DNA from: Marsupella aquatica
Taxonomy: Eukaryota; Plantae; Marchantiophyta
DNA length: 64,000 bases
Reading direction: 5' to 3'
Assembly (NCBI GenBank): GCA_973895155.1
Contig: OZ316899.1
Location: forward strand, 10,317,035-10,381,034
Position numbers and translations under genes: made by a program
Shown here: positions 1 to 64,000 of the stretch, one piece after another
Position numbering within the stretch: position 1 is the stretch's first letter
How the letters are laid out: each line of letters begins with the position of its first letter
Notes under the pieces: generated by a model
The model's input: the letters and a program-made list of their open reading frames with translations, nothing else
The model's database searches: none
What the model was told of the DNA's origin: nothing

Positions 1-795
1 GTCACAAAACTGGAAGGCATCAACGACTCCTTGAAAGCAGCCATAGATAAGCAAGAGTTGGAGATCGTGCAGATCTTAAATGAGGAGCTGAAGATGGCCA
101 GGTCCGAGATACAACGGCTTAACAATGAAGTTGAAGACGTATCTCAGGAATTGGAGGAGGCTAGGGATAAGATGCTCGGGTTGCAGAAGCGTGTCGACAA
201 TCAAACAAAGAAATTGAAGAAGTATGGCAAAGCGGGATATGGGTCACCAACTGAAAGGCTTCCCGTCAGTAGTATGGTAGGTGGAAATACAGTGAAGCCA
301 AAGCCAAAGCCGAGCTCATTGTTGTCATGCGTGACTGGGGACAAAGCCATGCAGTTGGTAGCAGATTTGGCAAAGACGTTCATGGGGCCAGGCGATAATA
401 AAGTTAAGCCCCTTAAAGCCACTCCGGAGGAAGTCGAGAGCATGGCCGCTCACATTTGTGGTACTGTGGCCCTGAAGGCAGCTGTGGTAGAGGTAAGTAC
501 TGCGGATCCACTTGGAGCTGCGGTAACAGGTTCAGACGATGGTACTGCTTCTATGGACGCCCAGAACGTGAGGCCGTGGGTTATCGAGACCGAACGCATC
601 GGGGACCAGGCTTGGATTGAGGAAGTTAAGGCAAAAGCTCTCCAAGCCGTTTCCCAGGAGGATGCCGATGTAGCAGCCGATGCCGGGGCCGACAAACCAG
701 AACCCGAAGTTGAGGAAGCCAAAGGGGTCAAGCCGGAGCCGATGGCAGGAGAAGGTGCAGAGTTGGAAAATTCGGACTTACCCCCGGTCATCTGA
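1..795 (+). CDS. C-terminal part of LTR-encoded coiled-coil protein (family C), 5' partial
   Basis: Heptad-rich ORF; LQKRVDNQTKKLKK matches LQRRADNQTERLKK and the terminal PPVI* matches PPVS* of the family A LTR protein. Confidence 0.75.
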   Translation, partial: VTKLEGINDSLKAAIDKQELEIVQILNEELKMARSEIQRLNNEVEDVSQELEEARDKMLGLQKRVDNQTKKLKKYGKAGYGSPTERLPVSSMVGGNTVKPKPKPSSLLSCVTGDKAMQLVADLAKTFMGPGDNKVKPLKATPEEVESMAAHICGTVALKAAVVEVSTADPLGAAVTGSDDGTASMDAQNVRPWVIETERIGDQAWIEEVKAKALQAVSQEDADVAADAGADKPEPEVEEAKGVKPEPMAGEGAELENSDLPPVI

Positions 796-1704
796 CAATT
801 AAGGAGGGCCAGTCATCGGTTGGAAGGAGGACGTGGCGGCAAGAGAAGGGCTTGGGCCAGAAGGGCACGGCCGTTGTAGGATGGGACAGGGCAAGTAGCA
901 CCCTGTCGGCTTAGGTAGTATTAGATGCTCGGTTCACACAGGGTTCCGGGCTAGTCAAGTTTTTTAGGTGATAGTTTTTTAGTAGGATTATCGCGGTGGA
1001 AGGCCGTGAGTTGTGGTTAGGATTTCCGCCTTTTCCCCTGAACGCGCTGCAAGCATAAAAACCTGGGCAGCGTGGCCCGTGGGGCTTTTTCTTAGTCAAG
1101 GCTTTAGTGTAAATCTGTATTGTTGTGAGCACAAGAAGCTCTCGGCTAAATCTAGACCGCAGGGTATCAGTAAACCACCAGTTCCCTTGGATTTCTGAGC
1201 AATTGTTTGAATTGAGTTGGCCTCGTTGCATAGTTCACAGATTCTTGCCATCCAAGAAGTTGAGTGTTATGATATCTGTTGCTTGATCGATTTAAGTCAG
1301 ATAGGGTGAACTATTGAGCAAAATACAATCGCATTGTCTTGATTGGAGACTGCCCAATCAAACTTTGAGAGAAAAGTGAGGATTGAGAGTGTTTAGTCGG
1401 TGAAGTGTGGGTTGAGTCAGTCTGCAAAAGACCTTCAGCCGGCTTAAGAAATTAAGCCGTAGGGGTACATTCCGGGGGCGGAATACAAATATACCTGAAG
1501 AAGTTAAAGAGGAATTAGGTGTCTCAGTTGTGCACAATTCACAAGCCCAATGAAAGAATCGGTCCGGTAAGTGTAAATCGAAGGAGAGGATTGCATTTCC
1601 AAACCGAATAGCTGCCAAAGGGCAAGAGGACGGACATAAACGAGTGGTTTATGATCAACTGAGGGTAGTTCTTTGGGTTAGAGGTCTTTGGAAAACGCAC
1701 CACA
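1..1704 (+). mobile_element. 3' part of a giant protein-coding LTR (family C), runs off the window start
   Basis: Ends ...GGAAAACGCACCACA at 1704, matching the 3' end of solo-LTR A (...GGGACGCACCACA); carries the shared ATTCCG-N4-CGGAAT hairpin at 1469-1484 and the homologous ORF C-terminus; no PBS follows, so it is a solo or 3' LTR. Confidence 0.8.
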
Positions 1705-1764
1705 ACTAACTAAAGTCATATTATAGTCATGTATCAACAAGACTAGACTCCATGATGGAGTCAC

Positions 1765-1793
1765 CAGTAGTAGAAACCGGGGCAATTTAGACC
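1765..1793 (+). repeat. Left TIR of the large CACTA (CAGTA variant of CACTA)
   Basis: Reverse complement of 24526-24555 with few mismatches; third base is G instead of C. Confidence 0.9.
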
Positions 1794-3529
1794 ATACCTT
1801 ATAGGACTAAGCCCACTAAGTCTTTCTTCCATACTTTAAACGACTCGCATCCATTGCCAAGGTTTTGTTAAAGACTATAAAAGACTTCGAATGTTTCCCG
1901 GTTTAGTTAAAGACTATGAAAAGTATACTTGCTATTTTGTGAAGGGTGAACACTCTACACATCATGGATTTTATTCTTGGAATCCACAATAAAGGTCCAC
2001 ACAAAGACTAGGACACTCGATAGTCTTACAAGGGTTCATCATAAGAGTGTACTTCAAAAGGACCAGTCGACGTGCTACATTTTGGTGGCAGTGCTTAAGG
2101 AACATGCCTTGTATATATCACCAACGTTAACTAACATTGCACCGTAAAGATCCATGTAACGGGTACTTTTCATAACTTAGGGTACTTTTGATAGAGGTAA
2201 TTCCATGAGGGGGGCCCGGAGGGGGGGTTAGGGTGGGGCACAACTGATTTAGTGGCCTCATACTTGAACAGAGAGGGATTTATTTAAAATTATCCTTTAC
2301 CCTCACCCAAATGTACTCATTTGTTGCCTAATTAAGTCCACATTGTGCCCCTACATCAAGACTCTGGCCAGGACTTATCAAGCCTAACGGCTCAACTCAA
2401 CAGCAGACAAAGCGGAAGGCAAAGGTGAGTGTTTGTGCACCGTTAGAGTAACCGCAAGTACTCTATTACATGCCTTGTTGTTCTCTATTACATGCCTTGT
2501 TCTCCCGCCCACTGTTTCCTGCAATTTTCTTTCTTCCAGAAGAGAATGGTGATTTCTTCTTCTATCAAACAAAACCCCACCCAACCACCACCCAAGAACG
2601 TGGGGTGCACGCGCTTCTTAATCCTCCTCAAACTGGCCCATTGTTCATTGAAACCCCACATATTACCCACCGGCACCAAGGGTCCAGTCCCAACCCGTCT
2701 TCCGCTTCCCACCATCTTCACTCTCTCGCGCATCTATCTCCTAAACGGCGTCGCTGGCCCTTAGACACAGAATGCTCCGCTGTGATATCGCCTCCAACTT
2801 TTCTAGTGCAGTCTAGGCAATTAGACTGCTTTTGAGAAAACTGCCCTTCTTAAAAGTGAGCAATACTAATAAACCCCGGTAGGGGCGGAGCTGGGCGGAG
2901 CTGTGGGTACTGAGGGAGCTAGGTGTGAGGGTTTGTTACGATGGCCGTGGACCTACCGTGGGCTATGGTGGAACACTCTATTGTCTATGATGATTCTAAA
3001 TCTGCTTGAACTGCAAGTGGATGTGCTTTAAGGCAAACTCGTCGGAGAAATTAGAATGGGGGGACGGAGTTATCAGTGCTTAGGTTGTGGCATTTTTGAG
3101 ATTGTCAAGAGTAATCTGTGATCTCATTTCTAAACGGTTTGAGCTCCTCTGATGTGCATAGGAATCGGGCTGAGGAAAGCTTTTGGGAGCTATCATTGGA
3201 ACTAGCTTTCGATCTAATTCTGCTACTTTTGAATTGGTACTTGGGAAGGCTTTGTATCGTTAAGCACTACAAGATTCACAGGCCAGACCTGCTTGCTAGT
3301 ATGAGGGGCTTTGAAGGAATGTGCGGCCAGGGCTGATTGAGTATGGATTAATTTTGCATTGCCTGAGATACTGAAACTGCCACCCGCTTTGTTTCAGTGT
3401 GTTTGGCTGCTTGCTCTTGCAACTTTGGAGCTGGGTGGGTGAGACGGAGGGTGAGGCGGAGGGTGAGTTGTCTGTATCGCTTACCTTTGCTCAAATTTCC
3501 CCTTTGTTGCCTCTCTGGCTTTGCTGCTA

Positions 3530-4210
3530 CTGCGGTTGTTGATCTTTGTCCACCCACTTGCCTACTCAATCTAGTGAGTACAACTTTGTCTTTGCGTATG
3601 TTTTTGCTCTCTTTGTCCCTCCCCTTGAAATTGTGGGCCTTAAAAAGGTCAGTTGGCTTATGTAGTTTTTCTCCCCTCCGTGCATCTTTCAGCTGATCCG
3701 TGGGCTGGACCCCAGGAAGTAGATTTTGGTAGATTTTGTCTCTGCCCCCGGTCCTCATTTTGTGCAATGTCCGCCTGGCACTTGGTTCTTGATCCCTACA
3801 TTGTCGTCTGCCGCTTGGCTGCTTGCAAAAGGGATCAAACAGATTGGAGGGGCTTGGTCTTGACATTCATTTTGGGTTTCAGAGTTTAGGAGGACAGCTT
3901 GCACCATCACCGACAAGAATGACCTGCTTGCAGAACAAGAGGGACGAGCACGAGCTGCTTGCAAAATAGGAGATTAAGGGCGAGCACAAGCTGCTTGCAA
4001 AATAGGAGACTGAGGGCAAGCTGCTTCTTTGTTGCTACTCTAGCTGCGCTGCTACATTGGTTGTTGATCTTCACCCACCCACTTGCCTACTCAATTGACA
4101 GAGTACAATTTTGTCTCTACGTCTGTTATTGCTGTCTTTGTCCCTCCCCTTGAAATTGTGGGCCTTAAAAGGTCAGTAAGTTGGCTTATGTAGTTTTTAT
4201 GTCCCTCCGC
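3530..4210 (+). repeat. Diverged ~150-bp direct repeat (approx. 3530-3680 and 4058-4210) plus short tandem units at 3955-4027
   Basis: Shared CCCACCCACTTGCCTACTCAAT...TTTGTCCCTCCCCTTGAAATTGTGGGCCTTAAAA(A)GGTCAGT...TGGCTTATGTAGTTTTT; GCTGCTTGCAAAATAGGAGA repeated. Confidence 0.85.
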
Positions 4211-6004
4211 TATGTCAATGCGTGTTTCATTGCATTAGGGCATCAGTCGCCGTTTGCCTATAACCGGACTGTTCATTCTTTGTCCACTCATTTGATGTAA
4301 TTCTTCCCGTTGCCGCCCAATGCTATGGCACCCATGCTACAATTTGTGGTTTTTGTCTAAGCACAAATACTCTCTGTGCCTGGTCTCTGTGTCCCGTCAT
4401 TTGGATTGATTGTTCAGACGTTTCCTCTTCTCCCAGTCCTTGTCATCCACCAGCCAAAGCACATTGGATTGTTTTCAAAGGAGGGCTGTGTAGTTCAAAC
4501 GGTTTGATCTGTGCAATGGATTTGAGCAGATTGGCGGTTGTTAGTTTTCTTCTTGTAAAACCTGTCTGTCTTTCTTTTCTGCTTTTGGCCATGCTCCTAG
4601 CTTCACTTCTTGCTGCAAGCTCAATGTGCTTCAGCTATGGCAATATTCACTTACCCTGTCCCAACGCCACTGCCGTGAGCTGCAGGACAGCCAACAGAAG
4701 CTGTGTACAGATTGCATGTAAATCAGGGTATTTTATGGTTTGCGGAACAACTGTCCAAGTATGTTGCAGTGGTCGGTCTTGCGCAACTCAATGAGCCAAT
4801 TTCATTTTCCCTGTGCACTTCTATTTCTCAGAGAATTCCCTGGTCATGCTCATTTGCCCCAGAGTTAGAAAACAAAGAAGAAGAGTTGACTAATTGTAAT
4901 TCCAATCCATATCCTGATCGGTCAAGGATTGTGAACTACATTGGCCTTGTCATCAGCCGAGGTCACCAAATTTTGCTTGGTTTCATTCCTGTGGAGCACT
5001 GCTGTGATGGATGAATAGTTTTGTGTTGCCTTGAAGTGGGACATTGGATGAATCCCTCATGCCTTGTCTGTTTTCAAAAGCTCACAGTGTTTACCTTCAG
5101 CTATGGGCGGTTGACATCTTTTAGCATTCTTTGTGGTGGTGCCTTTGTTGCAAAGCTCCTGCTCCAACTGCCCATTTATCCTGGTAAGTTGTGCAACCTG
5201 GATTCCAGTATAGATTGAAGTATTCTTGTCTTAATTGTGTCTATGTACATAGTGTCCTTCATTGCAACTGTTGCTTTGACCTGCTGAGTTTCAGCAAATT
5301 GAATAAGGCATTCTGCCATCATTCCAATCGACTTAAACAAAAATTGAGCTTCAATATGAACTGAGAGCGTTTATCCCCTCCCTAGACTGATCAAAGTTTC
5401 CTAGCAAAAGTTTATATGTTTTAACTGTCCAAGTGTAGGTTTGACCGTGAAAGTTCAGGCCGCTACACCAAGTGCTGGTTGGTGGCCTAAGTGCAGGGTG
5501 GTAGGTGGAGTACGTTGCCCAGCCCTGTTACTTTTTCATTGTTTGCCTATGGTGTTGGCATTTTTCTCACACTCATTCTCATCCTGCTATAATTGGCAAT
5601 TCAACTCTCCTCTAGAATTCAGTCAGAAGGTGAAGTATTAGTAAGACATCATTTTCTGCTACTAAGATGTCTTCTTTTGAGCAGCATACACCGGAAGTAA
5701 GCAATAGTGGAGGTTTAACTGCATATCAACACATCCAGTGAACTACCTCTCTGTTGCTCACTGCAGGGTGAGACTTTCACTCTTTCTGGATATTGTAGTT
5801 TGTAAGCAAGTTGATTAGGACTGTTTCATGCTATGTTTATACTGTGACCTCTAGCTGGAACCAGGGGAATGACACAGTGAGTGGGAACTGATAATTTAAG
5901 GTTGGTTGTTGTGGGTGAGGCAAGTATAGCTCCTGCTCACCTTGCTGATCGAAGGTGCTCATCAGAGGATGTGAACACAAGACATCTCCACAAAAGCAGC
6001 ACTT

Positions 6005-6454
6005 ATGGTGAGGACCCGCAATGCTGAACATGTGCGGCTTGCACGCAAGGCAGAGATATTGCACCTTGAGTATGTCAGACTTGGGATCCTTCCAGCCCAG
6101 TCTGCATGGTACTTTGAGTACCCTGTTGTTGCCAAGAACAACTACAGCCGGCCTCTACCTACTTCAGTACCCTTCCCAACATCCTTGGTATTCGTGTCTC
6201 TTGTACATGACCCACCACAAATTAGGTGCCAAGGGTGTGTGCACAGTTGCCAATATGACTGTCCTGCCTGTAGGGTTTCTGGCCCAGAGTTGGATGACCG
6301 TTCTCTTGGATGTCGGTTTTTGCACAGAGCACAATGTATCATCTGGAACCACTCGCCATCCTGCACTATGCCTGGCGATGTCACTTGTCCTGCCCTCCCA
6401 AACCCCACCACCGGTGACTTTGGTGTCTACACATGTTTGGATCACACGCTCTAG
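6005..6454 (+). CDS. CACTA cargo ORF1: small Cys/His-rich putative zinc-finger protein (149 aa)
   Basis: ATG-initiated open ORF with CxxCxxxCxxxCxxC...CxxxHxxxC...CxxH; basic N-terminus; family not recognised. Confidence 0.5.
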   Translation: MVRTRNAEHVRLARKAEILHLEYVRLGILPAQSAWYFEYPVVAKNNYSRPLPTSVPFPTSLVFVSLVHDPPQIRCQGCVHSCQYDCPACRVSGPELDDRSLGCRFLHRAQCIIWNHSPSCTMPGDVTCPALPNPTTGDFGVYTCLDHTL

Positions 6455-7121
6455 AGGACCACTTGTCACACTGCATGCACAGACCATTGACCATTGACCT
6501 ATAACTTAACACTTTGACTTGAACAGAGAGGATATTTACTTAAAATTTTGAATTTTGAGCAATTTTGGGTCCAGGGTTTAGGGTCAATAGTACATAACTT
6601 ATCCTATTATGGCTGCACTAAGTAGAATATCCTAATTTAAGAGGCTAGCAAGCTCACTTAAAAGTCTCCTTTCAAAGACTGGAATTAATGGGCCATGTGA
6701 TAACCTGGAAAAAGTGATTTATGCCTAACTTATTTGTCTCATTCACTATCATAGCCTATTTAGGATGTATAAATTACAACCCTGATCACACTGCTTGATG
6801 CCAATCCTGTTCCAAAAAAGGCTGTTTTACATGTCACGACTATTGTATGTGATTCAAATGCATTAAATCTTGCTGCAGATCTCCTTTGGTGAATCATAGC
6901 CACAAAATTGAGGTGTAGGTGGAGCTATTGTACTAGGGGATCAGTTTTTAGTGTGGGCTCAACAAACCAAAAAGTATGTCTACTCTGCATCTGTGTGTGA
7001 ACATTTCATTGCAGTAGCAATTGCCACTCTAGTCTATATGCTACACTGTACTTTTTGTACATTGCTAAATTGTATTGTCTGTGCACTCTGCTAAATTGTA
7101 CTATCTGTCTCATGCATAGGC

Positions 7122-7800
7122 ATGGCACGCCCTAAAATCCGAGCCAAGAAGCGGGGATAGAGGTGAGCAACACAGGTGTAGTTGGGCCAAATGGTAGTAA
7201 CTTCTCTGCATGTCAGATTTTCCGGAAGGCAGCTCATTGTTGTGCCATTTGTGACGATGGTGGGGCTTAGCCATATGTGAGGGCCCTTGCATGAGGCATT
7301 TCCACCTCAACCCGGAGTCTGACCTTGCTGCAGAAAACAACTGTCCAGGGGTGGGCCTCCCGTCAGCACACCAGGGAGGCTGGATGTGCACTGATTGTTT
7401 GGAGAAGCAGGCTAAGTGTGCACAGTGTGGGATGTTGGGGTCTTATGAGGGCTCTGTTGATGCTCCACCACTTGTTAGGAAATGCCCTGACAGATATTGT
7501 GTGAGGTTCTTTTGTTTTTCATGTTTGCCCGATCTTGCCACAGCTTGCCCACTTCATAAGTGCAAGGCATGTGGTTAGCACGATGAAGATTTCTGGGTGG
7601 ACATAGTCCACTGTGTTAGGTGTCCCACCATGTGACACTTTCATTGTTTGAAGGAGCGTCAAGCAGAAGGCTATGCTTGTGACAGACACATCTATCATCA
7701 CTCTGCACATGGTGTTGATCGATGGATCTTCTATTGTCATCACCATGCCATAGATCCTACTTTGCACACTCCCATGAGAGATCACATTTCTTGGCTTTGA
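7122..7800 (+). pseudogene. CACTA cargo ORF2: stand-alone EDM2-type composite PHD-finger module, disrupted
   Basis: Manual translation: CCAICDDGG/LAICEGPCMRHFH...WMCTDCLEKQAKCAQCGMLGS...CPLHKCKACG*...HCVRCPTM*HFHCL...WIFYCHHHAIDPTLHTPMRDHISWL*, colinear with the EDM2 PHD region as I recall it; one frameshift near 7266 and internal stops. Confidence 0.85.
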
Positions 7801-8398
7801 ACCTGAATAATGTACATGCATAGTGCACCTGATGTGGATACCTTGGAGATTGCAGACATTCCAATTTTGAGAAGAAGGACCTCTGTAGGAGAGGATGCTT
7901 AGGCAACAAGTACCCTAAGTTCATTACTTGTTCCTGGGTACATGCCTTCAAAAACTCCCCTTAAGCCTTCTAGGAACTTTTTTAACTCTGCAATCATTTT
8001 GATCACGACTTACATGACACTGCTTAAATTAAATCAGGACTTCTCATTATGAGCATATAACTTACAAGGCTATTTAATTTGCAAGAATTCCCTTAAAGTG
8101 TACCAACATTTTGTATTCTCATTGAATGTCTGCCCATTTACAACATCTGTATGTGGCATCACAAAACAATTGCACTTGTCACCTTCAATATTGTGAAGAC
8201 ACATATTCAAACTATGAGGTGCATCCTTGCAGGTGTCTAGTACGTTTGTCCCAATATTTCTCCTGTTTGGAATTGGAGTAGAGACTCACCAGACGACTGG
8301 ACTGGACCAAGTTATAAATGCAGCATTTTAGGGGCCCTCCAATTATCAGGTGAACGCATTATCTTCCGGTCTGCAGTGATTAGGTGGGGTGTGTGTAC

Positions 8399-9246
8399 AT
8401 GGCCTCTAGGAAACGTACAAAGGTTGACCACCCGCCTCTATTGGCTGGAATCAAAGCCATTTTGATTCCTGGCCACTATGGGTTCACCCAAGTGAGTTGG
8501 CCAATCGTACAAAAACGATTCTCAGAGTTCCATGGGACTGAAGTCAAGGACATCACTCCACAGACTACACATGTTGTTGCGGGGACATTTTTGGATGTGA
8601 TGAACAAGTGGTCATGGTCCTTCATTGATTCTGCCATTACCAACCAAGGTCTAAAAGTAGTTGAAGTCTCTTGGCTGACCAATTCTGTTAAACATAGGTG
8701 TGTACAGAGTACTGAGCAATATGAGTTGTGGGAGAGTGAGAGGCCACTGCAGAGGCTTTGGCTGAAAAGGAAGCCTATGAAGCAGCGGCAGAGAAACCCA
8801 ACTTTGCTTTTGTCCAATATGGACCTGTTGTCAACATAGGACACCATCCTATGACTACAGATGCTATATTGAATGAGCATGGCAAGGAGAGAAATACCAT
8901 TATGAAGGGGTTCAGTGCGGTATTTGCGGAAGAGGGAATTGGGGAGACTAAGTGCAGACTGTACAAGTCCATAGTTGTTGAGCTAGGTGGGACAGTGGAG
9001 GAGAGTCTAACAGAAACCTCCACTCATGTTGTAGGTCTGTCATACATGAAAATATGCAGAAAATTCTTTAAGACAATAGTGCATGATTTTGTCATGAACA
9101 ACAATCTTTGGGTGCTTTCCCCTGATTGGCTTCTGGAATCAGCAATGACAGGGAAGCAACATAATGCTTGGAACTTTGATATTTTTGAGGCCTGGCCCTC
9201 CAAGCTTCAGCGGAGATGTATGCTTAGCAATGGTGGGAGAGAGTGA
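8399..9246 (+). pseudogene. CACTA cargo ORF3: tandem BRCT-domain protein, one frameshift near 8740-8760
   Basis: Two BRCT signatures: HGTEVKDITPQTTHVVA...VVEVSWLTNSV and LGGTVEESLTETSTHVVG...VLSPDWLLESA; N-terminal RKRTK NLS-like motif. Confidence 0.85.
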
Positions 9247-9422
9247 GGAGTAGGAGTCCCTCATATTTTTGTATAAATCACAATTTTGTAATAAATGTGA
9301 TCCTTGAACTAACTCATCTTGTCATGGTTGGTCGCAGTTGAAGTTATTGTTGTTTCCTGCTGCGTGGGGTGTGACTGTGAATCTACTTGCTGGGCTCTGT
9401 TTGGCTGAAGACTTTGGTGGGT

Positions 9423-9956
9423 ATGCTGCCTCTTCTAGACCAACAGGCCCTATGTAGGGTCCTCCTATGGGTTGCATCGTGCATGGCTATTGCTTGGGCT
9501 TACATGTGTGGATTGGTAACCAGACAGAGTGTAGCTCCATCCGAGATAATGCCTGCAGACCTTGGATGTGTTGTGAATGCTGTGGTGAATGAGGATGCAC
9601 AGTCCAAAGAGGACATTTACTTTTCAGCAGATGAGTTAGACAAGCACGATGATGTAGGTGGTTCCTTGTTGCCTGATTTGGTAAATGATATAGTTCTTAC
9701 ACATGTCTGGCTGAGGGTTCTTGTGGTGTCTGGCGCACAAGATATCTGCAAATATAGACTAATTAGTACCCAGTGGAGGGACTTGGTAGCAACATGTGCA
9801 CCGTGGAGGGCACTGCTGCCACTGCTTGTAGGCACGGATCGAAGACCACCATGGCATGAGCAGGGTTTAGACCTTGATGACTTAATGTACATGCCTGAGT
9901 ACCTCAGGGCTGAGTGGCATCGACAACAGGATTGGTATCCGTATTTGATGTGGTAG
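9423..9956 (+). CDS. CACTA cargo ORF4: F-box-like protein with N-terminal hydrophobic segment
   Basis: SLLPDLVNDIVLTHVW...DICKYRLISTQWRDLV...PW resembles the plant F-box motif (LLPxLPxDI...L..VSxxWRxLV). Confidence 0.65.
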   Translation: MLPLLDQQALCRVLLWVASCMAIAWAYMCGLVTRQSVAPSEIMPADLGCVVNAVVNEDAQSKEDIYFSADELDKHDDVGGSLLPDLVNDIVLTHVWLRVLVVSGAQDICKYRLISTQWRDLVATCAPWRALLPLLVGTDRRPPWHEQGLDLDDLMYMPEYLRAEWHRQQDWYPYLMW

Positions 9957-12936
9957 TAAGATGAGGACATCACACCGGTCTCGCACCTAGCACCTGTTTC
10001 TATGACTATACATGATTGGACTCTGATATGGTCATGGATGTACGTGCAGAGGCAGTACATGTGAGGACAGCGGAGGAGTTGACACCCTCAAACATTTAGG
10101 AATTTTGTCTCATTCACTTGAGAATAGGTACATGACTCAGGCACCTATATTTTTTGTTTTTTTGGAGCGTTATGCTACGTCTTTTGGCAAGTACAGTCGG
10201 GGGTGAAATCCTTAACAGGGAGTGTATTTTTCACTTGCATAATAAAATGATAGGGCGTTGAGTGTGTGTGTATAGTGATGGCTCCAAGGTTGCCTCTTCA
10301 CAACCCATTTAGGATTAGGCATCATGATTCTAAATTGTGGATGCGTGAACAAGCTCAGGCCGCCCAAGGTAGGAGTAGGAGGATGAGATGCCCATGCACA
10401 CAGTGCCAAGGATTCAAGTCGTTGAGTTTGAACACTGTGCACCTTCACCTGCTGCGGCATGAAAGGCACCCTCGGTGGAGGGTTTGGAATGTCCCAGCAG
10501 AAGAAGACTCCTCTGATGAAGAGTGGAGAGCTGACTTTGTGGATTCTAATACAGCTAGGCATAGAGACTATGTAAAGCAGGACATAGACGGTGTAGAGGA
10601 TGGTCCTGGGGTACAACATGAGAACGTGGATGACCATGATGGAGATGCAAAGGCAGTCACTGAGGACGGTGGGATGGATGTCCCAAGAAATGTTCCCAAT
10701 ATATTTGTGACAGAGTTGTTGACCTTCCTGCGCCAAAATGTGTTACCAGATGGTAATTCAATTCCAAAAAATATGTACAAGGCTAGGAAATTGATGTCTA
10801 ACCTTGGGCTGAACTATGTGTCTATTGACGCATGCCCTGATGGGTGTGTTCTCTTTCGCAAAGAGCATGCAGATAAATTGACATGCCCTCATTGTGGTAA
10901 GCACAGGTACAAGAATGTAGGGAAATGTACACACCCTGCCAAGGTTCTTTGTCTTTTTTCTCTCATTCCTATACTACAACGTCTGTTTAGATGCCCTGCC
11001 ATTTCCAAGCTGATGACATGGACTTCTGATAACAACAGCAGTGATGGCCTTCAGTGTCACATTGGAGATTCCAACCATTGGAAATTTGTTGATGAGAGGT
11101 GGCCACAATTTGCTGTAGAGAAGCGGAACTTTCGATTTGGTCTATCACTGGATGGAATAAACCCATTTGGAGACAAAAACAACCGTTATTCATGTTGGCC
11201 AGTTACGCTGCTAAATTACAACCTTCCCCCATGGATGACTACAAAGAGGTTTTTTGTGATGATGGTGCTGCTAATCCCTGGACCAGCTTCTGTGACCGAG
11301 CAATTCATAGATATCATGTTGGCTCCAGCAGTGGAAGAGTGGAAGACTTTGTGGATAGAAGGGGTGTTAACCCATGATGTTCTGAAGGGACTTCTTTGAC
11401 CCAGCCCCTTTAGACTGCATGCAATTTGTTTGCTGGATATAGCAGATTACCCAGGCCATGGCATCATATCTAGACGAGTGACAAAGGGCTATGTGGGGTG
11501 CACACCATGTGGGAAAAATGTGACAAGTGAGTGGTCGCATGCCCTGCACAGTATGAAATTTCAGGGGCACAGAAAGTATCTGCCTGCTGATCATCCTTAC
11601 AGGCACACACGGTCTCCAATTGCACACTTCAACAACAAAACAGAGCTTTGTGGCCCACCACAGAGGGTCACCAAAGAGAAAGTCCTGAGGTGAGCAGCCA
11701 GGAAGGCTGATTGGGACAAGAGAAGTGCCACTGATCAAGAACCTGAGGATCCAGTGGTGAAACACGGTGTGAAAAGACAGACCTTGATGGACTTGGAGTT
11801 GGAGTACCGGAGGGTAATGTACTTAGCCTTCAGCCCCTGTATGATCTACATTTAAGATTGGAGCAATGGTGGATTGATGTTGGTTACAATCCTCCTATTT
11901 GGTTAATTAGTGTTTCTGTTGTTGAATTCTTTGCTTTGTGGAGTGCAGGAATTCAAGCCTAGCAAACACAATGTGGACGTCATGCACATTGAGAAAAATA
12001 TTTGTGAGAGCTTGCTGAAGTTCTTGTCGGGTGAGAAAGATACAGGAGCAGTTCGAGCTGATATGCAACAGAAGGGGATTCGCCCTCACCTTTGGTTGAA
12101 GCCCCATGCAAGCAATCCCAATGTACTTCTCAAGTTCCAAGCTCCCTATGTGTGCACACAAGAAGAATGGAAGACATTCTTGTATAGATTGAGCTGTCTG
12201 AAAGTGCCCTTTGGCTATGTTGGTGCCTTCAAGAAGCATATTACAAAGAATAAACTTGGCAGTATGAAAACACATGACTACCATGTGTTGATGCAGCACA
12301 TTTTGCCCCTATGCCTTAGAGGTCTCATGCAAAAACAGTCCGTAATGTCATTCTTCGACTGTGCACTGTATTTCGCCGTATATGTGTGAAAGTGTGGGAT
12401 CCCCAAGGATTGGAGCAGTTGAAGCAGGATGCTGCTTATGTCCTCTGTGACTTGGAGATATACTTCCCCCCTACTTTCTTTGATGTTTTGACTCATCTCC
12501 TAATCCATGTGGTAGAAGAGCTAGGGCAGTATGGGCCAGTCAGTACGAGATGGATGTACCCTATGGAGCGATACATGAAGTTGTTGAAAGGTCATGTGAG
12601 AACATACTATAGGCCAGAGGCTTCCATGGCATTGGGGTACATTAAGGATGAGACGTTGGGGTTCCTAACAGAGTACATGGCTGGGTCTGGTGAAGCTATG
12701 ACAAGAGTTTGGAAATCTGGTGAAGATGATGGAGTGAGTGGCAACATTGTTGAAGGTGTGGGACGTGCTATGCAGTTGTCTGTTGCGATTCGAGACAAGG
12801 CTCATTCATATGTGCTGGCGAACACAGAGCCTATGCAACCATGGTGGAGGTGAGTGATTGAATTGACTTGCCTTTGTTGTGATGCTTCTTGTCTATTCCA
12901 AGGGTGATCTTAGGTTGTCATGTGTTGTTTAGACCT

Positions 12937-15900
12937 TGTGGTGCGTCCCATGGCTCCCTAAACCCAAGAAACCCCTCTGCACAAGCCGATTCCCGTAGGT
13001 TTCGCTCTTGGCAAGGCTGATTTTGCGGCTTAGCGGCATGGGACGCTGCAAACTTCCTTCTACTACTATTACTATTAACATTTTACTCACATATACTGGA
13101 CAGATCCTTCATCGGGTCATGAGATACATAGCCGGCCTATTCTAGGCCTTCCCTTGTCCTCCTCTCTTGGTTTTCCTTTAGGTATGTTTGGATTCCGCCG
13201 CCGGAATGATCCCCAACTGGCTTGGGTAAGCCGCTAAGACCTCTCTTAGCTTGACATATCCAACTCTTACTACCTTGCTTACTCCCTTCTTGGTTGATGT
13301 GGGCAATCTTCAAACAGGTTAATGTGACACGCAAATAGCAAAATGACTCATTCTGACTGAGTTATACCATGCACTTGCCATACAAACAGTACTTCTCATA
13401 TACAAGATCTGCGAACTAAGCCGTGAGGCCAACTCTATTCATCTCTTTGGTATGAGGAAACATGAATATACACAAGGGTCACAGTATAACTAACCAAGAG
13501 CTTCTTTAACTACTTGATCCCAGCCCTGCTGGTGCACTAAAAACTTGCTAAGGAAGAAGGCCCTGAACTCCCCGCTGCCCAGGTACTTATCCTGGTAGTG
13601 GATCCACCTAATTCCTTGCAGCGTAAGCCTAATCTACCTAACTATAATCTACCTATGTACAGCGAGGCAGAAGCACAAGTGTTGCTCTTACCAGTGGATC
13701 CGCAATCCCACTAAGCTAAGTGTTAGGGCCGCCCCTTGGTCCTGATCCTAATTCTAAACTTGGAGATCTGAGCCCGCCCTGCCCACTCACGCCTCCTCCC
13801 TCCACGTTCGCCTCCTTAAAAGGAGCGGCCCTCCACCACCATCATGGCAGCGGTGTCTGGTCCTCAATGGATGCCCCCAACACTTCCTCTGCAGCCACTA
13901 CCATAGGTCCGTCCTCTGACAGATTACCTACTCCGGACCGAGTCAACTCTCCATCGGCCTGACTGGGTCCACCCTCGGCTTCAGCCTCAGCATTGGCCAC
14001 GGCTTCCCCGGCATGCTCTAGTGGTGGATCCGGTACCCCGGCTTCATCACCGAGTATCCTGGCCTCGACTTTGCCATCCCCGCCTTCTAGGGCAGTTGGA
14101 TCCTCTACCGTGACCCTGCCTGAGGTTGGTGTTGGGTTTACCTCCTTGGTCACGACGGCTTGAGGAGCCGTATTACTCCTTGACCCAGAAGGTTTCCGCT
14201 TCTTCTTCTTCTTCTTTGGTTCGGTAGCTGGCCCCTTCCCCTTGCCACTTACCTCCGGCACTGGTGCGAGTGTCTCCGCTTGTCCTTTGCCCAGTACTAC
14301 TCCTGGCAACTTGGTTGCCGCAATTGGAGTTGGACCTAAGGAAGCCAAGCATTTAAATATTGCGGCCTGTTTCTTCAGTCGCTCCGTTTGGTTGTCGGCT
14401 TGCCGCTGTAAGTTCTCCATCTTCTTGGTGGTTTCCTCCAACTCCTCCTGCAATTCATCCAGGTCCTTGCGCGCCTCTCCCGCTCCTTCTGGGCTCCCTC
14501 CAATTCCTTCTTTAAGGTAGCCCTCTCCTCTTGGGTTGCTCTCAGCTCCTTGTCGAGCTCCGTAACGACTTCAGACTCCATTTTATTCATCTTGGCATAA
14601 GTCTGATCAAGCTGGTCGTCTTTCTCATGGAGGTTGGCCTTGAAGCTGGCCGTCATGATTGCAAGCTCCTGCCGCAGCACAATAATCGCCTGATAGGATT
14701 TCCCTAACTTGGCCTCCTTCTCCTCAAGGGCTCCGCGGATATCCTTGAGTTCCCCCTTCAGCGCCCTTTCCCTTCTCTGAGTTTCCGCCATGGCCCAATT
14801 GTTGGCTGCTATGTGGGCCTCCTCTGCGTCTCTCAGCTCTCGCTTCCACTTCTCCTTCTCCTTGATTGAATCGGCCAACTCACCTTGGGTCCGAGTCAGT
14901 TTGTCCTTGATAATCTGATTATCAGACTACACGGTATCCAATTGCCCCTACATGATGTTGAGCTCATGCCGCTTAATCCGCAGCTCATCTTGGGCTTTCT
15001 TGGCCGCCTTCAGGTCTTCTACCTCGGCTTCCCTTGCCCTAAGCCGATGGATGACCTTGTCCTTCTTGCTTCTCTCCAAAGCCACCGCTTCTTCTAATCG
15101 GCGCTTCTCCAACATTTCCCTCTGGAAAAAGGGTCCCTGCTCCAAATCCTCCCCAAAGATGCCGAGCGCAAGTTCCCCACACATCTCCCTGTACTCCATG
15201 GCTCGTTCTTTAGCATAGGCGGAGTGAGTAGAAGTCATCGGCATCATCCACCGCGGCCTTTGTTTCCAAGCCGCCTTGCAAATTTCTTCTATCGTGACTG
15301 GCGGGCTGCTTTGTTTTTCTGCAAGCCGCCTGATGTCCTCTGGCCATTCTCCTCCTGGTAAATCCTTCTCCCTAGCCAGAACTGCCTCTTCTTCCTCCCT
15401 GAGTTGTTCCTGAAACTCCTGTGCCGTCTGTTTTATGCCGTCAAAGCTTGGGGGAGCGACATCTGGTGGGGGAGACTCGGGGCTGCTCTGCTGGGTCGGG
15501 TCCCCTCGAACTACTCTTGGAAGTGTGGGGATGAACCTACCACATGTCCTTATTCCTAGAACATGATGGTCCGACCCGTAGCCGGAGTCATCATTGTCGT
15601 AGCCTTCTACCGCCTCCTCCTTGGCTTGGACTACCGGCTCCCCCCGCTGCTGTCCTGGTCTTGCCGTGAACACGGCCTCACAGATCACGGGTCTTGGTTC
15701 CTCTGGCTTCCACGTTGATCTCAACTTCTCCTTGTCGCGACCAGGAGCTTCGGGCTGCTTTTCCTTGGCTTCAAGACTTGAAGCTCCTACGTACATTCGG
15801 ACTCCTGGCTCGTGTTTCGGTCTTCTTCTCTCCTTGACCCCGGTAAAGGGGTTTTCCCTGGTAAGTTGGCTAAGGCTGACTTTGGGAGCAGTATTCTGTA

Positions 15901-17641
15901 CCGGTCCCGTTGCCGTTACCGTTCTCCTTTCCTTCTCCAGCAATTTCAGCAGATTCTGCATGCCTGGTTGCTGCATTGGCAAGTCCTCCTTCCTCAGCCT
16001 AAACACCTGCTCGATTGTAGGACTGTCGGGCTGGGTTGGTTTCTCTGTTGCCGGCCTCGGTTTTGGAACCTCCTCTGGTGCTCTTGCCTGCAGGGGCAGT
16101 ACCGGGGCAAATATCTGACTTCGGGCATATTGGCACAACAACGGCATATGATAACCAAGCCGGGACACGCTTCCCATGCCGATCACCAACTGTTCCTCCT
16201 TCAAGATCTTCTTTAGTTGGGTGAGGAGGTACCCGTTGTAGTCTTGGCTTGGGTCTGGCCTCTCCGTCAGATACACCTGTGCCTTGCCGATCTCTGCCCT
16301 CGGCAAGTTACAATGCATGGTCACCCGCAAGAAATCGATCATTTCTCCTATGTGCGGGTTGGTGCAGGTGTTTTGGAAGAAGCCATTCTTTGTTGATGGC
16401 CCTAGAAACGACTGGAACTCCTTGTCTGGCAAGGTCTTCCTGGTATCTACTTTGGTCTTATTGCCCATCGGCAAGCCAAACACTTTGGCAATCACCCGGG
16501 GAGTGAGATAGAAATCCTTCCCATACACCCTTGTGGAATTGGTCTCGGGCTCCCATGATCCCATGAATTCTAGTAAGTCTGAATCCGGCACCTCCGGCTT
16601 CAGCCATGGCAACTTTACGAAGGCTTCCAAGCCGGATCCAGCCATGAAGCCCTGGTATTTCCGAGTCTGCATAGCCGTAAAGCATGCATCCTCTTCCCGT
16701 ACAAAGTGTAATTGTACCTCCTTGGGAAGGGTCGCCGCCCAGCCTTTCCAGGTGTCATCTCTTGTTGGAACAACATTGACGGGGTTGACCTCCTCCTCTT
16801 TGGCTTCCGCCTGCCTCCTGCTTCCCTGCTCTGCTGGTTTCCTGGGTGCCGCCGACCTCGTTCTTTTTGCAGGGGTGGCTTCTTCGTTGTTGCTCCCTTT
16901 CCTCTTCATAGCGGCTGCCGTGGATGTTTCTCCTAGCACGGTTGCCTTTGTCCACCCCTCCGTGCTACCCTTCAACTCCCAATGTATGTCGTTGCAGCGG
17001 TTGATGGCCTCTCGGATGCCGACTATTCTGTCCTCACAAAACAGAAGATCGTCGAGTTCGTTGGCAGTAGGCGTCCACAAGAATTCAGCTGTAATGAGTT
17101 CTCCTCCTAAGAAGGCAGACTTCTGCAGCTCCCATAGTCGAGCAAGCTCCTGCCGTTCTTGAGCCGCTCTCTCTGATTCTTTGTCCTTGTAGGTCCCAAT
17201 GTACTCAGTTGCCCGTTCTAACAGGCATCCCCAAAAATGACCAGCTCGATTGACGTTGCTCATACCCTTCTTGAGTTGATTGTCGGTATCTGCTTCCACC
17301 CCGAATGCTTGCCTGAGCAGCGGACAGTAGTTGGCCTCCCATAGTCGTCCGCTTGGCTCGTGCTTGCAAATGAGCCGCCATTCCTTGCGCTCGGTTCTTA
17401 CCCCCCCCCTTGGCTGGTCTTCCTTCCCGTTGGTTACCCATAGCCGCCAGTACTTAGCGCGCCCTAACCCTAATCGTGTTCCCTCCCCCGATGTCCTTAC
17501 TTTCAGCCTCGGCTCGGGTTCCATAGTCACCCTTAATTGTTTATATTTCCCTGTTTTTGTTACTATACTAAGGTGTTTCCTAGGGTACACTCCTGATTTT
17601 ACTATTTAAACTGGCCTAATGATTCCTGGCTAGGCATCACA
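12937..17641 (-). mobile_element. 4.7-kb protein-coding solo-LTR (family A, copy 1) in TNP2 intron 2
   Basis: Minus strand TGTGATGCC...GCACCACA; 5-bp TSD GACCT (12932-12936, 17642-17646); colinear with 57613-62274; no internal terminal direct repeats and no gag/pol. Confidence 0.9.
13842..17524 (-). pseudogene. LTR-encoded protein, family A copy 1 (globular domain + Pro-rich linker + long coiled coil)
   Basis: ORF-track segments 14948-17590, 14375-14878 and 13842-14453 join through one TAG and frameshifts into the protein seen at 57989-61363; shared start MSNVN at 17263. Confidence 0.85.
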
Positions 17642-20600
17642 GACCTAACTATGCCTGTACCTCATATTGCAGGGAATATGATATGCAAAAAGCTGCACAC
17701 TCTAGGCAGCAGGATCCCTTCCCACAGTTTGAGCAGTGGATTCGGGTGGCAATTTGAGAGCATAGTAGACATCACCCAAATATGGAGAAGGAGTTGTATC
17801 TTCTATCTGTGCCACCACGATTGTCTATTCTGACCTACAAACGGATGACAGCTTATGGAAATCATTATCGAGTGAGGGATGAGCAAGGTGACCATTGTGT
17901 ATCATATGATTGTGGTTTGATATCTGTGTTTGAGCAGAGAACCTCTGAAGAACAGAGGGGGTGGATGAAGATGGGTTACGTGGGGGAGTTGACAGACATT
18001 TGGGTCTTGAATTATGGTAACACAAGTGTCCCTATAATATTGATGAAGGGAGCATGGGTGAAATCAGAATGGCAGAGGCCAAGGGCCACCATGAAGCGTG
18101 ATCCTGATGGGTTCTTGTTGGCCAATTTTAGGTCCAGAGTACCAGAATGGTCTGAGCCTTTTGTTTTCCCTAGCCAAGTTGAACAGGCTTCTTTCTAGAT
18201 GTGGAGGGGTCACATGACTGGAGGGTGGTATGCCATAGCCAAGCACGGAACAGGTGGATGGATGGAAGTAAAGTAGAGTTCAGTTTGGACGACCATGCTG
18301 CATTCGAGCATCCTAGTCAGGAGACTGTAGTTCCAACTCGGGCAGGGACCGACTTCATCCCGTTAACATTGAGAGACATATGATGAACCTGGGGAGATGG
18401 AATATGATGAGGTTGATGATGTGCAATAGGCAACAGCTGGCGATTGGCAAGTATGAGGTTGAGGATGACTACCTGCACAGAGTCACATAACGGGAATTGC
18501 TGCCTGGGATGATGTTTAGGATAGTTGGATATGCATGAAATTGATTGATACTTTGAATCTAGTGTGCTGATTCTCCCTATTTGGTTGTGGGTGTTGTGCA
18601 GAAGCTACGGGGGAAGAGGGTGATGACATGGAGACAGGCATGGGGCTTGGAGAGTGGGGTGAAGAGGAAAGATTGGATATGGATGGAGATCCAGATGCAG
18701 GGGGCTCACAGAAAAATGCACTTGTGCAAGATGCACAGGGCCCTCATCAAGTGCCAGGTAGGTGGGCAGCTAGAGAGAAATCACATAATCCATACCCTAG
18801 AAGGAGCCAAAGTTATTGGCAAGAGACGCCTGATGATTATGATGATGACTATGATGGAGCAAAAGATGGATGGGATGAATATGAACACCTAGAGCGTGGT
18901 AGAGACGGGTACAGAGGGCAATGGAAAGGTGAGGAGGATGATTGGACAAGTAAGTGCCTTGTGCTAGTGATTTTGTGATGGTAGTAGAGATTTAGCTCAA
19001 TATGGACTTATCTGATGTCTAGCTATGGCAAAGAGTTTATCTTACAGGTCCATCAGTGTGGCATGTACCTGTTGTTATGCAGACTCTAATTGGGACAATC
19101 ACAAAAACAACAAAGGCCATCCACGTTCAGATAGGAGGCAATCATTCACAGGCGGGAGAAACGACACTAATTCATCAAGACAAAGCAATTGGACAGGTGG
19201 TCCAGAACCATCTATGCGCCAAGGGAGAGGTAACTTGGTCATTGCAGAATTGCTTTGAAGTCCAGTGTATATTTGGCAGCAAAATTTACCCTTCATACTT
19301 ACCTAATGGATCCCGTAAATGTGCAAGGACTCCAGGGAGGTTTGGACAATGCAATCCAGGCCGTGGGGGGAGATCAGGCCGTGGAGGGATCCCAGGCCGT
19401 GGGGGGACACCAGGCCGTGGAGGGACACCTAGTAGCGCTTCAGGGAGTACCAAGGCAGGAGACAGTAACAAATTTGGTAAAGTAGAAGTGAATTCCGATG
19501 GTTGGATAACTCCCACATGTGATGGTAAGAACCGTTGGCATTCTGACCTAAGAGGAGAAGTATTGCGTTGGTTACATTTGAGCATTATAGAGTTTAGGAG
19601 TCAGAACAAAGCTGATTGGGCTGCTATCTGCAAGGACATTCTTGAACGGTGGGACTATGTTGGTAATGATGGTAAGGGCCCAGTTGAAGATTGCATATCA
19701 GATTATGCAATGAGGATTTTGAAACAAGAGAGGCATAGGTTGAAAAGGATGTGGATAGACAATGGTTCTAACAGGAGAATGCCACCACCCCCATCATTGG
19801 AACTGGATCAATGGACACGGTTAATCAAAGGGGTCATGTCGGAGGCTGGACATAGCAAGAGTGAACTGATGTCAAATGCTCGAGGCAAAGTGAAACACCT
19901 TTCACAAGCTAGGAGAGGAAGTTATGCTCCAGTGAAAGAACAATTGGTAACGCAGTGACATGCCTGATAGTAAGCCTCAAACTTATCATCTTGCTACCAT
20001 TATTACATTTTCATTGACAATCAACACTTGGTTTCATTCATATGTATGTTGATGTGGACTGCAGAAGAAATTGATAGGTGAAGAACCAACAGCACAAGAA
20101 GTGAGAGAGGAGTTCATGAAACAAAGGAGTGAGGTGACAAGTGTGACTTCCAAACAGGTGATTATCTTGTAATTTTGTATGTTCTGTGACTATTTGGCCT
20201 TGAGCATCAGAAAGAAATGTAGTAGGAAGTAAGCAACCAGTTCTTGGGGACAGTTATCTGAGATATGTAAGCTGTGTTATGACAAGGAACTGTTACAACT
20301 CTCACAGAGATGTGTGAACGGTTGAAGTCATTAGAGTGTGGACTCCCTCGAGTGGAAACAAAATTGGCTGATCGTTTGGATATTGTGGAGGCATCTGTAG
20401 CAAACCTTCTTGCATCAGTGGAATCTAATTTCAAGCTTGTGATTGAAAAATTGGGTGGTTCCCAACCAAACAATGAGGGCAACATTGTACAAAGTGTGCC
20501 CTTGTTAACAAAAAAGGGAATTGGCAAATCTGACACAGGTATGGAAATGACACCGGCCCATTGTTCATTGTGTCCTATGTTCAAATGTTAGAACTAAGTT

Positions 20601-20889
20601 TTCATGAATTGAGTGAATGGTTTGAATGCAGGAAGAGTGGAGGCAGAGAAGGACCCTGTAATCAGTAAGCAGAAGGGCAAGAAGGTTGCTAAGACAGGTA
20701 ACCTGCTATGATCCAGTATGAATCATTTGAAAAGTGCATGGAGTTTGTGAAGCTTAAGCAGGTTGGAGGTAATCTTTTCTGTAAGAACTGGTTGGATCAA
20801 CTGGGATCTGAAGTGACATCATGATTGATGTATCAGGTGATTCAAAGAGCAATAATGAAAAAGATGTGCCCAGTGCCTCAGTGACCATA

Positions 20890-22817
20890 CACTAGTACAT
20901 ATTTAGCTGATTTCCGATGCTCAATTTTTGCAAACAATTGGCGTCCGATTCTTTTAGAATCGGAAATTCCCATTATCACAAAATGGCAATATGCCATACT
21001 CTCGGCTTTGGATATCTTCATTTCCGATGTAATTAACAACGGAACCTTTCCAATGTGGTAAAAAACAGATCATATCCGTTACAAAATACATCGGATCCCC
21101 TAACAAAAAATTTGATTGATATGTCCGATGTTTTTTGTAACGGAAATGATGTACGTTTCAATATTGATCGGAAAATTTCCGTAGTTGATAAGAACGGATA
21201 TTATATCCGATTGTGGTAAAATGGCAAAGTCCGATGCTGAGAGAATGGGAAAGTCCGATGCTAGTAGAATGGGAAAGTCCGATGCTGGGAGAATGGGAAA
21301 TTTTCATTTTGGCAAAACAACAAATTCCTATTGTGTTAGATGGGGCATGTAGTTGCACCGACATACTCTTCCTAGAAAAGAGGATACAATCATTTTTGCA
21401 TGTTTGAATGACTTCATACTTGAGGCAAATGGACTTAATTGAATGTTGTTCTTGCCTCCTTCCAAGACCCCAAAATATTGTTCCCTTTTGGCAATATTTG
21501 CTCAACATGCAAAATCAAAAATTTATCATCTAAAAGGAGATTGCTTGTCCCATGTAGTCTTTGTTGCAAGTCCAACAACAACATAGTTGATGAAAGATGA
21601 GACAATCGGGAGCTGCCCTTGACGCCAAGGCTTTGGAAGGACCAAAATATTAATCTTCCATAACTAATAAACTATAATGATCTCATGTCAAGTCGGATGG
21701 AGGAGGGCTTTACTATTCATGAATGACCCCAAATTTCTATTGATTGCTCCAAGGGAATGTAAGAGGGTAATCATAATTATAGATCACTCGATGCAAACAT
21801 GCAATATCATGAAAGAGCAAAACTGGGATTTATTAGTCTAATGCCACACTTTTGTGGCATAATCACTACATTGCCACTCTTTTTCTTGTATTTATCAGTC
21901 TGCCACTCGTTTGAGTCATCGGTTAAGAAAAGTAACTCAGGTTAACTACCTAAGATCCGACGTTTGAGATTTCTTTTGGTCTTCCCATTGGACGGTTGTT
22001 GCTTCTCTCACGGTTAAATTTTGAACCCTCAGTATAGTTTGCGAAGGGGTGGGTCGGCTAATCCATTTCTCCTCCCCTCCATTTCTCTGTCACCATAGTC
22101 GAGGCGCACTGACTGCGTCTTTGCTCCACCCTTGCCACTATCATTGCGTCCTCATTTCCCCGGCCCGGGCTGTGTTGTCATTGACCCTAGCTGCCTCTAG
22201 CTTGGCTGGGGTTGCATCGTTGCATGTTGCCTATCGGCCTCTCCCGACTCTGCCCAGCTTAGGTCCAAATTATGGGTCTTAATAAATTTAGAAGTGTATA
22301 AAATCCCTAAACACTCCAAGTCAAACAATAAAAGTGTTAAGCTTGCATGTACATTATGAGGGATAAGAACCACAAAGTTAAGCTCATGTTGGAGGAATAG
22401 CAATTGGGATGGGTGACCACTTAGTTGAGGAATGAAGAGTTGAAATGTCAAAGAAGATGGGCACCTCACTCGTGGTTGCAAAATGAAAGTAAATATACAA
22501 AGGAAGAGATGGGTGACCTGAGCACCCCTCGTCCGCTCCAATGTGTATCCCATTTTCATTGTTTTGCTCTTTCCCATACTCCCAGCATCAGACTTTTCCA
22601 TTCTCCCAACATCGGACTTTCCCATTCTCTTAGCATCGGACTTTCCCATTCTTTCAGCATCGGACTTTCCGATATAAGTCCGATTGTCGATATCCGATAC
22701 TTTTATCATGGCATGTTACGATGCCGACAGAATTGGATGTATGGTTTTTTCATATTTTGTTTTACAAAGACGTCCGATGTGGAGAGAATCAGAAAAAGGA
22801 GGTAAAATGTACTAGTG
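20890..22817. mobile_element. Non-autonomous CACTA (1.9 kb) nested in the TNP1-like gene
   Basis: CACTAGTACAT...ATGTACTAGTG termini, TSD ATA (20887-20889, 22818-22820), many TCCGAT/ATCGGA subterminal motifs. Confidence 0.93.
21220..21300 (+). repeat. 22-bp tandem subterminal array, mirrored in inverted orientation at approx. 22570-22672
   Basis: GAGAATGGGAAAGTCCGATGCT x3-4 versus AGCATCGGACTTTCCCATTCTC x4-5. Confidence 0.9.
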
Positions 22818-24525
22818 ATAGCCAAGGAGGTATCAGGTAAGCTGATGCTTTAAATTCCTCTATATGAATGTTGAGAAACAATTCAATGGTTAATAGATTC
22901 AACCTGAATATTGTGGTGTGTAAATTGATCAGCAGAAGCAGACATGGAGGATATGGCAATGGCAAAGAAGGGGAAGAAGGCTGTTCATAATGGTAAGGAG
23001 ATAGTGACAACTTTGTGGTTGGTGACATGTACATTTAGCACATGTGATGAGTGATTGACTTATGTTGGACATGACACTGAATTGTAGTTGATGGAGAGTT
23101 GACAGACTCTCAACCAAGCGGGAGCAGGGTGAAGCGACGTTGAAACTTGGGAGCAACATTGGATGCAAGTAAGATTGTAGATGCTTCAATTGAAACAAGT
23201 ACAATGTTGGCAGATACTGAGATGATGTCGTAGGGAAATCCTGCTACACAATCGGAAGTGTCAAATATGGATGCAAATTCTTTGAAGAAGAGTGTAGCCA
23301 ATTCTCGATCACCAGCACAAAACACTCATGCCAAAGTCATGACTCGCAACCAAGGTATGAATAATGTCATGTATAAGCCACCCAGGAAAGCCAAGAAAAA
23401 CAGCCAAGGTAAGGTGGAGGTGATAGCCACAGCAGAGCCAGTCCATAATCTTCTATCATGGGAGGATGACTAGCAGGTATGTGTGGGTACAGGCATTTTG
23501 CGACCGGATCATGCTAAATTCCATGGCAAAGTGGTCCCGAATGACCATGTAGTAGTGTTGTTGAATACAATGATTGTATCTGATTGTAATTTGTCATTTC
23601 TGAATAGAGACGATGATCCACCTCAAGAAATAATTGCAGATGCAGCCGGATCTCTTGTGCTCTGGCCATCAGAGTGTGTTAGTCTGCAGTGACTGAATGC
23701 AAGTGTAGATAGAATCATGTGAATTGTGTCACATTTTGACATTGCCTTGGAAAGATCTAAGAAATATCTGTACCAATTTTTCCATTTGGTAAAGAGGATG
23801 AAGGAGCTGTTGTGTGTGACATTGATATTTCTGAATTCTGTATGTATGAAACAAGTGATTGATGTCAAACTATGGCTCTATGGTGATTGTCTATGATACT
23901 TGAATCTGTTTTGTATCATTTTAGTATTAGTGTGTATGGTATAGAGGAATACTTTGTGACCTTCTTTGTAGTCTATGATGTTTGAATCTGTGAATTCATA
24001 TTAGTGTACATGGTATAGAAGATGGCTTTCTGAAACTCTATGTGTTCTAATGTTAACATGATGAATGGTGAGCTTATAGAGTGAGTTCATTCCAAGTACA
24101 CAATAAAACATGAATGGAATGTGTTATTTGTGCACAAGAGTGAGTTCATTCCAAGTAGTATAGTGGGGTCTTCATCACTCATATCCAGTTGACATGAAAG
24201 ACTTGTACATACCCCACAAAGTGTTTACTTTAGTCGTTTTATAAACCCACAAAGTATATTTAAAGACTACCCTCCATAACCTTTTTAGTCATTCCGAACG
24301 ACTCACCATCGCAGCCTATAAAAGACTGAAAATGACTCACCAAATCTACCCACACAAAGACTACAATAGACTGAAAATCCAGTCTATTAAACGACTTACA
24401 AACCAGTTCTATAAAGGACTCAGTTGATTATAGTAACAAAACATACGACTTGCAGTCCTGTAAAGGACTGGAGTCATTCCCAATCGTTTCCAAGTCCTAT
24501 ACGGTACTGAATCGTCGTTTAATGG

Positions 24526-24555
24526 GGTCTAAATACCCCCCGGTTTCTACTAGTG
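24526..24555 (-). repeat. Right TIR of the large CACTA
   Basis: Reads CACTAGTAGAAACCGGGGGGTATTTAGACC on the minus strand. Confidence 0.95.
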
Positions 24556-24723
24556 CACAGATCAATCACAAATGGGTATCAAGCAAGTCGCGATGGGGTG
24601 TTCAATAGTGACTTATTTTTTTGGTCTCAAATTTTGCAATTCCAAGGGTCACAGCCTGGGTCACTTCACTTGTGTCACAATGAAGTCACATGAGCCAAAA
24701 GGAGTCACATATTGCAGTCTCAG

Positions 24724-25156
24724 TGTGACACCGCCAACACGGCTTAACCCGTGTTATGCATGTACGAAGTAAACTTAGGAGTCCGTAGCTATTAGCATAA
24801 CTTACAACACAAATTAGCTAGTCATGATGCTTAGGACCGGTTTAGTCAATAATGGGCGTTCACGCTTGGGCTGGCGGCGCTACGCCTAACGCACCGCTGG
24901 ATTAGGGGCACATTATGGTTGTCCACCTTGGATCCGTATAACTGATCCGGAGGCGGCCCTCTAGCACAACCTAACCCGGACCTGAGGGATGGTTGGTACA
25001 CTTTGGGCGTGAGGGGTTCGGCCTATCAAAGCAAGAGGAGTCGATTGGTCGATGCACCACAAGGGTATAAAAGGCAAGCTCTTCCCCGCCTCTGGGTCAC
25101 TAGCTCCCTTTGCGCACCAGCTTTGATCCCAGCTCCTCTGTTTCCCCCTTAGCCAT
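24724..25156 (+). mobile_element. 5' fragment of a family B-type giant LTR
   Basis: Starts TGTGACACCGCC and is colinear with the reverse complement of approx. 35725-36164, including TATAAAAGGC at 25066. Confidence 0.85.
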
Positions 25157-26200
25157 AGTCGTGGAACTCGACTACCTTAACACTTAGCTATGGCGTCGTT
25201 GACTCTGACGCCAAGCTCCCTTATGGTCCAGGCCCGGATAGGCCATCCGGGGAGGACTTAGCATGGGGAGACTTGTGGGCAATGAGACGTGGCACTGGCA
25301 AAGGCAAGGCGCCAACTGAAGTTGATGACACACACTAAGGACTTAGACTAGCTGAGAGCTGGTCATGTAAAGGGGAAAAGGGTTAGGCTCAAGGTTGAAT
25401 GTCCGGACCCCCGGACGGACTTTGAGTTCTAAGGGCTTGAGTGAGAGCTCATCTTGGGCCCAAGGCCAATGGAGTTGACGCCATGGGCAACGGAAGCTTG
25501 GGGCGCGAGTTATGGCCTGATCCGGGTTTGGCCGATTGGGGGTCCAAGCGGCGATAAGATTTGAGGGCCTAGGCATGAGCACTGGGTTGGCCTGATCACA
25601 ACGGGCTAAGGCATTCTGCTTGCGGACGCCTAACAAGAAAGTTATGGGCGTTGCCAGTTGGTGGCGCACCCAGACATGCTGGATAGGATCCGGGTTGTGG
25701 CCCAAAAAGTTGAGGACCAAAGTTGGTCTAGGGGTGGCAGGTCTCCAAAAGCATATATGAGGAGAGTGGTGCCTCCCTGGGGGCTAAGGGTGAGCCGAAG
25801 TCGTGAGCCTCGGCGGTAGCGACACTAAAGGAAAACGCCGAACGGAAATGGCGATAACTTCCCAACGGGAAGTCCATTGGAAGACTTCTTGGGTGCGTTA
25901 AAAATCTCTCAAGGAGGACTACATCCTCCTGAGCTCAGCTAGGTCTGGGGGTGCCATAGGTTCTTGAGGTTTGCGGGTGTTGTCACGCCCGCTTGTCAAA
26001 TCCTACCGAAATAGCAGCCAAGTCGCGTTCAGTCTCCCAAGGGAGCTTGCGTTGGGGAGGCAAGGCCAAGTAGGCACGGAGGTTGAGTTCCAAGGGAACT
26101 TGGCCCCTAGACAATCAGCGGGGCGAGAACCGGGAGTCGATTGCTAGAGTCGGGGCCATTTTGGTCCCGGCGTGTTGGGACAAGCTTTAGGACAAGCTAC
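25157..26200 (+). mobile_element. Family D LTR, 3' truncated by the next insertion
   Basis: Starts AGTCGTGGAACTCGACTACC; colinear with 57442-57612 + 62280-63140. Confidence 0.9.
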
Positions 26201-27358
26201 AGTGGAGAAGCAATATGGAGGAATCTAGTGGAAATGGTATATTTTAAAACTTTTTGACTTTACTTGAAGCTTCCCCAAGTCAATTACTTACCCCTTAATA
26301 CATTTAAGCCTCGAAGGATCATTCTGGAGAAAGTTGAGGAGTTTGGATTTTTTCCGGAAAAATCGCTTTCAAAGCTCTCCGAAAGAAATTTCTCAGAAAG
26401 CTATCCGAAAGAAATTGCTTTGAAAGTTGCAGAATCGGTTTAGACTTTTGGCAAGAACTTTGACGGACGATTGCAGATCGACCCAATGTCGGTTTGAGGA
26501 GAGTTTTAGTGCGTTGGAAAGGTATTTCCAAAGGCTACCATGGGAATTTTAGTTTGGAGCCAAACCACCAATTTCAAAGTATACCAAATTGATTCTCCGA
26601 GATATTCGGCATACATTACTTAAATTGTTTTACCTCACGTTTGCACCTCTTGAACTTTTCCATTAGTTCATTAGAGTAGGATATAGAGGGACATAGTTTA
26701 GTACACCCTTAGGAATTAGATTTAGAGAGTCTTAGTTTCATCTCACCTTTTAGGACTTTAAATTTAGATAAGAAAAGGTTTGTAGACTTTTAAACCTTTT
26801 GGCATCTCAAGCCTTTTGAGGGAGCCTACAATTGGACTCCCAAGACCATTTTCATTGTCTTTTCCTTTGAATATTAATCTCTGACTATTTTGGGTCTTTC
26901 TCTCATGCCAATCTTGGGATTAGGAGAGAAGATTAAACCAGAAGAGATTGTACCACACCTATGCATTGAAATCATATCATTTACCTCAGTTTCATGGATG
27001 AATGTCATAAGAAACATGGATTTGTAAGAGAAAACTTTGATATCTAGGGAAAGGAGAATTGTAGTGAGTCATTGGACGGAAAGCCGATCTCTATTTGGGT
27101 ATGTGGAAGTCTATGATGAGTGAAAATCAAACTACCTATTGATAAGAAGTTAGACTCTGTGAATTTATTGATCTAAGAGTTTATTGGAGAATCGTTTTAG
27201 GATTCTGGAAGAAGAATGAGTAAAGCAATCGCTATAGGATTTTGAACACCACAAAACTGGAGTAAAACGCTTCACTTATTCCTTACGGGACCGAATCTTG
27301 GTTGGTTTGAGCAAGGTCTTACATAGTTGATGTTGTTCTACTCACCACATATTCTTTT

Positions 27359-27376
27359 TGGCGCCGCTGCCGAGGA
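27359..27376 (+). other. Primer binding site, Athila-like TGGCGCCG(T/C)TGCC type
   Basis: TGGCGCCGCTGCCGAGGA preceded by a T-run. Confidence 0.7.
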
Positions 27377-28494
27377 ATAAATCAAAAGCAATTTATGAAG
27401 GAGGCCAAGTGAATTGGCCAAAAGAAAGATTGAAGTATAGACAGACAATCAATTTCAATATGATAAACTGATTGTACAAGACCAAGGGAGAAATTCACAA
27501 CAAGAGGAGGATTCAACAGGGAGACAATCGGATTGACTCCTGAAGGAACATATGCTTTGTAAGTATGGACGATTCAATGTTGTTTGGCTTTCCTTTTACA
27601 TTTAAAGTAAAACTTTTCTCAATAGACAACGCTCCTTCAGCCTTAGTTAAGTTATTGAAAGAAAAGGAAAAAAGGGAGATAGCAAAAGAGGAAATTAAGG
27701 GGAAGACCAAGAAATCGCTTAGCAAAGTAAAAGCACCTGCTAGCAAAGGATCTCCATTACCACCTCTGAATTGAATGGACCTATTGGCCTTAAGGTAAGT
27801 AAATATTTTCACTTAACCTTTGTAAATTTTAGTTAGGCTAGAAAAGTAAAGAGAGAAACCGATTCTTAGCCAAATTAATGGAGAAAGCTTGGTAACAATT
27901 GGTTCAGACTGATACATCATTTTCTGTTGTTGTATTTTTCTTTCTTGCTTCCAATGAAATTAATCAGTTGGGGAGAAAGATCGCTTCCTTAATTTTAGAA
28001 TTTTGGGATATGGCAAGAATCTTTAGTTTATATGCAGAGATTTCATGAGTAGGGACATTACCAACCCTTATGAACGAGAAAAGAGATATAATAACCGGGA
28101 ACAAAAGAAATTGACCCCACCTGAGAAGGTCAAGATCAAACTCAAGTGATAGAGGTAAGACTAGAATCACGAAGACTAAGCCAGTGCCATATGTTGATCT
28201 TACAAGACATAGAAGTGAGAGGTAAATTGAGGAAGATGTGGATAATCTAAATAGTCTTAGTGATTTTGAAGAGAGGGAACAATCAGTTTTACCAGAATTG
28301 CCTACTGTTGCCAAAAAGGTTCAACATTTAGAAGAGTTGGTGAATCAAGGTGCGCTTGAGGGAGAAAGGGCTAATCAATTGATAGGAAAGTTAACTTAAT
28401 CTCTAAAAGATCTCTACTTGCGCCAATTAAGGTAGGAAAGAAATCGTTTGTTTCATTATCTTTTGGGTCCTCTAGTGTCCATCCTCCTTCCATC

Positions 28495-29945
28495 ATGACA
28501 TCCTCTACAAGTCTGAAATATACGGTTTTCAAAGGAAGAGGCCAAGATCCAGATGATTGGCTGGGCAAAATTTTGTCAACAGCCAAAACCAACAAGGAAA
28601 ATGCGGATCAAGATCTCTTGCAGATTTTTTAAGGACTCGTAAAAACAAAGCACACAAATGGTATACTCTATCCCTTACCCTGGCTATTCAAGGAAGCTGG
28701 CCTGATTTGCAAAACGCTTTTAGGAAAGAATTTAGAGAAGCAGGAGCCACTTCTAGAGTGTTAGCTAGACTTAGGAGAATTTGCATGAGAAAGCAAGGCA
28801 CATTGAGAACTTATTCTCAGAATGTTAGGAAATTAATTCTAAAGATTAGACCTCTGCCTAGTGATGAAATGCAAACCGAGTATTTCACAGGAGGATTGCC
28901 TAGAGAGATGAATAGATACGTTAGAAGATCACACCCTACCAATTTAGGAGAAGCTATTGAAGCAGCACAAGAGTTTGTAGATACTGAAATGTCTCAGAGA
29001 AAAGAATTGAGAAAAGAGGAGAAGAAAGAAAAGGAGAGAGAGAAAAGAAAACAAAGGAAGAAAAGGTCAGGAAATAAAAAAAAAGAAAGAAGTTCTTCTA
29101 GTACCTCCTCTTCATCGTCACAATCTAGTTCCTCCTCTTCCTCCTCTTCATCATCCTCATCCGATGATGAGTCCACTTGCCATCATAGAGATAAAGGGAA
29201 AGTATATCAGCCTACTAATAATGCGCTCAAGTCTCTCACAAGAGTGAAGAAAACAATTGATGAATTGAGTGGCAAATTTGATAAGCTTTCAGTCAATTTG
29301 GCAGACAATCGCCCAAAGAGGAGGCCTATTCCGGTAAATCGACCCAATGTGTGGTGTGCTAGATGTGGAGAAAGAGGCCACTACCCAGTGGAGTGCCCAC
29401 ACATGGGGAGGCAAGCTCAATATATTGTGGAAGAATGGGATGAGCCAGCCTACTATGCAGAAGAACAAGAAGAGATTGACTGGTACGTGGTCAATAATCC
29501 CCCGCCTATGAGAAGGCCAATGGGACCGCCTAGCCCACCAATGGGTTGGAGTATGGGTGGAAGTATGATGCCCAGGCCCATGACAATGAGACCTCCTGTC
29601 AAACCTCCAATGGAGCCACCCGAAGGCTACCCACCTCGTACACAGAGAATCCCAAGGACCTGCTACAATTGTGGGGTAGTGGGACATTATACCCCCGAGT
29701 GCCCTTACCCAAAGGCACCGTATGCATGTACCCCTATATGTGGGAACTGTGGAGAAGAGGGCCACCTTCCGATCAAATGCCCCAAACCAGTGCAGCCAAA
29801 GTTGATGGTGAAGTATGTGAAGGATTCGGAGAAGAAAGAAACGGCTGAAGTCCGAATGATATTTTTAGAAGACACACACCTCATAACTGAGGAGCAGGGG
29901 AACCCTGAGGAATCGATCTCAGTATATCAAACCACAACCCGAAGC
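28495..29945 (+). pseudogene. gag: Gag with Lys/Ser-rich linker and three CCHC zinc knuckles
   Basis: FKGRGQDPDDWL start, capsid-like helices, CARCGERGHYPVEC, CYNCGVVGHYTPEC, CGNCGEEGHLPIKC; frameshift near the 5' end. Confidence 0.88.
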
Positions 29946-29949
29946 GCTG

Positions 29950-30410
29950 GTCGTTGGTGGTGCAAAGATGCACTAGGGTGCTTGCTCAAGGTATTCCGTG
30001 GAGGCAATCGGGCACCAGGGGCACTAAGGGCGCCCGACCGGCCAACCCGGATCATGCCATAACTCGCGCCCCAAGCATCCGTTGCCCATGGCGTTAACTC
30101 CATTGGCCTTGGGCCCAAGAGGAGCTCTCAATCAAGCCCTCAGAACTCAAAGTCCATCCGGGGGTCCAGACAATCGACCTTGAGCCCGGACCTTTTCCCC
30201 TTGACCCGACCAGCACTCGGCTAGTATAAGTCCTTAGTGTATGTCACCAACTTGGCGCCTTGCCTTTGCTAGTGCCACGTCTCATTGCCCACAAGTCTCC
30301 CCATGCTAAGTCCTCCCCAGATGGCCTATTCAAGCTAGGACCATAAGGGAGCTCGGCGTCGGAGTCATCGATGCCAGAGCTAAGTGTTAAGGTAGTTGAG
30401 TTCCGCGACT
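29950..30410. mobile_element. Rearranged family D LTR pieces (plus-strand 3' piece joined to minus-strand 5' piece)
   Basis: 29950-30030 matches approx. 63467-63546 forward; 30033-30410 matches the LTR 5' part in reverse and ends ...TTCCGCGACT. Confidence 0.75.
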
Positions 30411-32235
30411 ATGCCGTTCGGATTATGTAATGCCCCGGCCATGATCCAGAGACTCATGATGAACATCTTCCATGACTTCTTGGGAGAGTTCCTAGAGATA
30501 TTTATTGATGACTTTGCCATATTTGGGACCATCGCCATGCACCCCAAGCATTTATGCTATACGCTACAACGATGTAGGGAAGTGAATTTAAAGTTGCATC
30601 CGGCCAAGTGCTTTTTTGGGGTAGAGGAAGGAGTGTTACTCGGAGTGGTGGACCTTGCCACCCAGTGCCCTCACCAATCCCAGCACCCTCGCCTAAGTGC
30701 CCTTGGTGCCCGAATGCCTCCACGGAATACCTCGGGCAAGCAACCTAGTGCCCCTTTGCACCACCAGCGGCACCTCCCATACAAAGCCGCACTTGCTCTC
30801 CAACACGACCGCTACTCAACGGTCCTCATTGTTTGCACAAGCAACCAAGTGCCTCGGTAAATAACCCTTCAAGATCTAGATCTCCCCAAGTCTAGCATCC
30901 TAACTCAAGTTCAACAGACATTGGTAAGTAGGTTAGCAATAGGTCCTCCCGATGCCATAAGCCGGAACTAGAATGCCCACTTTTTGTCCAGAATAGCTCC
31001 TTCCTTGGGCATAGCCCGGGTTCCCCCTTGTACTTATCCATCACCAACTGACCGCCCTGCCCCCGGGACATGCTCATGGCCCAAGTAGCGTAGCTTGTCC
31101 AAGAGCTTGTCCCAAGCTTGTCCCAACATGTCAGGATCGGAATGGCCCTGACTTTAGCAACAAACTCCCGGTTCTCGCCCTACTGATGGTCTAGGGGCCA
31201 AGTGCCCTTGTAACTCAACCTCCATTCCTACTTGGCCTTGCCTCCCCTACGCAAGCTCCCTTAGGAGACTGAACGCGGCTTGGCTGCTGTTTTGGCAGGA
31301 TTTGGCAAGTGGGCGAGATAACACCCGCACACCTCAAGAACTTATGGTGCCTACAGACCCAGATGATCTCAAGAGGATGTACCCGTCCTCAAGATATTTT
31401 TTAATGCACCCAAGAAGTCCTCCAACGGACTTCTCGTTGGGAAGATATCGCCCTTTCCGTTTGGCATTTTCCTTAGTGTCGTGACCGTCGTGGCTCACGA
31501 CTTCGGCTCGCCCTTAGCCCCCAAGGAGACACCACTCCCCTCATATATGTTTCTGGAGACCTTCCACCCCCCATCCAGCTTTGGTCCTTAACTTTTTGGT
31601 CCCCAACCCGGACCCTATCCCGCATGTCTGGGCGCGCCACCAACCTGCAACGCCCATAACTTCTAGTTAGGTGTCCGCAAGCGGAGTGCCTTGGCCCGTT
31701 GTGATTGGGCCAACCCAGTGCTCATGCCTAGGCCCTCAGATCTCATTGTCGCTCAGGGCCCCCAATCGGCCAAACTTGGATTGGGCCATAACTCGCGCCC
31801 CAAGCGTCCGTTGCCCATGGCGTCAACTCCATTGGCCTTGGGCCCAAGAGGAACTCTTACTCAAGCCCTCAGAACTCAAAGTGCATCCGGGGGTCCAGAT
31901 GGTCAACCTTGAGTCTGGCCCTTTTCCCCTTTGACCCGACCAGCTCTTAGCTAGTCTAAGTCCTTAGTGTGTGACACCAGCTTGTCGCCTTGCCTTCACT
32001 AGCGCCACTTCTCATTGCCCACAAGTCTCCCCATGCTAAGTCCTCCCCGGATGACCTATCTGGGCCTGGACCATACGGGAGCTCGATGTCGGTGTCAGCG
32101 ATGCCAGAGCTAAGTGTTAAGGTAGTCGAGTTCTGTGACTCTCGGGCATCGTGTGTCAAAATGAGGTATAGAGGTGGATCAGGAGAAGGTTACGGCCTAG
32201 ATGGCGGTGGTGTTCAAAAGGCAGTAAGATTGTTT
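30411..32235 (+). pseudogene. pol: Reverse transcriptase fragment (family B-like) split by a solo-LTR
   Basis: MPFGLCNAPA...FIDDF...GVLL resumes as GHRVSK*GIEVDQEKV after 32140; nearly identical to the RT at 37849-38556. Confidence 0.9.
30644..32140 (-). mobile_element. Complete family D solo-LTR (1497 bp) with AGT...ACT termini
   Basis: 5-bp TSD CTCGG at 30639-30643 and 32141-32145; removing it restores the RT reading frame. Confidence 0.93.
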
Positions 32236-33092
32236 TGTCACGCCGAAAGCTTCATCCGTACACAAATTTTGGCTTGGACGGGCATAATCTTCATTAGTTT
32301 TGAGGGTTCGGGCAAGGAGGGATGTGTGAACTGAACCTTACTCCCGTAATCTAGCGCTAATCCTACTTACATAAATATCATGGGTATAGCTTGTGTTCCG
32401 CCGCCGAAACATACCTTAAGCCAATAACTGGATTGACCCAGGCTTAAGCCTTCGCGCTATCCACCTCTGATCCGGATCCAATGATACAGGTGTCCAACCT
32501 AGGCTCGCAACCACTATCCGCAGTCGACAACCCGTGCCCAGCTCGGATAGTGCGTTCTGCCAAGCATTCTTCTACCCGTATACAAGATTCATACATGCAA
32601 CTGTATTCACAATCATTCAATCTCGGTTTACACGAAGGAAATAGTGGGAAAACACTTTAATTCATAATCCGTCATACACATATACACGGTTGACTTGACA
32701 TCTCTTGAATGAACACGACCAACGGCAGAAAGGCGTACACTACAACGGAGCCCGGCTCCACACTCACCCAGCGAGCTTAGTCGTACCCTCCCTCCTTGAC
32801 GCTCTTTTACTCACAAAGGCTGGGACTACTTGCACATCCTACGAATACCCAGTTCTAAAACTAAAATCCCCCTGCCTCTACCGGGGGGTGGACTAAATAC
32901 TAAGGGACGGGATCCAGAGCGGCCACGTGCCCGAATCTATGGTATCCGAGATTCTAAACTCTGCTAACTGCCAGGCCGTAAAACTGCGTGTCTTATTCTA
33001 AGATTCTAAACTACGAAGGTTAGTCGGATAGGACAGCGTTGCCAACTAGTTTTGGCGCTTGTGCTTATCTTCTGACTTCCCTAATTCTAACT

Positions 33093-35252
33093 CTATCCTA
33101 AACCTACCCCGCCGCTAATGTCTGGCGCGCTTGCCAGACCTGCCCAACTTGGATTTGAGCGGCCATCCCACTGCCTCCTAAGCCGGTTGGCGTCCTGCTT
33201 GAGCAGCTGGACTTGGTCTAGCAGAGATTTGTTCTCTTGCTTCGTCGTGTCTGTCTCCTCCACGGCTTCCTGGCATGCCTCTTCCAATTGTTGGGCGTTG
33301 CTCGTCAGCTTGTCCACCAATTGGGCCTATTTTGTGGCATCTTCTTGAAGTCGTGCTACCTCTGCCTTCAGGGCGTCCAGCTTGGCTGCGTCTTGCTGGG
33401 CCCGGGCGTTTGCTTCCTCCGCATCTTTTTGCCAGATGACGGCTTGTCCCTTCAAACCATCAATCTGGGTCCAGAGCCGTGCAATCTCGACATCCCTCCC
33501 AATTCCGGCCTATTCTGCCAAGGCTTCTCGGGCCCCAGCTTTGGCCGCTTGCTCCAATGCGGCCGCTAACTGAGGTCGTAGCAGTTGAAGCTCGGTTTCT
33601 CGGGCTGAGGCTTTGTTTTTCAGGTGGGTAGCCTCAACCCAATACCGCTCTATCTTCCGCGTAAGCTCAGTCTATGCATGCCCTACTCGTACTACTGCAA
33701 CCAATTCTTGGTTGACAAAGTAGGCCACCTTTCGTGCCATCAACTCCCCTGTATCCCGCGCAATTTGTTGGGAGAAGTCACCCAACAACCCATTCAAAAA
33801 TGTGCCCGGTGCAAAGAGTTCCAAGTACTCCAGGCTATGCCCACTCGGGTTCGGGCAAGGACAGACCCCAACTTGCGCGGGGGTTGGAGTGGTGACGTCC
33901 AGTCCCTAGACTATGAAGACAGAGGGGGTTGGGTTCTTCGCAAGGGATGGGGAGTTCTTGTGGACAACCGTGGAGGGTATCGGGGTGTCCTTCGTAATCA
34001 TAGTCTCAGGCCCGGGGCCGGCTTCCTCCAGCCCGACTTCGATGGTTGCGCTGGCTTGGTTGATCGAATCCAGGGAATATAACCACATTGTCCGATATAG
34101 AAGGAGGGGCCCCATGGCCGCCGGACTTTTGGCCTTGGGTTGGGGTCGCCTTTCTTGGGCCGGGAATACCCACCGTGATGGGGTTAGCTTGGGCTTGTTG
34201 AGCCATGGGAGGTTTTGGTGGTCAAAACAGGCGTACCACTCGATGATTATTTTGATGTGGTTTGCAAGGTACACCTTTCCACCAAGGTATAAGGTCTTTC
34301 TTCGTCGTTCCATCTCCTCGTGGAACTTCTTGACGAAGAAAGAAGCCCACTTCCTAGGCCGGTAGTTCTCGACCTAGATTACTTGGGCGGAGGATATTTT
34401 GCCCCTTGGCTCCATCATGTGAAGGGCGTACCTCTGGAACTCCAACCGCTCCGCTATCTCCGGGATGAGGCATGTCCTCATCAAGAATCCGTTGTCCAAT
34501 GCTCCTTCGGCCGGGAAGCTAGAGGACTGATACTTGGCTCCCTTGCCCCCAGGAGCCCGTGATTCTACCCGGTTTACTCCCTTGGGTAGGCCAAAGATCA
34601 TCTTGAGCCGTGCCTCACTTAGGGACATCACTCTCCCATGTGCACGGGTTTGTTGGCGGGCCTCGTCAAAGTTCTGGACAAACTCCGTCATATCCTGCCC
34701 ATAATACCTGCAAGTATTCCAAGGGAGAGCGGCGAAATGCTCAAACCCTTGGGTCTTCAGATAGCATGCCTGGTTGGGGTGGAGAATGTTCTTGTGGACA
34801 TTCTCCCCCATGTGATGCATGTTCAGCTTGGCCACCGCAACTGTGGCCAAGGGCAGCCCATATATAGCCGCGGGTTCCTTCCTCTTCCTACCCCAAGACT
34901 GGTTTTTGGGGTGACTTGTAGAGGGGGACATCTCCCAGTCCTCTCTATCAGGTGGCAGTGCTACCGCCGTAAGTACTGGCGTTGGGGCCGCCACTGTCAT
35001 CGCATTGTCCATCGAGGCTGCCGCCTGGGTTTGTTGATGTGTCGAAGCGGTACCCAGCCCGGCCCCATAAGAACCTGGTGAATTGTGGATAAGGGGAGGG
35101 GCCTCCTTGTCCTCTGAGCTGAGGTTGACCGCATTTACCATGGACTGCACTCGAGCAGATGGTGCAATGGGCGGTGGGGAACGGCGAGATGGATGGCGAG
35201 GCGGAGTTTGTGCCGGTGCTGGCGAGCTGGTTGGAGCTGGAGGGGGTGCCAT
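33093..35252 (-). pseudogene. LTR-encoded protein, family B (same domain + coiled coil), disrupted; may extend upstream to ~35690
   Basis: GFEHFAALPW...EFVQNFD...TRAHG...IFGLPKG...NGFLMRTC...PRGKISSAQV aligns with GLEAFVKLPW...EFMGSWE...TRVYG...VFGLPMG...NGFFQNTC...PRAEIGKAQV of family A; coiled coil at approx. 33093-33600. Confidence 0.85.
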
Positions 35253-35796
35253 AGGACTCCAAAATTTAGAAGGGAAGCCAAGGGATGTCAGTATTGAGGG
35301 CTCGCCGGACTCGGACTTTGATTAAACCAAAAGTTGGGGTAGGATTGAACTCGGGCAGTTATATCGTCAAAGTGATGACGTTGGAGATCCACCGTGCCCG
35401 GGATCCTGAAGACTTTGTCCGGGAGTCAGACGAGCGCTTCTCCAAAGCCAAGGTAATTTGGGCCGTCAAAGAAGAATTTGGTGATCTCCTCATTCTGTAA
35501 GTACTTGCTCTCAAACGGGAGGCTGAAGTTGTTGTTGTAGTGTGAGTGCGCATTGCTATAGATAAGTTGTTCGTACTCTCTCTCGGCTTTGTATCTGCGT
35601 GGATTGTGTCCGGCGAGTGATTTCGCAAGATGGCTCCCAATGTGTAGAAATTGAAACCAAAAACAAATGGCGGAAGTGGACATAATCAAGACCGACATAA
35701 GGCGTGGTGTGTATGATCGCTCCAAGGAAAACTAGAGAGTTTGGGATCAAAGCTGGCACGCGGAGTGAACTAGTGGCCCAAGACGGGGAAGAGCTT

Positions 35797-35806
35797 GCCT
35801 TTTATA
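35797..35806 (-). promoter_or_regulatory. Candidate TATA box of family B LTR, upstream of the LTR ORF
   Basis: TATAAAAGGC, also conserved in the diverged fragment at 25066-25075. Confidence 0.6.
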
Positions 35807-36199
35807 CTCTTGTAGTGCATCAACCGATTGGTTCCTCCTGCCTGTGATAGACCAAGCCCTTTGCGCCCGGGGGGTACTAACCACTCCGCAGGTCCAGGTC
35901 AGAGCGTGCCAATGGGCCGTCTCTAGATCTGTTATACAAATCCGAGGCGGACCGCCATAACGCGCCCTTAATCCAGCGGTACGTCAGGTGAAGCACCGCC
36001 AGCTCAAACACGAATCCCCATTATTACTAAATCCTGTCTTAAACATCATGACTAGCTAATTTGTGTCTTTATACTAATAACGACAGGCTACAAAGTCTAC
36101 TTCCAATGTACGTAACACGGGTTGAGCCATATTACTCATTACCAGCCGTGCGGGCGGCATCACATAGCTCCCTACTTAACTGTGAAATGTCCTCGCAAA

Positions 36200-39100
36200 C
36201 ATTGCTATTGGTGGTAACATCTTGATGATGGTACTTTTTCACATGATCATAACTAACTTGTGTGGGAAATAAGTCTCCAGCGTACGTTGCAAGCTCAATG
36301 GATCTGTTTGGGTAAATCTGATTGACAAGGAAAGGTCCCAACTAGCGAGTATGTAGCTTCCCAAGAAATTGCATGTACCTGATATTGTACAGAAAGACAG
36401 GTTGCCTGTTGCGACGTCGATCTTCCGTAGTCGCTTGTCATGCTGCTTCTTGGAAACTGCCTGTTGCTTTGCTGCGTGTCGGGCAGCTAGTACCCGGGGC
36501 TTCTTCTAATGCTTCAATCTGGTAAGCTCTGTCCGAAGAACTATCGGCCTTGGATAAGCGATCCCAAATACTCACCCGTGGCGTGTGAATTTCAAACTCG
36601 ACCGGAACCAACAAGTGTTGTCCGAACACGAGAAAGTACGGATTGTGACTGGTAGTAGTCTTGTAAACCAAGTTGTACGAGTACACAACAGCGTATAACT
36701 TGTCATCCCAATGTGTTTTGTGTGCGGCTACTGTTTTGTTGAGGATTTTCCCAATGATCCCATTTGCCCTCTCTGTTAGTCCGTTGGCTTTTGGATGGTA
36801 AGGGGTGGTCTTGCGGTGCTTGACTAGGTACCATTCCGTGAGGCGCTCTACGGTTTCATATGAAATGCGTTCCCTGATTGCTGACTAACTCCAAGGGTGG
36901 CCCGAAGCGGGTGAAGATTTGTTCATACAAGAACTTGGCGCTGGTAGTGGCATCATCCTTTACCGTAGCACAAGCTTCCACCCACTTGGTGGAATAGTCT
37001 ATGGCTAGCAGGATGTACTTGCACTTGCATCTTCGCGTAACTGGAGTGAAGGGCCCAATGTAATCAATGCCCCATTTCTTGAATGGTGCTAGTGGAAGTA
37101 CGGAAGTGAGTGGGTGGTTGTGGGCTTTCCTTGGGGCGCCAGCCCGTTGGCATAAATCGCACCCTTTGATAAAGCGTTGTACATCCCGATGTAACGTAGG
37201 CCACCAATACCCCAAATCCAAGATCTTACAAGCAGTAGTGATGGCCGCAAAATGGCCTCCGGCTTCCTCTTTGTGTAGGGCCTACATAACAATGAGCGTT
37301 TCCTTGTATTCCAGGCAACACCGTAGCTTCCCATTAACTCCTTTGTGCAAGTGGCCCTGTATCATCATATACAGCCCGGCCTTATGTAAGAACACAACAA
37401 CGGCCTCCTGATTAATTCCATCAAGGATGCAGCCCATAAGGACGAACGTACCATGTGGGTGTGCCTGCCCCTACGTGGAATAATTCCTCATCAGGAAAGG
37501 TATGGTTAATAGGCTGATCAACAGGTATGCCGTCCAATTGTGAAAAGAAATCGACATTGAGGTGTGCCTTCCCTGGCCAAACCCATACCTTGTAGTTAAA
37601 CTCCTGTAAGAGCGATACCCACCTGGCTATCCGTCTCGTGACATCTGCTTTGTTCACCATATACTTTAAACTATCATGATCCGTATGAAATATGACTTTG
37701 TATCCAAGCAGGTAGTGTCAGAACTTCTTACACAAATAGATAATGCCTAGAGCCTCTCGATTGGTAGGGGAGTAATTTTTCTTGGCCATAAATAGCTGAC
37801 GGCTAGCAAAATAGATGGGGTGGTCGCGACCGTCCTCGTCAAGCTGGCTTAGTACGGACCCAATGTAAAACCCCAAACGTCAACGTACACATGGAATTCT
37901 TTATTCCAATCTGGGGTTACCATGATAGGTGCCATGGTGAGTCGGCGTCGGAGTTCTTCAAAGGCTATGCGCCTCCGGGGCGTTTCTTCAATCACCGCAT
38001 CCTTCTTCATCATCTCGGTTAGGGATAACGCAATTTTAGCAAAATCTTTGATGAATCGGCGATAGTACCCTACGCAGCCCAGGAATGACTGTACTGCTTT
38101 TTGATCCACAGGGAACACTACTACCATCCGGGCCGCAACCTTCTCATGGTCTACCTTGATACCCCATTTAGACACATGATGCTCGAGTAACACCCCCTCC
38201 TCTACCCCGAAAAAGCATTTAGCCGGATGTAGCTTTGAATTCACTTCTCTGCATCGTTGTAGGGTACGGCATAAATGTTTGGGGTGCATGGCGATGGTTC
38301 CAAAGATGGCAAAGTCATCAATAAATATTTCCAAGAATTCCCGTAGGAAGTCATGGAAGATATTCATCATGAGTCTCTGGAACATGGCCGGGGCATTACA
38401 CAGTCCAAACGGCATTCTGAAAAATGCGAACATCCCCCACTCCGTGGTGAACGTTGTTTTAAGCTGATCCGAGAGTCGGATCCAGATTTGATTGTAGCCC
38501 AAATATCCATCGAGGAACGTATAGATTTCATTACGGGCTACCATATCTAGAACCATATACGTGAATGGTAACGGGTAGTGATCCTTCCGGGTGGCGTCAT
38601 TTTGTTTATGATAGTCCTGGTAGATGCAAATTTTGAGCTTTTCGTCCGTACCCCCTTCTTCGGCACGATGACAATGGGAGACACCCAGTCACTGGTCATT
38701 ATTGGGTAGATGATATACGCGGCTAGAAGACAATCAATCTCCTCCTTCACCAAGATGGAGTACCTTGGGTTCATGCAACATTGCCGCTGCGGTACGGCGT
38801 GAGCTCCCAAGTTTAAATTGATCGTATGTTCTCCCAACTTGGGGAAGACTCCCGTCAAATTGTGATGGCTCCATGGAAACACATCTTCATACTCCTTGAG
38901 CAGTGCTTGAATGGATTTTTCCGCATCTCCCTTCAGAGCATGGCCTAAGTTGAAAGACTTATCCATCCCAATGGTGTACTTCCGGTAGTGTTCCTTCCTT
39001 ATGACCCCCACTTGATTACGCAAGCTAGGGTCCAGACTTGCATCTAGCTTGGCTAACCAAACTCCTCCGTACATTGGTGGAACCGGAATTGGCTTTGGAA

Positions 39101-39870
39101 TTGGGGTTGCGTCCTCTTGTGGCGGAATGGACGGATCCCAGGAGACTCGTTTCTTATGCTTTGGCATTGGGGTTTCAGGTTTGGGCAATGCTTTGGCAGG
39201 TTCCGGGTCAGTAGGGTCAACATTGGCTCCTTGCTTAGCTGGAGCCGTATCCTCCATATCCTCCGAGCTGATGGCTCGTACTTGCTGTTCATCCATCCGG
39301 GTGCTAGAGAGACTTGGGGTGGTCCCGTCTATAATGTCTTTTGGGTAATTTAGGAGATGCATCTCCCACGTTGCCTTTATTTCAAAAGCTTCTTCCTTGG
39401 AAAGGGACAAAATGAGCTTAATCATATTGAGCTCTCCTTCCTCCAAGGTCTATGAATCATACTCCTCGGGTCCCTGTGGAGTCTCGCCCTGATAATCGTC
39501 CACCGCCCATGATACTCGTACTGTGGGTGTCTTGAATTGTAGCTCCTTCTTGCCTTAGTCCGTGACTACGTGGCCACCGTATAGCCACGGCCTTCCCAAG
39601 AGGACCGGGTAAGAAGATGGTCGGACCGGCCTCATGACCAAAAAGTTTAGAAAAAACTCCACACCTCCTACGAGGGTGAGAACCTTGGTGAGCGTGCCTA
39701 GGGGGAGAACTCTTGCACCATTTGCTAATCGAATAGCTCAGGCTGTGGGTTGATATGTGAGATACCCCAATTTTACAGATGTTTCTTCAGTCATAATATT
39801 GACTCATGCTCCGCCGTCCACGAGAACCATCTTGATGGTATAGCCCTTGATCTCGATCAAGATGTCGGTG
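36200..39870 (-). pseudogene. pol: pol: protease, RT, RNase H, integrase (degenerate)
   Basis: LVDGGA protease motif near 39820; WVSPIVIVPKK, FIDDF; IYFASRQL/IARWVSLLQEF; CDLCQR, WGIDYIGP, LVSNQGTHF, GPF motif. Confidence 0.93.
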
Positions 39871-39989
39871 CCCCCAGGTCTTCGCAGATCATATTACAAT
39901 TTGCAACACCTACACGTGGTAGCCGTCTTCTCCATCGGCCCGTGAGCAACTCTCTCAGTTGTTGTCGGTATTGGGGATTATTCGAGAGT

Positions 39990-42099
39990 AGTTGTCCTAC
40001 TGTTGTTGTGACTGGGCAATTCTTCACATCTTGCCAAATGTCGTATTCCTCCTTCTTTTCTTCCTTTGGCTGCTGCTTTGCTTCCGCTTCCCGCTTCTCC
40101 TACTCTTCTTGTTGAGTGGCCTTATCAAAGGTCTTTATCGATTGCTTTCTGGTACTCTCGTGCTTTGTATGCTTCCAACTGTTTCTTTACCAACTCTTTG
40201 ATGCGAGGATAGAATAGCTTTGGGTCATCCTGACGGTAGTCGTCGTCCTCCTCTGGGGGTATTCTACCGTTGGCTGCCCTGGCGTGGTATCTTGCTTCCG
40301 TCGGCGTTTCTCTTCCTGTTTCTCTTGCTTTCATTTGGATCTGGTTGACACTTGGTAACATTCAGCCTCATTTGATGGATTGGGGTGTTCCGTTACATTG
40401 ACCAAGTTGACCCACTCGGTGGTATCATCTTCCCACTCTATTGCTATCATTTGAACAACCGCATCATTTGGAGCTCGACCACCTGGGGCCTGCCTAGCTG
40501 CACTTGCACGTGCTGCTATTACCAACGGGCAATTAGCTGTGGAATGAGCCTCCGTTTTGCAAACTTGACACAATGGCATGCCTCTGCCGTCTCCTTGCCG
40601 TCTTTGTTCGGTGCATTCCCTCGCAAAGTGACCGGGCTTCTCATAGTTGTAACAAACTGGGGATTGCCAAATCCCTGGCTTCAGAGGAATGCTCGGGTTA
40701 CTTATAACTTGTAAGCCCCTACCATTCAAGTATGGATACGCAATTATGCCAGCCAGATTTCAAGGATCCATCGTGGAGATCTGATACACGGAGTCTGGGG
40801 GATCTTCAAAGAAGTACTCCGTGGACTCCGGTTCTGGCCCCGGGCTGTTGACATCGTCCAATTCCACCTGATGGACTCAATTCTTCCATCTCGGGCATTC
40901 TTACACGACATGCCCCAATTGGAAGCACTTGGAGCACCACGCATGCGCTCGGGTTTTGGACGACTTCTTCTTTCCACAGGCTTCTCCGCAAGATGTACCA
41001 ACAATGCTTTGAGGCAATCAATGATTTTGTTGAGCTTGTATGTTTCAGCAGCCTTGGGATCTGGTAGCGTTCTTCAAACATGGGGCTTGACTTTCTCCTC
41101 CTTAGCGCGTCGTTTCTTCTTCTTGCTCCGCGTCTCGCTCTCCAAATCACTACCCAATGAGATTGAGGTGGAGGAGCCACTGGTCGAAGTTGAATCCAAA
41201 CTAGATCCCATCTCTGAACTGGACGAGGTTGAACAATGTTTCTTCTTCTTCTTGCGCTTCTTCTTCTTCCCATCGTCTGTTTCAGAGTCAATGTCACTGA
41301 AGTTCTGGTACTTGCTCTTCTTATGTCGTGCCCATTGGCTTTGTCGGGAGTTATAGGCGGACTCCCTATATGTTTCGGCGCATGCAATGGCTGCTTGCAT
41401 TGAAATTGGGTTATTCTGGCGTACCCAAAATTGCATATCCGTGGGCAATCCATGTAGAAACCACGTAAGCTGGAGCGCATTGCCTGGTCTGGGCCGGATC
41501 TTGGCAGTGAGTTTCTGGAACTTTTGAATGAATTTTTGCAAGGACTCCTTCCCCATGCAAAGCTGACCAATCTTCAACAAGGAACGCTACTCCGCTCCAA
41601 TGGCACGAAACTCTTGTAACAACGTGGCCTGGAATTGTGGCCATGTGATTCCGGGCTGTAGCGAGTTGTACCATGGATGAGCTTCTCCCCGCATTACTCC
41701 GGGGAGAATTGTCAACTTAATGGCGTCCTCTTTGTTGGCCTTAGTAGTGGCTTCAAACTCATCCAACCATTCATTCGGATCGTCCCCATGACGTCCTTTG
41801 AAAGGTCGGTAATGAAACCATGACTACTGTGATACTTGTGGGGGAGCTTGGGCTGCACAAGCCACAGCCGGAGGGGTTGCCGCCATGGGTACCGGTGGTG
41901 GAGGTGGCGCTGGCAGTGGTGCAGCAAAGGCTGGACCAGGACCTGCTGGACCGGATCCCAAAGGTACTGGTGGTATGTTCATCCGTTGAGGCGATTGTGA
42001 GTCCTCCAAGTCTGAAGATTTGGAGCTTGTTGTGGTTGCACTCTCTTGTTTGCTTGTCAATCTCCTTAAGTAAGCCACTTGAGAATGAGTGACGGGCAT
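39990..42099 (-). pseudogene. gag: Gag of family B with Lys/Ser-rich linker and zinc knuckles (degenerate)
   Basis: MPVTHSQ start, FKGRHGDDPNEWL, CYNYEKPGHFAREC, CQVCKTEAHSTANC; several frameshifts. Confidence 0.85.
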
Positions 42100-42200
42100 C
42101 TACTCTTATAAATGTAATGGTTAGCAACTATCTGGGGCCCAAGGTCCGGTGATCAGGTACATACGCACATGTCTCCATTCTACTATACTTAGAATGCCCC

Positions 42201-42215
42201 CTCCATCTAGCGCCA
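42201..42215 (-). other. PBS of family B
   Basis: TGGCGCTAGATGGAG, 13 nt downstream of the 5' LTR end. Confidence 0.7.
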
Positions 42216-42274
42216 AAAACAAAGGGTATGTCACGCCAAAAGCTTTGTCCTTACACAAATTTTGGCTTGGATGG

Positions 42275-43106
42275 TGTCGTGCCGAAAGATTTCGGCTCAG
42301 GAATGGCTTTTATAGGGGATGATGAGTGAGGCCTCCCGGTTGGGTTGCGTGCATGCTGACTCGGAGGGGCTACTTGGTTGGATGGATTGAGGTTTGGCGA
42401 TTGGGTGACTCGTCATCACCAGGTTTGGTGTTTGGGTGAGTCACCAGGCTTGGAGTTTGGATGAGCCTCGCTGCTGTCAGCTGGCTCAGGCTGGATGGTT
42501 GGGTTTCCAATACTACTTAAGACTTGAGCCTCGGCTCATTGAGGTTGGCGGTTGTCTATTGAGATCTGTTGAGTTGCGTTCTGTGAGTTCCGCTCTGTTC
42601 TGCAGAACTCGACTGTTGTGCGGCGGTTTTGGAGTTCTGAGTGAGTTTTTGATCCAGGCGGGGAATTTCTCGAGTCTAGAGTCTCGTTGATCTAGGAGGG
42701 GATTTCTCGAGTTTGGAGTCTTGTCGATCCAGGCAAGGATTTCTTGAGTTTGGAGCCTCGTTGGTCCAGGCCCGAGTTCCGTGCGAGCTGTTTTAGACTA
42801 GTGGAGTAGCTAGTAGTGTTTTGGTTTTGTGAGATAAGGAGGATAGTTCTTCCGTCAGATTTTGAGTAGTTAGTCACTCAAGGAGTTCTACCCGGCAAGT
42901 TAGAGGTAGCGGCCCACCGTAGGGCCAGCTACCAGACTCTTGCGGGCAAGCTTACTCAAGGGCACCTATTGTAACCTTTGTGAGAAAAGTTTAAAAATAT
43001 ATAAAGGAGTGAGAGTTTGCTCCAAAAAGTGCTTGTCACCTGTCTCGATTGCAGCCAGAAATGCGTAGTTTGCCCGAGGAGCCCCTAACTTTAAGTCCTT
43101 GCAACA
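42275..43106 (+). repeat. 5' LTR of family E (832 bp) with internal ~37-bp tandem repeats
   Basis: TG...CA; highly similar to 49016-49616; GATCCAGGC...GAGTCTCGTT units at approx. 42650-42775. Confidence 0.92.
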
Positions 43107-43147
43107 TTGGCGACCATACTGGGGATTCCTTGGGGCGATTGGATGAG

Positions 43148-45564
43148 ATGGGTGACTATGACAAAGTCGATCGGATATCGAGCATCCTCATGTCGATGAT
43201 GAGAACCATAAGGAAGGAAGAGCTTGAGTCGGAAAGGGTGAACAGGGAAGCAAATAGAACTACTCGGTGTCTCCAAGAGGTTCTAAAAGAGAATGGGCAG
43301 TTCGATAGGAGAAATGTGACAAGCTACCTTAAGTCTTACTTGACAAAAGCAGCTGTCTACAAGTTGGACGAAGGGACGGCCGTGAAAGAGTTCATGGTGC
43401 TGGTTGAGAAGGAGTTGAGTTTGACGGTGTGGACCATCGTTGAGTCAGCTGAGGGCTGGGATGACTTCAACCAGAAGATGAAAGAGGAGTTGTAAGCGGA
43501 GGATGCTGACCGGGTCACGCAGGCTACCTTCTTGGATTGGGTGAATGACAGGAACAAGAAGCTGAAGGGGCCGCAAGAGCTCCTAAGGGAGTTCAAGAGA
43601 AGGGTGTCTCAGTTACCCAAGCGAGATGTGGGAATCATCGAGTTGCAGTGCTCGATGCTCTTCTTGAGGGCAGCTGATGAGGACCTTCGAGAGGAGCTTG
43701 AGAACGCGATGGAGCTGCTGGAACCTTCAAGAGTTACCTTGTCTAACACCTGGGACCAAGTTGAGAAAGTGGTGTCGAAAGTGAGCAATCGACACCGGCG
43801 GCGAGAGCTAGACAAGGAGGCTACCACTCTCGACCTAAGGCCGCCGGAACCGATATTGAGGAAAGGGAAGCGAGAACCAGTGAAGGATGAGATCAAACCA
43901 TCGGTGGATGATCTCGCAGAAATGATGCAGAACCTGAAGATCTTGGCGGCACATGCGGTCGAGAATCCGAAACCGAGGGTTGCGAGTGCTCCCAAGAGGA
44001 AGCGAGAGATGTAGAGTTGGCCATGCATGTGGTGCGATAGCAAAGAGCATGACAAACGGGAGTGCCTGGACCTGAGGGAAGCTACGGATAAAGGGCTGAT
44101 CAAGTTTGTCGGTGAAGTTGGTCAGAAAAAGATATCGTTTGCCGATACTGAGGAGCCAATTCCATTCAACTCCAACAAGGAAGGCATGAAGGCTTTGGCT
44201 GAGAAGCGAGCTGGGAAGCGAGTCAAAGAGGCGTCCTCTTCGCACCTGGAAGCGAATGTTTACAATGTGGAGTTGGATGGCCCCGTGATGGAAACGGACA
44301 AGTTTTACAAGCGCTTGGCGGATCTGGTGCGAGAGAGATCCGGCCGGTGCTGATCAATGCGATGACGATTGAGGTTGGGGCTAGTTGGGATGCCTTGGTC
44401 GAGTCAAAAAGGAAGAAAACCGACGAGGATGACACTCCATCTCAATCAAGGGAACGAGAGAGGCGAGATACTCGAGACAAGGAAAGGAGGGTTAGGTTCA
44501 AAGAAGAGGAAATGAGCGAGAAAGAGCCAGAGAAAGGGAAACCGATAAGGAAGGACCCGGGCTGGGTGCTTGGCAGGGACGTGGACCAGGCCATGTACTC
44601 GGAGGTTGTAGTTGAGAAGTTCTGGAGCCAATAGGCTCAAGGGTTTACCAACGCCGAGTTCTTTGGCAGTATGAGGCGGGAGATCTAGGAAGCGATCTTG
44701 GAGAGATCCAAGAGGAAATGGATTTACAAAGAGGGCCCTCACACCTTGATGGGGGAGGCTGGCAAGATGGAAATTGGGAGTTTCCAAACTTACACTGCTG
44801 GGGTGTCCATGGGTTCAGGTAGTAAGCTTGCTGGCCCCGAAGAGTCAGACTTGGGGGAACCGAAGAGGGTCAAGTCCCTTGAAGAGGAGCTCATGAACTT
44901 GGACGATGAGTTCTTCGATGCAGAAGAGGAGCTCATGGGAACCGGAAGCAAAGCTGAGTCTGTGGCAAACAGGGACCCGACCGAAGGGGGAGAACGGGAA
45001 AGCATTACCGCGCAGTCAAGGACCATTCATGTCATGGGCTCAATGAAAGGAAACGGTTATGCTTACCGAGACGGATACTGGGCTCGAGCAAGTCCAGAGA
45101 GCGAGTGCCAGTTGGAAGGAATGGAAGGCAAGGTGCGGACGCTCATTGATACTGGCTCGAAGATCAACTTGATGGATCCAAAGGTGTTTCAAAAGGGGAA
45201 TTGGCCGGTGGACAATGAGTTGCTTTGGAGTGTGAACTTGGTGAGTTCAATGAAGGACTATCTTTGGGGCGGATGTCCAAATGTGATGGTGAAGTTCGAG
45301 AATGTCAAGCAGGCTTGTAACATTTTTGTTCATGAGCACTTGTCATTTTCGATGATACTGGGCATGCCATTCATCACTGAATGGAGGATGGAGACAAAGG
45401 TTCTGGATGATAGTACCTTCATGGTGAAGGTTTGGAGCAAAGATGGGAAAGAGGTGGTTCAATTTCCGGCTGTTTTACCTGGAAACGAGAGGAATAGGAA
45501 AGGGTTGAGGATTGAGAGTGCCGACTCTGGTCCAGGTCCGGAAAACGACTTGGCACTTCGCTAA
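43148..45564 (+). pseudogene. gag: gag-protease of family E (degenerate)
   Basis: GQFDRRNVTSYL capsid-like start, CMWCDSKEHDKREC knuckle, LIDTGSKINLM protease; in-frame stops. Confidence 0.85.
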
Positions 45565-45569
45565 AAAGA

Positions 45570-48500
45570 GTGGATCGGAGGAGTGCTCGTTCCTTAGCTC
45601 CTTGTGAAGGGGAAAACACGATGGATAATGGAGAGGAAGAGCCACTCAAATGTGCAAAGTCTAACTTGGGAAGGGACAAGCTGGAGAAGGAGTTGGAAAG
45701 GCAGTACTCGTCTATGGCCGTGCTTGTATACTCAAGTACCAAATACAAGACGGTTGACAAGAAGGTGAGGCCGGCGGCGATACCTTTGCCGGACAATGCG
45801 ATGGAGGTTATGGATTGAGCGAGATTGGAACCAAGGCTGAGGCCAACTGATTGGATAGGGCATAAGTTTACTCAAGAGAGTTTGGCGAAGCTGAAGATTG
45901 GTTCGGATGGGTTACTTACGAAGGTGGAGCAAGTGGCATTTCGAAAGATGATAATGGAGCATGGCAAGGCATTCTCGTTTTTGATTGAGGAGATTGGTTG
46001 TGCGGATCCGAGTAAGGTGACACTGATGGTCATCTTTACTGTCCCTCATGTTCCATGGGATCTGAAACCAATTTTGGTTTCGCGGGCTTTAGCTCCAAAG
46101 CTTACGGAACTGCTTAAGGAGAAGCTGAGTGCTAGGATTCTCGAGAGGTGTGATGCTCCCTACTCAAACAGATGGTTTACAGTGAGAAAGAAGAATGGAA
46201 GCTTGAAGTTCATTCAAGATATGCAACCTCCGAACAAGGTGACCATCAGGAATGTGGGAGTTGGGCCACTCGTGGATGAGTTTGCGGAGGAGTTCGCTGG
46301 GAGGACGATCTACTCCATGGGTGATTTGTTTTTGGGTTACGACCAGTTCCAGTTGGCGCAAGAGAGCTGAGACATTACGACTATGAGGACCCCGCTGGGC
46401 CTCTTGAGGATGTGCACTCTTCCTCAAGGGGCAACGAACTCAGTTGCGCACATGCAAAATGTGATGAGTAAAATCTTGGAGCCGTTCATTCTGGAAAAAG
46501 CGAGACCGTTTATTGATGATGTCCCGATAAAGGGGTGCTTGGCTGAAGGGAAGGATGAGACCTTGAGGAGTGATGGGATCCGGCAGTTTGTGTGGATCAC
46601 ATTGCGGATGTTAAGGCGGTTCTCGAGAAGCTGATTGATGTGGGAGTCACTCTTTCGGGGGAGAAGTCTGAATTCGGGATGAAAGAGGTGAAAGTTGTTG
46701 GGCAAATGTGCGGATCTTATGGAAGGAAGCCAAACATGGATAAGGTGAGAGCTATTAGCAAGATGAAGCTAGGATTGCGAATCGGTGCCAGAAGTTTGAA
46801 GGTTTCTGGGTGCTTGTGTCTTTTACAAGATCTGGATCCCTCACTTCTCGCACCTGGCGGACCCGCTCTATGAGCTATTGAGGAAAAAGGTTAAGTGGAG
46901 ATGGCTACCCGAGCATAGTGAAGCAATGGCTAAGCTTAAGAGCGCTCTCATGAGCCCGCCAGTTCTCCGAGCTGCGGACTATGAGAGCGGGCGACCACTG
47001 ATCATAACTGTTGATGCGAGTCCATCCACAGCCGGCCAGGTGGGCTGTTGGGCAAGATGACGAGAATGGGGAAAGGTATGCGATCAGATTTGGGGCGAAA
47101 TTTTTTACGGAAAGGCAAAGGAGATATGCCCAAGTTAAGAGGGAGCTTTGGGGTGCCAAGGTGGCACTCCATCAGGAGAGGAACTATTTGATTGGGGCGC
47201 CGGTGGTGGTTGAGACTGATTGCCAATCGCTGCTGGGGATGATTGCGAATTGTGACACGCCTGACATAGCGATGCTCAAGTGGATCGCTTTCATTTGGAT
47301 GTTCAACCCTGAGCTAAGTCACATTGCGGGAAAGGATAATCCGGTTGCCGACATGCTGTCAAGGGCGAGATTTGGAAATGAGGTAGCAACGAGAGTTGGC
47401 AAGGTGACCGGAACCAAAAGTGTTGGAAGTCTAGAGTTCAAGGAAGAACTCTACTCGGGAGAGTTGCTGGATATCGGGCGTTACATTAGCACTTTGGAGG
47501 AGCAACCAGAGTGGAGTTATTAGGAGTTTGTCAAGATCCAGAAGAAATCTTATAAGTTCCTATTGAGGGAGGGCTACTTGTGGCGAAGGCATAAGGACCC
47601 AAGTCAGTTGTTGCAGAGGGTTGTGGATACTAAGGATGAGAAAGACCGAATTCTCAAAGAGAGCCATGATGCTGACATGGCTGGGCACAAAGGGGTGCAT
47701 TCAACTTACGAGAGGGTTCGGAAGCTGTACTAGTGGCCAGGTTTATACTTGGCAGTTCAAGACTATGTCGAGACTTGCGAGATTTGCCAGTTTTACTTGA
47801 GGATCCGACATAGAGATGGATTGGTTCCGACTTACCCCGTGGCTCTACACTTTCAATGGGCTGTTGATGTGGTGTACATGCTGAGAGAGAGCAATGGGGC
47901 GAGATACTTGGTTTTGGCAAGAGAAGACTTGTCTTCTTATGTGGAAGGGAGAGCGTTGGTTTCAAACACTATTGCTGTCGTTTGCCAGTTCATACTTGAG
48001 GATATCATTGCAAGGCATGGGTGCTTTACAAGGATCAGAGCTGATAGGGGGGAGCTCAGCTCCAAGGAAGCGCAAGAGTTTTTCGACCAATACCGCATCA
48101 AACTGAAGCTGACTTCGAGTTACAATCCGGAACGCAATGGGAAATCTGAAAGGGGGCACATCCAGATTGTGGGCGCTTTGGCTAAGGCTTGTGATGGGGA
48201 CTTGGGCAGGTGGTCAAGTCTCCTTCCACTTGCTTTGTTAGTGGATCGGATGACTTGTAGCTCAGTGACCGGATATGTTCCGGCTGAGCTACTTACTGGG
48301 CACTTGCCGATGATGCCACTCGGGAAGATGTTTGCAGCTGGCAACTGATTGGATGGAAAGATGAAGTTTTGAGAGAGGAGTTGCTGGCTCGAAGGATCAA
48401 ACACTTCAACTTGTTACCCGTAAAGATTGAGGTGGCTCGGAAGCAATTGAAGATGGCGAGGTTAAGCAACAAGGGCAGGTTCGACAGGACTCATCGATTG

Positions 48501-48970
48501 AGGCCTGTCTTGGTTAAGGAAGGGGATTGGGTTCTGGTTTACGAAAGTAAGTTGGACGAGCAACACTTGAGCCGAAACAAGTTTGCTTGGAGGTGGCAAG
48601 GTCCGTATGTGGTGGTTGTTGTTCATGCGAATGCGACCTACACTATTCGGGAGTTGGATGGAACATGACAGTTCACCAAGTACCTTACACAGGGAAAAGG
48701 GTGAAGATCTTCAAGAGGAGGACCGAGAAGGGAATGGACTCAAGTTCCAACTTGAGTGAATTTGAAGACGAGGCACTGGTCCATGCGCATCCGTTGGACT
48801 TGAGTTTTGAAAGTGTCTTGACTGGTTCTGATTCGGACGAGTTGGACTTCGAGTTTCTGGAAAGTGGAGTGCCTAAGGCCGAGTCTGAAGGCTTTGGGTT
48901 TGAGTTTCTTGAGGAGGAAGTAGTCCAGGCGCATGGCTCAAGTTTGGACTCAGACTTAGAGGAAATCTGA
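45570..48970 (+). pseudogene. pol: RT-RNase H-integrase of family E (degenerate)
   Basis: YKTVDKKVRP, LPQGATNS, FIDDV, TVDASP, VETDC, CEICQ, IRADRGE, YNPERNGKSERGH, WQGPY. Confidence 0.92.
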
Positions 48971-49015
48971 TGGATTGGAGCAGACCGGAGGCTGCTCAGG
49001 TTTACTGGGGGAGGA

Positions 49016-49616
49016 TGTCGTGCCGAAAGATTTCGGCTCAGGAATGGCTTTTATAGGGGATGATGGGCAAGGCCTCCCGGTTGGGTTGCGTGCATGCTGA
49101 CTCGGAGGGGCTGCTTGGTTGGATGGATTGAGGTTTGGCGATTGGGTGACTCGTCGTCACCAGGTTTGGTGTTTGGGTGAGTCACCAGGCTTGGAGTTTG
49201 GATGAGCCTCGCTGCTGGCAGCTGGCTTAGGCTGGATGGTTGGGTTTCCGATGCTACTTAAGACTTGAGCCTTGGCTCATTGAGGTTGGCGGTTGTCTAT
49301 TGAGATCTGTTGAGTTGCATTCTGTGAGTTTTGCTCCGTTATGCGGAACTCGACTGTTGTGCGGCAATTTTGGAGTTCTGAGTGAGTTTTTGATCCAGGT
49401 GGGGAGTTTTCGATCCAGACAGGGAATTTCTCGAGTCTGGAGTCTCGTTGATCCAGACGGGGATTTCTTGAGTTTGGAGTCTTGTCGATCCAGGCAAGGA
49501 TTTCTTGAGTTTGGAGCCTCGTTGGTCCAGGCCCAAGTTCCGTGCGAGCTATTTTGGACTAGTGGAGTAGCTAGTCGAGTTTTGGTTTTGTGAGCTAAGG
49601 AGGATAGTTTTTCCGT
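49016..49616 (+). repeat. 3' LTR of family E, cut by the Copia insertion
   Basis: Matches 42275-42855 then switches abruptly to TGTTGTGATAG. Confidence 0.92.
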
Positions 49617-50829
49617 TGTTGTGATAGATTGAACAACTGTATTTCCATTCCCTTCCATATCCTTACATATAGGCTTTCCAATAGCCTGGTGGTTAGGCAG
49701 TTAGTGTGACCTAACCTGAGTAGGCGTAATCCTAGTTAACCTTATGTATGGTCTAGTTAACTCAGGTTACAACACTCCCCCTTGGGTGTAACAGGATTCC
49801 GGGGAGGATTGTTGCACCCACTTCTAGCCTACTCTAATTGTGAAATGTTTATTCTAAGGTTTATTGGTTTGGGGGAATGTAACCTCATTAAAACCCCCCC
49901 TCCTTTCTTGCTGGGGGAAAGAGTGTTACCATTCCATCCTTAAAAACCTTATAATTTTGGTTAATTTATGAGTAATCGAGTTAGTAGAGTCTTATACGAT
50001 TTAAAGTTATCGTAACTTGTAAAGACCTAAAAATCTCATTGTGGTCCCGCTTGGTAATTCGTGGAGGAGCGGATATCTTGCGCTGTGATTCTTGGCGATG
50101 GTAGTGGTGTGCAATTGGTGTTGGCTGCTGCACTGTGAAGATCGTCTCGCATGGAGTGGGCGTCATCATTTTTGCTTGGGGGTGTTTGTAACTGCATTGT
50201 TGGTGGTCATTCTTGCTAAAATTGGGGGATTCTTCTCTGATCGATTCTCTTCTGCGCGATTGAAGTGTCGGGAAGTGGATGTGGTAAACTGTAGCTAGTG
50301 GGATTTGTTCCTGGCTGTTTTACAGATGAGGTTTTGTATTGCTCCCCCTGACATTGTCGTTTATTTTTGTGGCTCTCTTATAGTCATTCTTTGCGTCGTG
50401 TTGACGTAGCTGCCGTTTCGCTCCAGAATGTTACTATCTTTGAATGAGTGATTGAGTGCTCCCCCTGATGTTGTCAATTCTTTGAATTAGTCTAGCTTTG
50501 GTGTTTGTCTTCTCAAGTGAGTCAGCAGCATCGATCCAGAAAGTAGTTGGTGGTGAGCTGGGTCGTATTTCTCCCTCTGTTATCGAAGGTAAAATTTTGT
50601 AAAGAATACTATTCTTGAGGTTTGAATGGCTGTTTGTTTGAGGGTTCGGATCTCTCCCTGATTGCCATAAGCATGTCTGTTGTGATCTTTGTTTGAGATC
50701 TGTTCGAGTTGAGCTGGTCCAAGCTTTGCGGTGTAGCCTACAGATTGGGTCCCCCCTGAGCAAAAAATGAGCGCTTCCACTGTAAGTATAATTGTGTTTA
50801 ATTTTGTAGTTCAGTTAAGGTCCATAGAC

Positions 50830-53800
50830 CTACTGAGATTGCATGTTGTTTATGCAATGCAGGAGGTAGGGATTTTGTAAACATGTCAGCAATGTTCTGT
50901 GAGCTTTGTATCCATTTAACTTGAATACTACTTCCTTGTTGTTCATGCGTGAAAAAGAACTTAGGAGCAATGTGTTTGGTTCTATCTCCCTTGATAAAGC
51001 CTGCTTGAATTTGTTCAACGCAGGCTCTGTTATCTTCGTGAATTTCCGTCGGTGTTGACAGTGTAGGTATGCCTGTATTCTCATGAATGTGATTGATAAC
51101 GTTGCGTAGCCAGATACACTCCCTACTTGAATTCGTAGAGAGCTATTATCTCAGAGTGGTTGGATGATGTAGTAGTTAATGTTTACTTGCAACTTCGCCA
51201 TGAAATTGCTGTCTCACCCATCAAGAAAATGTATCCGGTCTGAGATTTTGCATCCTCAGGGTCTGAAAGGTAACCTGCATCAACATACCCAGTGAGTAAG
51301 TATTTAGCATCTGATGGGTAAAATAGTCCCAGATCTATGGTACCTGCTAGGTAGCGGAAAATACGCTTTATGCCATTCCAATGACGAATAGTCGGCTTGG
51401 CACTATGGCGTGCCAGTAGGTTTACTATGAAGGCTATGTCAGGCCTTGTCTGGTTCAAAAGGAACATCAGGACACCTATAGCAGATAGGTATGGCTTTTT
51501 TGGGCCAAGTAGTGGCTCCATCTCGCTTTTCTTCCGGAAGAGATCCTTTTCTTTATGAAGTGAGCGGATGTCCATGGGAGATCTGACTGCAGTGGCTTTG
51601 TCCATGTTAAATTGCCTTAGAATCTTTTTGATGTACGTGGACTGATGTAGTAAAATGCCATTGTGCAGGTGCTCAAATTGCAGGCCTAGGCAGAAAGAAG
51701 TTTGGCCTAGGTCGCGCATCTCGAAGGCCTTTTTCAATAGTGTAATAATTTCAGTCAGAATCTTTTTAGTTCCGAACAGGTTCAGATCGTCCACATAGAT
51801 GGCTACTATAATAAATTCCTTGTTCTCCCGCTTCAGGAATAAGCAGGGTGCTATGTCTGCATTCTTAAATCCCATAGCCTGCATCTCGGCCTTAAATCAT
51901 TTGTACCATGTCAGGCCACTTTGCCTAAGGCCATACAGTGATCTTAACACCTGTACTGCGAATCGAGTTCTCCGGGTGATGTCTCTCTAATTCTGTATAG
52001 GGACTTTAAGGGCTATCTTTGCTGCAGTCTTGTGGAGTATTGCTGAATTGGTATGCTCAAATGTTTCCGGCTGGTTCCGAGTTGCTGCTTTATCGATTTG
52101 TTTCCCTTTGCTGTGGTATTCGACTCGTTTCACCAATTCTGGAGGGGCCTCCATGTATATAACTTTGTCTAAGTGTCCATATAAATACACTGTCACAATA
52201 TCCATTTGATGCATGGATAAGTGGTGGTGTTGTGAAAATGTAATCAGGTACCTGTAGGTAATGACATCCATTACCGGCGAGTATGTGAGGTTGTAGTCTC
52301 TGCTCAGGACTTGAGTGAATCCCCGAGCCACCAGTCTGGCCTTGTGTCTTGTTACCTCGCCTTTCGCATTTCTTTTCTTTACGAGGGTCCATTTATACCC
52401 TGTGAGATGTACTTCAGGTTCTGCTATTGTGATTGGGCCAAATACCTGGCGGGCTATTAATGAGTCCAGTTCTAAATGGATGGCCTGTTCCCATTCAGGC
52501 CAATCAGGTTGGACCTCAGCTTCTTTGATTGTTTGAGGGTCAGGCAGTTCGTCTTCAATCTACTGTGCTATGCGGAATGCAAATTGTTCATCTATTGTAG
52601 TGTGCTCTCTGTCCCATACATGTCCGGTTCTTCCATAGTTGATTGATATCTCTGCATTGTCTTCTGGTACATTTGGTTGACTTGTAGTTGGATCCCTGGT
52701 TGATGGGTTGGGTGCAAGTGCTGGGGCAACTCTACGCTGTCTTGGTTGCTTGTCGACAGATCCCAGTGGGCGGCCTCTCTTTGCTTTCGGGGCTGGTGGG
52801 GTCTCCATTTGTATTCTGGATGGGGCGTTTGCTGCTGGGATATGGGAGCGTGTCACCTGGGCGGCATCTGCGAAGGAGTCTGGTAGGTGTTCTGCCATCC
52901 TTGCTAGGTGTAAGATTCGTTGTACTTCAGTGTCCGCATGACTATCCCTTGGGTTGTTCCAGAAGCCGGCATCAATTTGCCAAGTAAGTTGGGAGGTTTT
53001 CTCTGTGTCAAGTTGCTTCGTATGTAGGCTGGGAAAAATATCTTTGTAGAAGTGGCAATCTGCAAAGCGTGCTTTGAAGACATCGGATGTTGTAGGCTCC
53101 ATATATCTGATGATTGAAGCTAAGTCAAAACCTATGTATATTCCTGGGTGTCTCTGGGGTCCCATCTTAGTTCTCTTAGGTCCTAGGATGGGCACCATTA
53201 CTTTACAGCCAAACATTCTCAGGTGAGAGATATTTGGTATGGTCCCCAGTGCTAGGTGATGTGGGGTAGAGGAATTAAAAGATGATGGTCTATAATTGAG
53301 TAGTGCAGTAGAGTGGAGAATGGCATGACCCCAAGCAGCTGTTGGTAAGTTTGTCTGCATTAGTAGGGGTCTGGCAATCAGCTGCAGTCGTTTAATCAAG
53401 GATTCGGCTATTCCATTCTGAAAATGGACATGGGGTACTGGGTACTGGACATCAATGCCCGTGGCCTGGCAAAAATCTTCAAACGTCTTAGAGGTAAATT
53501 CGCCAGTGTTATCTACTCTCAATGTTTTAATTTGGTTTTCAGGGAATTGAGCTCTCAATTTTAGTATGTGGGCAAGGAGTCTGGAGAATACCAGGTTTTG
53601 TGTAGATAGTAAGGATATCTGACTCCATTTTGTTGATGCGTCTATGACTGCCAGGAAAAATTGGAATGGGCCACTTGGAGGGTCAATCGGCCCGCATACG
53701 TCAGTGTGTATGCGCTCCAGGAAGTGGGGGATTTGGTGCTCAATTGTAGGTGGTGAGGGCCGGATTATGAGCTTGCCCTATGAGCAAGCTAAACAGGGAG

Positions 53801-54361
53801 CTTTCATGGACGTGGGGTGGACCATTTCCGGTATGCCCAGGGTTTCTCTAATCAGTTTCTGGAACATTGTTGTTCCAAGGTGGCCAGTCTCCTGTGCCAG
53901 ATCTCGGTAAGTGTGCCTTGGGGTGTTCCAGTGTAGAAGCTGTGGATTTTAGGAGTGTAACAACCGGGGAGTGATGCTCTCAGGATCTCTCTGATCTTAG
54001 TATTTGTTGGTTCCCCCGAGGTGATGTACAAGACTTCCCGTCCTTGTTGAGTGCCCGTCTTAATATGCAGTTTGTTAGCACGAATATCCCCAAAGCTTAG
54101 TAAGTTTCTGGTTGCCTTTGGGGCGTATATTGCAGACTCCACATGAATTATCGTCCCACGGGGTAGGGTGACCAATGCTGGTCCAAATCCCTCTTCCAAT
54201 TGATGCTGGCCCATAATCGTTGTAAGTTTTCTTTGGGATGGTATAATTTGCTTAAAGTATTCCTTATGCTTAAAAATGGAATGCGATGTACCACTGTCGA
54301 CTATGCATTGGGAAAAATTTTCTTTGATACTAGAATCAGGTGTGGTCTTTGATATTACCAT
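50830..54361 (-). pseudogene. pol: Copia pol: protease, integrase, RT, RNase H (degenerate)
   Basis: IVDSGTSHS, WHRRL, RVDNTGEF, QNGIAESLIKR, ARGFTQ, SLYGLRQSG, IYVDDL, GYVDAGY. Confidence 0.93.
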
Positions 54362-54390
54362 GTTTATAGTTGGTATAATTTATGTGGATT

Positions 54391-55387
54391 CTAGGAAAGT
54401 CCCATACGTCTCAGGTTCATTTTGTGCAGTGCTCTTCTTATATAGTTGCACCAGGTGTGCAAGTGTACGACAGAATTTTTGAATGTGGCCTTTAGTGCCA
54501 CAACAAAAACAGGTAGAGGGGTTTTTGTATTCATCTCTTTGAGTGCTTTGCTGTTGATTTGTCCTCGCTCGGGGTTGATAGTTGCCTTGCTGCCAATTGT
54601 TTCTGAAGTTATCGCCGGTGTTTTGGTATCTTCCCCTGGATCTGCATCTGAAGTTGTTGCTTCTGCCTCCGCGTCCTCTGAAAAAGCTACCTCGGCCTCT
54701 GTATGTGTTTCTCCCCCTGAAACTACCTTGACCACGGTAAGATGAGCCCTCTTCCCTTTGGGTTGTAACGTAGTGGGATTCTGAATTTGTGACTAGAGGG
54801 AGAGTTCCAGGGGGTCATTTGTGGGAATTCTGTAATAGCAATAGCTGGTGCTTTTCAGCCAGGAGCATATGGGCAATCAACTCAGAATATTGTGTGAATC
54901 GCATATTGCGATATTGGGTAGAGAGAATAAGATTTGTAGAGTGAAGGGTAGAGAGCGTTTTCTCAATCTGTTCGTCATCATTAACGGGGTGGCCACATAT
55001 GGCCAATTGGGATACAATCCAAAATAATTCGCAATTGTAATCCACGATTGTTTTATGGTCCTGGACCTGGAGATTTATCCAATCGTGTCTGGCCGCAGGC
55101 AGGTGTATGGTGCGCGTGTGGTCAAAGCGTGATTGAAGTGCATCCCAAAGGACTCTCAGATTATATTCATTCATGTACTGTCGCTTCAGAGAGTCACTCA
55201 AATGGTGTCGAATTAGTATCAATGCCTGCGCTTTTTGCTGAAGTGTTTGGCCATTGTCAGTTATTACTGTATCCTGTAGATTCTTTGAAGTTAGATGAGC
55301 TTCAGCATCGAGCGTCCAGGACAAATAGTTGGCACCATCGATGCTGAGTGGTTGAAATAAGAGTTTCTCCATAGAATTCTTTGACAT
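54391..55387 (-). pseudogene. gag: Bianca-type Gag
   Basis: LSIDGANYLSWTLDAEAHL...LILIRHHL...LPAARHDWINL, followed by an RGG-rich region and a zinc knuckle in shifted frames. Confidence 0.88.
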
Positions 55388-55711
55388 ATTGCTAGATTCT
55401 AGTGGTATAATTTCTTATTGGTAAGCACAAGGTTGCAATTGTATTTGAGTGTCCAATCTCAATTTCATTCAATTGTTGAAATTTGAGAAAGAGGAAATGG
55501 AATTGAAAATTGTAGTTGGTGAATTGTAATTTCTTATCTCAATCGTCCAATTCGTTTCATGTGTAATTTTGATTTATAACCTTCCATCCCCCTTGATTGA
55601 TCTGACCACCGTTGCACCTTCGCCTGCCATAAATCCTTTCCTAAAAGGTTGCCAGTCTATCTCAAAAGAAGAAAGAGGGATGATTTTATAAAAAATTGAT
55701 TCAAATCAGCA

Positions 55712-55725
55712 TCGTGCTGATAACG
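55712..55725 (-). other. PBS complementary to the 5' half (anticodon arm) of tRNA-Ile
   Basis: CGTTATCAGCACGA directly abutting the 5' LTR; no TGG start. Confidence 0.75.
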
Positions 55726-55813
55726 TGTTGTGATAGATTGAACAACTGTATTTCCATTCCCTTCCATATCCTTACATATAGGCTTTCCAATAGCCTGGTG
55801 GTTAGGCAGTTAG

Positions 55814-56029
55814 CCGGGGTCGATCCTGCTATCGACTAAGGTACATTCCGGCGGCGGAACACAAACCATACCTAGGAGGTATCCATATTTAGCAGTATGC
55901 GCACTTAGCGCTAGTTTACGAGAATAAGGTGCATTACGTGCTTCCCTTCCTGCCCGAACCCTCAGATTTACGAGGGATGTGCCCGTCTAAGCTGAAGTCT
56001 GAGTTAAGGCCGAAGCCTACGACGTGACA
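55814..56029 (+). mobile_element. 3' end fragment of a family B-type giant LTR
   Basis: Diverged reverse complement of 32236-32445; ends CGTGACA; carries the double hairpin. Confidence 0.8.
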
Positions 56030-56591
56030 AACCCCCTTTAGGTGTCTTGCTACAACCCCCCCTAAACTCTGGCAGGATCGGTTACATGCATGTGGATGAG
56101 TTAACTAGGCCTAAATTGCACTTCATGTAACACAAAACCCAAAAAAAGCCTCCCTAGCAAACCCTTATGCCCCTTGCATATAGTTCAGTCAATGGCTATG
56201 TAAAGCGTAATCCCATGGCTCAGAATGTGTATGGGATCGGGTAAATATCCTTTAACCAGGCATATGACACTACATTATTTTAAAAAGTGTTCAATGGCCA
56301 CAATGAAAATGAATGGACAAGTCAATTTTGTTGACTAAATTGGACTTGGCTTACTATTGGCCATTGTCTTATGTTGACTAAGTATGACTATGTAGTCAGA
56401 CCTGAATGACTCATTCAATAGAGCAAGATTTTTAAAAAGTTCAATTGTCTTAAGTAGTCATATACATGACTACTAATGACTATCAAGTCTTGTGGGGTCT
56501 CAAAAATAAGACTGATGTTCAAAGGTTGCACTTGCGTGGTCACCCCAGTCACAAGTGGTCTGGTCACGAAATGCCCTGGTTTCTACTAGTG
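56030..56591 (+). mobile_element. Orphan right end of another CACTA element
   Basis: Ends CCCTGGTTTCTACTAGTG with GACT/AGTC-rich subterminal sequence; left limit uncertain, no left TIR found. Confidence 0.7.
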
Positions 56592-56863
56592 GGCGTTCGC
56601 AAGCGGAGTGCCTTTGCCCGTTGTGATTGGGCCGACCCAGTGCTCATGCCTAGACCCTCAGATCTCATCGCCGCTTTGGGCCCCCGATCGGCCATACCTT
56701 GCGTCCCAAGCGTTCGTTGCCCATGGTGTCAACTCCATTGGCCTTGGGCCCAAGAGGAGCTCTCACTCAAGCCCTCATATCTCAAAGTCAGTCCGGGGGC
56801 CCGGATGGTCGACCTTGAGCCCAGCCCCTTTCCCCTTGACCCAACCAACACTCAACTAGTCTA
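56592..56863 (-). mobile_element. Internal fragment of family D LTR
   Basis: Matches approx. 31669-31960. Confidence 0.85.
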
Positions 56864-57112
56864 ATCCAAGTAGGATTCCAGTCCAATCAGGTAAGCCAAC
56901 TCCAAACTTGTCAAACCCATTGTTCTCCCCTTGGGGTACTCCCCTTTGGTTCAAACCAGCCCGCCCACAGATGTAAGGCGGGCATCATCTACTTCCACTC
57001 GAAAAAAACAAATCGGTGGCCCAACAACCTCTAGCACCAACGCAATCCAAATTTATCCTTAAGAGGTTGAGAGGAGTGAAACTAGGATACAACTCATAAA
57101 GGTAGCTACAGT

Positions 57113-57441
57113 TGCCTGTACCAGTTCACAATGGCGGTAGGCCGCTTCGCTTACGATAGCTTCCAAGGATCTCTCAAGCATTACCCAAATTTTCTTTTGG
57201 TTCCCAAGTACTCTTGGCCTGATCATAGCCAGCCCACTTCACCAAATACTCTAAGATTTGCCTTCCCAACTTGCGTTTGTAACGGTGGTCCAGAATTGCC
57301 TCCACCTCAAACTCCTCAGCATCCTCCACCAGCATGGCGTCTGCACGCAATACCTGATCCCGGTTGGGATCATCATCTTTGACAAACTTCTTGAGCCGGC
57401 TAACATGGTAGCTTTTGCCCACGCCCATTTCCTTGGGTGTC
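57113..57441 (-). pseudogene. Chromovirus integrase C-terminus with chromodomain
   Basis: YHVSRLKKF...EEFEVEAILDHR...EYLVKWAGYDQAKSTWEPKENL. Confidence 0.88.
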
Positions 57442-57612
57442 AGTCGCGGAACTCGACTACCTTAACACTTAGCTCCGATGTCGCTGACTCCGAGGCCAAG
57501 CTCCCTTATGGTCCAGGCCCGGATAGGCCATCCGGGGAGGACTTAGCATGGGGAGACTTATGGGCAATGAGACGTGGCACTGGCGAGGCAAGGGGCCAAG
57601 CTGGGGACACAC

Positions 57613-60600
57613 TGTGATGCCTAGACAGGAATCACTCGGCCAGTTAAGTGGGTAAAGCAGGAAGGCACCCTAGGAACACCTTAGTATAGGGACAAAACAA
57701 GGAAAATATAAACAATTAGGGGCAACCATGGAACCCGGGACGAGGCCGGAGGTAAGGACGCTGAGGGTGAAAACTTGATTAGGGTTAGGGCGCGTTAAGC
57801 GTCGGCGGCTAGGAAGGATCAACGGGAAGAAGGATCGGCAGAGGAGAGGGGTAAGGAGCGCTTGCAGGAGATGGTGGCTCATTTGCGAGCACGAACTAGG
57901 CAGACGACTACGGGAGGCCAACTACTGTCAGCTGCTTAGGCAAGCACTCGGGGAGAGAGTAGATACCGACGATCGACCTAAGGAGGGTATGAGCAACGTC
58001 AATCAAGCGGCACATTTCTGGGGATGCCTGTTCGAACGGGCAACTGAGTACATCAAGACTTACGAGGATGAGGAATCAGAAAGGGCAGCTCGAGAACGGC
58101 AGGAGCTCGCTCGATTGTGGGAGCTGCAGAAGACAGCTTTCTTAGGAGGCAAACTCATCAAGGACGAGTTCCTGTGGACGCCTACTTCCAATCAACTCGA
58201 CAATCTTCTGTTTTGCAAAGACAACGTCATCGGCATCCGAGAGGCCATCAAGAACTGCAATGACATACACTGGGAATTAAAGGGTAGCACGGAAAGGTGG
58301 ACCCAGGCAACGGTGCTAGGAGAAACCTCCACGGCAGCAGAGATGAAGAGGAAGGGAGCCGTCAACGATGAAGCCACCCCGGCAAAAAGAACGAGGTCGG
58401 CGGCACCAAAGAAGCCAGCCGAGCAGCAGAGCAGGAGGCAGGGAGAAGCCGAAGAGGAGGACGTCGATCCCATCAAGGCCATTCCAACCAGGGATGACAC
58501 TTGGAAGGGCTGGGCGGCAACCCTACCGGTGGAGGTGCAACTACATTTTGCACGGGAGGAGGATGCATGCTTTACGGCCATGCAGACCAAGAAGTACCAA
58601 GGCTTCATGGCCGGATCCGGCTTAGAGGCCTTTGTAAGATTACCATGGCTGAAGCCGGAGGTACCGGAGTCAGACCTATTAGAATTCGTGGGGTCATGGG
58701 AACCCGAGACCAATTGCACGAGGATATATGGGAAGGATTTCTATCTTACTCCCAAGGTAATTGCCAAAGTGTTTGGCTTGCCGATAGGCAATAAGACCAA
58801 AGTTGATACCAGGAAGACCTTGCCTGACAAGGAGTTCCGGTCGTTCCCCGGGCCATCAACGAAGAATGGCTTCTTCCGGAACACCTGCACCAACCCGCAC
58901 ATAGGAGAGATGATCGACTTCTTGCGGGTGACCATGCATTGTAACTTGCCGAGGGCAGAGATCGGCAAGGCACAGGTCTATCTGGCAGAGAGGCCAGACC
59001 CAAGCCGGGACTACAACGGGTACCTCCTCAACCAATTGAAGAAGATCTTAAAGGAGGAGCAGCAGGTAATCGGCATGGGGAGCGTATCGCGGCTTGGCTA
59101 TCACATGCCGCTGTTGTGCCGGTATGCCAGAGGTCAGACTTTTGCCCCAGTACTTCCCCTACAGGTAAGGGCACCCGAGGAAGCTCCAACGCCGAGGCCG
59201 TTGGCTGAGAAGCCTCAACCACCTGTTAGCCCTACGATCGAGCAGGTGTTTAGGCCCAGGAAGGAGGACTTGCCGATGCAGCAACCAGGCATGCAGAGTC
59301 TGCTGAAACTACTGGAGAAAGAAAAGAAATCGGCATCGGCAACAACAACGGCAACGGCAACAATGCAAGACACTACTATAGAGGTAGGCCTACACCGGCT
59401 CACAAGAGAAAACCCCTTTGCTGGAGACAAGGAGAGAATCAGGCCGGAATCCAAGCCAGGTGTTCGAATGTATGTGGGAATCTCAAGCTCCGAATCTGAG
59501 GCAGAATTGCCTAAAGCTCCTACCGACGAAGAGGAGAGGGAGAAGCCGGACGTCCAAGAAGTAGAGGAGGCAGTGGAGGACTGCAACCATGATAATTCCG
59601 GCTATGGGTCGGACCATCACGTTCCAGGAGTAAGGACCTGTGGCCGGTTTGTCCCCACACTTCCAAGGGTAGTGCGAGGGGACCCCAACCAGTAGAGTAG
59701 CCCTGAGTCTCCCCCACCAGATGTTGCTCCCCCGAGCTTTGACGGCATAAAACAGATGGTGCAGGAATTTCAGGAGCGAATCAGGCAGGAAGAGGAGGCA
59801 GCCCTGGCTAGGGAAAAGGATTTACCAGGAGGAGATTGGCCGGAGGACATCAGGCGGCTAGCCAAAAAAGGAAGCAAACCTCTAGCCACGATTGAAGAGA
59901 TCCGCAGGACGGCTTGGGAGCAGAGGCCGCGATGGGCGATGCCGATCACTTCTACTTACTCCACCTATGCTAAGAATAGAGCCATGGAGTATGGTGAGAT
60001 GTGTGGGGAACTTGCGCTCGGCATCTTTGGAGAGGAGTTGGAGGTAGGACCCTTTTTCCATAGGGAGCAGTTGGAGAAGCACCAATTAGAAGAAGCGGTG
60101 GCTTTAGAGAGACGCAAGAAGGACGAGGTCATTCGGCGGCTTAGGAGGATGGAAGCCGAGATTGAAGATCTAAGGGCGGCCAAGAAAGCCCAAGATGAAC
60201 TGCGGATTAAACGGCATGAGCTGAACATCATGCAGGGGCAGTTGGACACCGCGCAGGCTGATAATCAAAATATCAAGGAAAAACTAACTCAGAAGCAGGG
60301 AGAGTTGGCCGACACGATCAAAGAGAGGGAGAAGTGGAAGCAAGAGCTGAAGAATACAGAGGAGGCCCACATAACAGCCAACATCCGGGCCATGGCGGAG
60401 ACCCAAAGAAAGGAATGGGCGTTGAAGGGGGAGCTCGAGAAAATCCGCGGAGCCCTTGAGCAGAAGGAGGCCGAGTTAGGGAAATCCTATCAAGGGATTA
60501 TGGCGCTGCAGCAGGAGCTTGCGTCCCTGACGGCCAGCTTCAAGGCCGACCTAAGGGAGAAGGACGAGATGCTCGAACAGACTTACGCCAAGATGAACCA

Positions 60601-62274
60601 GATGGAGTCTATCATCATTGCAGAGCTCGACAAGGAGCTAAGAGCAACCCGGGAGGAGAGGACTACCTTGAAACAAGAACGGGAGGAAGCCCAGAAGGAA
60701 CTAGAGGAGGCACGCAAAGACCTGGATGAGACCCAGGAGGAGTTGGAGGAAATCACGAGGAAGATGGAGAACCTCCAGCGGCGGGCCGACAACCAAACGG
60801 AGCGGCTGAAGAAACAAGCCGCAGTATTTAAGTGCTTGTCTTCATCAGGCCCAACTCCAATTGGGGCAACCAAGTTACCAGGAGTGGTACTGGCCGAAGA
60901 AAAAGCCGCGCCACCTGCACCAGTGCCGGAAGTAAGTGGGAAGGGGAAGGGACCAGCTGCCGAACCAGAAAAGAAGAAAAAGCGGAAACCTTCAGGGTCA
61001 AGGAGTAATCCGACTCCACAAGCCGTGGTGACCAAGGAGGTAGAACCAGCACCATCCTCCGGCATGAATACGGCAATAGATCCCGCTATCATCACAGGTG
61101 GGGGTGGTGCGGCCCAAGCCGAACTACTCAGTAATGAGTCCGGTATTCCAGATCCGCCTCTTGAGCAGGCCGGGAAGACCGTAGCCGAGGCTGAGGCCGT
61201 AACCGATTCCCGAGCCGATGCCGACGCCGATGGTGGACCCAGTCAGGCCGATGGAGAGTTGACTCAGTCAAGGGCAGGTAATCTGTCAGAAAATGAACCT
61301 ACGGCAGTGGCTGAGGAGGAAGCGTTGGGGGCGTCCATTAAGGATCCACCACCGGTGTCGTGACGGTGCAAGGGCGCCGTTCCTTTTAGGGAGGGCGGAC
61401 GTGGAGGGAGGAGGCGTGAGTGGGCAGGGCGGGCGCTGATCTCCAAGTTTAAGATTAGGATCAGGACCAGGAGCGGCCCTGACACTTAGCTTAGTGGGAT
61501 TGCGGTCCCACTGGTAGGAGCAACACTTGTGCTCCTGCCTTGCTGTACATAGGTAGATTCGGGCAAGTAGATTACTGTTAAGTAGATTAGGCTTACGATG
61601 CAAAGAATGGCGGATCCACTACCAGGATAAGTACCTGGGCAGCGGGGAGCTCAGGGCCTCTTCTTTAGCAAGTTTTTAGTTTGCACCAGTCGGGCTAGGA
61701 TCAAGTAGTACGAGAAGCTCTCGGTTAGTCATACAGTGACCCTTGTGTATATTCATGTTTCCTCATGCCTAAGAGTTGAATAGAGTTGGCCTCACGGCTT
61801 AGTTCGCAGAGCTTGTGTATGAGATGTACTGTTTGTATGGCAAGTGCATGGTATGACTCAGTCAGAATGAGTCATTTTGCTATTTGTGTGTCGCATTAAC
61901 TTGTGTGAAGAGTGCACACATCAACCAAAAGGAAGGAAAGTAAGCAGGGGAGTGAGAGTTGGATGTGTTGAGCTGAGAGAGGTCTTAGCGGCTTAACCAA
62001 GCCTATTGGGGATCATTCCGGCGGCGGAATCCAAACATACCTAACAAGACGGAGGGGAAGACAGGGGAAGGCCTAGATTAGGCCGGCTACGTATCTCATG
62101 ACCCGATGAAGGATCTGTCCAGTATATGTGTGTAAAATGTTAATAGTAGTAGTAGAAGGTTAGCAGCGTCCCATGCCGCTAAGCCGCGGAAACGGCCTCG
62201 CCAAGCGCGAAACCTGCGGGAATCGGCTTGAGCTGGGGGTTTCTTGGGTTTAGGGAGCCATGGGACGTACCACA
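57613..62274 (+). mobile_element. 4.66-kb protein-coding solo-LTR (family A, copy 2)
   Basis: TGTGATGCC...GTACCACA; TSD CACAC (57608-57612, 62275-62279); removing it restores the family D LTR sequence GACACACACTAAGGACT. Confidence 0.92.
57989..61363 (+). pseudogene. LTR-encoded protein, family A copy 2: 1124 codons with one premature TAG at 59693-59695
   Basis: ORFs 57989-59695 and 59756-61363 are in the same frame; the TAG is CAG (Gln) in copy 1. Confidence 0.9.
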
Positions 62275-63593
62275 CACACACTAAGGACTTGGACTAGCCT
62301 ATGGCTGGTCGGGTCAAGGGGAAATGGTCCGGGCTCAAGGATGGCCGTCCGGACCTTCGGATGGACTTTGAGTTCTGAGGGCTTGGGAATGAGCTCCTCT
62401 TGGGCCCAAAGCCAATGGAGTTGACGCCATTGGCAACGGACGCTTGGGGCGCAAGTTGTGACCCAATCCGGGTTGGGCCGATCGGGGGCCCCGAGCGGTG
62501 ATCAGACCTGAGGACCTAGGCATGAGCACTAGGTCGGCCCGGTCACAACGGGCTAAGGCACTCCGCTTGCGAATGCTTATCAAGAAAGTTATGGGCGTTG
62601 CCAGTTGGTGGCGCGCCCATTATGCGCGATGGGATCCGGGTTGGGGGCCAAATGTTTAGGGACCAAAGCTGGTCCGGGGGTGGCAGGTCTCCAGAAGCAT
62701 ATATGAGGGGAGTGGTGTCTCCCTGGGGGCTAAAGCCGAGCCGAAGTCGTGAGCCGCGGAGGTCGCGACACTAAGGGAAACTGCCAAACGGAAATGACGA
62801 TATCTTCCCAACGGGAAGTCCGTTGGAGGACTTCTTGGGTGCGTTGGAAATCTCTTGAAGAGGGCTACGTCCTCTTGAGATCATCTGGGTCTGGGGGTGC
62901 CGTGGGTTCTTGTGGTTTGCGGGTGTTAGCTCGCCCGCTTGCCAAATCCTGCCTAACAGCAGCCAAGCCGCGTTCAGTCTTCCAAGGGAGCTTGCATTGG
63001 GGAGGCAAGGCCAAGTAGGTGCGGAGGCTGAGTTCCAAAGGTTCTCGGCCCCTAGACCACCAGTGGGGCAAACCGGGAGCGATGGCTAGAGTTGGGACCG
63101 TTCTGGTCCCGGCGTCTTGGGACAAGCTTTAGGATAAGCTACGCTATTTGGGCCATGAGCATGTCCCGAGGTCAGGGCGGTCAGTTGGTGATGGATAGGT
63201 ACAAGGGGGAACCCGGGCCGCGCCCAAGGAAGAAGTTGTTCTGGACCAATAGTGGGCGTGGGTTCTGGTTCCAACTTATGGCATCGGGAGGACCTATCGC
63301 TGACCTATTTACCAACATCTGTTGAGCTTGAGTTAGGATGCTAGACTTGGCGAGTTCTAGATCGTGAAGGGTTACTTACCGAGGTGTTTGGTTGCTAGTG
63401 CAGATAGGGAGGACCGTTGAGTAGCGGTTGTGTTAAAGAGCAAGTGCGGCTTCGTATGGGAGGGGCCGCTGGCGGTGCAAGGGGCACTAGGTTACTTGCT
63501 TGAGGTATTCCGTGGAGGCGTTCGGGCACCAAGGGCACTCAGGCGTGAGTGCTGGGATTGGTGAGGGCGCTGGGTGGCAAGGTCCACCATTTG

Positions 63594-63605
63594 TGGTATC
63601 AGAGC
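63594..63605 (+). other. tRNA-iMet primer binding site
   Basis: TGGTATCAGAGC, 2 nt after the LTR end. Confidence 0.92.
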
Positions 63606-64000
63606 GATTGCTAGCATAGACACTGGGCCAAGGTTGTGCTAAGTCGGAATCCAAAAATCTTAGCGGATTTTTGCGGGGACTTAGTGCTTCAACGTGCCCG
63701 GCGGGTCGATTGCGGGCAGATTTGGTCGTTGGGAACATGGCTAAAAACACTTGATCAAAGAGTGGCAAACAGGCTCCTCCCACCAAGGGGAGAGCCCAAG
63801 TTCAAGATGAACAAAAGGAGGACGGGTCGACTTCCCTAGACGAACGTTATAAGCAGGACAAAGAAGACGCAATGGCCAAACCGTCGACCGTTGCGGCGAA
63901 CACGTCAAGTGTAGAGCGCCGTCAACTTAAAGGGAAGGAGGTGGCTGATCCTTAAGAGGATGGGTTGGATGACGACGACTCCGACGCAGAAGGAAGCGAC

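Follow-up and report, generated by a model that had tools for sequence, protein, structure and literature searches.

The window, by which we mean the whole 64-kb stretch of liverwort DNA analysed here, contains a decayed Gypsy retrotransposon, element B, together with several related units. Element B has the following features.

32236..36164, minus strand: family B 3' long terminal repeat (LTR), 3,929 bp, TGTGATGCC...GTGACA, ends matching at 8/10 positions as inverted repeats
32395..32408, minus strand: hairpin motif, 173 nt from the 3' end of the B LTR, common to A1, A2, B' and C
33093..35252, minus strand: sense accessory gene in the B LTR (LTR positions 913-3072), 719 codons in one frame with five internal TAG
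33153..33572, minus strand: proline-free, E/K/Q/R/A/L-rich C-terminal segment of its product, residues 561-700
34218..34817, minus strand: conserved domain of ~180 aa, predicted VANC21/PMD-like fold
35800..35806, minus strand: putative TATA-like TATAAAA at LTR +359, conserved at +343 of B'
36165..36177, minus strand: polypurine tract (PPT) AAGTAGGGAGCTA, 10/13 purines, ~42 bp past the end of integrase homology
36219..39875, minus strand: decayed pol (protease region, RT, RH, integrase)
39866..42099, minus strand: decayed gag region
42198..42215, minus strand: PBS-like TGGCGCTAGATGGAGGGG, 13 nt past the end of the 5' LTR, leading into gag
42229..42274, minus strand: 5' LTR remnant (U5 end), 46 bp, 89% identical to the 3' LTR end
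42275..55813, no strand: nested insertions cutting the B 5' LTR
42275-49616, plus strand: Gypsy E, nested
49617-55813, minus strand: Copia, nested, right LTR stopping after 88 of 158 bp

Element B is a Gypsy element, probably related to Athila. Its domain order (gag, then PR-RT-RH-INT), with a PBS after the 5' LTR and a PPT before the 3' LTR, is that of Ty3/Gypsy elements, and the PBS-like TGGCGCTAGATGGAGGGG is presumably of the tRNA-Asn type. In this decayed copy, no Pfam match to an extra RNase H (aRH) or a chromodomain was found in the PR-RT spacer or after INT; its pol is colinear with that of an intact relative, which itself has neither. The aRH that marks Tat elements (Ogre, Retand, TatI-III) was not seen in B. 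Nor does B have, between its pol and its PPT, the additional ORF and long non-coding stretch of Athila elements, INT ending ~42 bp before the PPT. Named angiosperm proteins match the RT of B at 42-50% identity, and one of them has PF20167 after its integrase. In an RT tree of 29 sequences (B and 28 chosen from 120 matches, with no outgroup and no REXdb references), B and liverwort and unnamed sequences were separated from an angiosperm clade by a 100/100 split. A search with query P0019 found no relative in viral contigs and 27 stretches in metagenome contigs, the one confirmed being a single 4-kb contig without the accessory ORF.

The initial annotation had described the 3' LTR of B as a PPT-delimited unit of 3.9 kb sharing its GTGACA end with the 5' side, and the borders bear this out. 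Integrase homology to the intact relative reaches the last residue of that protein at 36219, the PPT-like AAGTAGGGAGCTA begins at 36177 and is adjoined by TGTGATGCC at 36164, GTGACA closes the unit at 32236, and the U5 end recurs at 42229-42274. Purine tracts followed by TGT occur four times from 36400 to 32236, and the one at 36164 is the only one outside the ORF. A second PPT near 32500-33000 had been named as the observation that would place the ORF internally. Scanning the 857-bp tail of the B LTR at matching stringency revealed no second purine tract with TGT; one purine tract with TG lies at 32566 (2.3 expected by chance). The TATAAAA upstream of the ORF is a possible promoter. On the 5' side, the LTR of B is cut by the nested Gypsy at 42275, and the rest disappeared through a deletion or rearrangement at 55813/55814. 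Because only 46 bp of this LTR survive, the 64-kb window holds no two-LTR copy, nor do the public contigs, which are short, show an element in which both LTRs are complete. Four of the 12 junction rows listed from public runs join 42244-42268 in register to 32266-32305, a weak link that extends the U5 by tens of bases only and need not reach the PBS.

Units related to the B LTR lie elsewhere in the window.

1..1704, plus strand: C, 3' part of a diverged A-like LTR, with the end of a coiled-coil ORF (1-795), a tail and ...CACCACA
12937..17641, minus strand: A1, probable solo LTR, 4,705 bp, target site duplication (TSD) GACCT
about 13842-17263: A1 ORF, with two stops and one frameshift
24724..25153, plus strand: B' start of a B-like LTR, 76-77% identical, bordered by genomic DNA that is not a PPT and interrupted by a D repeat
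55814..56029, plus strand: B' U5 end of a B-like LTR, carrying the hairpin motif, 72% identical
57613..62274, plus strand: A2, probable solo LTR, 4,662 bp, TSD CACAC, splitting a D repeat precisely
57989..61363, plus strand: A2 accessory ORF, 1,124 codons, one internal stop; core domain at 58550-59152

A1 and A2 are 83.5% identical, and no gag-pol, internal direct or terminal repeat or transposase was found inside either. They look like solo LTRs because they have TG...CA ends and 5-bp target duplications and contain no gag-pol. Both begin with the same TGTGATGCC that follows the PPT of B. An empty A1 site was recovered as a contig skipping 4,710 bp in 2/2 public runs from two studies. No PBS or PPT was found beside an A unit, and no A end is among the 12 loose ends listed of 1,216 in the public runs. 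The B' start (24724) and B' end (56029) have no TSD in common (CTCAG versus AACCC) and were not treated as one element.

Homologous ORFs had been reported for both A and C. For A this was borne out, a domain of ~178 aa being common to A and B (26% identity, E 5e-15). For C, what stands is a coiled-coil match (E 3e-8), the only protein link of C to the other units since its core domain falls outside the window, and a non-coding tail with 60% DNA identity to that of A2 over ~470 bp (E 2e-17). In 5/5 tails, and nowhere else in the window, the hairpin motif occurs at a distance of 173-269 nt to the 3' end. Its search pattern was derived from these same five tails, and the hairpin, whose closing pair covaries, is kept in all five. 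The A/C and A/B' tail similarities exceed all 40 shuffles. Direct A-B similarity is not above shuffles (31 versus a maximum of 33; 31 versus a maximum of 30), and the A-B tail link runs via B' and the hairpin motif.

The sense ORF of more than 700 codons attributed to the B LTR is indeed present as a single, unshifted frame of 719 codons, but it is not open. Its five internal stops compare with a mean of 27 and a minimum of 14 in 1000 shuffles. The B frame is a decayed gene, not an open frame, and all copies of the accessory gene in the window are broken. Between A1 and A2, the dN/dS of the accessory ORF is 0.27 (CI 0.23-0.32) and that of its core is 0.10, while the other sense frames give 0.97 and 1.18. 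These data indicate purifying selection on the A ORF. Neutral evolution is seen in the opening 87 codons of the long A frame (dN/dS 0.96), and the gene probably starts at 57989, giving 1,124 codons.

Protein searches by word index, with the ORFs of B and A1 as queries, gave no match, and a profile search gave 64 homologues at E<=1e-3, among them CAM6082161.1, CAM6105325.1 and KAL3679715.1. Species were looked up for 20 of these, and the nine named representatives are from the liverworts Calypogeia fissa (7) and Riccia sorocarpa (2). Scanning with the core alignment yielded 137 stretches in metagenome contigs and 96 in viral contigs, none of them confirmed. No Pfam family, Transposase_32, ATHILA and PMD included, reached its gathering threshold for the domains in the window. 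The best Pfam match of a homologue had E 0.006 and 17 bits against a cut-off of 45, and Transposase_32 was the commonest weak match (4/60 members); the Atlas leads for the domain were Transposase_32 (0.88) and ATHILA (0.87). Against the Transposase_32 region of P0001 the core profile gave no match (hhalign probability 0.2; HMM search of 120 polyproteins). The B C-terminal segment is a putative coiled coil, for which its composition serves as a proxy. The protein contains K/R clusters, with conserved basic columns at R88 and at positions 121, 126 and 135 of the A2 model, and its maximum 19-residue hydropathy of 1.17 (B) and 0.83 (A2) gives no env-like transmembrane segment.

The core-domain models of A2 and B (pLDDT 92.5 and 95.7), which are not independent because one alignment serves both, matched the DNA-bound VANC21 structure (9lnk_A) with Z 7.5, rmsd 4.2 and 185 aligned residues for A2, and Z 7.8, rmsd 4.1 and 186 aligned residues for B. 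The next-best rows among 48,161 chains had Z 2.2 and 2.5. Foldseek gave VANC21 a TMq of 0.45 and 0.41, the other listed rows being <=0.20. The match has Z<8, 7-10% identity and Foldseek E values of 1.3 and 2.5, a range of Z that, as the tool warns, can stem from a widespread arrangement; having a fold in common does not demonstrate a function. VANC21 is absent from the matches listed in a profile search of PDB sequences, which gave coiled-coil noise only, and a viral fold library gave one unnamed match (A0A890CAY5, E 5e-3, TMq 0.39, rmsd 15). From these models, we consider it likely that the accessory protein is kin to the VANC/PMD fold.

The initial annotation proposed that an accessory gene resides inside the LTR, and this proposal is strengthened by an integrase that adjoins the PPT, inverted ends matching at 8/10 positions, TSD-flanked A units that bear the ORF and a B-like start at a genomic flank. 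Pol extends as far as the PPT, beyond which comes the ORF and then the U5 end. Under LTR replication, plus-strand priming at the B PPT would put the gene in both LTRs, and LTR-LTR recombination would then leave a TSD-flanked solo LTR with the gene, an anatomy that A1 and A2 match. If the change ran from an internal to an LTR-borne gene, an Athila-type 3' accessory ORF may have entered the LTR once priming shifted to a PPT on its upstream side. The core is predicted to bind DNA like VANC21 and the coiled coil to oligomerise. The protein would act in trans on LTRs of its own family, keeping or restoring their expression, and gene dosage would therefore follow LTR number, solo LTRs included. Taken as a whole, our best explanation is an Athila-related Gypsy lineage with an LTR-borne, selected gene for a predicted DNA-binding protein of VANC/PMD fold, with a coiled coil, that would help to keep the family transcribed against host silencing, to which we give an even chance. 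Counting against it, the final 1.55 kb of the 5' LTR of a close RT relative, L001, contain no ORF of this kind.

We are highly confident that the gene-bearing terminal units of 3.9-4.7 kb are true LTRs. The competing view, that the elements have short LTRs and an internal 3' ORF with B being rearranged, or that A is a separate mobile unit (a deleted derivative, or a TIR element with a 5-bp TSD), draws on the missing two-LTR copy, the destroyed 5' side of B, its weak PPT and the A units without adjacent PBS or PPT. It appears quite improbable in all its forms taken together, given that the TSD-flanked units share their start with the post-PPT sequence of B and contain no internal direct repeat or transposase, that a B-like start stands at the genomic flank at 24724, that the U5 hairpin is common to the tails and that the B tail has no second purine tract with TGT. 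Still less credible is readthrough or recoding of TAG, which would make the B frame an intact gene. All five internal stops of B and 3/4 of those in A1/A2 are TAG, but the A1 and A2 stops lie at different codons, each private to one copy, and the gag-pol of B has all three stop types (TAG 5, TGA 4, TAA 2) as well as frameshifts; recoding was rejected on these two grounds. CpG is also depleted (o/e 0.57), consistent with decay of methylated DNA.

With the LTR architecture retained, a pro-expression or anti-silencing role of the protein, as suggested by the models, is about evenly poised against all other roles. One of these is that of a chromatin factor that is neutral or limits its own element, a PMD protein resembling MAIN/MAIL1 that dampens or tunes the element, for which endogenous MMTV sag, protecting against further infection, offers an analogy in copy-number control. 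Solo LTRs that keep the gene would raise dosage with family size, and no VANC-style tandem motif arrays were found in the non-coding LTR parts of A1, A2, B and C, which are aged copies (7- and 8-mer maxima no higher than in shuffles; no TRF array). Host PMD proteins with a part in TE silencing also belong to this fold class, according to the available text of PMC5418596 and PMC13547354. Purifying selection between the A1 and A2 lineages, however, favours a benefit to transposition, and the only solved structure matched is an anti-silencer, VANC21, which leaves self-limitation unlikely. Action on element RNA or pre-integration DNA (export, packaging, nuclear import or integration targeting) seems a rather doubtful alternative. 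Roles of that sort have been proposed for plant accessory ORFs (PMC7264820), the K/R clusters would suit them and the conserved hairpin with its covarying closing pair is a possible target, but nothing links protein and hairpin, and what the predicted fold matches, over 185-186 residues, is a protein that binds double-stranded DNA.

A retrotransposon is regarded as disarmed once it is reduced to a solo LTR, since only non-coding DNA then remains. If the LTRs here do carry the gene, each solo-LTR site would retain a gene of 700-1,100 codons. Tentatively, this liverwort Gypsy lineage might carry its own VANC-type anti-silencing gene in the LTR, the solo LTR being a promoter-plus-gene cassette that keeps the family awake after recombination, and the VANC/PMD/Athila-domain fold might be a counter-defence module far older than dicot VANDALs. 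Published work leaves unsettled what the accessory ORFs of plant retrotransposons such as Athila, Ogre and Retand do (PMC7264820, PMC11963269), and the structural match to DNA-bound VANC21 makes their function directly testable in a liverwort lineage. The match also bears on whether the PMD/VANC fold originated in retrotransposons or host genes, left open in the available text of PMC5418596. Such LTRs may get annotated as host 'hypothetical proteins', the label borne by the named homologues in Calypogeia and Riccia, viewed here as protein entries.

Among known systems, Athila elements resemble B in having a sense accessory ORF 3' of pol, with weak leads from the accessory domain to ATHILA (PF03078) and Transposase_32 (PF20167, linked to the Athila ORF in the accessible part of PMC11728184), in that no aRH or chromodomain is seen in B, and in the 5-bp TSD of the related A units. 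In B, unlike Athila, the ORF follows the PPT inside the LTR and there is no 3' internal region. Ogre and Retand (Tat) and Retrosat2/RIRE3 share multi-kb LTRs and extra ORFs with B. In the portions of the sources available, Ogre LTRs measure 1.9-6.5 kb (PMC6431247), LTRs reach about 5 kb in the Ogre/Retand context (PMC6317226) and Retrosat2 has an LTR of >3.2 kb and 429 solo LTRs (PMC3485330). Their extra ORFs are described there as internal, situated 5' of gag or, in antisense orientation, downstream of pol and before the 3' LTR. Accessory domains of the PMD and Transposase_28 types are present in 57% of Ogre elements and 23% of Retand elements (PMC6317226), and the extra RNase H of Ogre/Retand is not seen in B. 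The bryophyte and lycophyte non-chromoviruses Phygy and Selgy have a polyprotein filling nearly the whole internal region (PMC6317226), as in B, but they are described as short and without extra ORFs.

VANC21 of VANDAL21, a Mutator-like element of Arabidopsis, is likewise transposon-encoded, is the structure that the predicted fold matches, and resembles the accessory protein in its layout of domain plus putative coiled coil. It belongs to a DNA transposon of a dicot rather than a retrotransposon of a liverwort, and target-motif arrays are not found here. In the source texts as available, VANC21 binds to motifs in DNA and causes demethylation within its own family (PMC5735166), a structural relationship exists between VANC and MAIN/PMD (PMC13547354; bioRxiv 2024.09.27.615353), and VANC, described as dicot-specific, has been modelled, like the Athila domain, as a coiled-coil pentamer (PMC13547354). 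MMTV sag also places a whole protein gene inside an LTR, and solo LTRs of Mtvs exist, as the accessible text of PMC12548423 states. It encodes an unrelated protein of a vertebrate retrovirus and lies in U3 of both LTRs, while the gene here, of 719-1,124 codons, is placed only to the LTR. The literature check called for by the initial annotation, covering titles and the beginnings of abstracts, found no coding LTR in a plant retrotransposon, and the eORF tables of PMC6317226 may hold precedents. Giant plant LTRs and internal accessory ORFs are already known.

Element B, a decayed Athila-related Gypsy element, and two related probable solo LTRs, A1 and A2, the latter lying within a copy of the repeat D, provide the units considered here.
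36165-36177, minus strand: purine-rich tract AAGTAGGGAGCTA (PPT) of B
36164-32236, minus strand: terminal unit of B, 3,929 bp, starting with TGTGATGCC at 36164 and ending with GTGACA at 32236
12937-17641, minus strand: A1, target site duplication (TSD) GACCT
57613-62274, plus strand: A2, TSD CACAC
25154-26198; 30024-30410; 30646-32140; 56583-56864; 57442-57612 plus 62275-63589: copies of D

The initial annotation had read the B unit as a giant LTR containing a protein-coding gene, and had named, among findings that would speak against this, short LTRs with an internal ORF in full-length relatives (a second PPT near 32500-33000). The integrase homology of B extends to the final residue of an intact relative's integrase, at 36219, about 42 bp from the PPT, so B is devoid of a 3' internal region. 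From 36400 to 32236, at a stringency set so that B's own PPT is recovered, four purine tracts followed by TGT were found, of which only that at 36164 lies outside the ORF, and purine tracts followed by TG alone gave one tail site (32566) versus 2.3 expected by chance. The two ends of the unit match as inverted repeats at 8 of 10 positions. Both A1 and A2 begin with TGTGATGCC, identical to the start of the B unit, end in CACCACA or a one-base variant, and contain no internal terminal repeat. A2 splits the D repeat cleanly, and a contig without the 4,710 bp at A1 was present in both public runs examined, which came from two studies. Another B-like start, at 24724 (76-77% identity), is flanked by sequence that is not a PPT. 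In A1, A2, B, B' (fragments of B-like LTRs) and C (1-1704, the 3' part of a diverged A-like LTR), and nowhere else in the window, a hairpin motif occurs at 173-269 nt before the 3' end; the search pattern had been built from these same five tails. Tail similarity of A to C and to B' exceeded all 40 shuffles; the direct A/B score did not rise above its 40 shuffles, and no PBS or PPT was found beside an A unit among the matches listed (12 of 1,216 loose ends). The abutting integrase and PPT, the purine-tract scan with the inverted ends of the unit, the common starts, the TSDs, the non-PPT flank and the hairpin argue that the coding unit is very probably an LTR, that is, an architecture with the gene inside the terminal repeat.

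At the other end of B, 42229-42274 repeats the final 46 bp of the unit with 89% identity and is followed by 13 nt, PBS-like TGGCGCTAGATGGAGGGG and gag, and is therefore the U5 end of B's 5' LTR. Gypsy element E starts immediately beyond it at 42275, a Copia element interrupts the 3' LTR of E at 49617, and the right Copia LTR breaks off at 55813 with 88 of 158 bp left, where a B-like U5 in opposite orientation starts. We infer that the remainder of B's 5' LTR was lost through deletion or rearrangement at this junction. No copy with two full LTRs was found in the window. E (42275-49616) has LTRs of ~590 bp, 91% identical, with 25- and 37-bp tandem repeats. The Copia element (49617-55813) has 158-bp LTRs, 100% identical across the surviving 88 bp, and PBS-like CGTTATCAGCACGA, which we take to suggest the Bianca half-tRNA type.

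The long sense ORF claimed for the B LTR is a real frame, unshifted over 719 codons from ATG 35252 to 33093, but a decayed one with five TAG stops, versus a mean of 27 and a minimum of 14 stops in 1000 shuffles. Recoding of TAG is very unlikely: stops in the A copies are private to each copy and the gag-pol of B contains all three stop types, so the frames have decayed. Between A1 and A2, dN/dS is 0.27 overall (CI 0.23-0.32) and 0.10 in the core domain, versus 0.97 and 1.18 in the remaining sense frames. The opening 87 codons of the long A frame evolve neutrally, which puts the probable start of the gene at 57989 in A2, at nt 377 of the LTR, and gives it 1,124 codons. A TATA-like box at LTR +359, upstream of the ORF, is kept in B and B'. 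Of the homologous ORFs claimed for families A and C, that of A shares a domain of ~178 aa with B (26% identity, E 5e-15), while C has only the coiled-coil end and tail within the window. Beyond this domain lie a low-complexity linker and a proline-free region, probably a coiled coil; no transmembrane segment was found in the accessory protein.

The domains of A2 and B were modelled with high confidence by AlphaFold2 (pLDDT 92.5 and 95.7) and have the same topology. In a comparison with 48,161 solved chains, the sole match to exceed Z 2.5 was, for either model, VANC21 on its target DNA (9lnk_A; A2, Z 7.5, rmsd 4.2, 185 aligned; B, Z 7.8, rmsd 4.1, 186 aligned), a match of middling strength (Z <8) from two models built on one shared alignment. 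Foldseek placed the sister VANC21 entry second for A2 (TMq 0.45, E 1.3) and third for B (TMq 0.41, E 2.5). Atlas leads were Transposase_32 (0.88) and ATHILA (0.87); in Pfam, the weak, sub-threshold matches were most often to Transposase_32, in 4 of 60 members. Given the gap to the next match, an alignment that covers the entire domain, and consistency with the biology, the modelled core domain is likely akin to the VANC21 fold. VANC is structurally related to the PMD proteins MAIN/MAIL1 (PMC13547354; bioRxiv 2024.09.27.615353; both in excerpt), and coiled-coil pentamers have been modelled for VANC and the Athila domain (PMC13547354, in excerpt).

A profile search with the domain retrieved 64 proteins among 1.84 billion; the nine species-named representatives, from 20 looked up, belong to the liverworts Calypogeia fissa (seven) and Riccia sorocarpa (two). 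The RT of B shows 60-67% identity with Calypogeia proteins and 42-50% with those angiosperm proteins that were included in the tree. It clusters with Calypogeia, separate from the angiosperm clade, in a tree without outgroup of 29 sequences (28 from the 120 matches listed, plus B). Together these relatives make a liverwort the likely host. The RT relative L001 has a PBS different from that of B, and no such ORF occurs in the final 1.55 kb of its 5' LTR, so the trait may not be common to all relatives. In its leader between PBS and gag (1965-2240), L001 has an ORF of ~90 codons with a C4 zinc-finger pattern, which presumably resembles transcription elongation factor Elf1 and is possibly a captured host gene. 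The Riccia sorocarpa predicted proteins P0176 and P0179 join the core domain to an N-terminal DDE_Tnp_4 (Harbinger-type) fragment, a hint that liverwort DNA transposons may also carry the domain, or else that these are chimeric gene models.

Other repeats surround these units. D copies vary in length, are 82-92% similar to each other, and share one end (...GTTCCGCGACT or variants) in four of five cases; host sequence is often absent from their insertion sites, and they may be a LINE tail or Helitron-like. The Athila-like element F (26199-30023) is interrupted by D. Around 27357 it has the end of an LTR and PBS-like TGGCGCCGCTGCC, then a long leader and a gag with zinc knuckles (28557-30062); the core-domain profile had no match in its LTR part. 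B lies directly beyond RT fragments of a second, plus-strand B-like element (30411-30642 and 32141-32218), separated by a D copy. A1 was inserted into a CACTA-like element (8384-12936 plus 17642-20000), copies of which without A1 occur in public contigs; we take its frames to be Tnp2-like (10254-12853) and BRCT-like (8384-9246). The stretches 20944-21300 and 22569-22670 contain an imperfect 330-bp palindrome together with two 24-bp tandem arrays in inverted orientation.

The position of the gene, the selection on it and the TSD-flanked coding units are direct observations. In a standard LTR cycle, sequence from the PPT to the U5 end would be regenerated at both element ends, and LTR-LTR recombination would leave a solo LTR still carrying the gene. 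The gene may be the Athila-type sense 3' accessory ORF, to which PF20167 has been linked (PMC11728184, in excerpt), drawn into the LTR once priming took place on the upstream side of the ORF. Its product is predicted to be a nuclear DNA-binding oligomer. By analogy with VANC21, which in trans keeps VANDAL21 expressed (PMC5735166, in excerpt), the likeliest role would be upkeep in trans of expression from the family's LTRs, to which we give about an even chance; this functional reading rests on the middling fold match. Against such a role, no tandem motif arrays were found, and host PMD proteins work in silencing (PMC5418596, in excerpt).

The feature is real: an Athila-related Gypsy variant whose LTR very probably carries a gene and which offers a functional lead open to testing. 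No plant precedent for a coding LTR was found among the papers that literature searches listed; a liverwort genome paper reports Athila, Phygy and Tat domains, and its excerpts contain no mention of a coding LTR (PMC12885004). LTRs of 3-6.5 kb are on record for Ogre and Retrosat2 (PMC6317226, PMC3485330, PMC6431247; in excerpt). Where accessory ORFs encode PMD, Transposase_28 or Athila domains, they have been described as internal (PMC7264820), with the same placement in excerpts of PMC6317226, PMC11963269, PMC3485330 and PMC6431247. A known gene inside U3 is sag of MMTV (PMC12548423, in excerpt).

Follow-up and report, generated by a model that had tools for sequence, protein, structure and literature searches.

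Gypsy retrotransposons of the Athila/Ogre/Tat (OTA) group have LTRs that reach about 5 kb (PMC6317226; PMC11728184) and extra ORFs that are internal to the element, lying either upstream of gag or in the interval from pol to the 3′ LTR (PMC7264820; PMC3485330), with PMD as the typical extra-ORF domain in Ogre and Athila ORF-1 in Athila (PMC6317226). A gene within the LTR itself is described for MMTV-like betaretroviruses, in which sag occurs mostly in solo LTRs and its dN/dS of about 0.29 is ascribed to selection before integration (PMC4667437). VANC proteins are reported to be structural relatives of MAIN/PMD (PMC13547354; bioRxiv 2024.09.27.615353) and to contain a coiled coil as well, and are described as dicot-specific (PMC13547354). 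As anti-silencing proteins they are marked by a DUF1985/PMD-like fold, by sequence-specific DNA binding with demethylation in trans, and by a short target motif that builds up as tandem arrays in non-coding parts of the element. The repeated unit that we examined in Marsupella aquatica, family A, resembles each of these systems in part, and the reading that we prefer, at a probability of about 0.72, is that it is the solo LTR of a non-chromovirus (Athila-like) Gypsy element with a gene in its long LTR, the predicted product being an anti-silencing protein of the VANC/PMD fold.

Like OTA elements, the unit has a non-chromovirus Gypsy context (shown for its relative, family C) and an extra ORF in sense orientation, and, like the OTA extra ORFs (Athila ORF-1, PF03078; Transposase_32, PF20167; PMD, PF10536), this ORF has a remote Transposase_32/ATHILA-like domain, NLS-like motifs and a coiled coil. 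Unlike them, it lies downstream of the PPT, within the LTR, persists in solo LTRs and has no Pfam match above cut-off. It shares with sag a location in the LTR, occurrence in solo LTRs and a low dN/dS, but it belongs to a plant retrotransposon, encodes a protein unrelated in kind and function, and at 3.4 kb fills about 72% of the LTR. Its product is also TE-encoded, in the manner of VANC21 of VANDAL21 (PDB 9lnk), which is its top structural match, and it would also resemble the PMD-C proteins MAIN/MAIL1; it differs from VANC21 in showing 7-10% identity, no sequence match and no tandem target-motif arrays in the LTR, in being carried by a retrotransposon LTR with a Gypsy relative rather than by a VANDAL Mutator-like DNA transposon, and in having named homologs in liverworts, in contrast to the dicot-specific VANC.

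Two copies of the unit and a distant relative, A′, are present in the window, by which we mean the whole 64-kb stretch of DNA that was analysed:

57613..62274, + strand: family A copy 2, 4662 bp with TG...CA ends, a putative solo LTR
57608..57612, + strand: left TSD of copy 2, CACAC, with its right duplicate at 62275-62279
12937..17641, − strand: family A copy 1, 4705 bp with TG...CA ends, TSD GACCT (+ strand)
1..1704, + strand: family A′, cut by the window edge

As the initial annotation had proposed, these two copies are independent insertions with TG...CA ends, and both TSDs were recovered. A second retrotransposon, family B, hosts copy 2 in its 5′ LTR, and a CACTA element (tnp2/DUF4218) hosts copy 1; within the window, empty-site paralogs of copy 2's host repeat have a single CACAC-like site, and a joint omitting the entire copy 2 unit (57606 to 62274) was present in 4/4 runs. 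The reported absence of gag/pol and internal repeats also held: a six-frame scan of copy 2 gave no Pfam family at E≤0.001, and the family A units contain no long internal repeat. Neither copy has a PBS, a PPT or an internal LTR pair inside or flanking it, no terminal inverted repeats were found past about 4 bp, and in the 64-kb window family A was not seen beside a PBS, a PPT or gag-pol. Family A occurs in great abundance (18,300 and 33,770 contigs in two runs), and its termini were absent among the 24 loose ends listed of about 2180 from the runs. The final 10 nt of A′ are those of copy 1, and its similarity to family A amounts to 38% identity over 76 aa at the ORF end and 60% over 479 columns of the tail; no PBS was found after A′.

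The LTR nature of the unit is best seen in a homologous Gypsy element, family C, in the same window:

32236..36164, − strand: family C 3′ LTR, 3929 bp, no TSD of its own, with a broken homologous ORF
36165..42228, − strand: family C internal region, with a PBS-like TGGCGCTAGATGG at 42215, gag, zinc knuckle, RT, RNase H and integrase
42229..42274, − strand: family C 5′ LTR remnant, final 46 bp, 89% identical to the 3′ LTR end
24724..25153, + strand: beginning of a further family C-type LTR (77% identical), truncated by a family B insertion
55812..56029, + strand: terminal part of a further family C-type LTR, carrying the shared tail motif

The 3929-bp unit is identified as a 3′ LTR because it follows gag-pol and a purine-rich tract that adjoins it, lacks a TSD, and has an end that recurs before the PBS, 13 nt from the LTR end; the remainder of the 5′ LTR was displaced by a nested Gypsy insertion. 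The PBS and PPT are putative, assigned by motif, and no tRNA genes lie in the 64-kb window for comparison with the PBS. Pfam placed gag, RT, RH and INT in order and a protease motif was spotted by eye, while no aRH match was obtained in Pfam and no chromodomain at E≤0.001 in 3/3 frames, which are broken. Family C belongs to the non-chromovirus Ty3/Gypsy elements. In a tree of 35 rows picked from 120 hits and built without REXdb references, its RT clusters with sequences of Calypogeia fissa and with unnamed RTs, away from the angiosperm matches; the tree does not separate Athila, the aRH-less Tat Z group of Gypsy elements (PMC10508981), Phygy and Selgy. The ORF of family C has the same layout as that of family A, with a central domain 26% identical (tblastn E=1e-14) that a profile made without family C detects at 9e-60; alignable DNA between the two families is almost nil, and the first 9 nt of their LTRs are the same. 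The solo-LTR origin put forward by the initial annotation is thus supported by the ends, the TSDs and this relative. Full-length family A copies with gag-pol very probably exist elsewhere, copies 1 and 2 having arisen by LTR-LTR recombination.

Within copy 2, the features of the LTR are as follows:

57707..57712, + strand: TATAAA, candidate promoter, in both copies
57989..61363, + strand: accessory ORF, 1124 codons plus stop
58466..59158, + strand: central domain, aa 160-390, predicted VANC/PMD-like fold
59693..59695, + strand: TAG, sole in-frame stop within the 1124 codons
61364..62274, + strand: non-coding tail, 911 bp, putative poly(A)/R/U5 region

The ORF comprises an N-terminal domain (about aa 1-110), a basic NLS-like linker and the central globular domain, followed by a low-complexity stretch, a coiled coil (about aa 700-950), a second basic motif and an acidic tail, both NLS-like motifs being retained in the two copies. 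Protein-level constraint is evident between copies 1 and 2: dN/dS is 0.24 (0.20-0.29) to 0.35 (0.29-0.41) for the full ORF and 0.09 (0.05-0.14) to 0.13 (0.08-0.20) for the central domain, where protein identity is 91% and third positions account for 51 of the 79 differences, in agreement with the near-identity and third-position bias first reported. The earlier statement that the large indels keep frame was right for four of the five ORF indels, whose lengths are divisible by 3, compared with 1 of 12 outside the ORF (Fisher p=0.01), but the fifth, a 1-nt frameshift in copy 1 at about 14482, had gone unmentioned, and the deletion near 59540, given as about 26 aa, is 81 nt (27 aa). The ORF of copy 1 runs from 17263 to 13842 and contains TAG stops at 14950 and 14929, which the initial annotation did not mention. 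The single TAG that it gave for copy 2 is present, and likely arose in that copy, because most family sequence differs there (4/4 runs).

TATAAA does precede the shared MSNVN start in both copies, as had been described, but at a distance of 282 nt and with other ATGs between, one out of frame and one in frame at 57728, 21 nt past TATAAA, each in both copies. The latter was rejected as the true start for now because dN/dS is about 1 over the 70 codons upstream of MSNVN. The tail is conserved above silent sites between the copies (K=0.11 vs 0.39-0.53), carries a 15-nt motif at 62015 common to families A′ and C, and has a stable predicted folding in its final 375 nt (z −3.4). With the TATA near its 5′ end and poly(A)-type signals past the stop, both candidate signals, the LTR would fairly likely constitute a transcription unit by itself.

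A word-index homolog search with the ORF returned nothing, and a profile search succeeded, recovering 64 clusters of central-domain homologs, the named ones from liverworts and several of them an "unnamed protein product" of Calypogeia fissa; related loci were found in neither viral nor metagenome contigs. The ORF did not reach the Pfam cut-off for Transposase_32, ATHILA ORF-1 or PMD (0 families), and a weak Transposase_32 match occurs in 4 of 56 alignment members (best 17 bits vs a cut-off of 45). Atlas features of the domain scored 0.89 for Transposase_32 and 0.88 for ATHILA, values below 0.9 being leads only, and the single protein labelled Transposase_32 in the collection was not matched by the domain profile. 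The N-terminal 115 aa had no usable atlas match, and the N-terminal domain bears a marginal likeness to the start of two homologs, P0010 and P0072 (4-6 of 1000 shuffles equal it).

AlphaFold models of the central domain (pLDDT 89.9 for family A, 91.3 for family C) suggest that the fold is probably VANC/PMD-like. Of 48,161 solved chains, DNA-bound VANC21 (9lnk_A) ranked top for the A model (Z 8.5, rmsd 4.2, 210 aligned, next Z 2.2) and again for the C model (Z 7.8, rmsd 4.3, 206 aligned, next 2.7), spanning about 90% of the domain at the low identity given above; models that have no true match often reach a best Z of 7-8, and the two models are not independent because most alignment rows are common to both. 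Foldseek gave no match at E≤0.001 in the PDB and did not retrieve VANC21, its best match in BFVD was unnamed (E=0.025), and a second structural comparison over its 102 chains found none; the profile run against PDB sequences returned only coiled-coil noise, again without VANC21. As to a VANC-type target motif, no 6-8-mer was enriched in 4/4 family A non-coding segments, and 1 of 21 enrichment tests gave P=0.04 (family C tail), which is within chance. We tentatively assign to the protein, at somewhat less than even odds, a role in trans as a sequence-specific anti-silencing factor or activator of the family.

That the protein does something else in a correctly identified LTR, such as particle structure or chaperoning, nuclear import or integration targeting, its likeness to VANC reflecting a shared scaffold or chance, is quite possible if short of probable. 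The low identity and high rmsd of the VANC21 match, the lack of target-motif arrays in the family A non-coding segments, and a long coiled coil that fits oligomerisation are all consistent with such a role, and Athila-type extra ORFs are without established function in the account of PMC7264820; set against this are the coverage of the match, its rank far above every other chain with both models, and the two basic motifs kept in both copies. A more radical alternative, that the unit is no LTR but an independent mobile element, either DNA-transposon-like or, as the initial annotation had suggested, non-autonomous and moved by a Gypsy integrase, would account for the lack of PBS and PPT around copies 1 and 2 and A′. 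A DDE_Tnp_4 fragment is also present in two homologs, one of which is named from Riccia, and the domain therefore occurs in or near DNA transposons too. We nevertheless regard this alternative as very improbable, since in family C the homologous unit serves as a genuine 3′ LTR, family A has neither internal repeats nor an internal LTR pair, PBS or PPT, its inverted repeats end within about 4 bp, and TG...CA ends with a 5-bp TSD are the usual LTR signature, TSDs of 5 bp being found in 93.4% of elements (PMC6317226).

If the unit is a solo LTR, it might stay expressed, as a selected cassette giving protein in trans or as a host-co-opted gene, and the initial annotation had proposed an expressible gene that might work in trans. 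A promoter-like TATA, the full ORF layout and the conserved tail all lie within one LTR, a truncated 568-aa product with the whole central domain is still possible from copy 2, the fold points to a factor whose action on other copies has been reported (PMC5735166), and the family is abundant enough that intact solos may exist. However, frames are broken in every copy seen (copy 1, copy 2 and family C). Synonymous divergence between copies 1 and 2 is 0.39-0.53, whereas in a neutral simulation K=0.2 gives about 20 stops per copy and 1-2 stops fit K of 0.01-0.02; with 1-2 stops only, nearly all of the divergence and constraint is therefore older than insertion. Among the copy-2-specific differences (drawn from 34 of the 40 rows listed of 813), 17 of 22 are of the C-to-T/G-to-A type, and 15 of these 17 deamination-type changes are at CG/CHG vs a 38% background (p=3e-5), i.e. 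of methylation type. Those in coding sequence are distributed 5/5/7 by codon position (n=17), which fits neutrality but is not distinguishable from what is seen between the two copies (Fisher p=0.46). Solo LTRs with sag are reported to show equally low dN/dS without selection after insertion (PMC4667437). Expression of selected or co-opted solo copies is thus unlikely, and the claim is not supported for the copies in the window. By analogy with the sag-bearing solo LTRs, constraint most likely operated in the replicating lineage; very probably, purifying selection acted in replicating elements and the two solo copies are now methylated and decaying.

We return to a probable solo LTR that carries an accessory gene. 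The extra ORF, which in Athila-type elements usually lies between pol and the 3′ LTR, would have been relocated into the LTR, and with it there, each element would have two copies of the gene and each solo LTR would keep one. The predicted product would be a nuclear, coiled-coil, DNA-binding protein of the VANC/PMD fold that helps the family resist silencing, and because of the VANC-like fold, a trans-acting protein from intact family members is plausible. It is doubtful, though conceivable, that in an early-land-plant Gypsy lineage the LTR took in a sequence-specific anti-silencing gene of VANC-like type and that LTR-LTR recombination, the principal deletion route of the host, strips away gag-pol while leaving and multiplying self-contained anti-silencing cassettes, with young intact solos providing the protein in trans and thereby sustaining the full-length copies that remain. 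Gypsy extra-ORF architecture is known, and the placement of the extra ORF inside the LTR would be new; among the papers listed by our literature search none reports an ORF inside a plant LTR, and the supplementary extra-ORF tables of PMC6317226 may bear on this novelty.

The constrained 3.4-kb LTR ORF occurs in at least three related families (A, A′ and C), making their solo LTRs gene-sized units, which annotation would label as unknown host genes. The usual view takes plant LTRs to be non-coding and solo LTRs to be spent; if intact solos are expressed, the deletion driven by the host would spread a counter-defence gene. The modelled likeness to VANC21 may offer a concrete, testable role for one class of Athila-type extra ORF that has long lacked an explanation, and the structural link suggests that the VANC/PMD fold was already in use by transposons of non-seed plants. 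If the reading of the LTR as an anti-silencing cassette is true, this would be the first anti-silencing system of its type to be carried by a retrotransposon, and the VANC/PMD fold would date back to liverwort elements.

Both units that the initial annotation had proposed to be solo long terminal repeats (LTRs) were found as described, and the features on which the argument rests are as follows.

57613-62274, forward strand: family A copy 2 (ORF-bearing repeat), TG...CA ends, target site duplication (TSD) CACAC
12937-17641, reverse strand: family A copy 1, TSD GACCT
57989 (start), forward strand: family A ORF in copy 2, 1124 codons, single TAG at 59693
25154-26200, 30024-30413, 30646-32140 and 56583-56871: other LTR pieces of family B, the retrotransposon hosting copy 2
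36164 to 32236, reverse strand: ORF-bearing unit of family C, 3929 bp, same first nine bases as family A

Copy 2 lies in the 5′ LTR of family B, whose paralogs within the window display the empty site, and a joint bypassing the entire unit was present in four of four public runs. Family B itself (57442-57612 and 62275-64000) has an LTR of ~1.5 kb and a tRNA-Met-type primer binding site (PBS) at 63594, while the host of copy 1 is a CACTA element (8384-12853 and 17647-23700) with a BRCT-like match, Transposase_21 and DUF4218. The reported lack of gag/pol and internal repeats held: no Pfam family was matched in any of the six frames of copy 2, and long internal repeats were not found inside family A units. 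The ORF of copy 2 is interrupted by one TAG, as claimed; copy 1 is more damaged than had been described, its ORF containing two stops (both TAG) as well as a frameshift of 1 nt. The copies also have in common an out-of-frame ATG from which a short reading frame (57871-58044) runs into the ORF start; it is a possible uORF, and is broken by a stop in copy 2.

Comparison of the two copies confirmed the asserted protein-level constraint. Over 1109 aligned codons, differences at codon positions 1, 2 and 3 numbered 156, 127 and 305, and whole-ORF dN/dS was 0.24 (bootstrap 0.20-0.29) under equal rates or 0.35 (0.29-0.41) under kappa 4. Values rose from the central domain (0.09-0.13), the conserved globular part of the protein, through the coiled coil (0.26-0.42) to the C-tail (0.45-0.59), and were ~1 in the 70 codons upstream of the ATG. 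Indels were divisible by three in 4 of 5 cases within the ORF versus 1 of 12 outside it (p=0.01), the exception within the ORF being the frameshift in copy 1. The 911-bp tail is less diverged between copies (K=0.11) than are silent sites (dS 0.39-0.53), in line with the presence of cis elements. The terminal 375 nt of the tail gave a better fold than every one of 100 shuffles (z -3.4).

When this constraint acted is indicated by the stop codons. A neutral change of 0.2 per site should leave ~20 stops in the ORF, and 0.01-0.02 per site only 1-2; because the stop count is so low, the divergence of the copies must have accrued almost wholly under frame maintenance, with insertion late. Family A is very abundant in public runs of four coded organisms (18,300, 33,770, 848 and 140 contigs; the richest may be the source sample), and at the TAG of copy 2 most family sequence in public runs differs from this copy. 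Among the 40 difference rows listed of 813, 34 fall within the unit; 22 of these 34 were specific to copy 2 (a share of 0.8 or more in each of the two deep runs), and 17 of the 22 were of C-to-T/G-to-A type, 15 of them in CG or CHG context versus 38% of C/G sites (p=3e-5), which we read as a mark of methylation decay. Within the same rows the copy-2-specific changes fell 5/5/7 by codon position, a neutral-compatible distribution with little power. Both solo copies are now broken and have probably also been methylated. The same pattern is described for sag, a gene inside the LTR of MMTV-like betaretroviruses, in PMC4667437: solo LTRs carrying the gene show low dN/dS dating from before integration.

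The LTR status of family A is most directly informed by family C. When the window was searched with the family A ORF, a distant homolog was detected at 34763-34236 (reverse strand; 26% identical, E=1e-14), which a profile made without it recovers at 9e-60. The surrounding unit is a Gypsy element's 3′ LTR: it lies downstream of the end of integrase and of a tract rich in purines, lacks a TSD, and has its last 46 bp repeated 13 nt ahead of a PBS-like sequence that is followed by gag, RT, RNase H and integrase. The remainder of the 5′ LTR has been displaced by nested insertions. The layout of the family C unit is that of family A, with a TATA box within the first 0.4 kb, an ORF made up of an N-domain, a basic motif, a central domain and a coiled coil, and a tail of 0.86 kb. 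This tail contains a 15-nt motif that is also present in A and in a third relative, A′, which terminates at 1704. No aRH or chromodomain match was obtained for family C, and its RT clusters with those of Calypogeia fissa (62-64% identical), apart from angiosperm matches. From this homology and its own TG...CA ends and TSDs, family A is probably an LTR, and the proposed solo-LTR origin stands to that extent; a family A copy adjoining gag-pol was not seen in the 64-kb window, and scans of viral and metagenome contigs were empty.

Several other insertions were observed nearby. The 5′ LTR of family C is interrupted by a Gypsy element with LTR parts 91% identical, in a nested stack (42275-49616 and 49617-55813) that includes a Copia element whose LTRs have only 88 identical bp in common; beyond these the sequence joins the end of a family C-type LTR in inverted orientation, which suggests a deletion or rearrangement at ~55813. 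An RT fragment (forward strand; 30411-30642 and 32141-32218) with 87% DNA identity to family C RT is interrupted by a family B LTR. At 27340-27376 the LTR-like end ACCACA of another element stands 9 nt from an Athila-type PBS, with gag following at 28557-30059; as the corresponding gap in family C is 13 nt, such elements may characteristically have long spacers between LTR and PBS.

At E<=0.001 the central-domain profile recovered 64 clusters from a set of 1.84 billion representatives, and organism names were attached to 9 of the 20 examined (8 Calypogeia fissa, 1 Riccia sorocarpa), which makes a liverwort, or some other non-seed plant, the probable host. Many homologs also have a C-terminal coiled coil. 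In Pfam, Transposase_32 was matched only weakly, in 4 of 56 members, and atlas features placed Transposase_32 and ATHILA clusters at 0.88-0.89, under the reliable range. Two homologs, P0072 (906 aa) and P0061 (875 aa), are open, with domain and coiled coil, on contigs (DNA or RNA) of 3.6 and 4.0 kb, roughly one LTR long. Two others, P0058 and P0060 (the latter from Riccia sorocarpa), have an N-terminal DDE_Tnp_4 fragment, hinting either that Harbinger-type DNA transposons also carry the domain or that these gene models are fused.

Predicted structures of the domain were confident (pLDDT 89.9 for A, 91.3 for C), and among 48,161 solved chains both had a single clear match, the VANDAL21 anti-silencing protein VANC21 bound to target DNA (9lnk_A). 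This match spans the central domain and is isolated from all other chains (A: Z 8.5, rmsd 4.2, 210 aligned, next best Z 2.2; C: Z 7.8, rmsd 4.3, 206 aligned, next best Z 2.7), at an identity of only 7-10%; a best Z of 7-8 can arise by chance, and the two models have alignment rows in common. Neither Foldseek nor sequence profiles recovered it. Support comes from this coverage and isolation and from agreement with the reported resemblance of VANC to MAIN/PMD (PMC13547354; bioRxiv 2024.09.27.615353) and with the report that extra ORFs of OTA elements usually encode PMD or Athila ORF-1 domains (PMC6317226). VANC21 is reported to recognise a short motif that has built up as tandem repeats and to remove methylation from related copies (PMC5735166); no VANC-type enriched motif was found in family A non-coding parts. 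The family A ORF resembles sag in position and possibly VANC in function, but belongs to neither group.

Solo LTRs, multi-kilobase LTRs and additional ORFs have all been described before in plant Gypsy elements (PMC6317226, PMC7264820, PMC3485330, PMC11728184), but in these papers the extra ORFs are internal, whereas that of family C, and probably that of family A, lies within the LTR, for which MMTV-like viruses offer the precedent (PMC4667437); PMC12885004, PMC10508981 and PMC12859917 provide context only. In the part of the literature covered, we found no report of a plant LTR containing a long ORF or of a retrotransposon LTR that encodes a VANC-like protein.

The initial interpretation survives in its solo-LTR origin, which remains inferred, and in its protein constraint, and is revised in that both solos are broken and the constraint mostly preceded insertion; that they act as live anti-silencing cassettes is unlikely. 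The most likely course, we propose, is that the LTR acquired its gene when an extra ORF of Athila type ended up downstream of the polypurine tract, giving each full element two gene copies. Transcription of the gene would begin at a promoter close to the 5′ end of the LTR and be terminated by tail signals. Somewhat short of even odds, its product would be nuclear, oligomerise via the coiled coil and, by binding DNA of the family, oppose silencing or switch on transcription. As the TSDs suggest, LTR-LTR recombination would then have left solo LTRs retaining the whole gene, the two present here having later been broken and probably methylated.

Follow-up and report, generated by a model that had tools for sequence, protein, structure and literature searches.

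A gene under purifying selection inside the long terminal repeats of a Ty3/gypsy family, with a core domain of predicted VANC21/PMD-type fold

The window, i.e., the whole 64,000-nucleotide stretch of DNA analysed here, is a nest of plant transposons, with pieces of Ty3/gypsy and Ty1/copia elements and a CACTA-type transposase (Transposase_21, DUF4218). It holds a Ty1/copia element (49617-55813) whose very short LTRs of 88 bp are identical, pointing to a young insertion, and two BRCT-domain ORFs (8384-9246) beside the CACTA-type transposase region (10254-12853). A degenerate 330-bp palindrome (20944-21274) and two inverted 24-bp tandem arrays (21206-21300 and 22569-22673) lie near an unannotated ORF of 311 aa (19023-19958). 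The present focus is on a set of related LTRs (families A and B, and a third relative, C) that carry an ORF within the repeat itself (Table 1).

Table 1. Positions of the LTR units, the LTR-internal gene and associated signals in the window.
Feature	Position	Strand	Details
Family A solo LTR, copy A1	57613..62274	+	4,662 bp; TG..CA ends; target site duplication (TSD) CACAC on both sides
TATA-like box, A1	57707..57712	+	LTR position 95; kept in A2; putative role
LTR-internal ORF, A1	57989..61363	+	1,124 codons; one premature stop at 59693-59695
Second conserved N-terminal domain, A1	58001..58303	+	about 105 aa; no Pfam family; also in B and 12 homologues
Predicted bipartite nuclear localisation signal, A1	58346..58396	+	pattern scan; kept in A2
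Core domain with predicted VANC21/DUF1985-like fold, A1	about 58541-59161	+
Long predicted coiled coil, A1	60089..60823	+	245 aa without proline; only weak coiled-coil Pfam matches
Single short inverted-repeat motif	62016..62034	+	common to the 3′ parts of five related LTR ends
Family A solo LTR, copy A2	12937..17641	-	4,705 bp; own 5-bp TSD
Core domain, A2	16091-16711	-
Family B 3′ LTR	32236..36164	-	3,929 bp; degenerate homologous ORF from 35683 to 33093
TATA box, family B	35800-35806	-	LTR position 359, some 120 bp ahead of the ORF; also in the 24724..25153 fragment
Core domain, family B	about 34236-34763	-
Family B internal region	36165..42274	-	polypurine tract adjoining the LTR; degenerate gag-pol (RT, RNase H, integrase)
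Third related LTR (C), 3′ part	1..1703	+	end of the ORF (coiled coil; stop codon at 795) and a further 908 bp up to the LTR end, which is the same as in its relatives
5′ fragment of B-like LTR	24724..25153	+	76% identity to B LTR start; same TATA box
3′ fragment of B-like LTR	55814..56029	+	70% identity to B LTR end; has the shared 3′ motif

Copy A1 sits within the 5′ LTR of a different gypsy element, the uninterrupted form of this LTR is present three times in the window, and the corresponding empty-site joint was seen in contigs from all four runs, which stem from four organisms. Contigs covering the A1 unit numbered 18,477, 34,128, 860 and 145 per run (one of the runs may be the window's source), and their summed depth over the unit does not equal a copy number. 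At the A2 end (12936/12937), depth stepped up in all four runs, and the contigs running into the flanks (13, 44, 4 and 2) agreed with each other at only 0.35-0.57, indicating many insertion sites for family A. No terminal direct repeats were found for the A1 unit among the families listed. Its TG..CA ends, 5-bp TSDs, many independent insertions and empty sites are those of solo LTRs.

That the gene-bearing unit is the LTR of a Ty3/gypsy element follows from family B, where the repeat flanks gag-pol, a polypurine tract and a primer binding site (PBS)-like sequence. The RT and RNase H of family B were confirmed by Pfam, and its LTR begins with the same nine bases as that of family A, directly after the purine tract and the integrase end. 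The PBS-like sequence lies at about 42197-42215, next to 46 bp that remain of the 5′ LTR end, both before gag, and is presumably of the tRNA-Arg/Tat type; no tRNA was found in the window. For family A, the only such evidence consists of weak loose-end hints of the same PBS. In B, the PBS-like sequence starts 13 nt past the LTR end (window 42215-42228), compared with 0-5 nt in the survey of Neumann et al. (PMC6317226, available text). Neither a chromodomain nor, in the two pol segments scanned or on reading of this degenerate copy, an additional RNase H (aRH) was seen in family B, and Tat elements without aRH have been described in liverworts (PMC13468544, excerpt). Family B is placed here as non-chromoviral and Tat- or Athila-like, by our reading and not from a tree.

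The ORF takes up about 3.4 kb (~72% of the A1 LTR). It is the same ORF in A2, with two stops and a 1-bp frameshift, while that of B has degenerated through one frameshift and several stops; its stop codon precedes the LTR end by 911, 857 and 908 bp in A1, B and C, respectively. Because 88-100% of the depth in all four runs differs from the premature A1 stop, the latter is regarded as damage of this particular copy. An in-frame ATG further upstream (57728) was rejected as the start in favour of 57989, since the region in between (57728-57988) shows no third-position bias (23/22/15). These 87 codons are open in A2 and, judging by depth, in most family copies, yet bear no mark of selection on codons; likewise shared is a short out-of-frame ATG near 57871. 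In A and B alike, the TATA-like box is a promoter-like element that lies inside the LTR, ahead of the ORF. The gene sits inside the LTR, is found in three LTR lineages and accompanies solo LTRs. Retroviral LTRs that contain or overlap a coding sequence are known from MMTV sag and lentiviral nef, where the ORF is likewise duplicated and left behind in solo LTRs; these proteins are unrelated to the one described here, which is encoded by a ~3.4-kb ORF of a plant retrotransposon. Surveys assign plant extra ORFs to a place before or behind gag-pol, and in their available parts (PMC6317226, PMC7264820) none is described inside an LTR; a literature search largely confined to papers outside subscription found nothing relevant on a plant LTR-internal ORF.

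Comparison of A1 with A2 showed that the LTR-internal gene is under purifying selection. The dN/dS ratio was 0.089 in the core domain (91% identity between the copies) and 0.23 over the ORF, versus 0.92 upstream of the ATG at 57989, 1.09 in the 3′ non-coding part and 1.0-1.2 in the two shifted frames over the ORF, while the differences by codon position amounted to 156/127/305 over the ORF and 13/13/43 in the core domain. In the A LTR, the non-coding stretch after the ORF (61364-62274) diverged by ~0.11 per site between the copies versus ~0.54 at synonymous sites of the ORF, suggesting constraint or homogenisation. Since inserted copies decay neutrally, it was most likely in the replicating lineage that selection took effect, and we infer that the protein serves the element. 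The stops or frameshifts in all window copies might suggest that the element picked up a piece of a host gene, or bears a decaying passenger, that is of no use to it, yet the strong purifying selection between copies largely refutes this idea; most of the family depth lacks the A1 stop, the same layout is found in three diverged LTR lineages, and the family is deeply diverged, making a useless passenger scarcely credible.

All eight sub-motifs that an earlier note had reported as common to A and B were present in the three window copies (A1, A2 and B). In part, however, this motif is specific to A and B, with PR-xx-I-xx-AQV occurring in only 1 of 57 covering homologues; the family-wide residues among covering homologues are F-x-L (52/57), W158 (41/51) and H188 (36/45). 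The core domains of A1 and B share 26% identity over 178 aa (tblastn E 1e-14), with a local score of 176 (at most 72 in 2,000 shuffles). The remainder of the two proteins had been called unalignable, which proved incorrect for the N-terminal domain: A1 scored 15.8 bits against a profile of B and 12 homologues built without A (best of 2,000 shuffles, 8.4), although a direct A1-B comparison of the N-terminal part alone was not significant (97/1,000 shuffles). This domain lies in another frame in B, from 35683; for A1, 22 synonymous and 11 non-synonymous single changes were counted in it.

The proposed linker and coiled coil were recovered behind the core domain as a Pro/Ser-rich linker followed by a ~245-aa proline-free, heptad-like stretch, and the basic NLS-like runs as a classical bipartite signal (Table 1) and KKKKRK at 60971. 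A nuclear signal and a coiled coil, and with the latter oligomerisation, are predicted for the LTR-encoded protein. A long coiled coil would also suit an env-like or movement protein helping particles to pass between cells, and an Athila extra ORF with Transposase_32 also has a transmembrane helix (PMC11728184, excerpt). However, no transmembrane segment was found in A1 (maximum 19-residue hydropathy of 0.83), and among 32 long homologues 7 exceeded 1.6 and none 1.82. Moreover, the basic signals are of nuclear type, and Foldseek against BFVD yielded no viral fold at E <= 0.001 (the best being A0A890CAY5, an unnamed 805-aa protein, with E 0.016 and TM 0.38), so that such a role appears very improbable.

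The earlier note had likened the domain to plant mobile domain (PMD) and Transposase_32-like proteins, a likeness that stood at the level of the predicted fold and failed at the level of Pfam, where no member reached the cut-off of PMD, DUF1985, Transposase_28 or Transposase_32. PMD (PF10536) matched none of the three window copies at E <= 10 and none of 64 homologues at E <= 0.1, and the latter was also true for Transposase_28 (PF04195) and DUF1985 (PF09331). More members of the domain family touched Transposase_32 (PF20167) than any other Pfam family (3/64 homologues at E <= 0.1 and 6/69 at E <= 10, over profile positions 3-87 of 177), with a best score of 17 bits against a cut-off of 45 bits. 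By Pfam criteria, then, the LTR-internal protein is not a member of PMD, DUF1985 or Transposase_32.

As to structure, an AlphaFold model from a 3-sequence alignment was set aside (pLDDT 38.7), Foldseek gave no match at E <= 0.001 in the PDB, and searching the PDB by sequence gave no credible match to the core domain, with one search returning coiled coils only. The predicted core domain, rather than showing an unrelated fold, had VANC21 as its sole clear structural match, which covered the whole domain at 9% identity and led the next-best of 48,161 chains by 6 Z units; the model adopts the fold of the VANC21 crystal structure. Independently, the ESM Atlas pointed to a DUF1985 cluster (0.90) and a PMD cluster (0.88). 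The DUF1985 of VANC is reported to be structurally homologous to the PMD proteins MAIN/MAIL1 (bioRxiv 2024.09.27.615353 and PMC13547354, available text), and a VANC21/PMD-type fold is predicted for the core domain. The likeness to VANC21 could instead be due to chance or be very remote, with the protein belonging to a separate liverwort transposon family whose function is unrelated to VANC/PMD, but the whole-domain span and Z margin of the match, and the Atlas and Pfam results, which point by other methods to related plant transposon domains, render this improbable.

Word-based searches retrieved no homologues with the A1 domain (286 candidates), one with a 3-row alignment and three among longer proteins, and locus searches found no relatives in metagenome or viral contigs. 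An organism was named for 14 of the 30 homologues looked up (out of 64 in total), i.e., 12 from Calypogeia fissa and 2 from Riccia sorocarpa, both liverworts, and all three longer homologues were from R. sorocarpa. In four Riccia gene models (P0057, P0060, P0084 and P0085), the domain follows a DDE_Tnp_4 transposase, which we take to be Harbinger-type, with a shared junction. In a domain tree of 45 of the 69 rows (domain of at least 140 aa), which has long branches and from which no direction of transfer was drawn, the five Riccia rows form one clade and A and B fall in different subclades, reflecting deep divergence within the family. The fusions may be joins of neighbouring ORFs, but they suggest that a DNA transposon family also carries the domain, as MULEs carry PMD.

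Among known systems, VANC21 (DUF1985; Arabidopsis VANDAL21 Mutator-like element; PDB 9LNK/9LNJ) resembles the LTR-internal protein in predicted whole-domain fold and in being a transposon-encoded accessory protein with a globular domain and a predicted coiled coil (PMC13547354, excerpt). The host element here is an LTR retrotransposon with the gene inside the LTR rather than a Mutator-like VANDAL, and an extra N-terminal domain is present. All relatives with a species name come from liverworts; VANC, in contrast, is said to be confined to dicots and to have arisen from host MAIN-like genes (same excerpt). The motif bound by VANC21 has 9 bases and often occurs as tandem repeats, and VANC21 demethylates elements of its own family (PMC5735166, available text); tandem target motifs of this type were not found in the non-coding DNA of the window elements (the family A internal region lies outside the window). 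PMD (Gypsy PMD-A, MULE PMD-C and host MAIN/MAIL1/MAIL2) occurs on retro- and DNA transposons alike, as the LTR-gene domain family appears to, but its survey treats it as a family of angiosperms, found on Gypsy and MULE elements, with its transposon or host origin stated as open (PMC5418596, excerpt); the PMD ORFs of Ogre, moreover, are classed up- or downstream of the polyprotein (PMC6317226, available text) and not inside the LTR. The Athila-type extra ORF with Transposase_32 is, as here, a sense-strand extra ORF of a non-chromoviral gypsy element, yet is located between pol and the 3′ LTR (excerpts of PMC11728184 and PMC7264820). MAIL1/MAIN counter Polycomb silencing at DNA motifs, and PMD-C resembles the DUF1985 of VANC (bioRxiv 2024.09.27.615353, available text); as a functional model for the LTR-encoded protein, transposon-borne VANC comes closer than host MAIN/MAIL1.

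The predicted fold suggests that the protein binds DNA, which by analogy with VANC21 and MAIL1/MAIN is probable, and that it may help the element to escape silencing; for an anti-silencing or trans-activating effect, the same analogy leaves the chances about even. While the 3′ non-coding parts of A and B showed no overall alignment beyond chance, a single inverted-repeat pattern derived from A, B and C had five matches in the window (1470, 13188, 32391, 55846 and 62016), all in these LTRs and about 170-270 bp from the 3′ LTR end. Its hairpin was no more stable than shuffles (z -0.55 to -1.13), and the motif is a candidate target site of the LTR-encoded protein. As a possible single site or RNA hairpin, and with VANC-type arrays not found, it would also accommodate a protein of the same, probably nucleic-acid-binding, fold with a job in the replication cycle rather than in opposing silencing (i.e., nuclear import or tethering of cDNA, RNA packaging, or control of gag-pol expression), as proposed for plant accessory ORFs (PMC7264820, excerpt). 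However, the association of the Riccia homologues with DDE_Tnp_4 transposases makes a retro-specific role unlikely, and chromatin is the target of those proteins of this fold that have been characterised (bioRxiv 2024.09.27.615353 and PMC5735166, available text), so that we consider a replication role, the main rival, possible but rather unlikely. Our main reading, with a probability of roughly 0.5, is that the protein enters the nucleus, binds the DNA of its own element and keeps it transcribable in the face of silencing.

Under this main reading, a Ty3/gypsy family, likely of liverworts, would carry in its 3.9-4.7 kb LTRs an accessory gene for a protein that oligomerises, binds its own element and keeps it active. 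We lean slightly towards an origin as an extra ORF on the sense strand, located as in Athila between pol and the 3′ LTR, that was absorbed into U3 with its own promoter, the alternative being an ORF within a very long R/U5. With either origin, each solo LTR would retain the TATA-like box, the ORF and the LTR end, and intact solo LTRs could supply the protein in trans. A bolder and still doubtful extension would be that the gene, driven by its own promoter in liverwort retrotransposons, opposes silencing in a sequence-specific, VANC-like manner, with solo LTRs forming a dispersed supply of the protein, and that the VANC/PMD fold, also borne by Riccia Harbinger-type DNA transposons, is an ancient counter-defence module predating flowering plants and a possible source of host MAIN/MAIL.

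Finally, the accessory gene is real and selected, in an unusual place, and its predicted VANC/PMD-type fold lies beyond the range in which this fold has been described. Few transposon anti-silencing proteins have been characterised so far, and the present one would add a retrotransposon-encoded candidate from a group of plants that lends itself to experiments. With such a fold predicted for a transposon-borne family of liverworts, the origin of PMD becomes testable with trees and structures. Moreover, a 3.4-kb gene inside an LTR would be missed by pipelines that seek extra ORFs only between LTRs, and challenges the view of solo LTRs as non-coding remnants.
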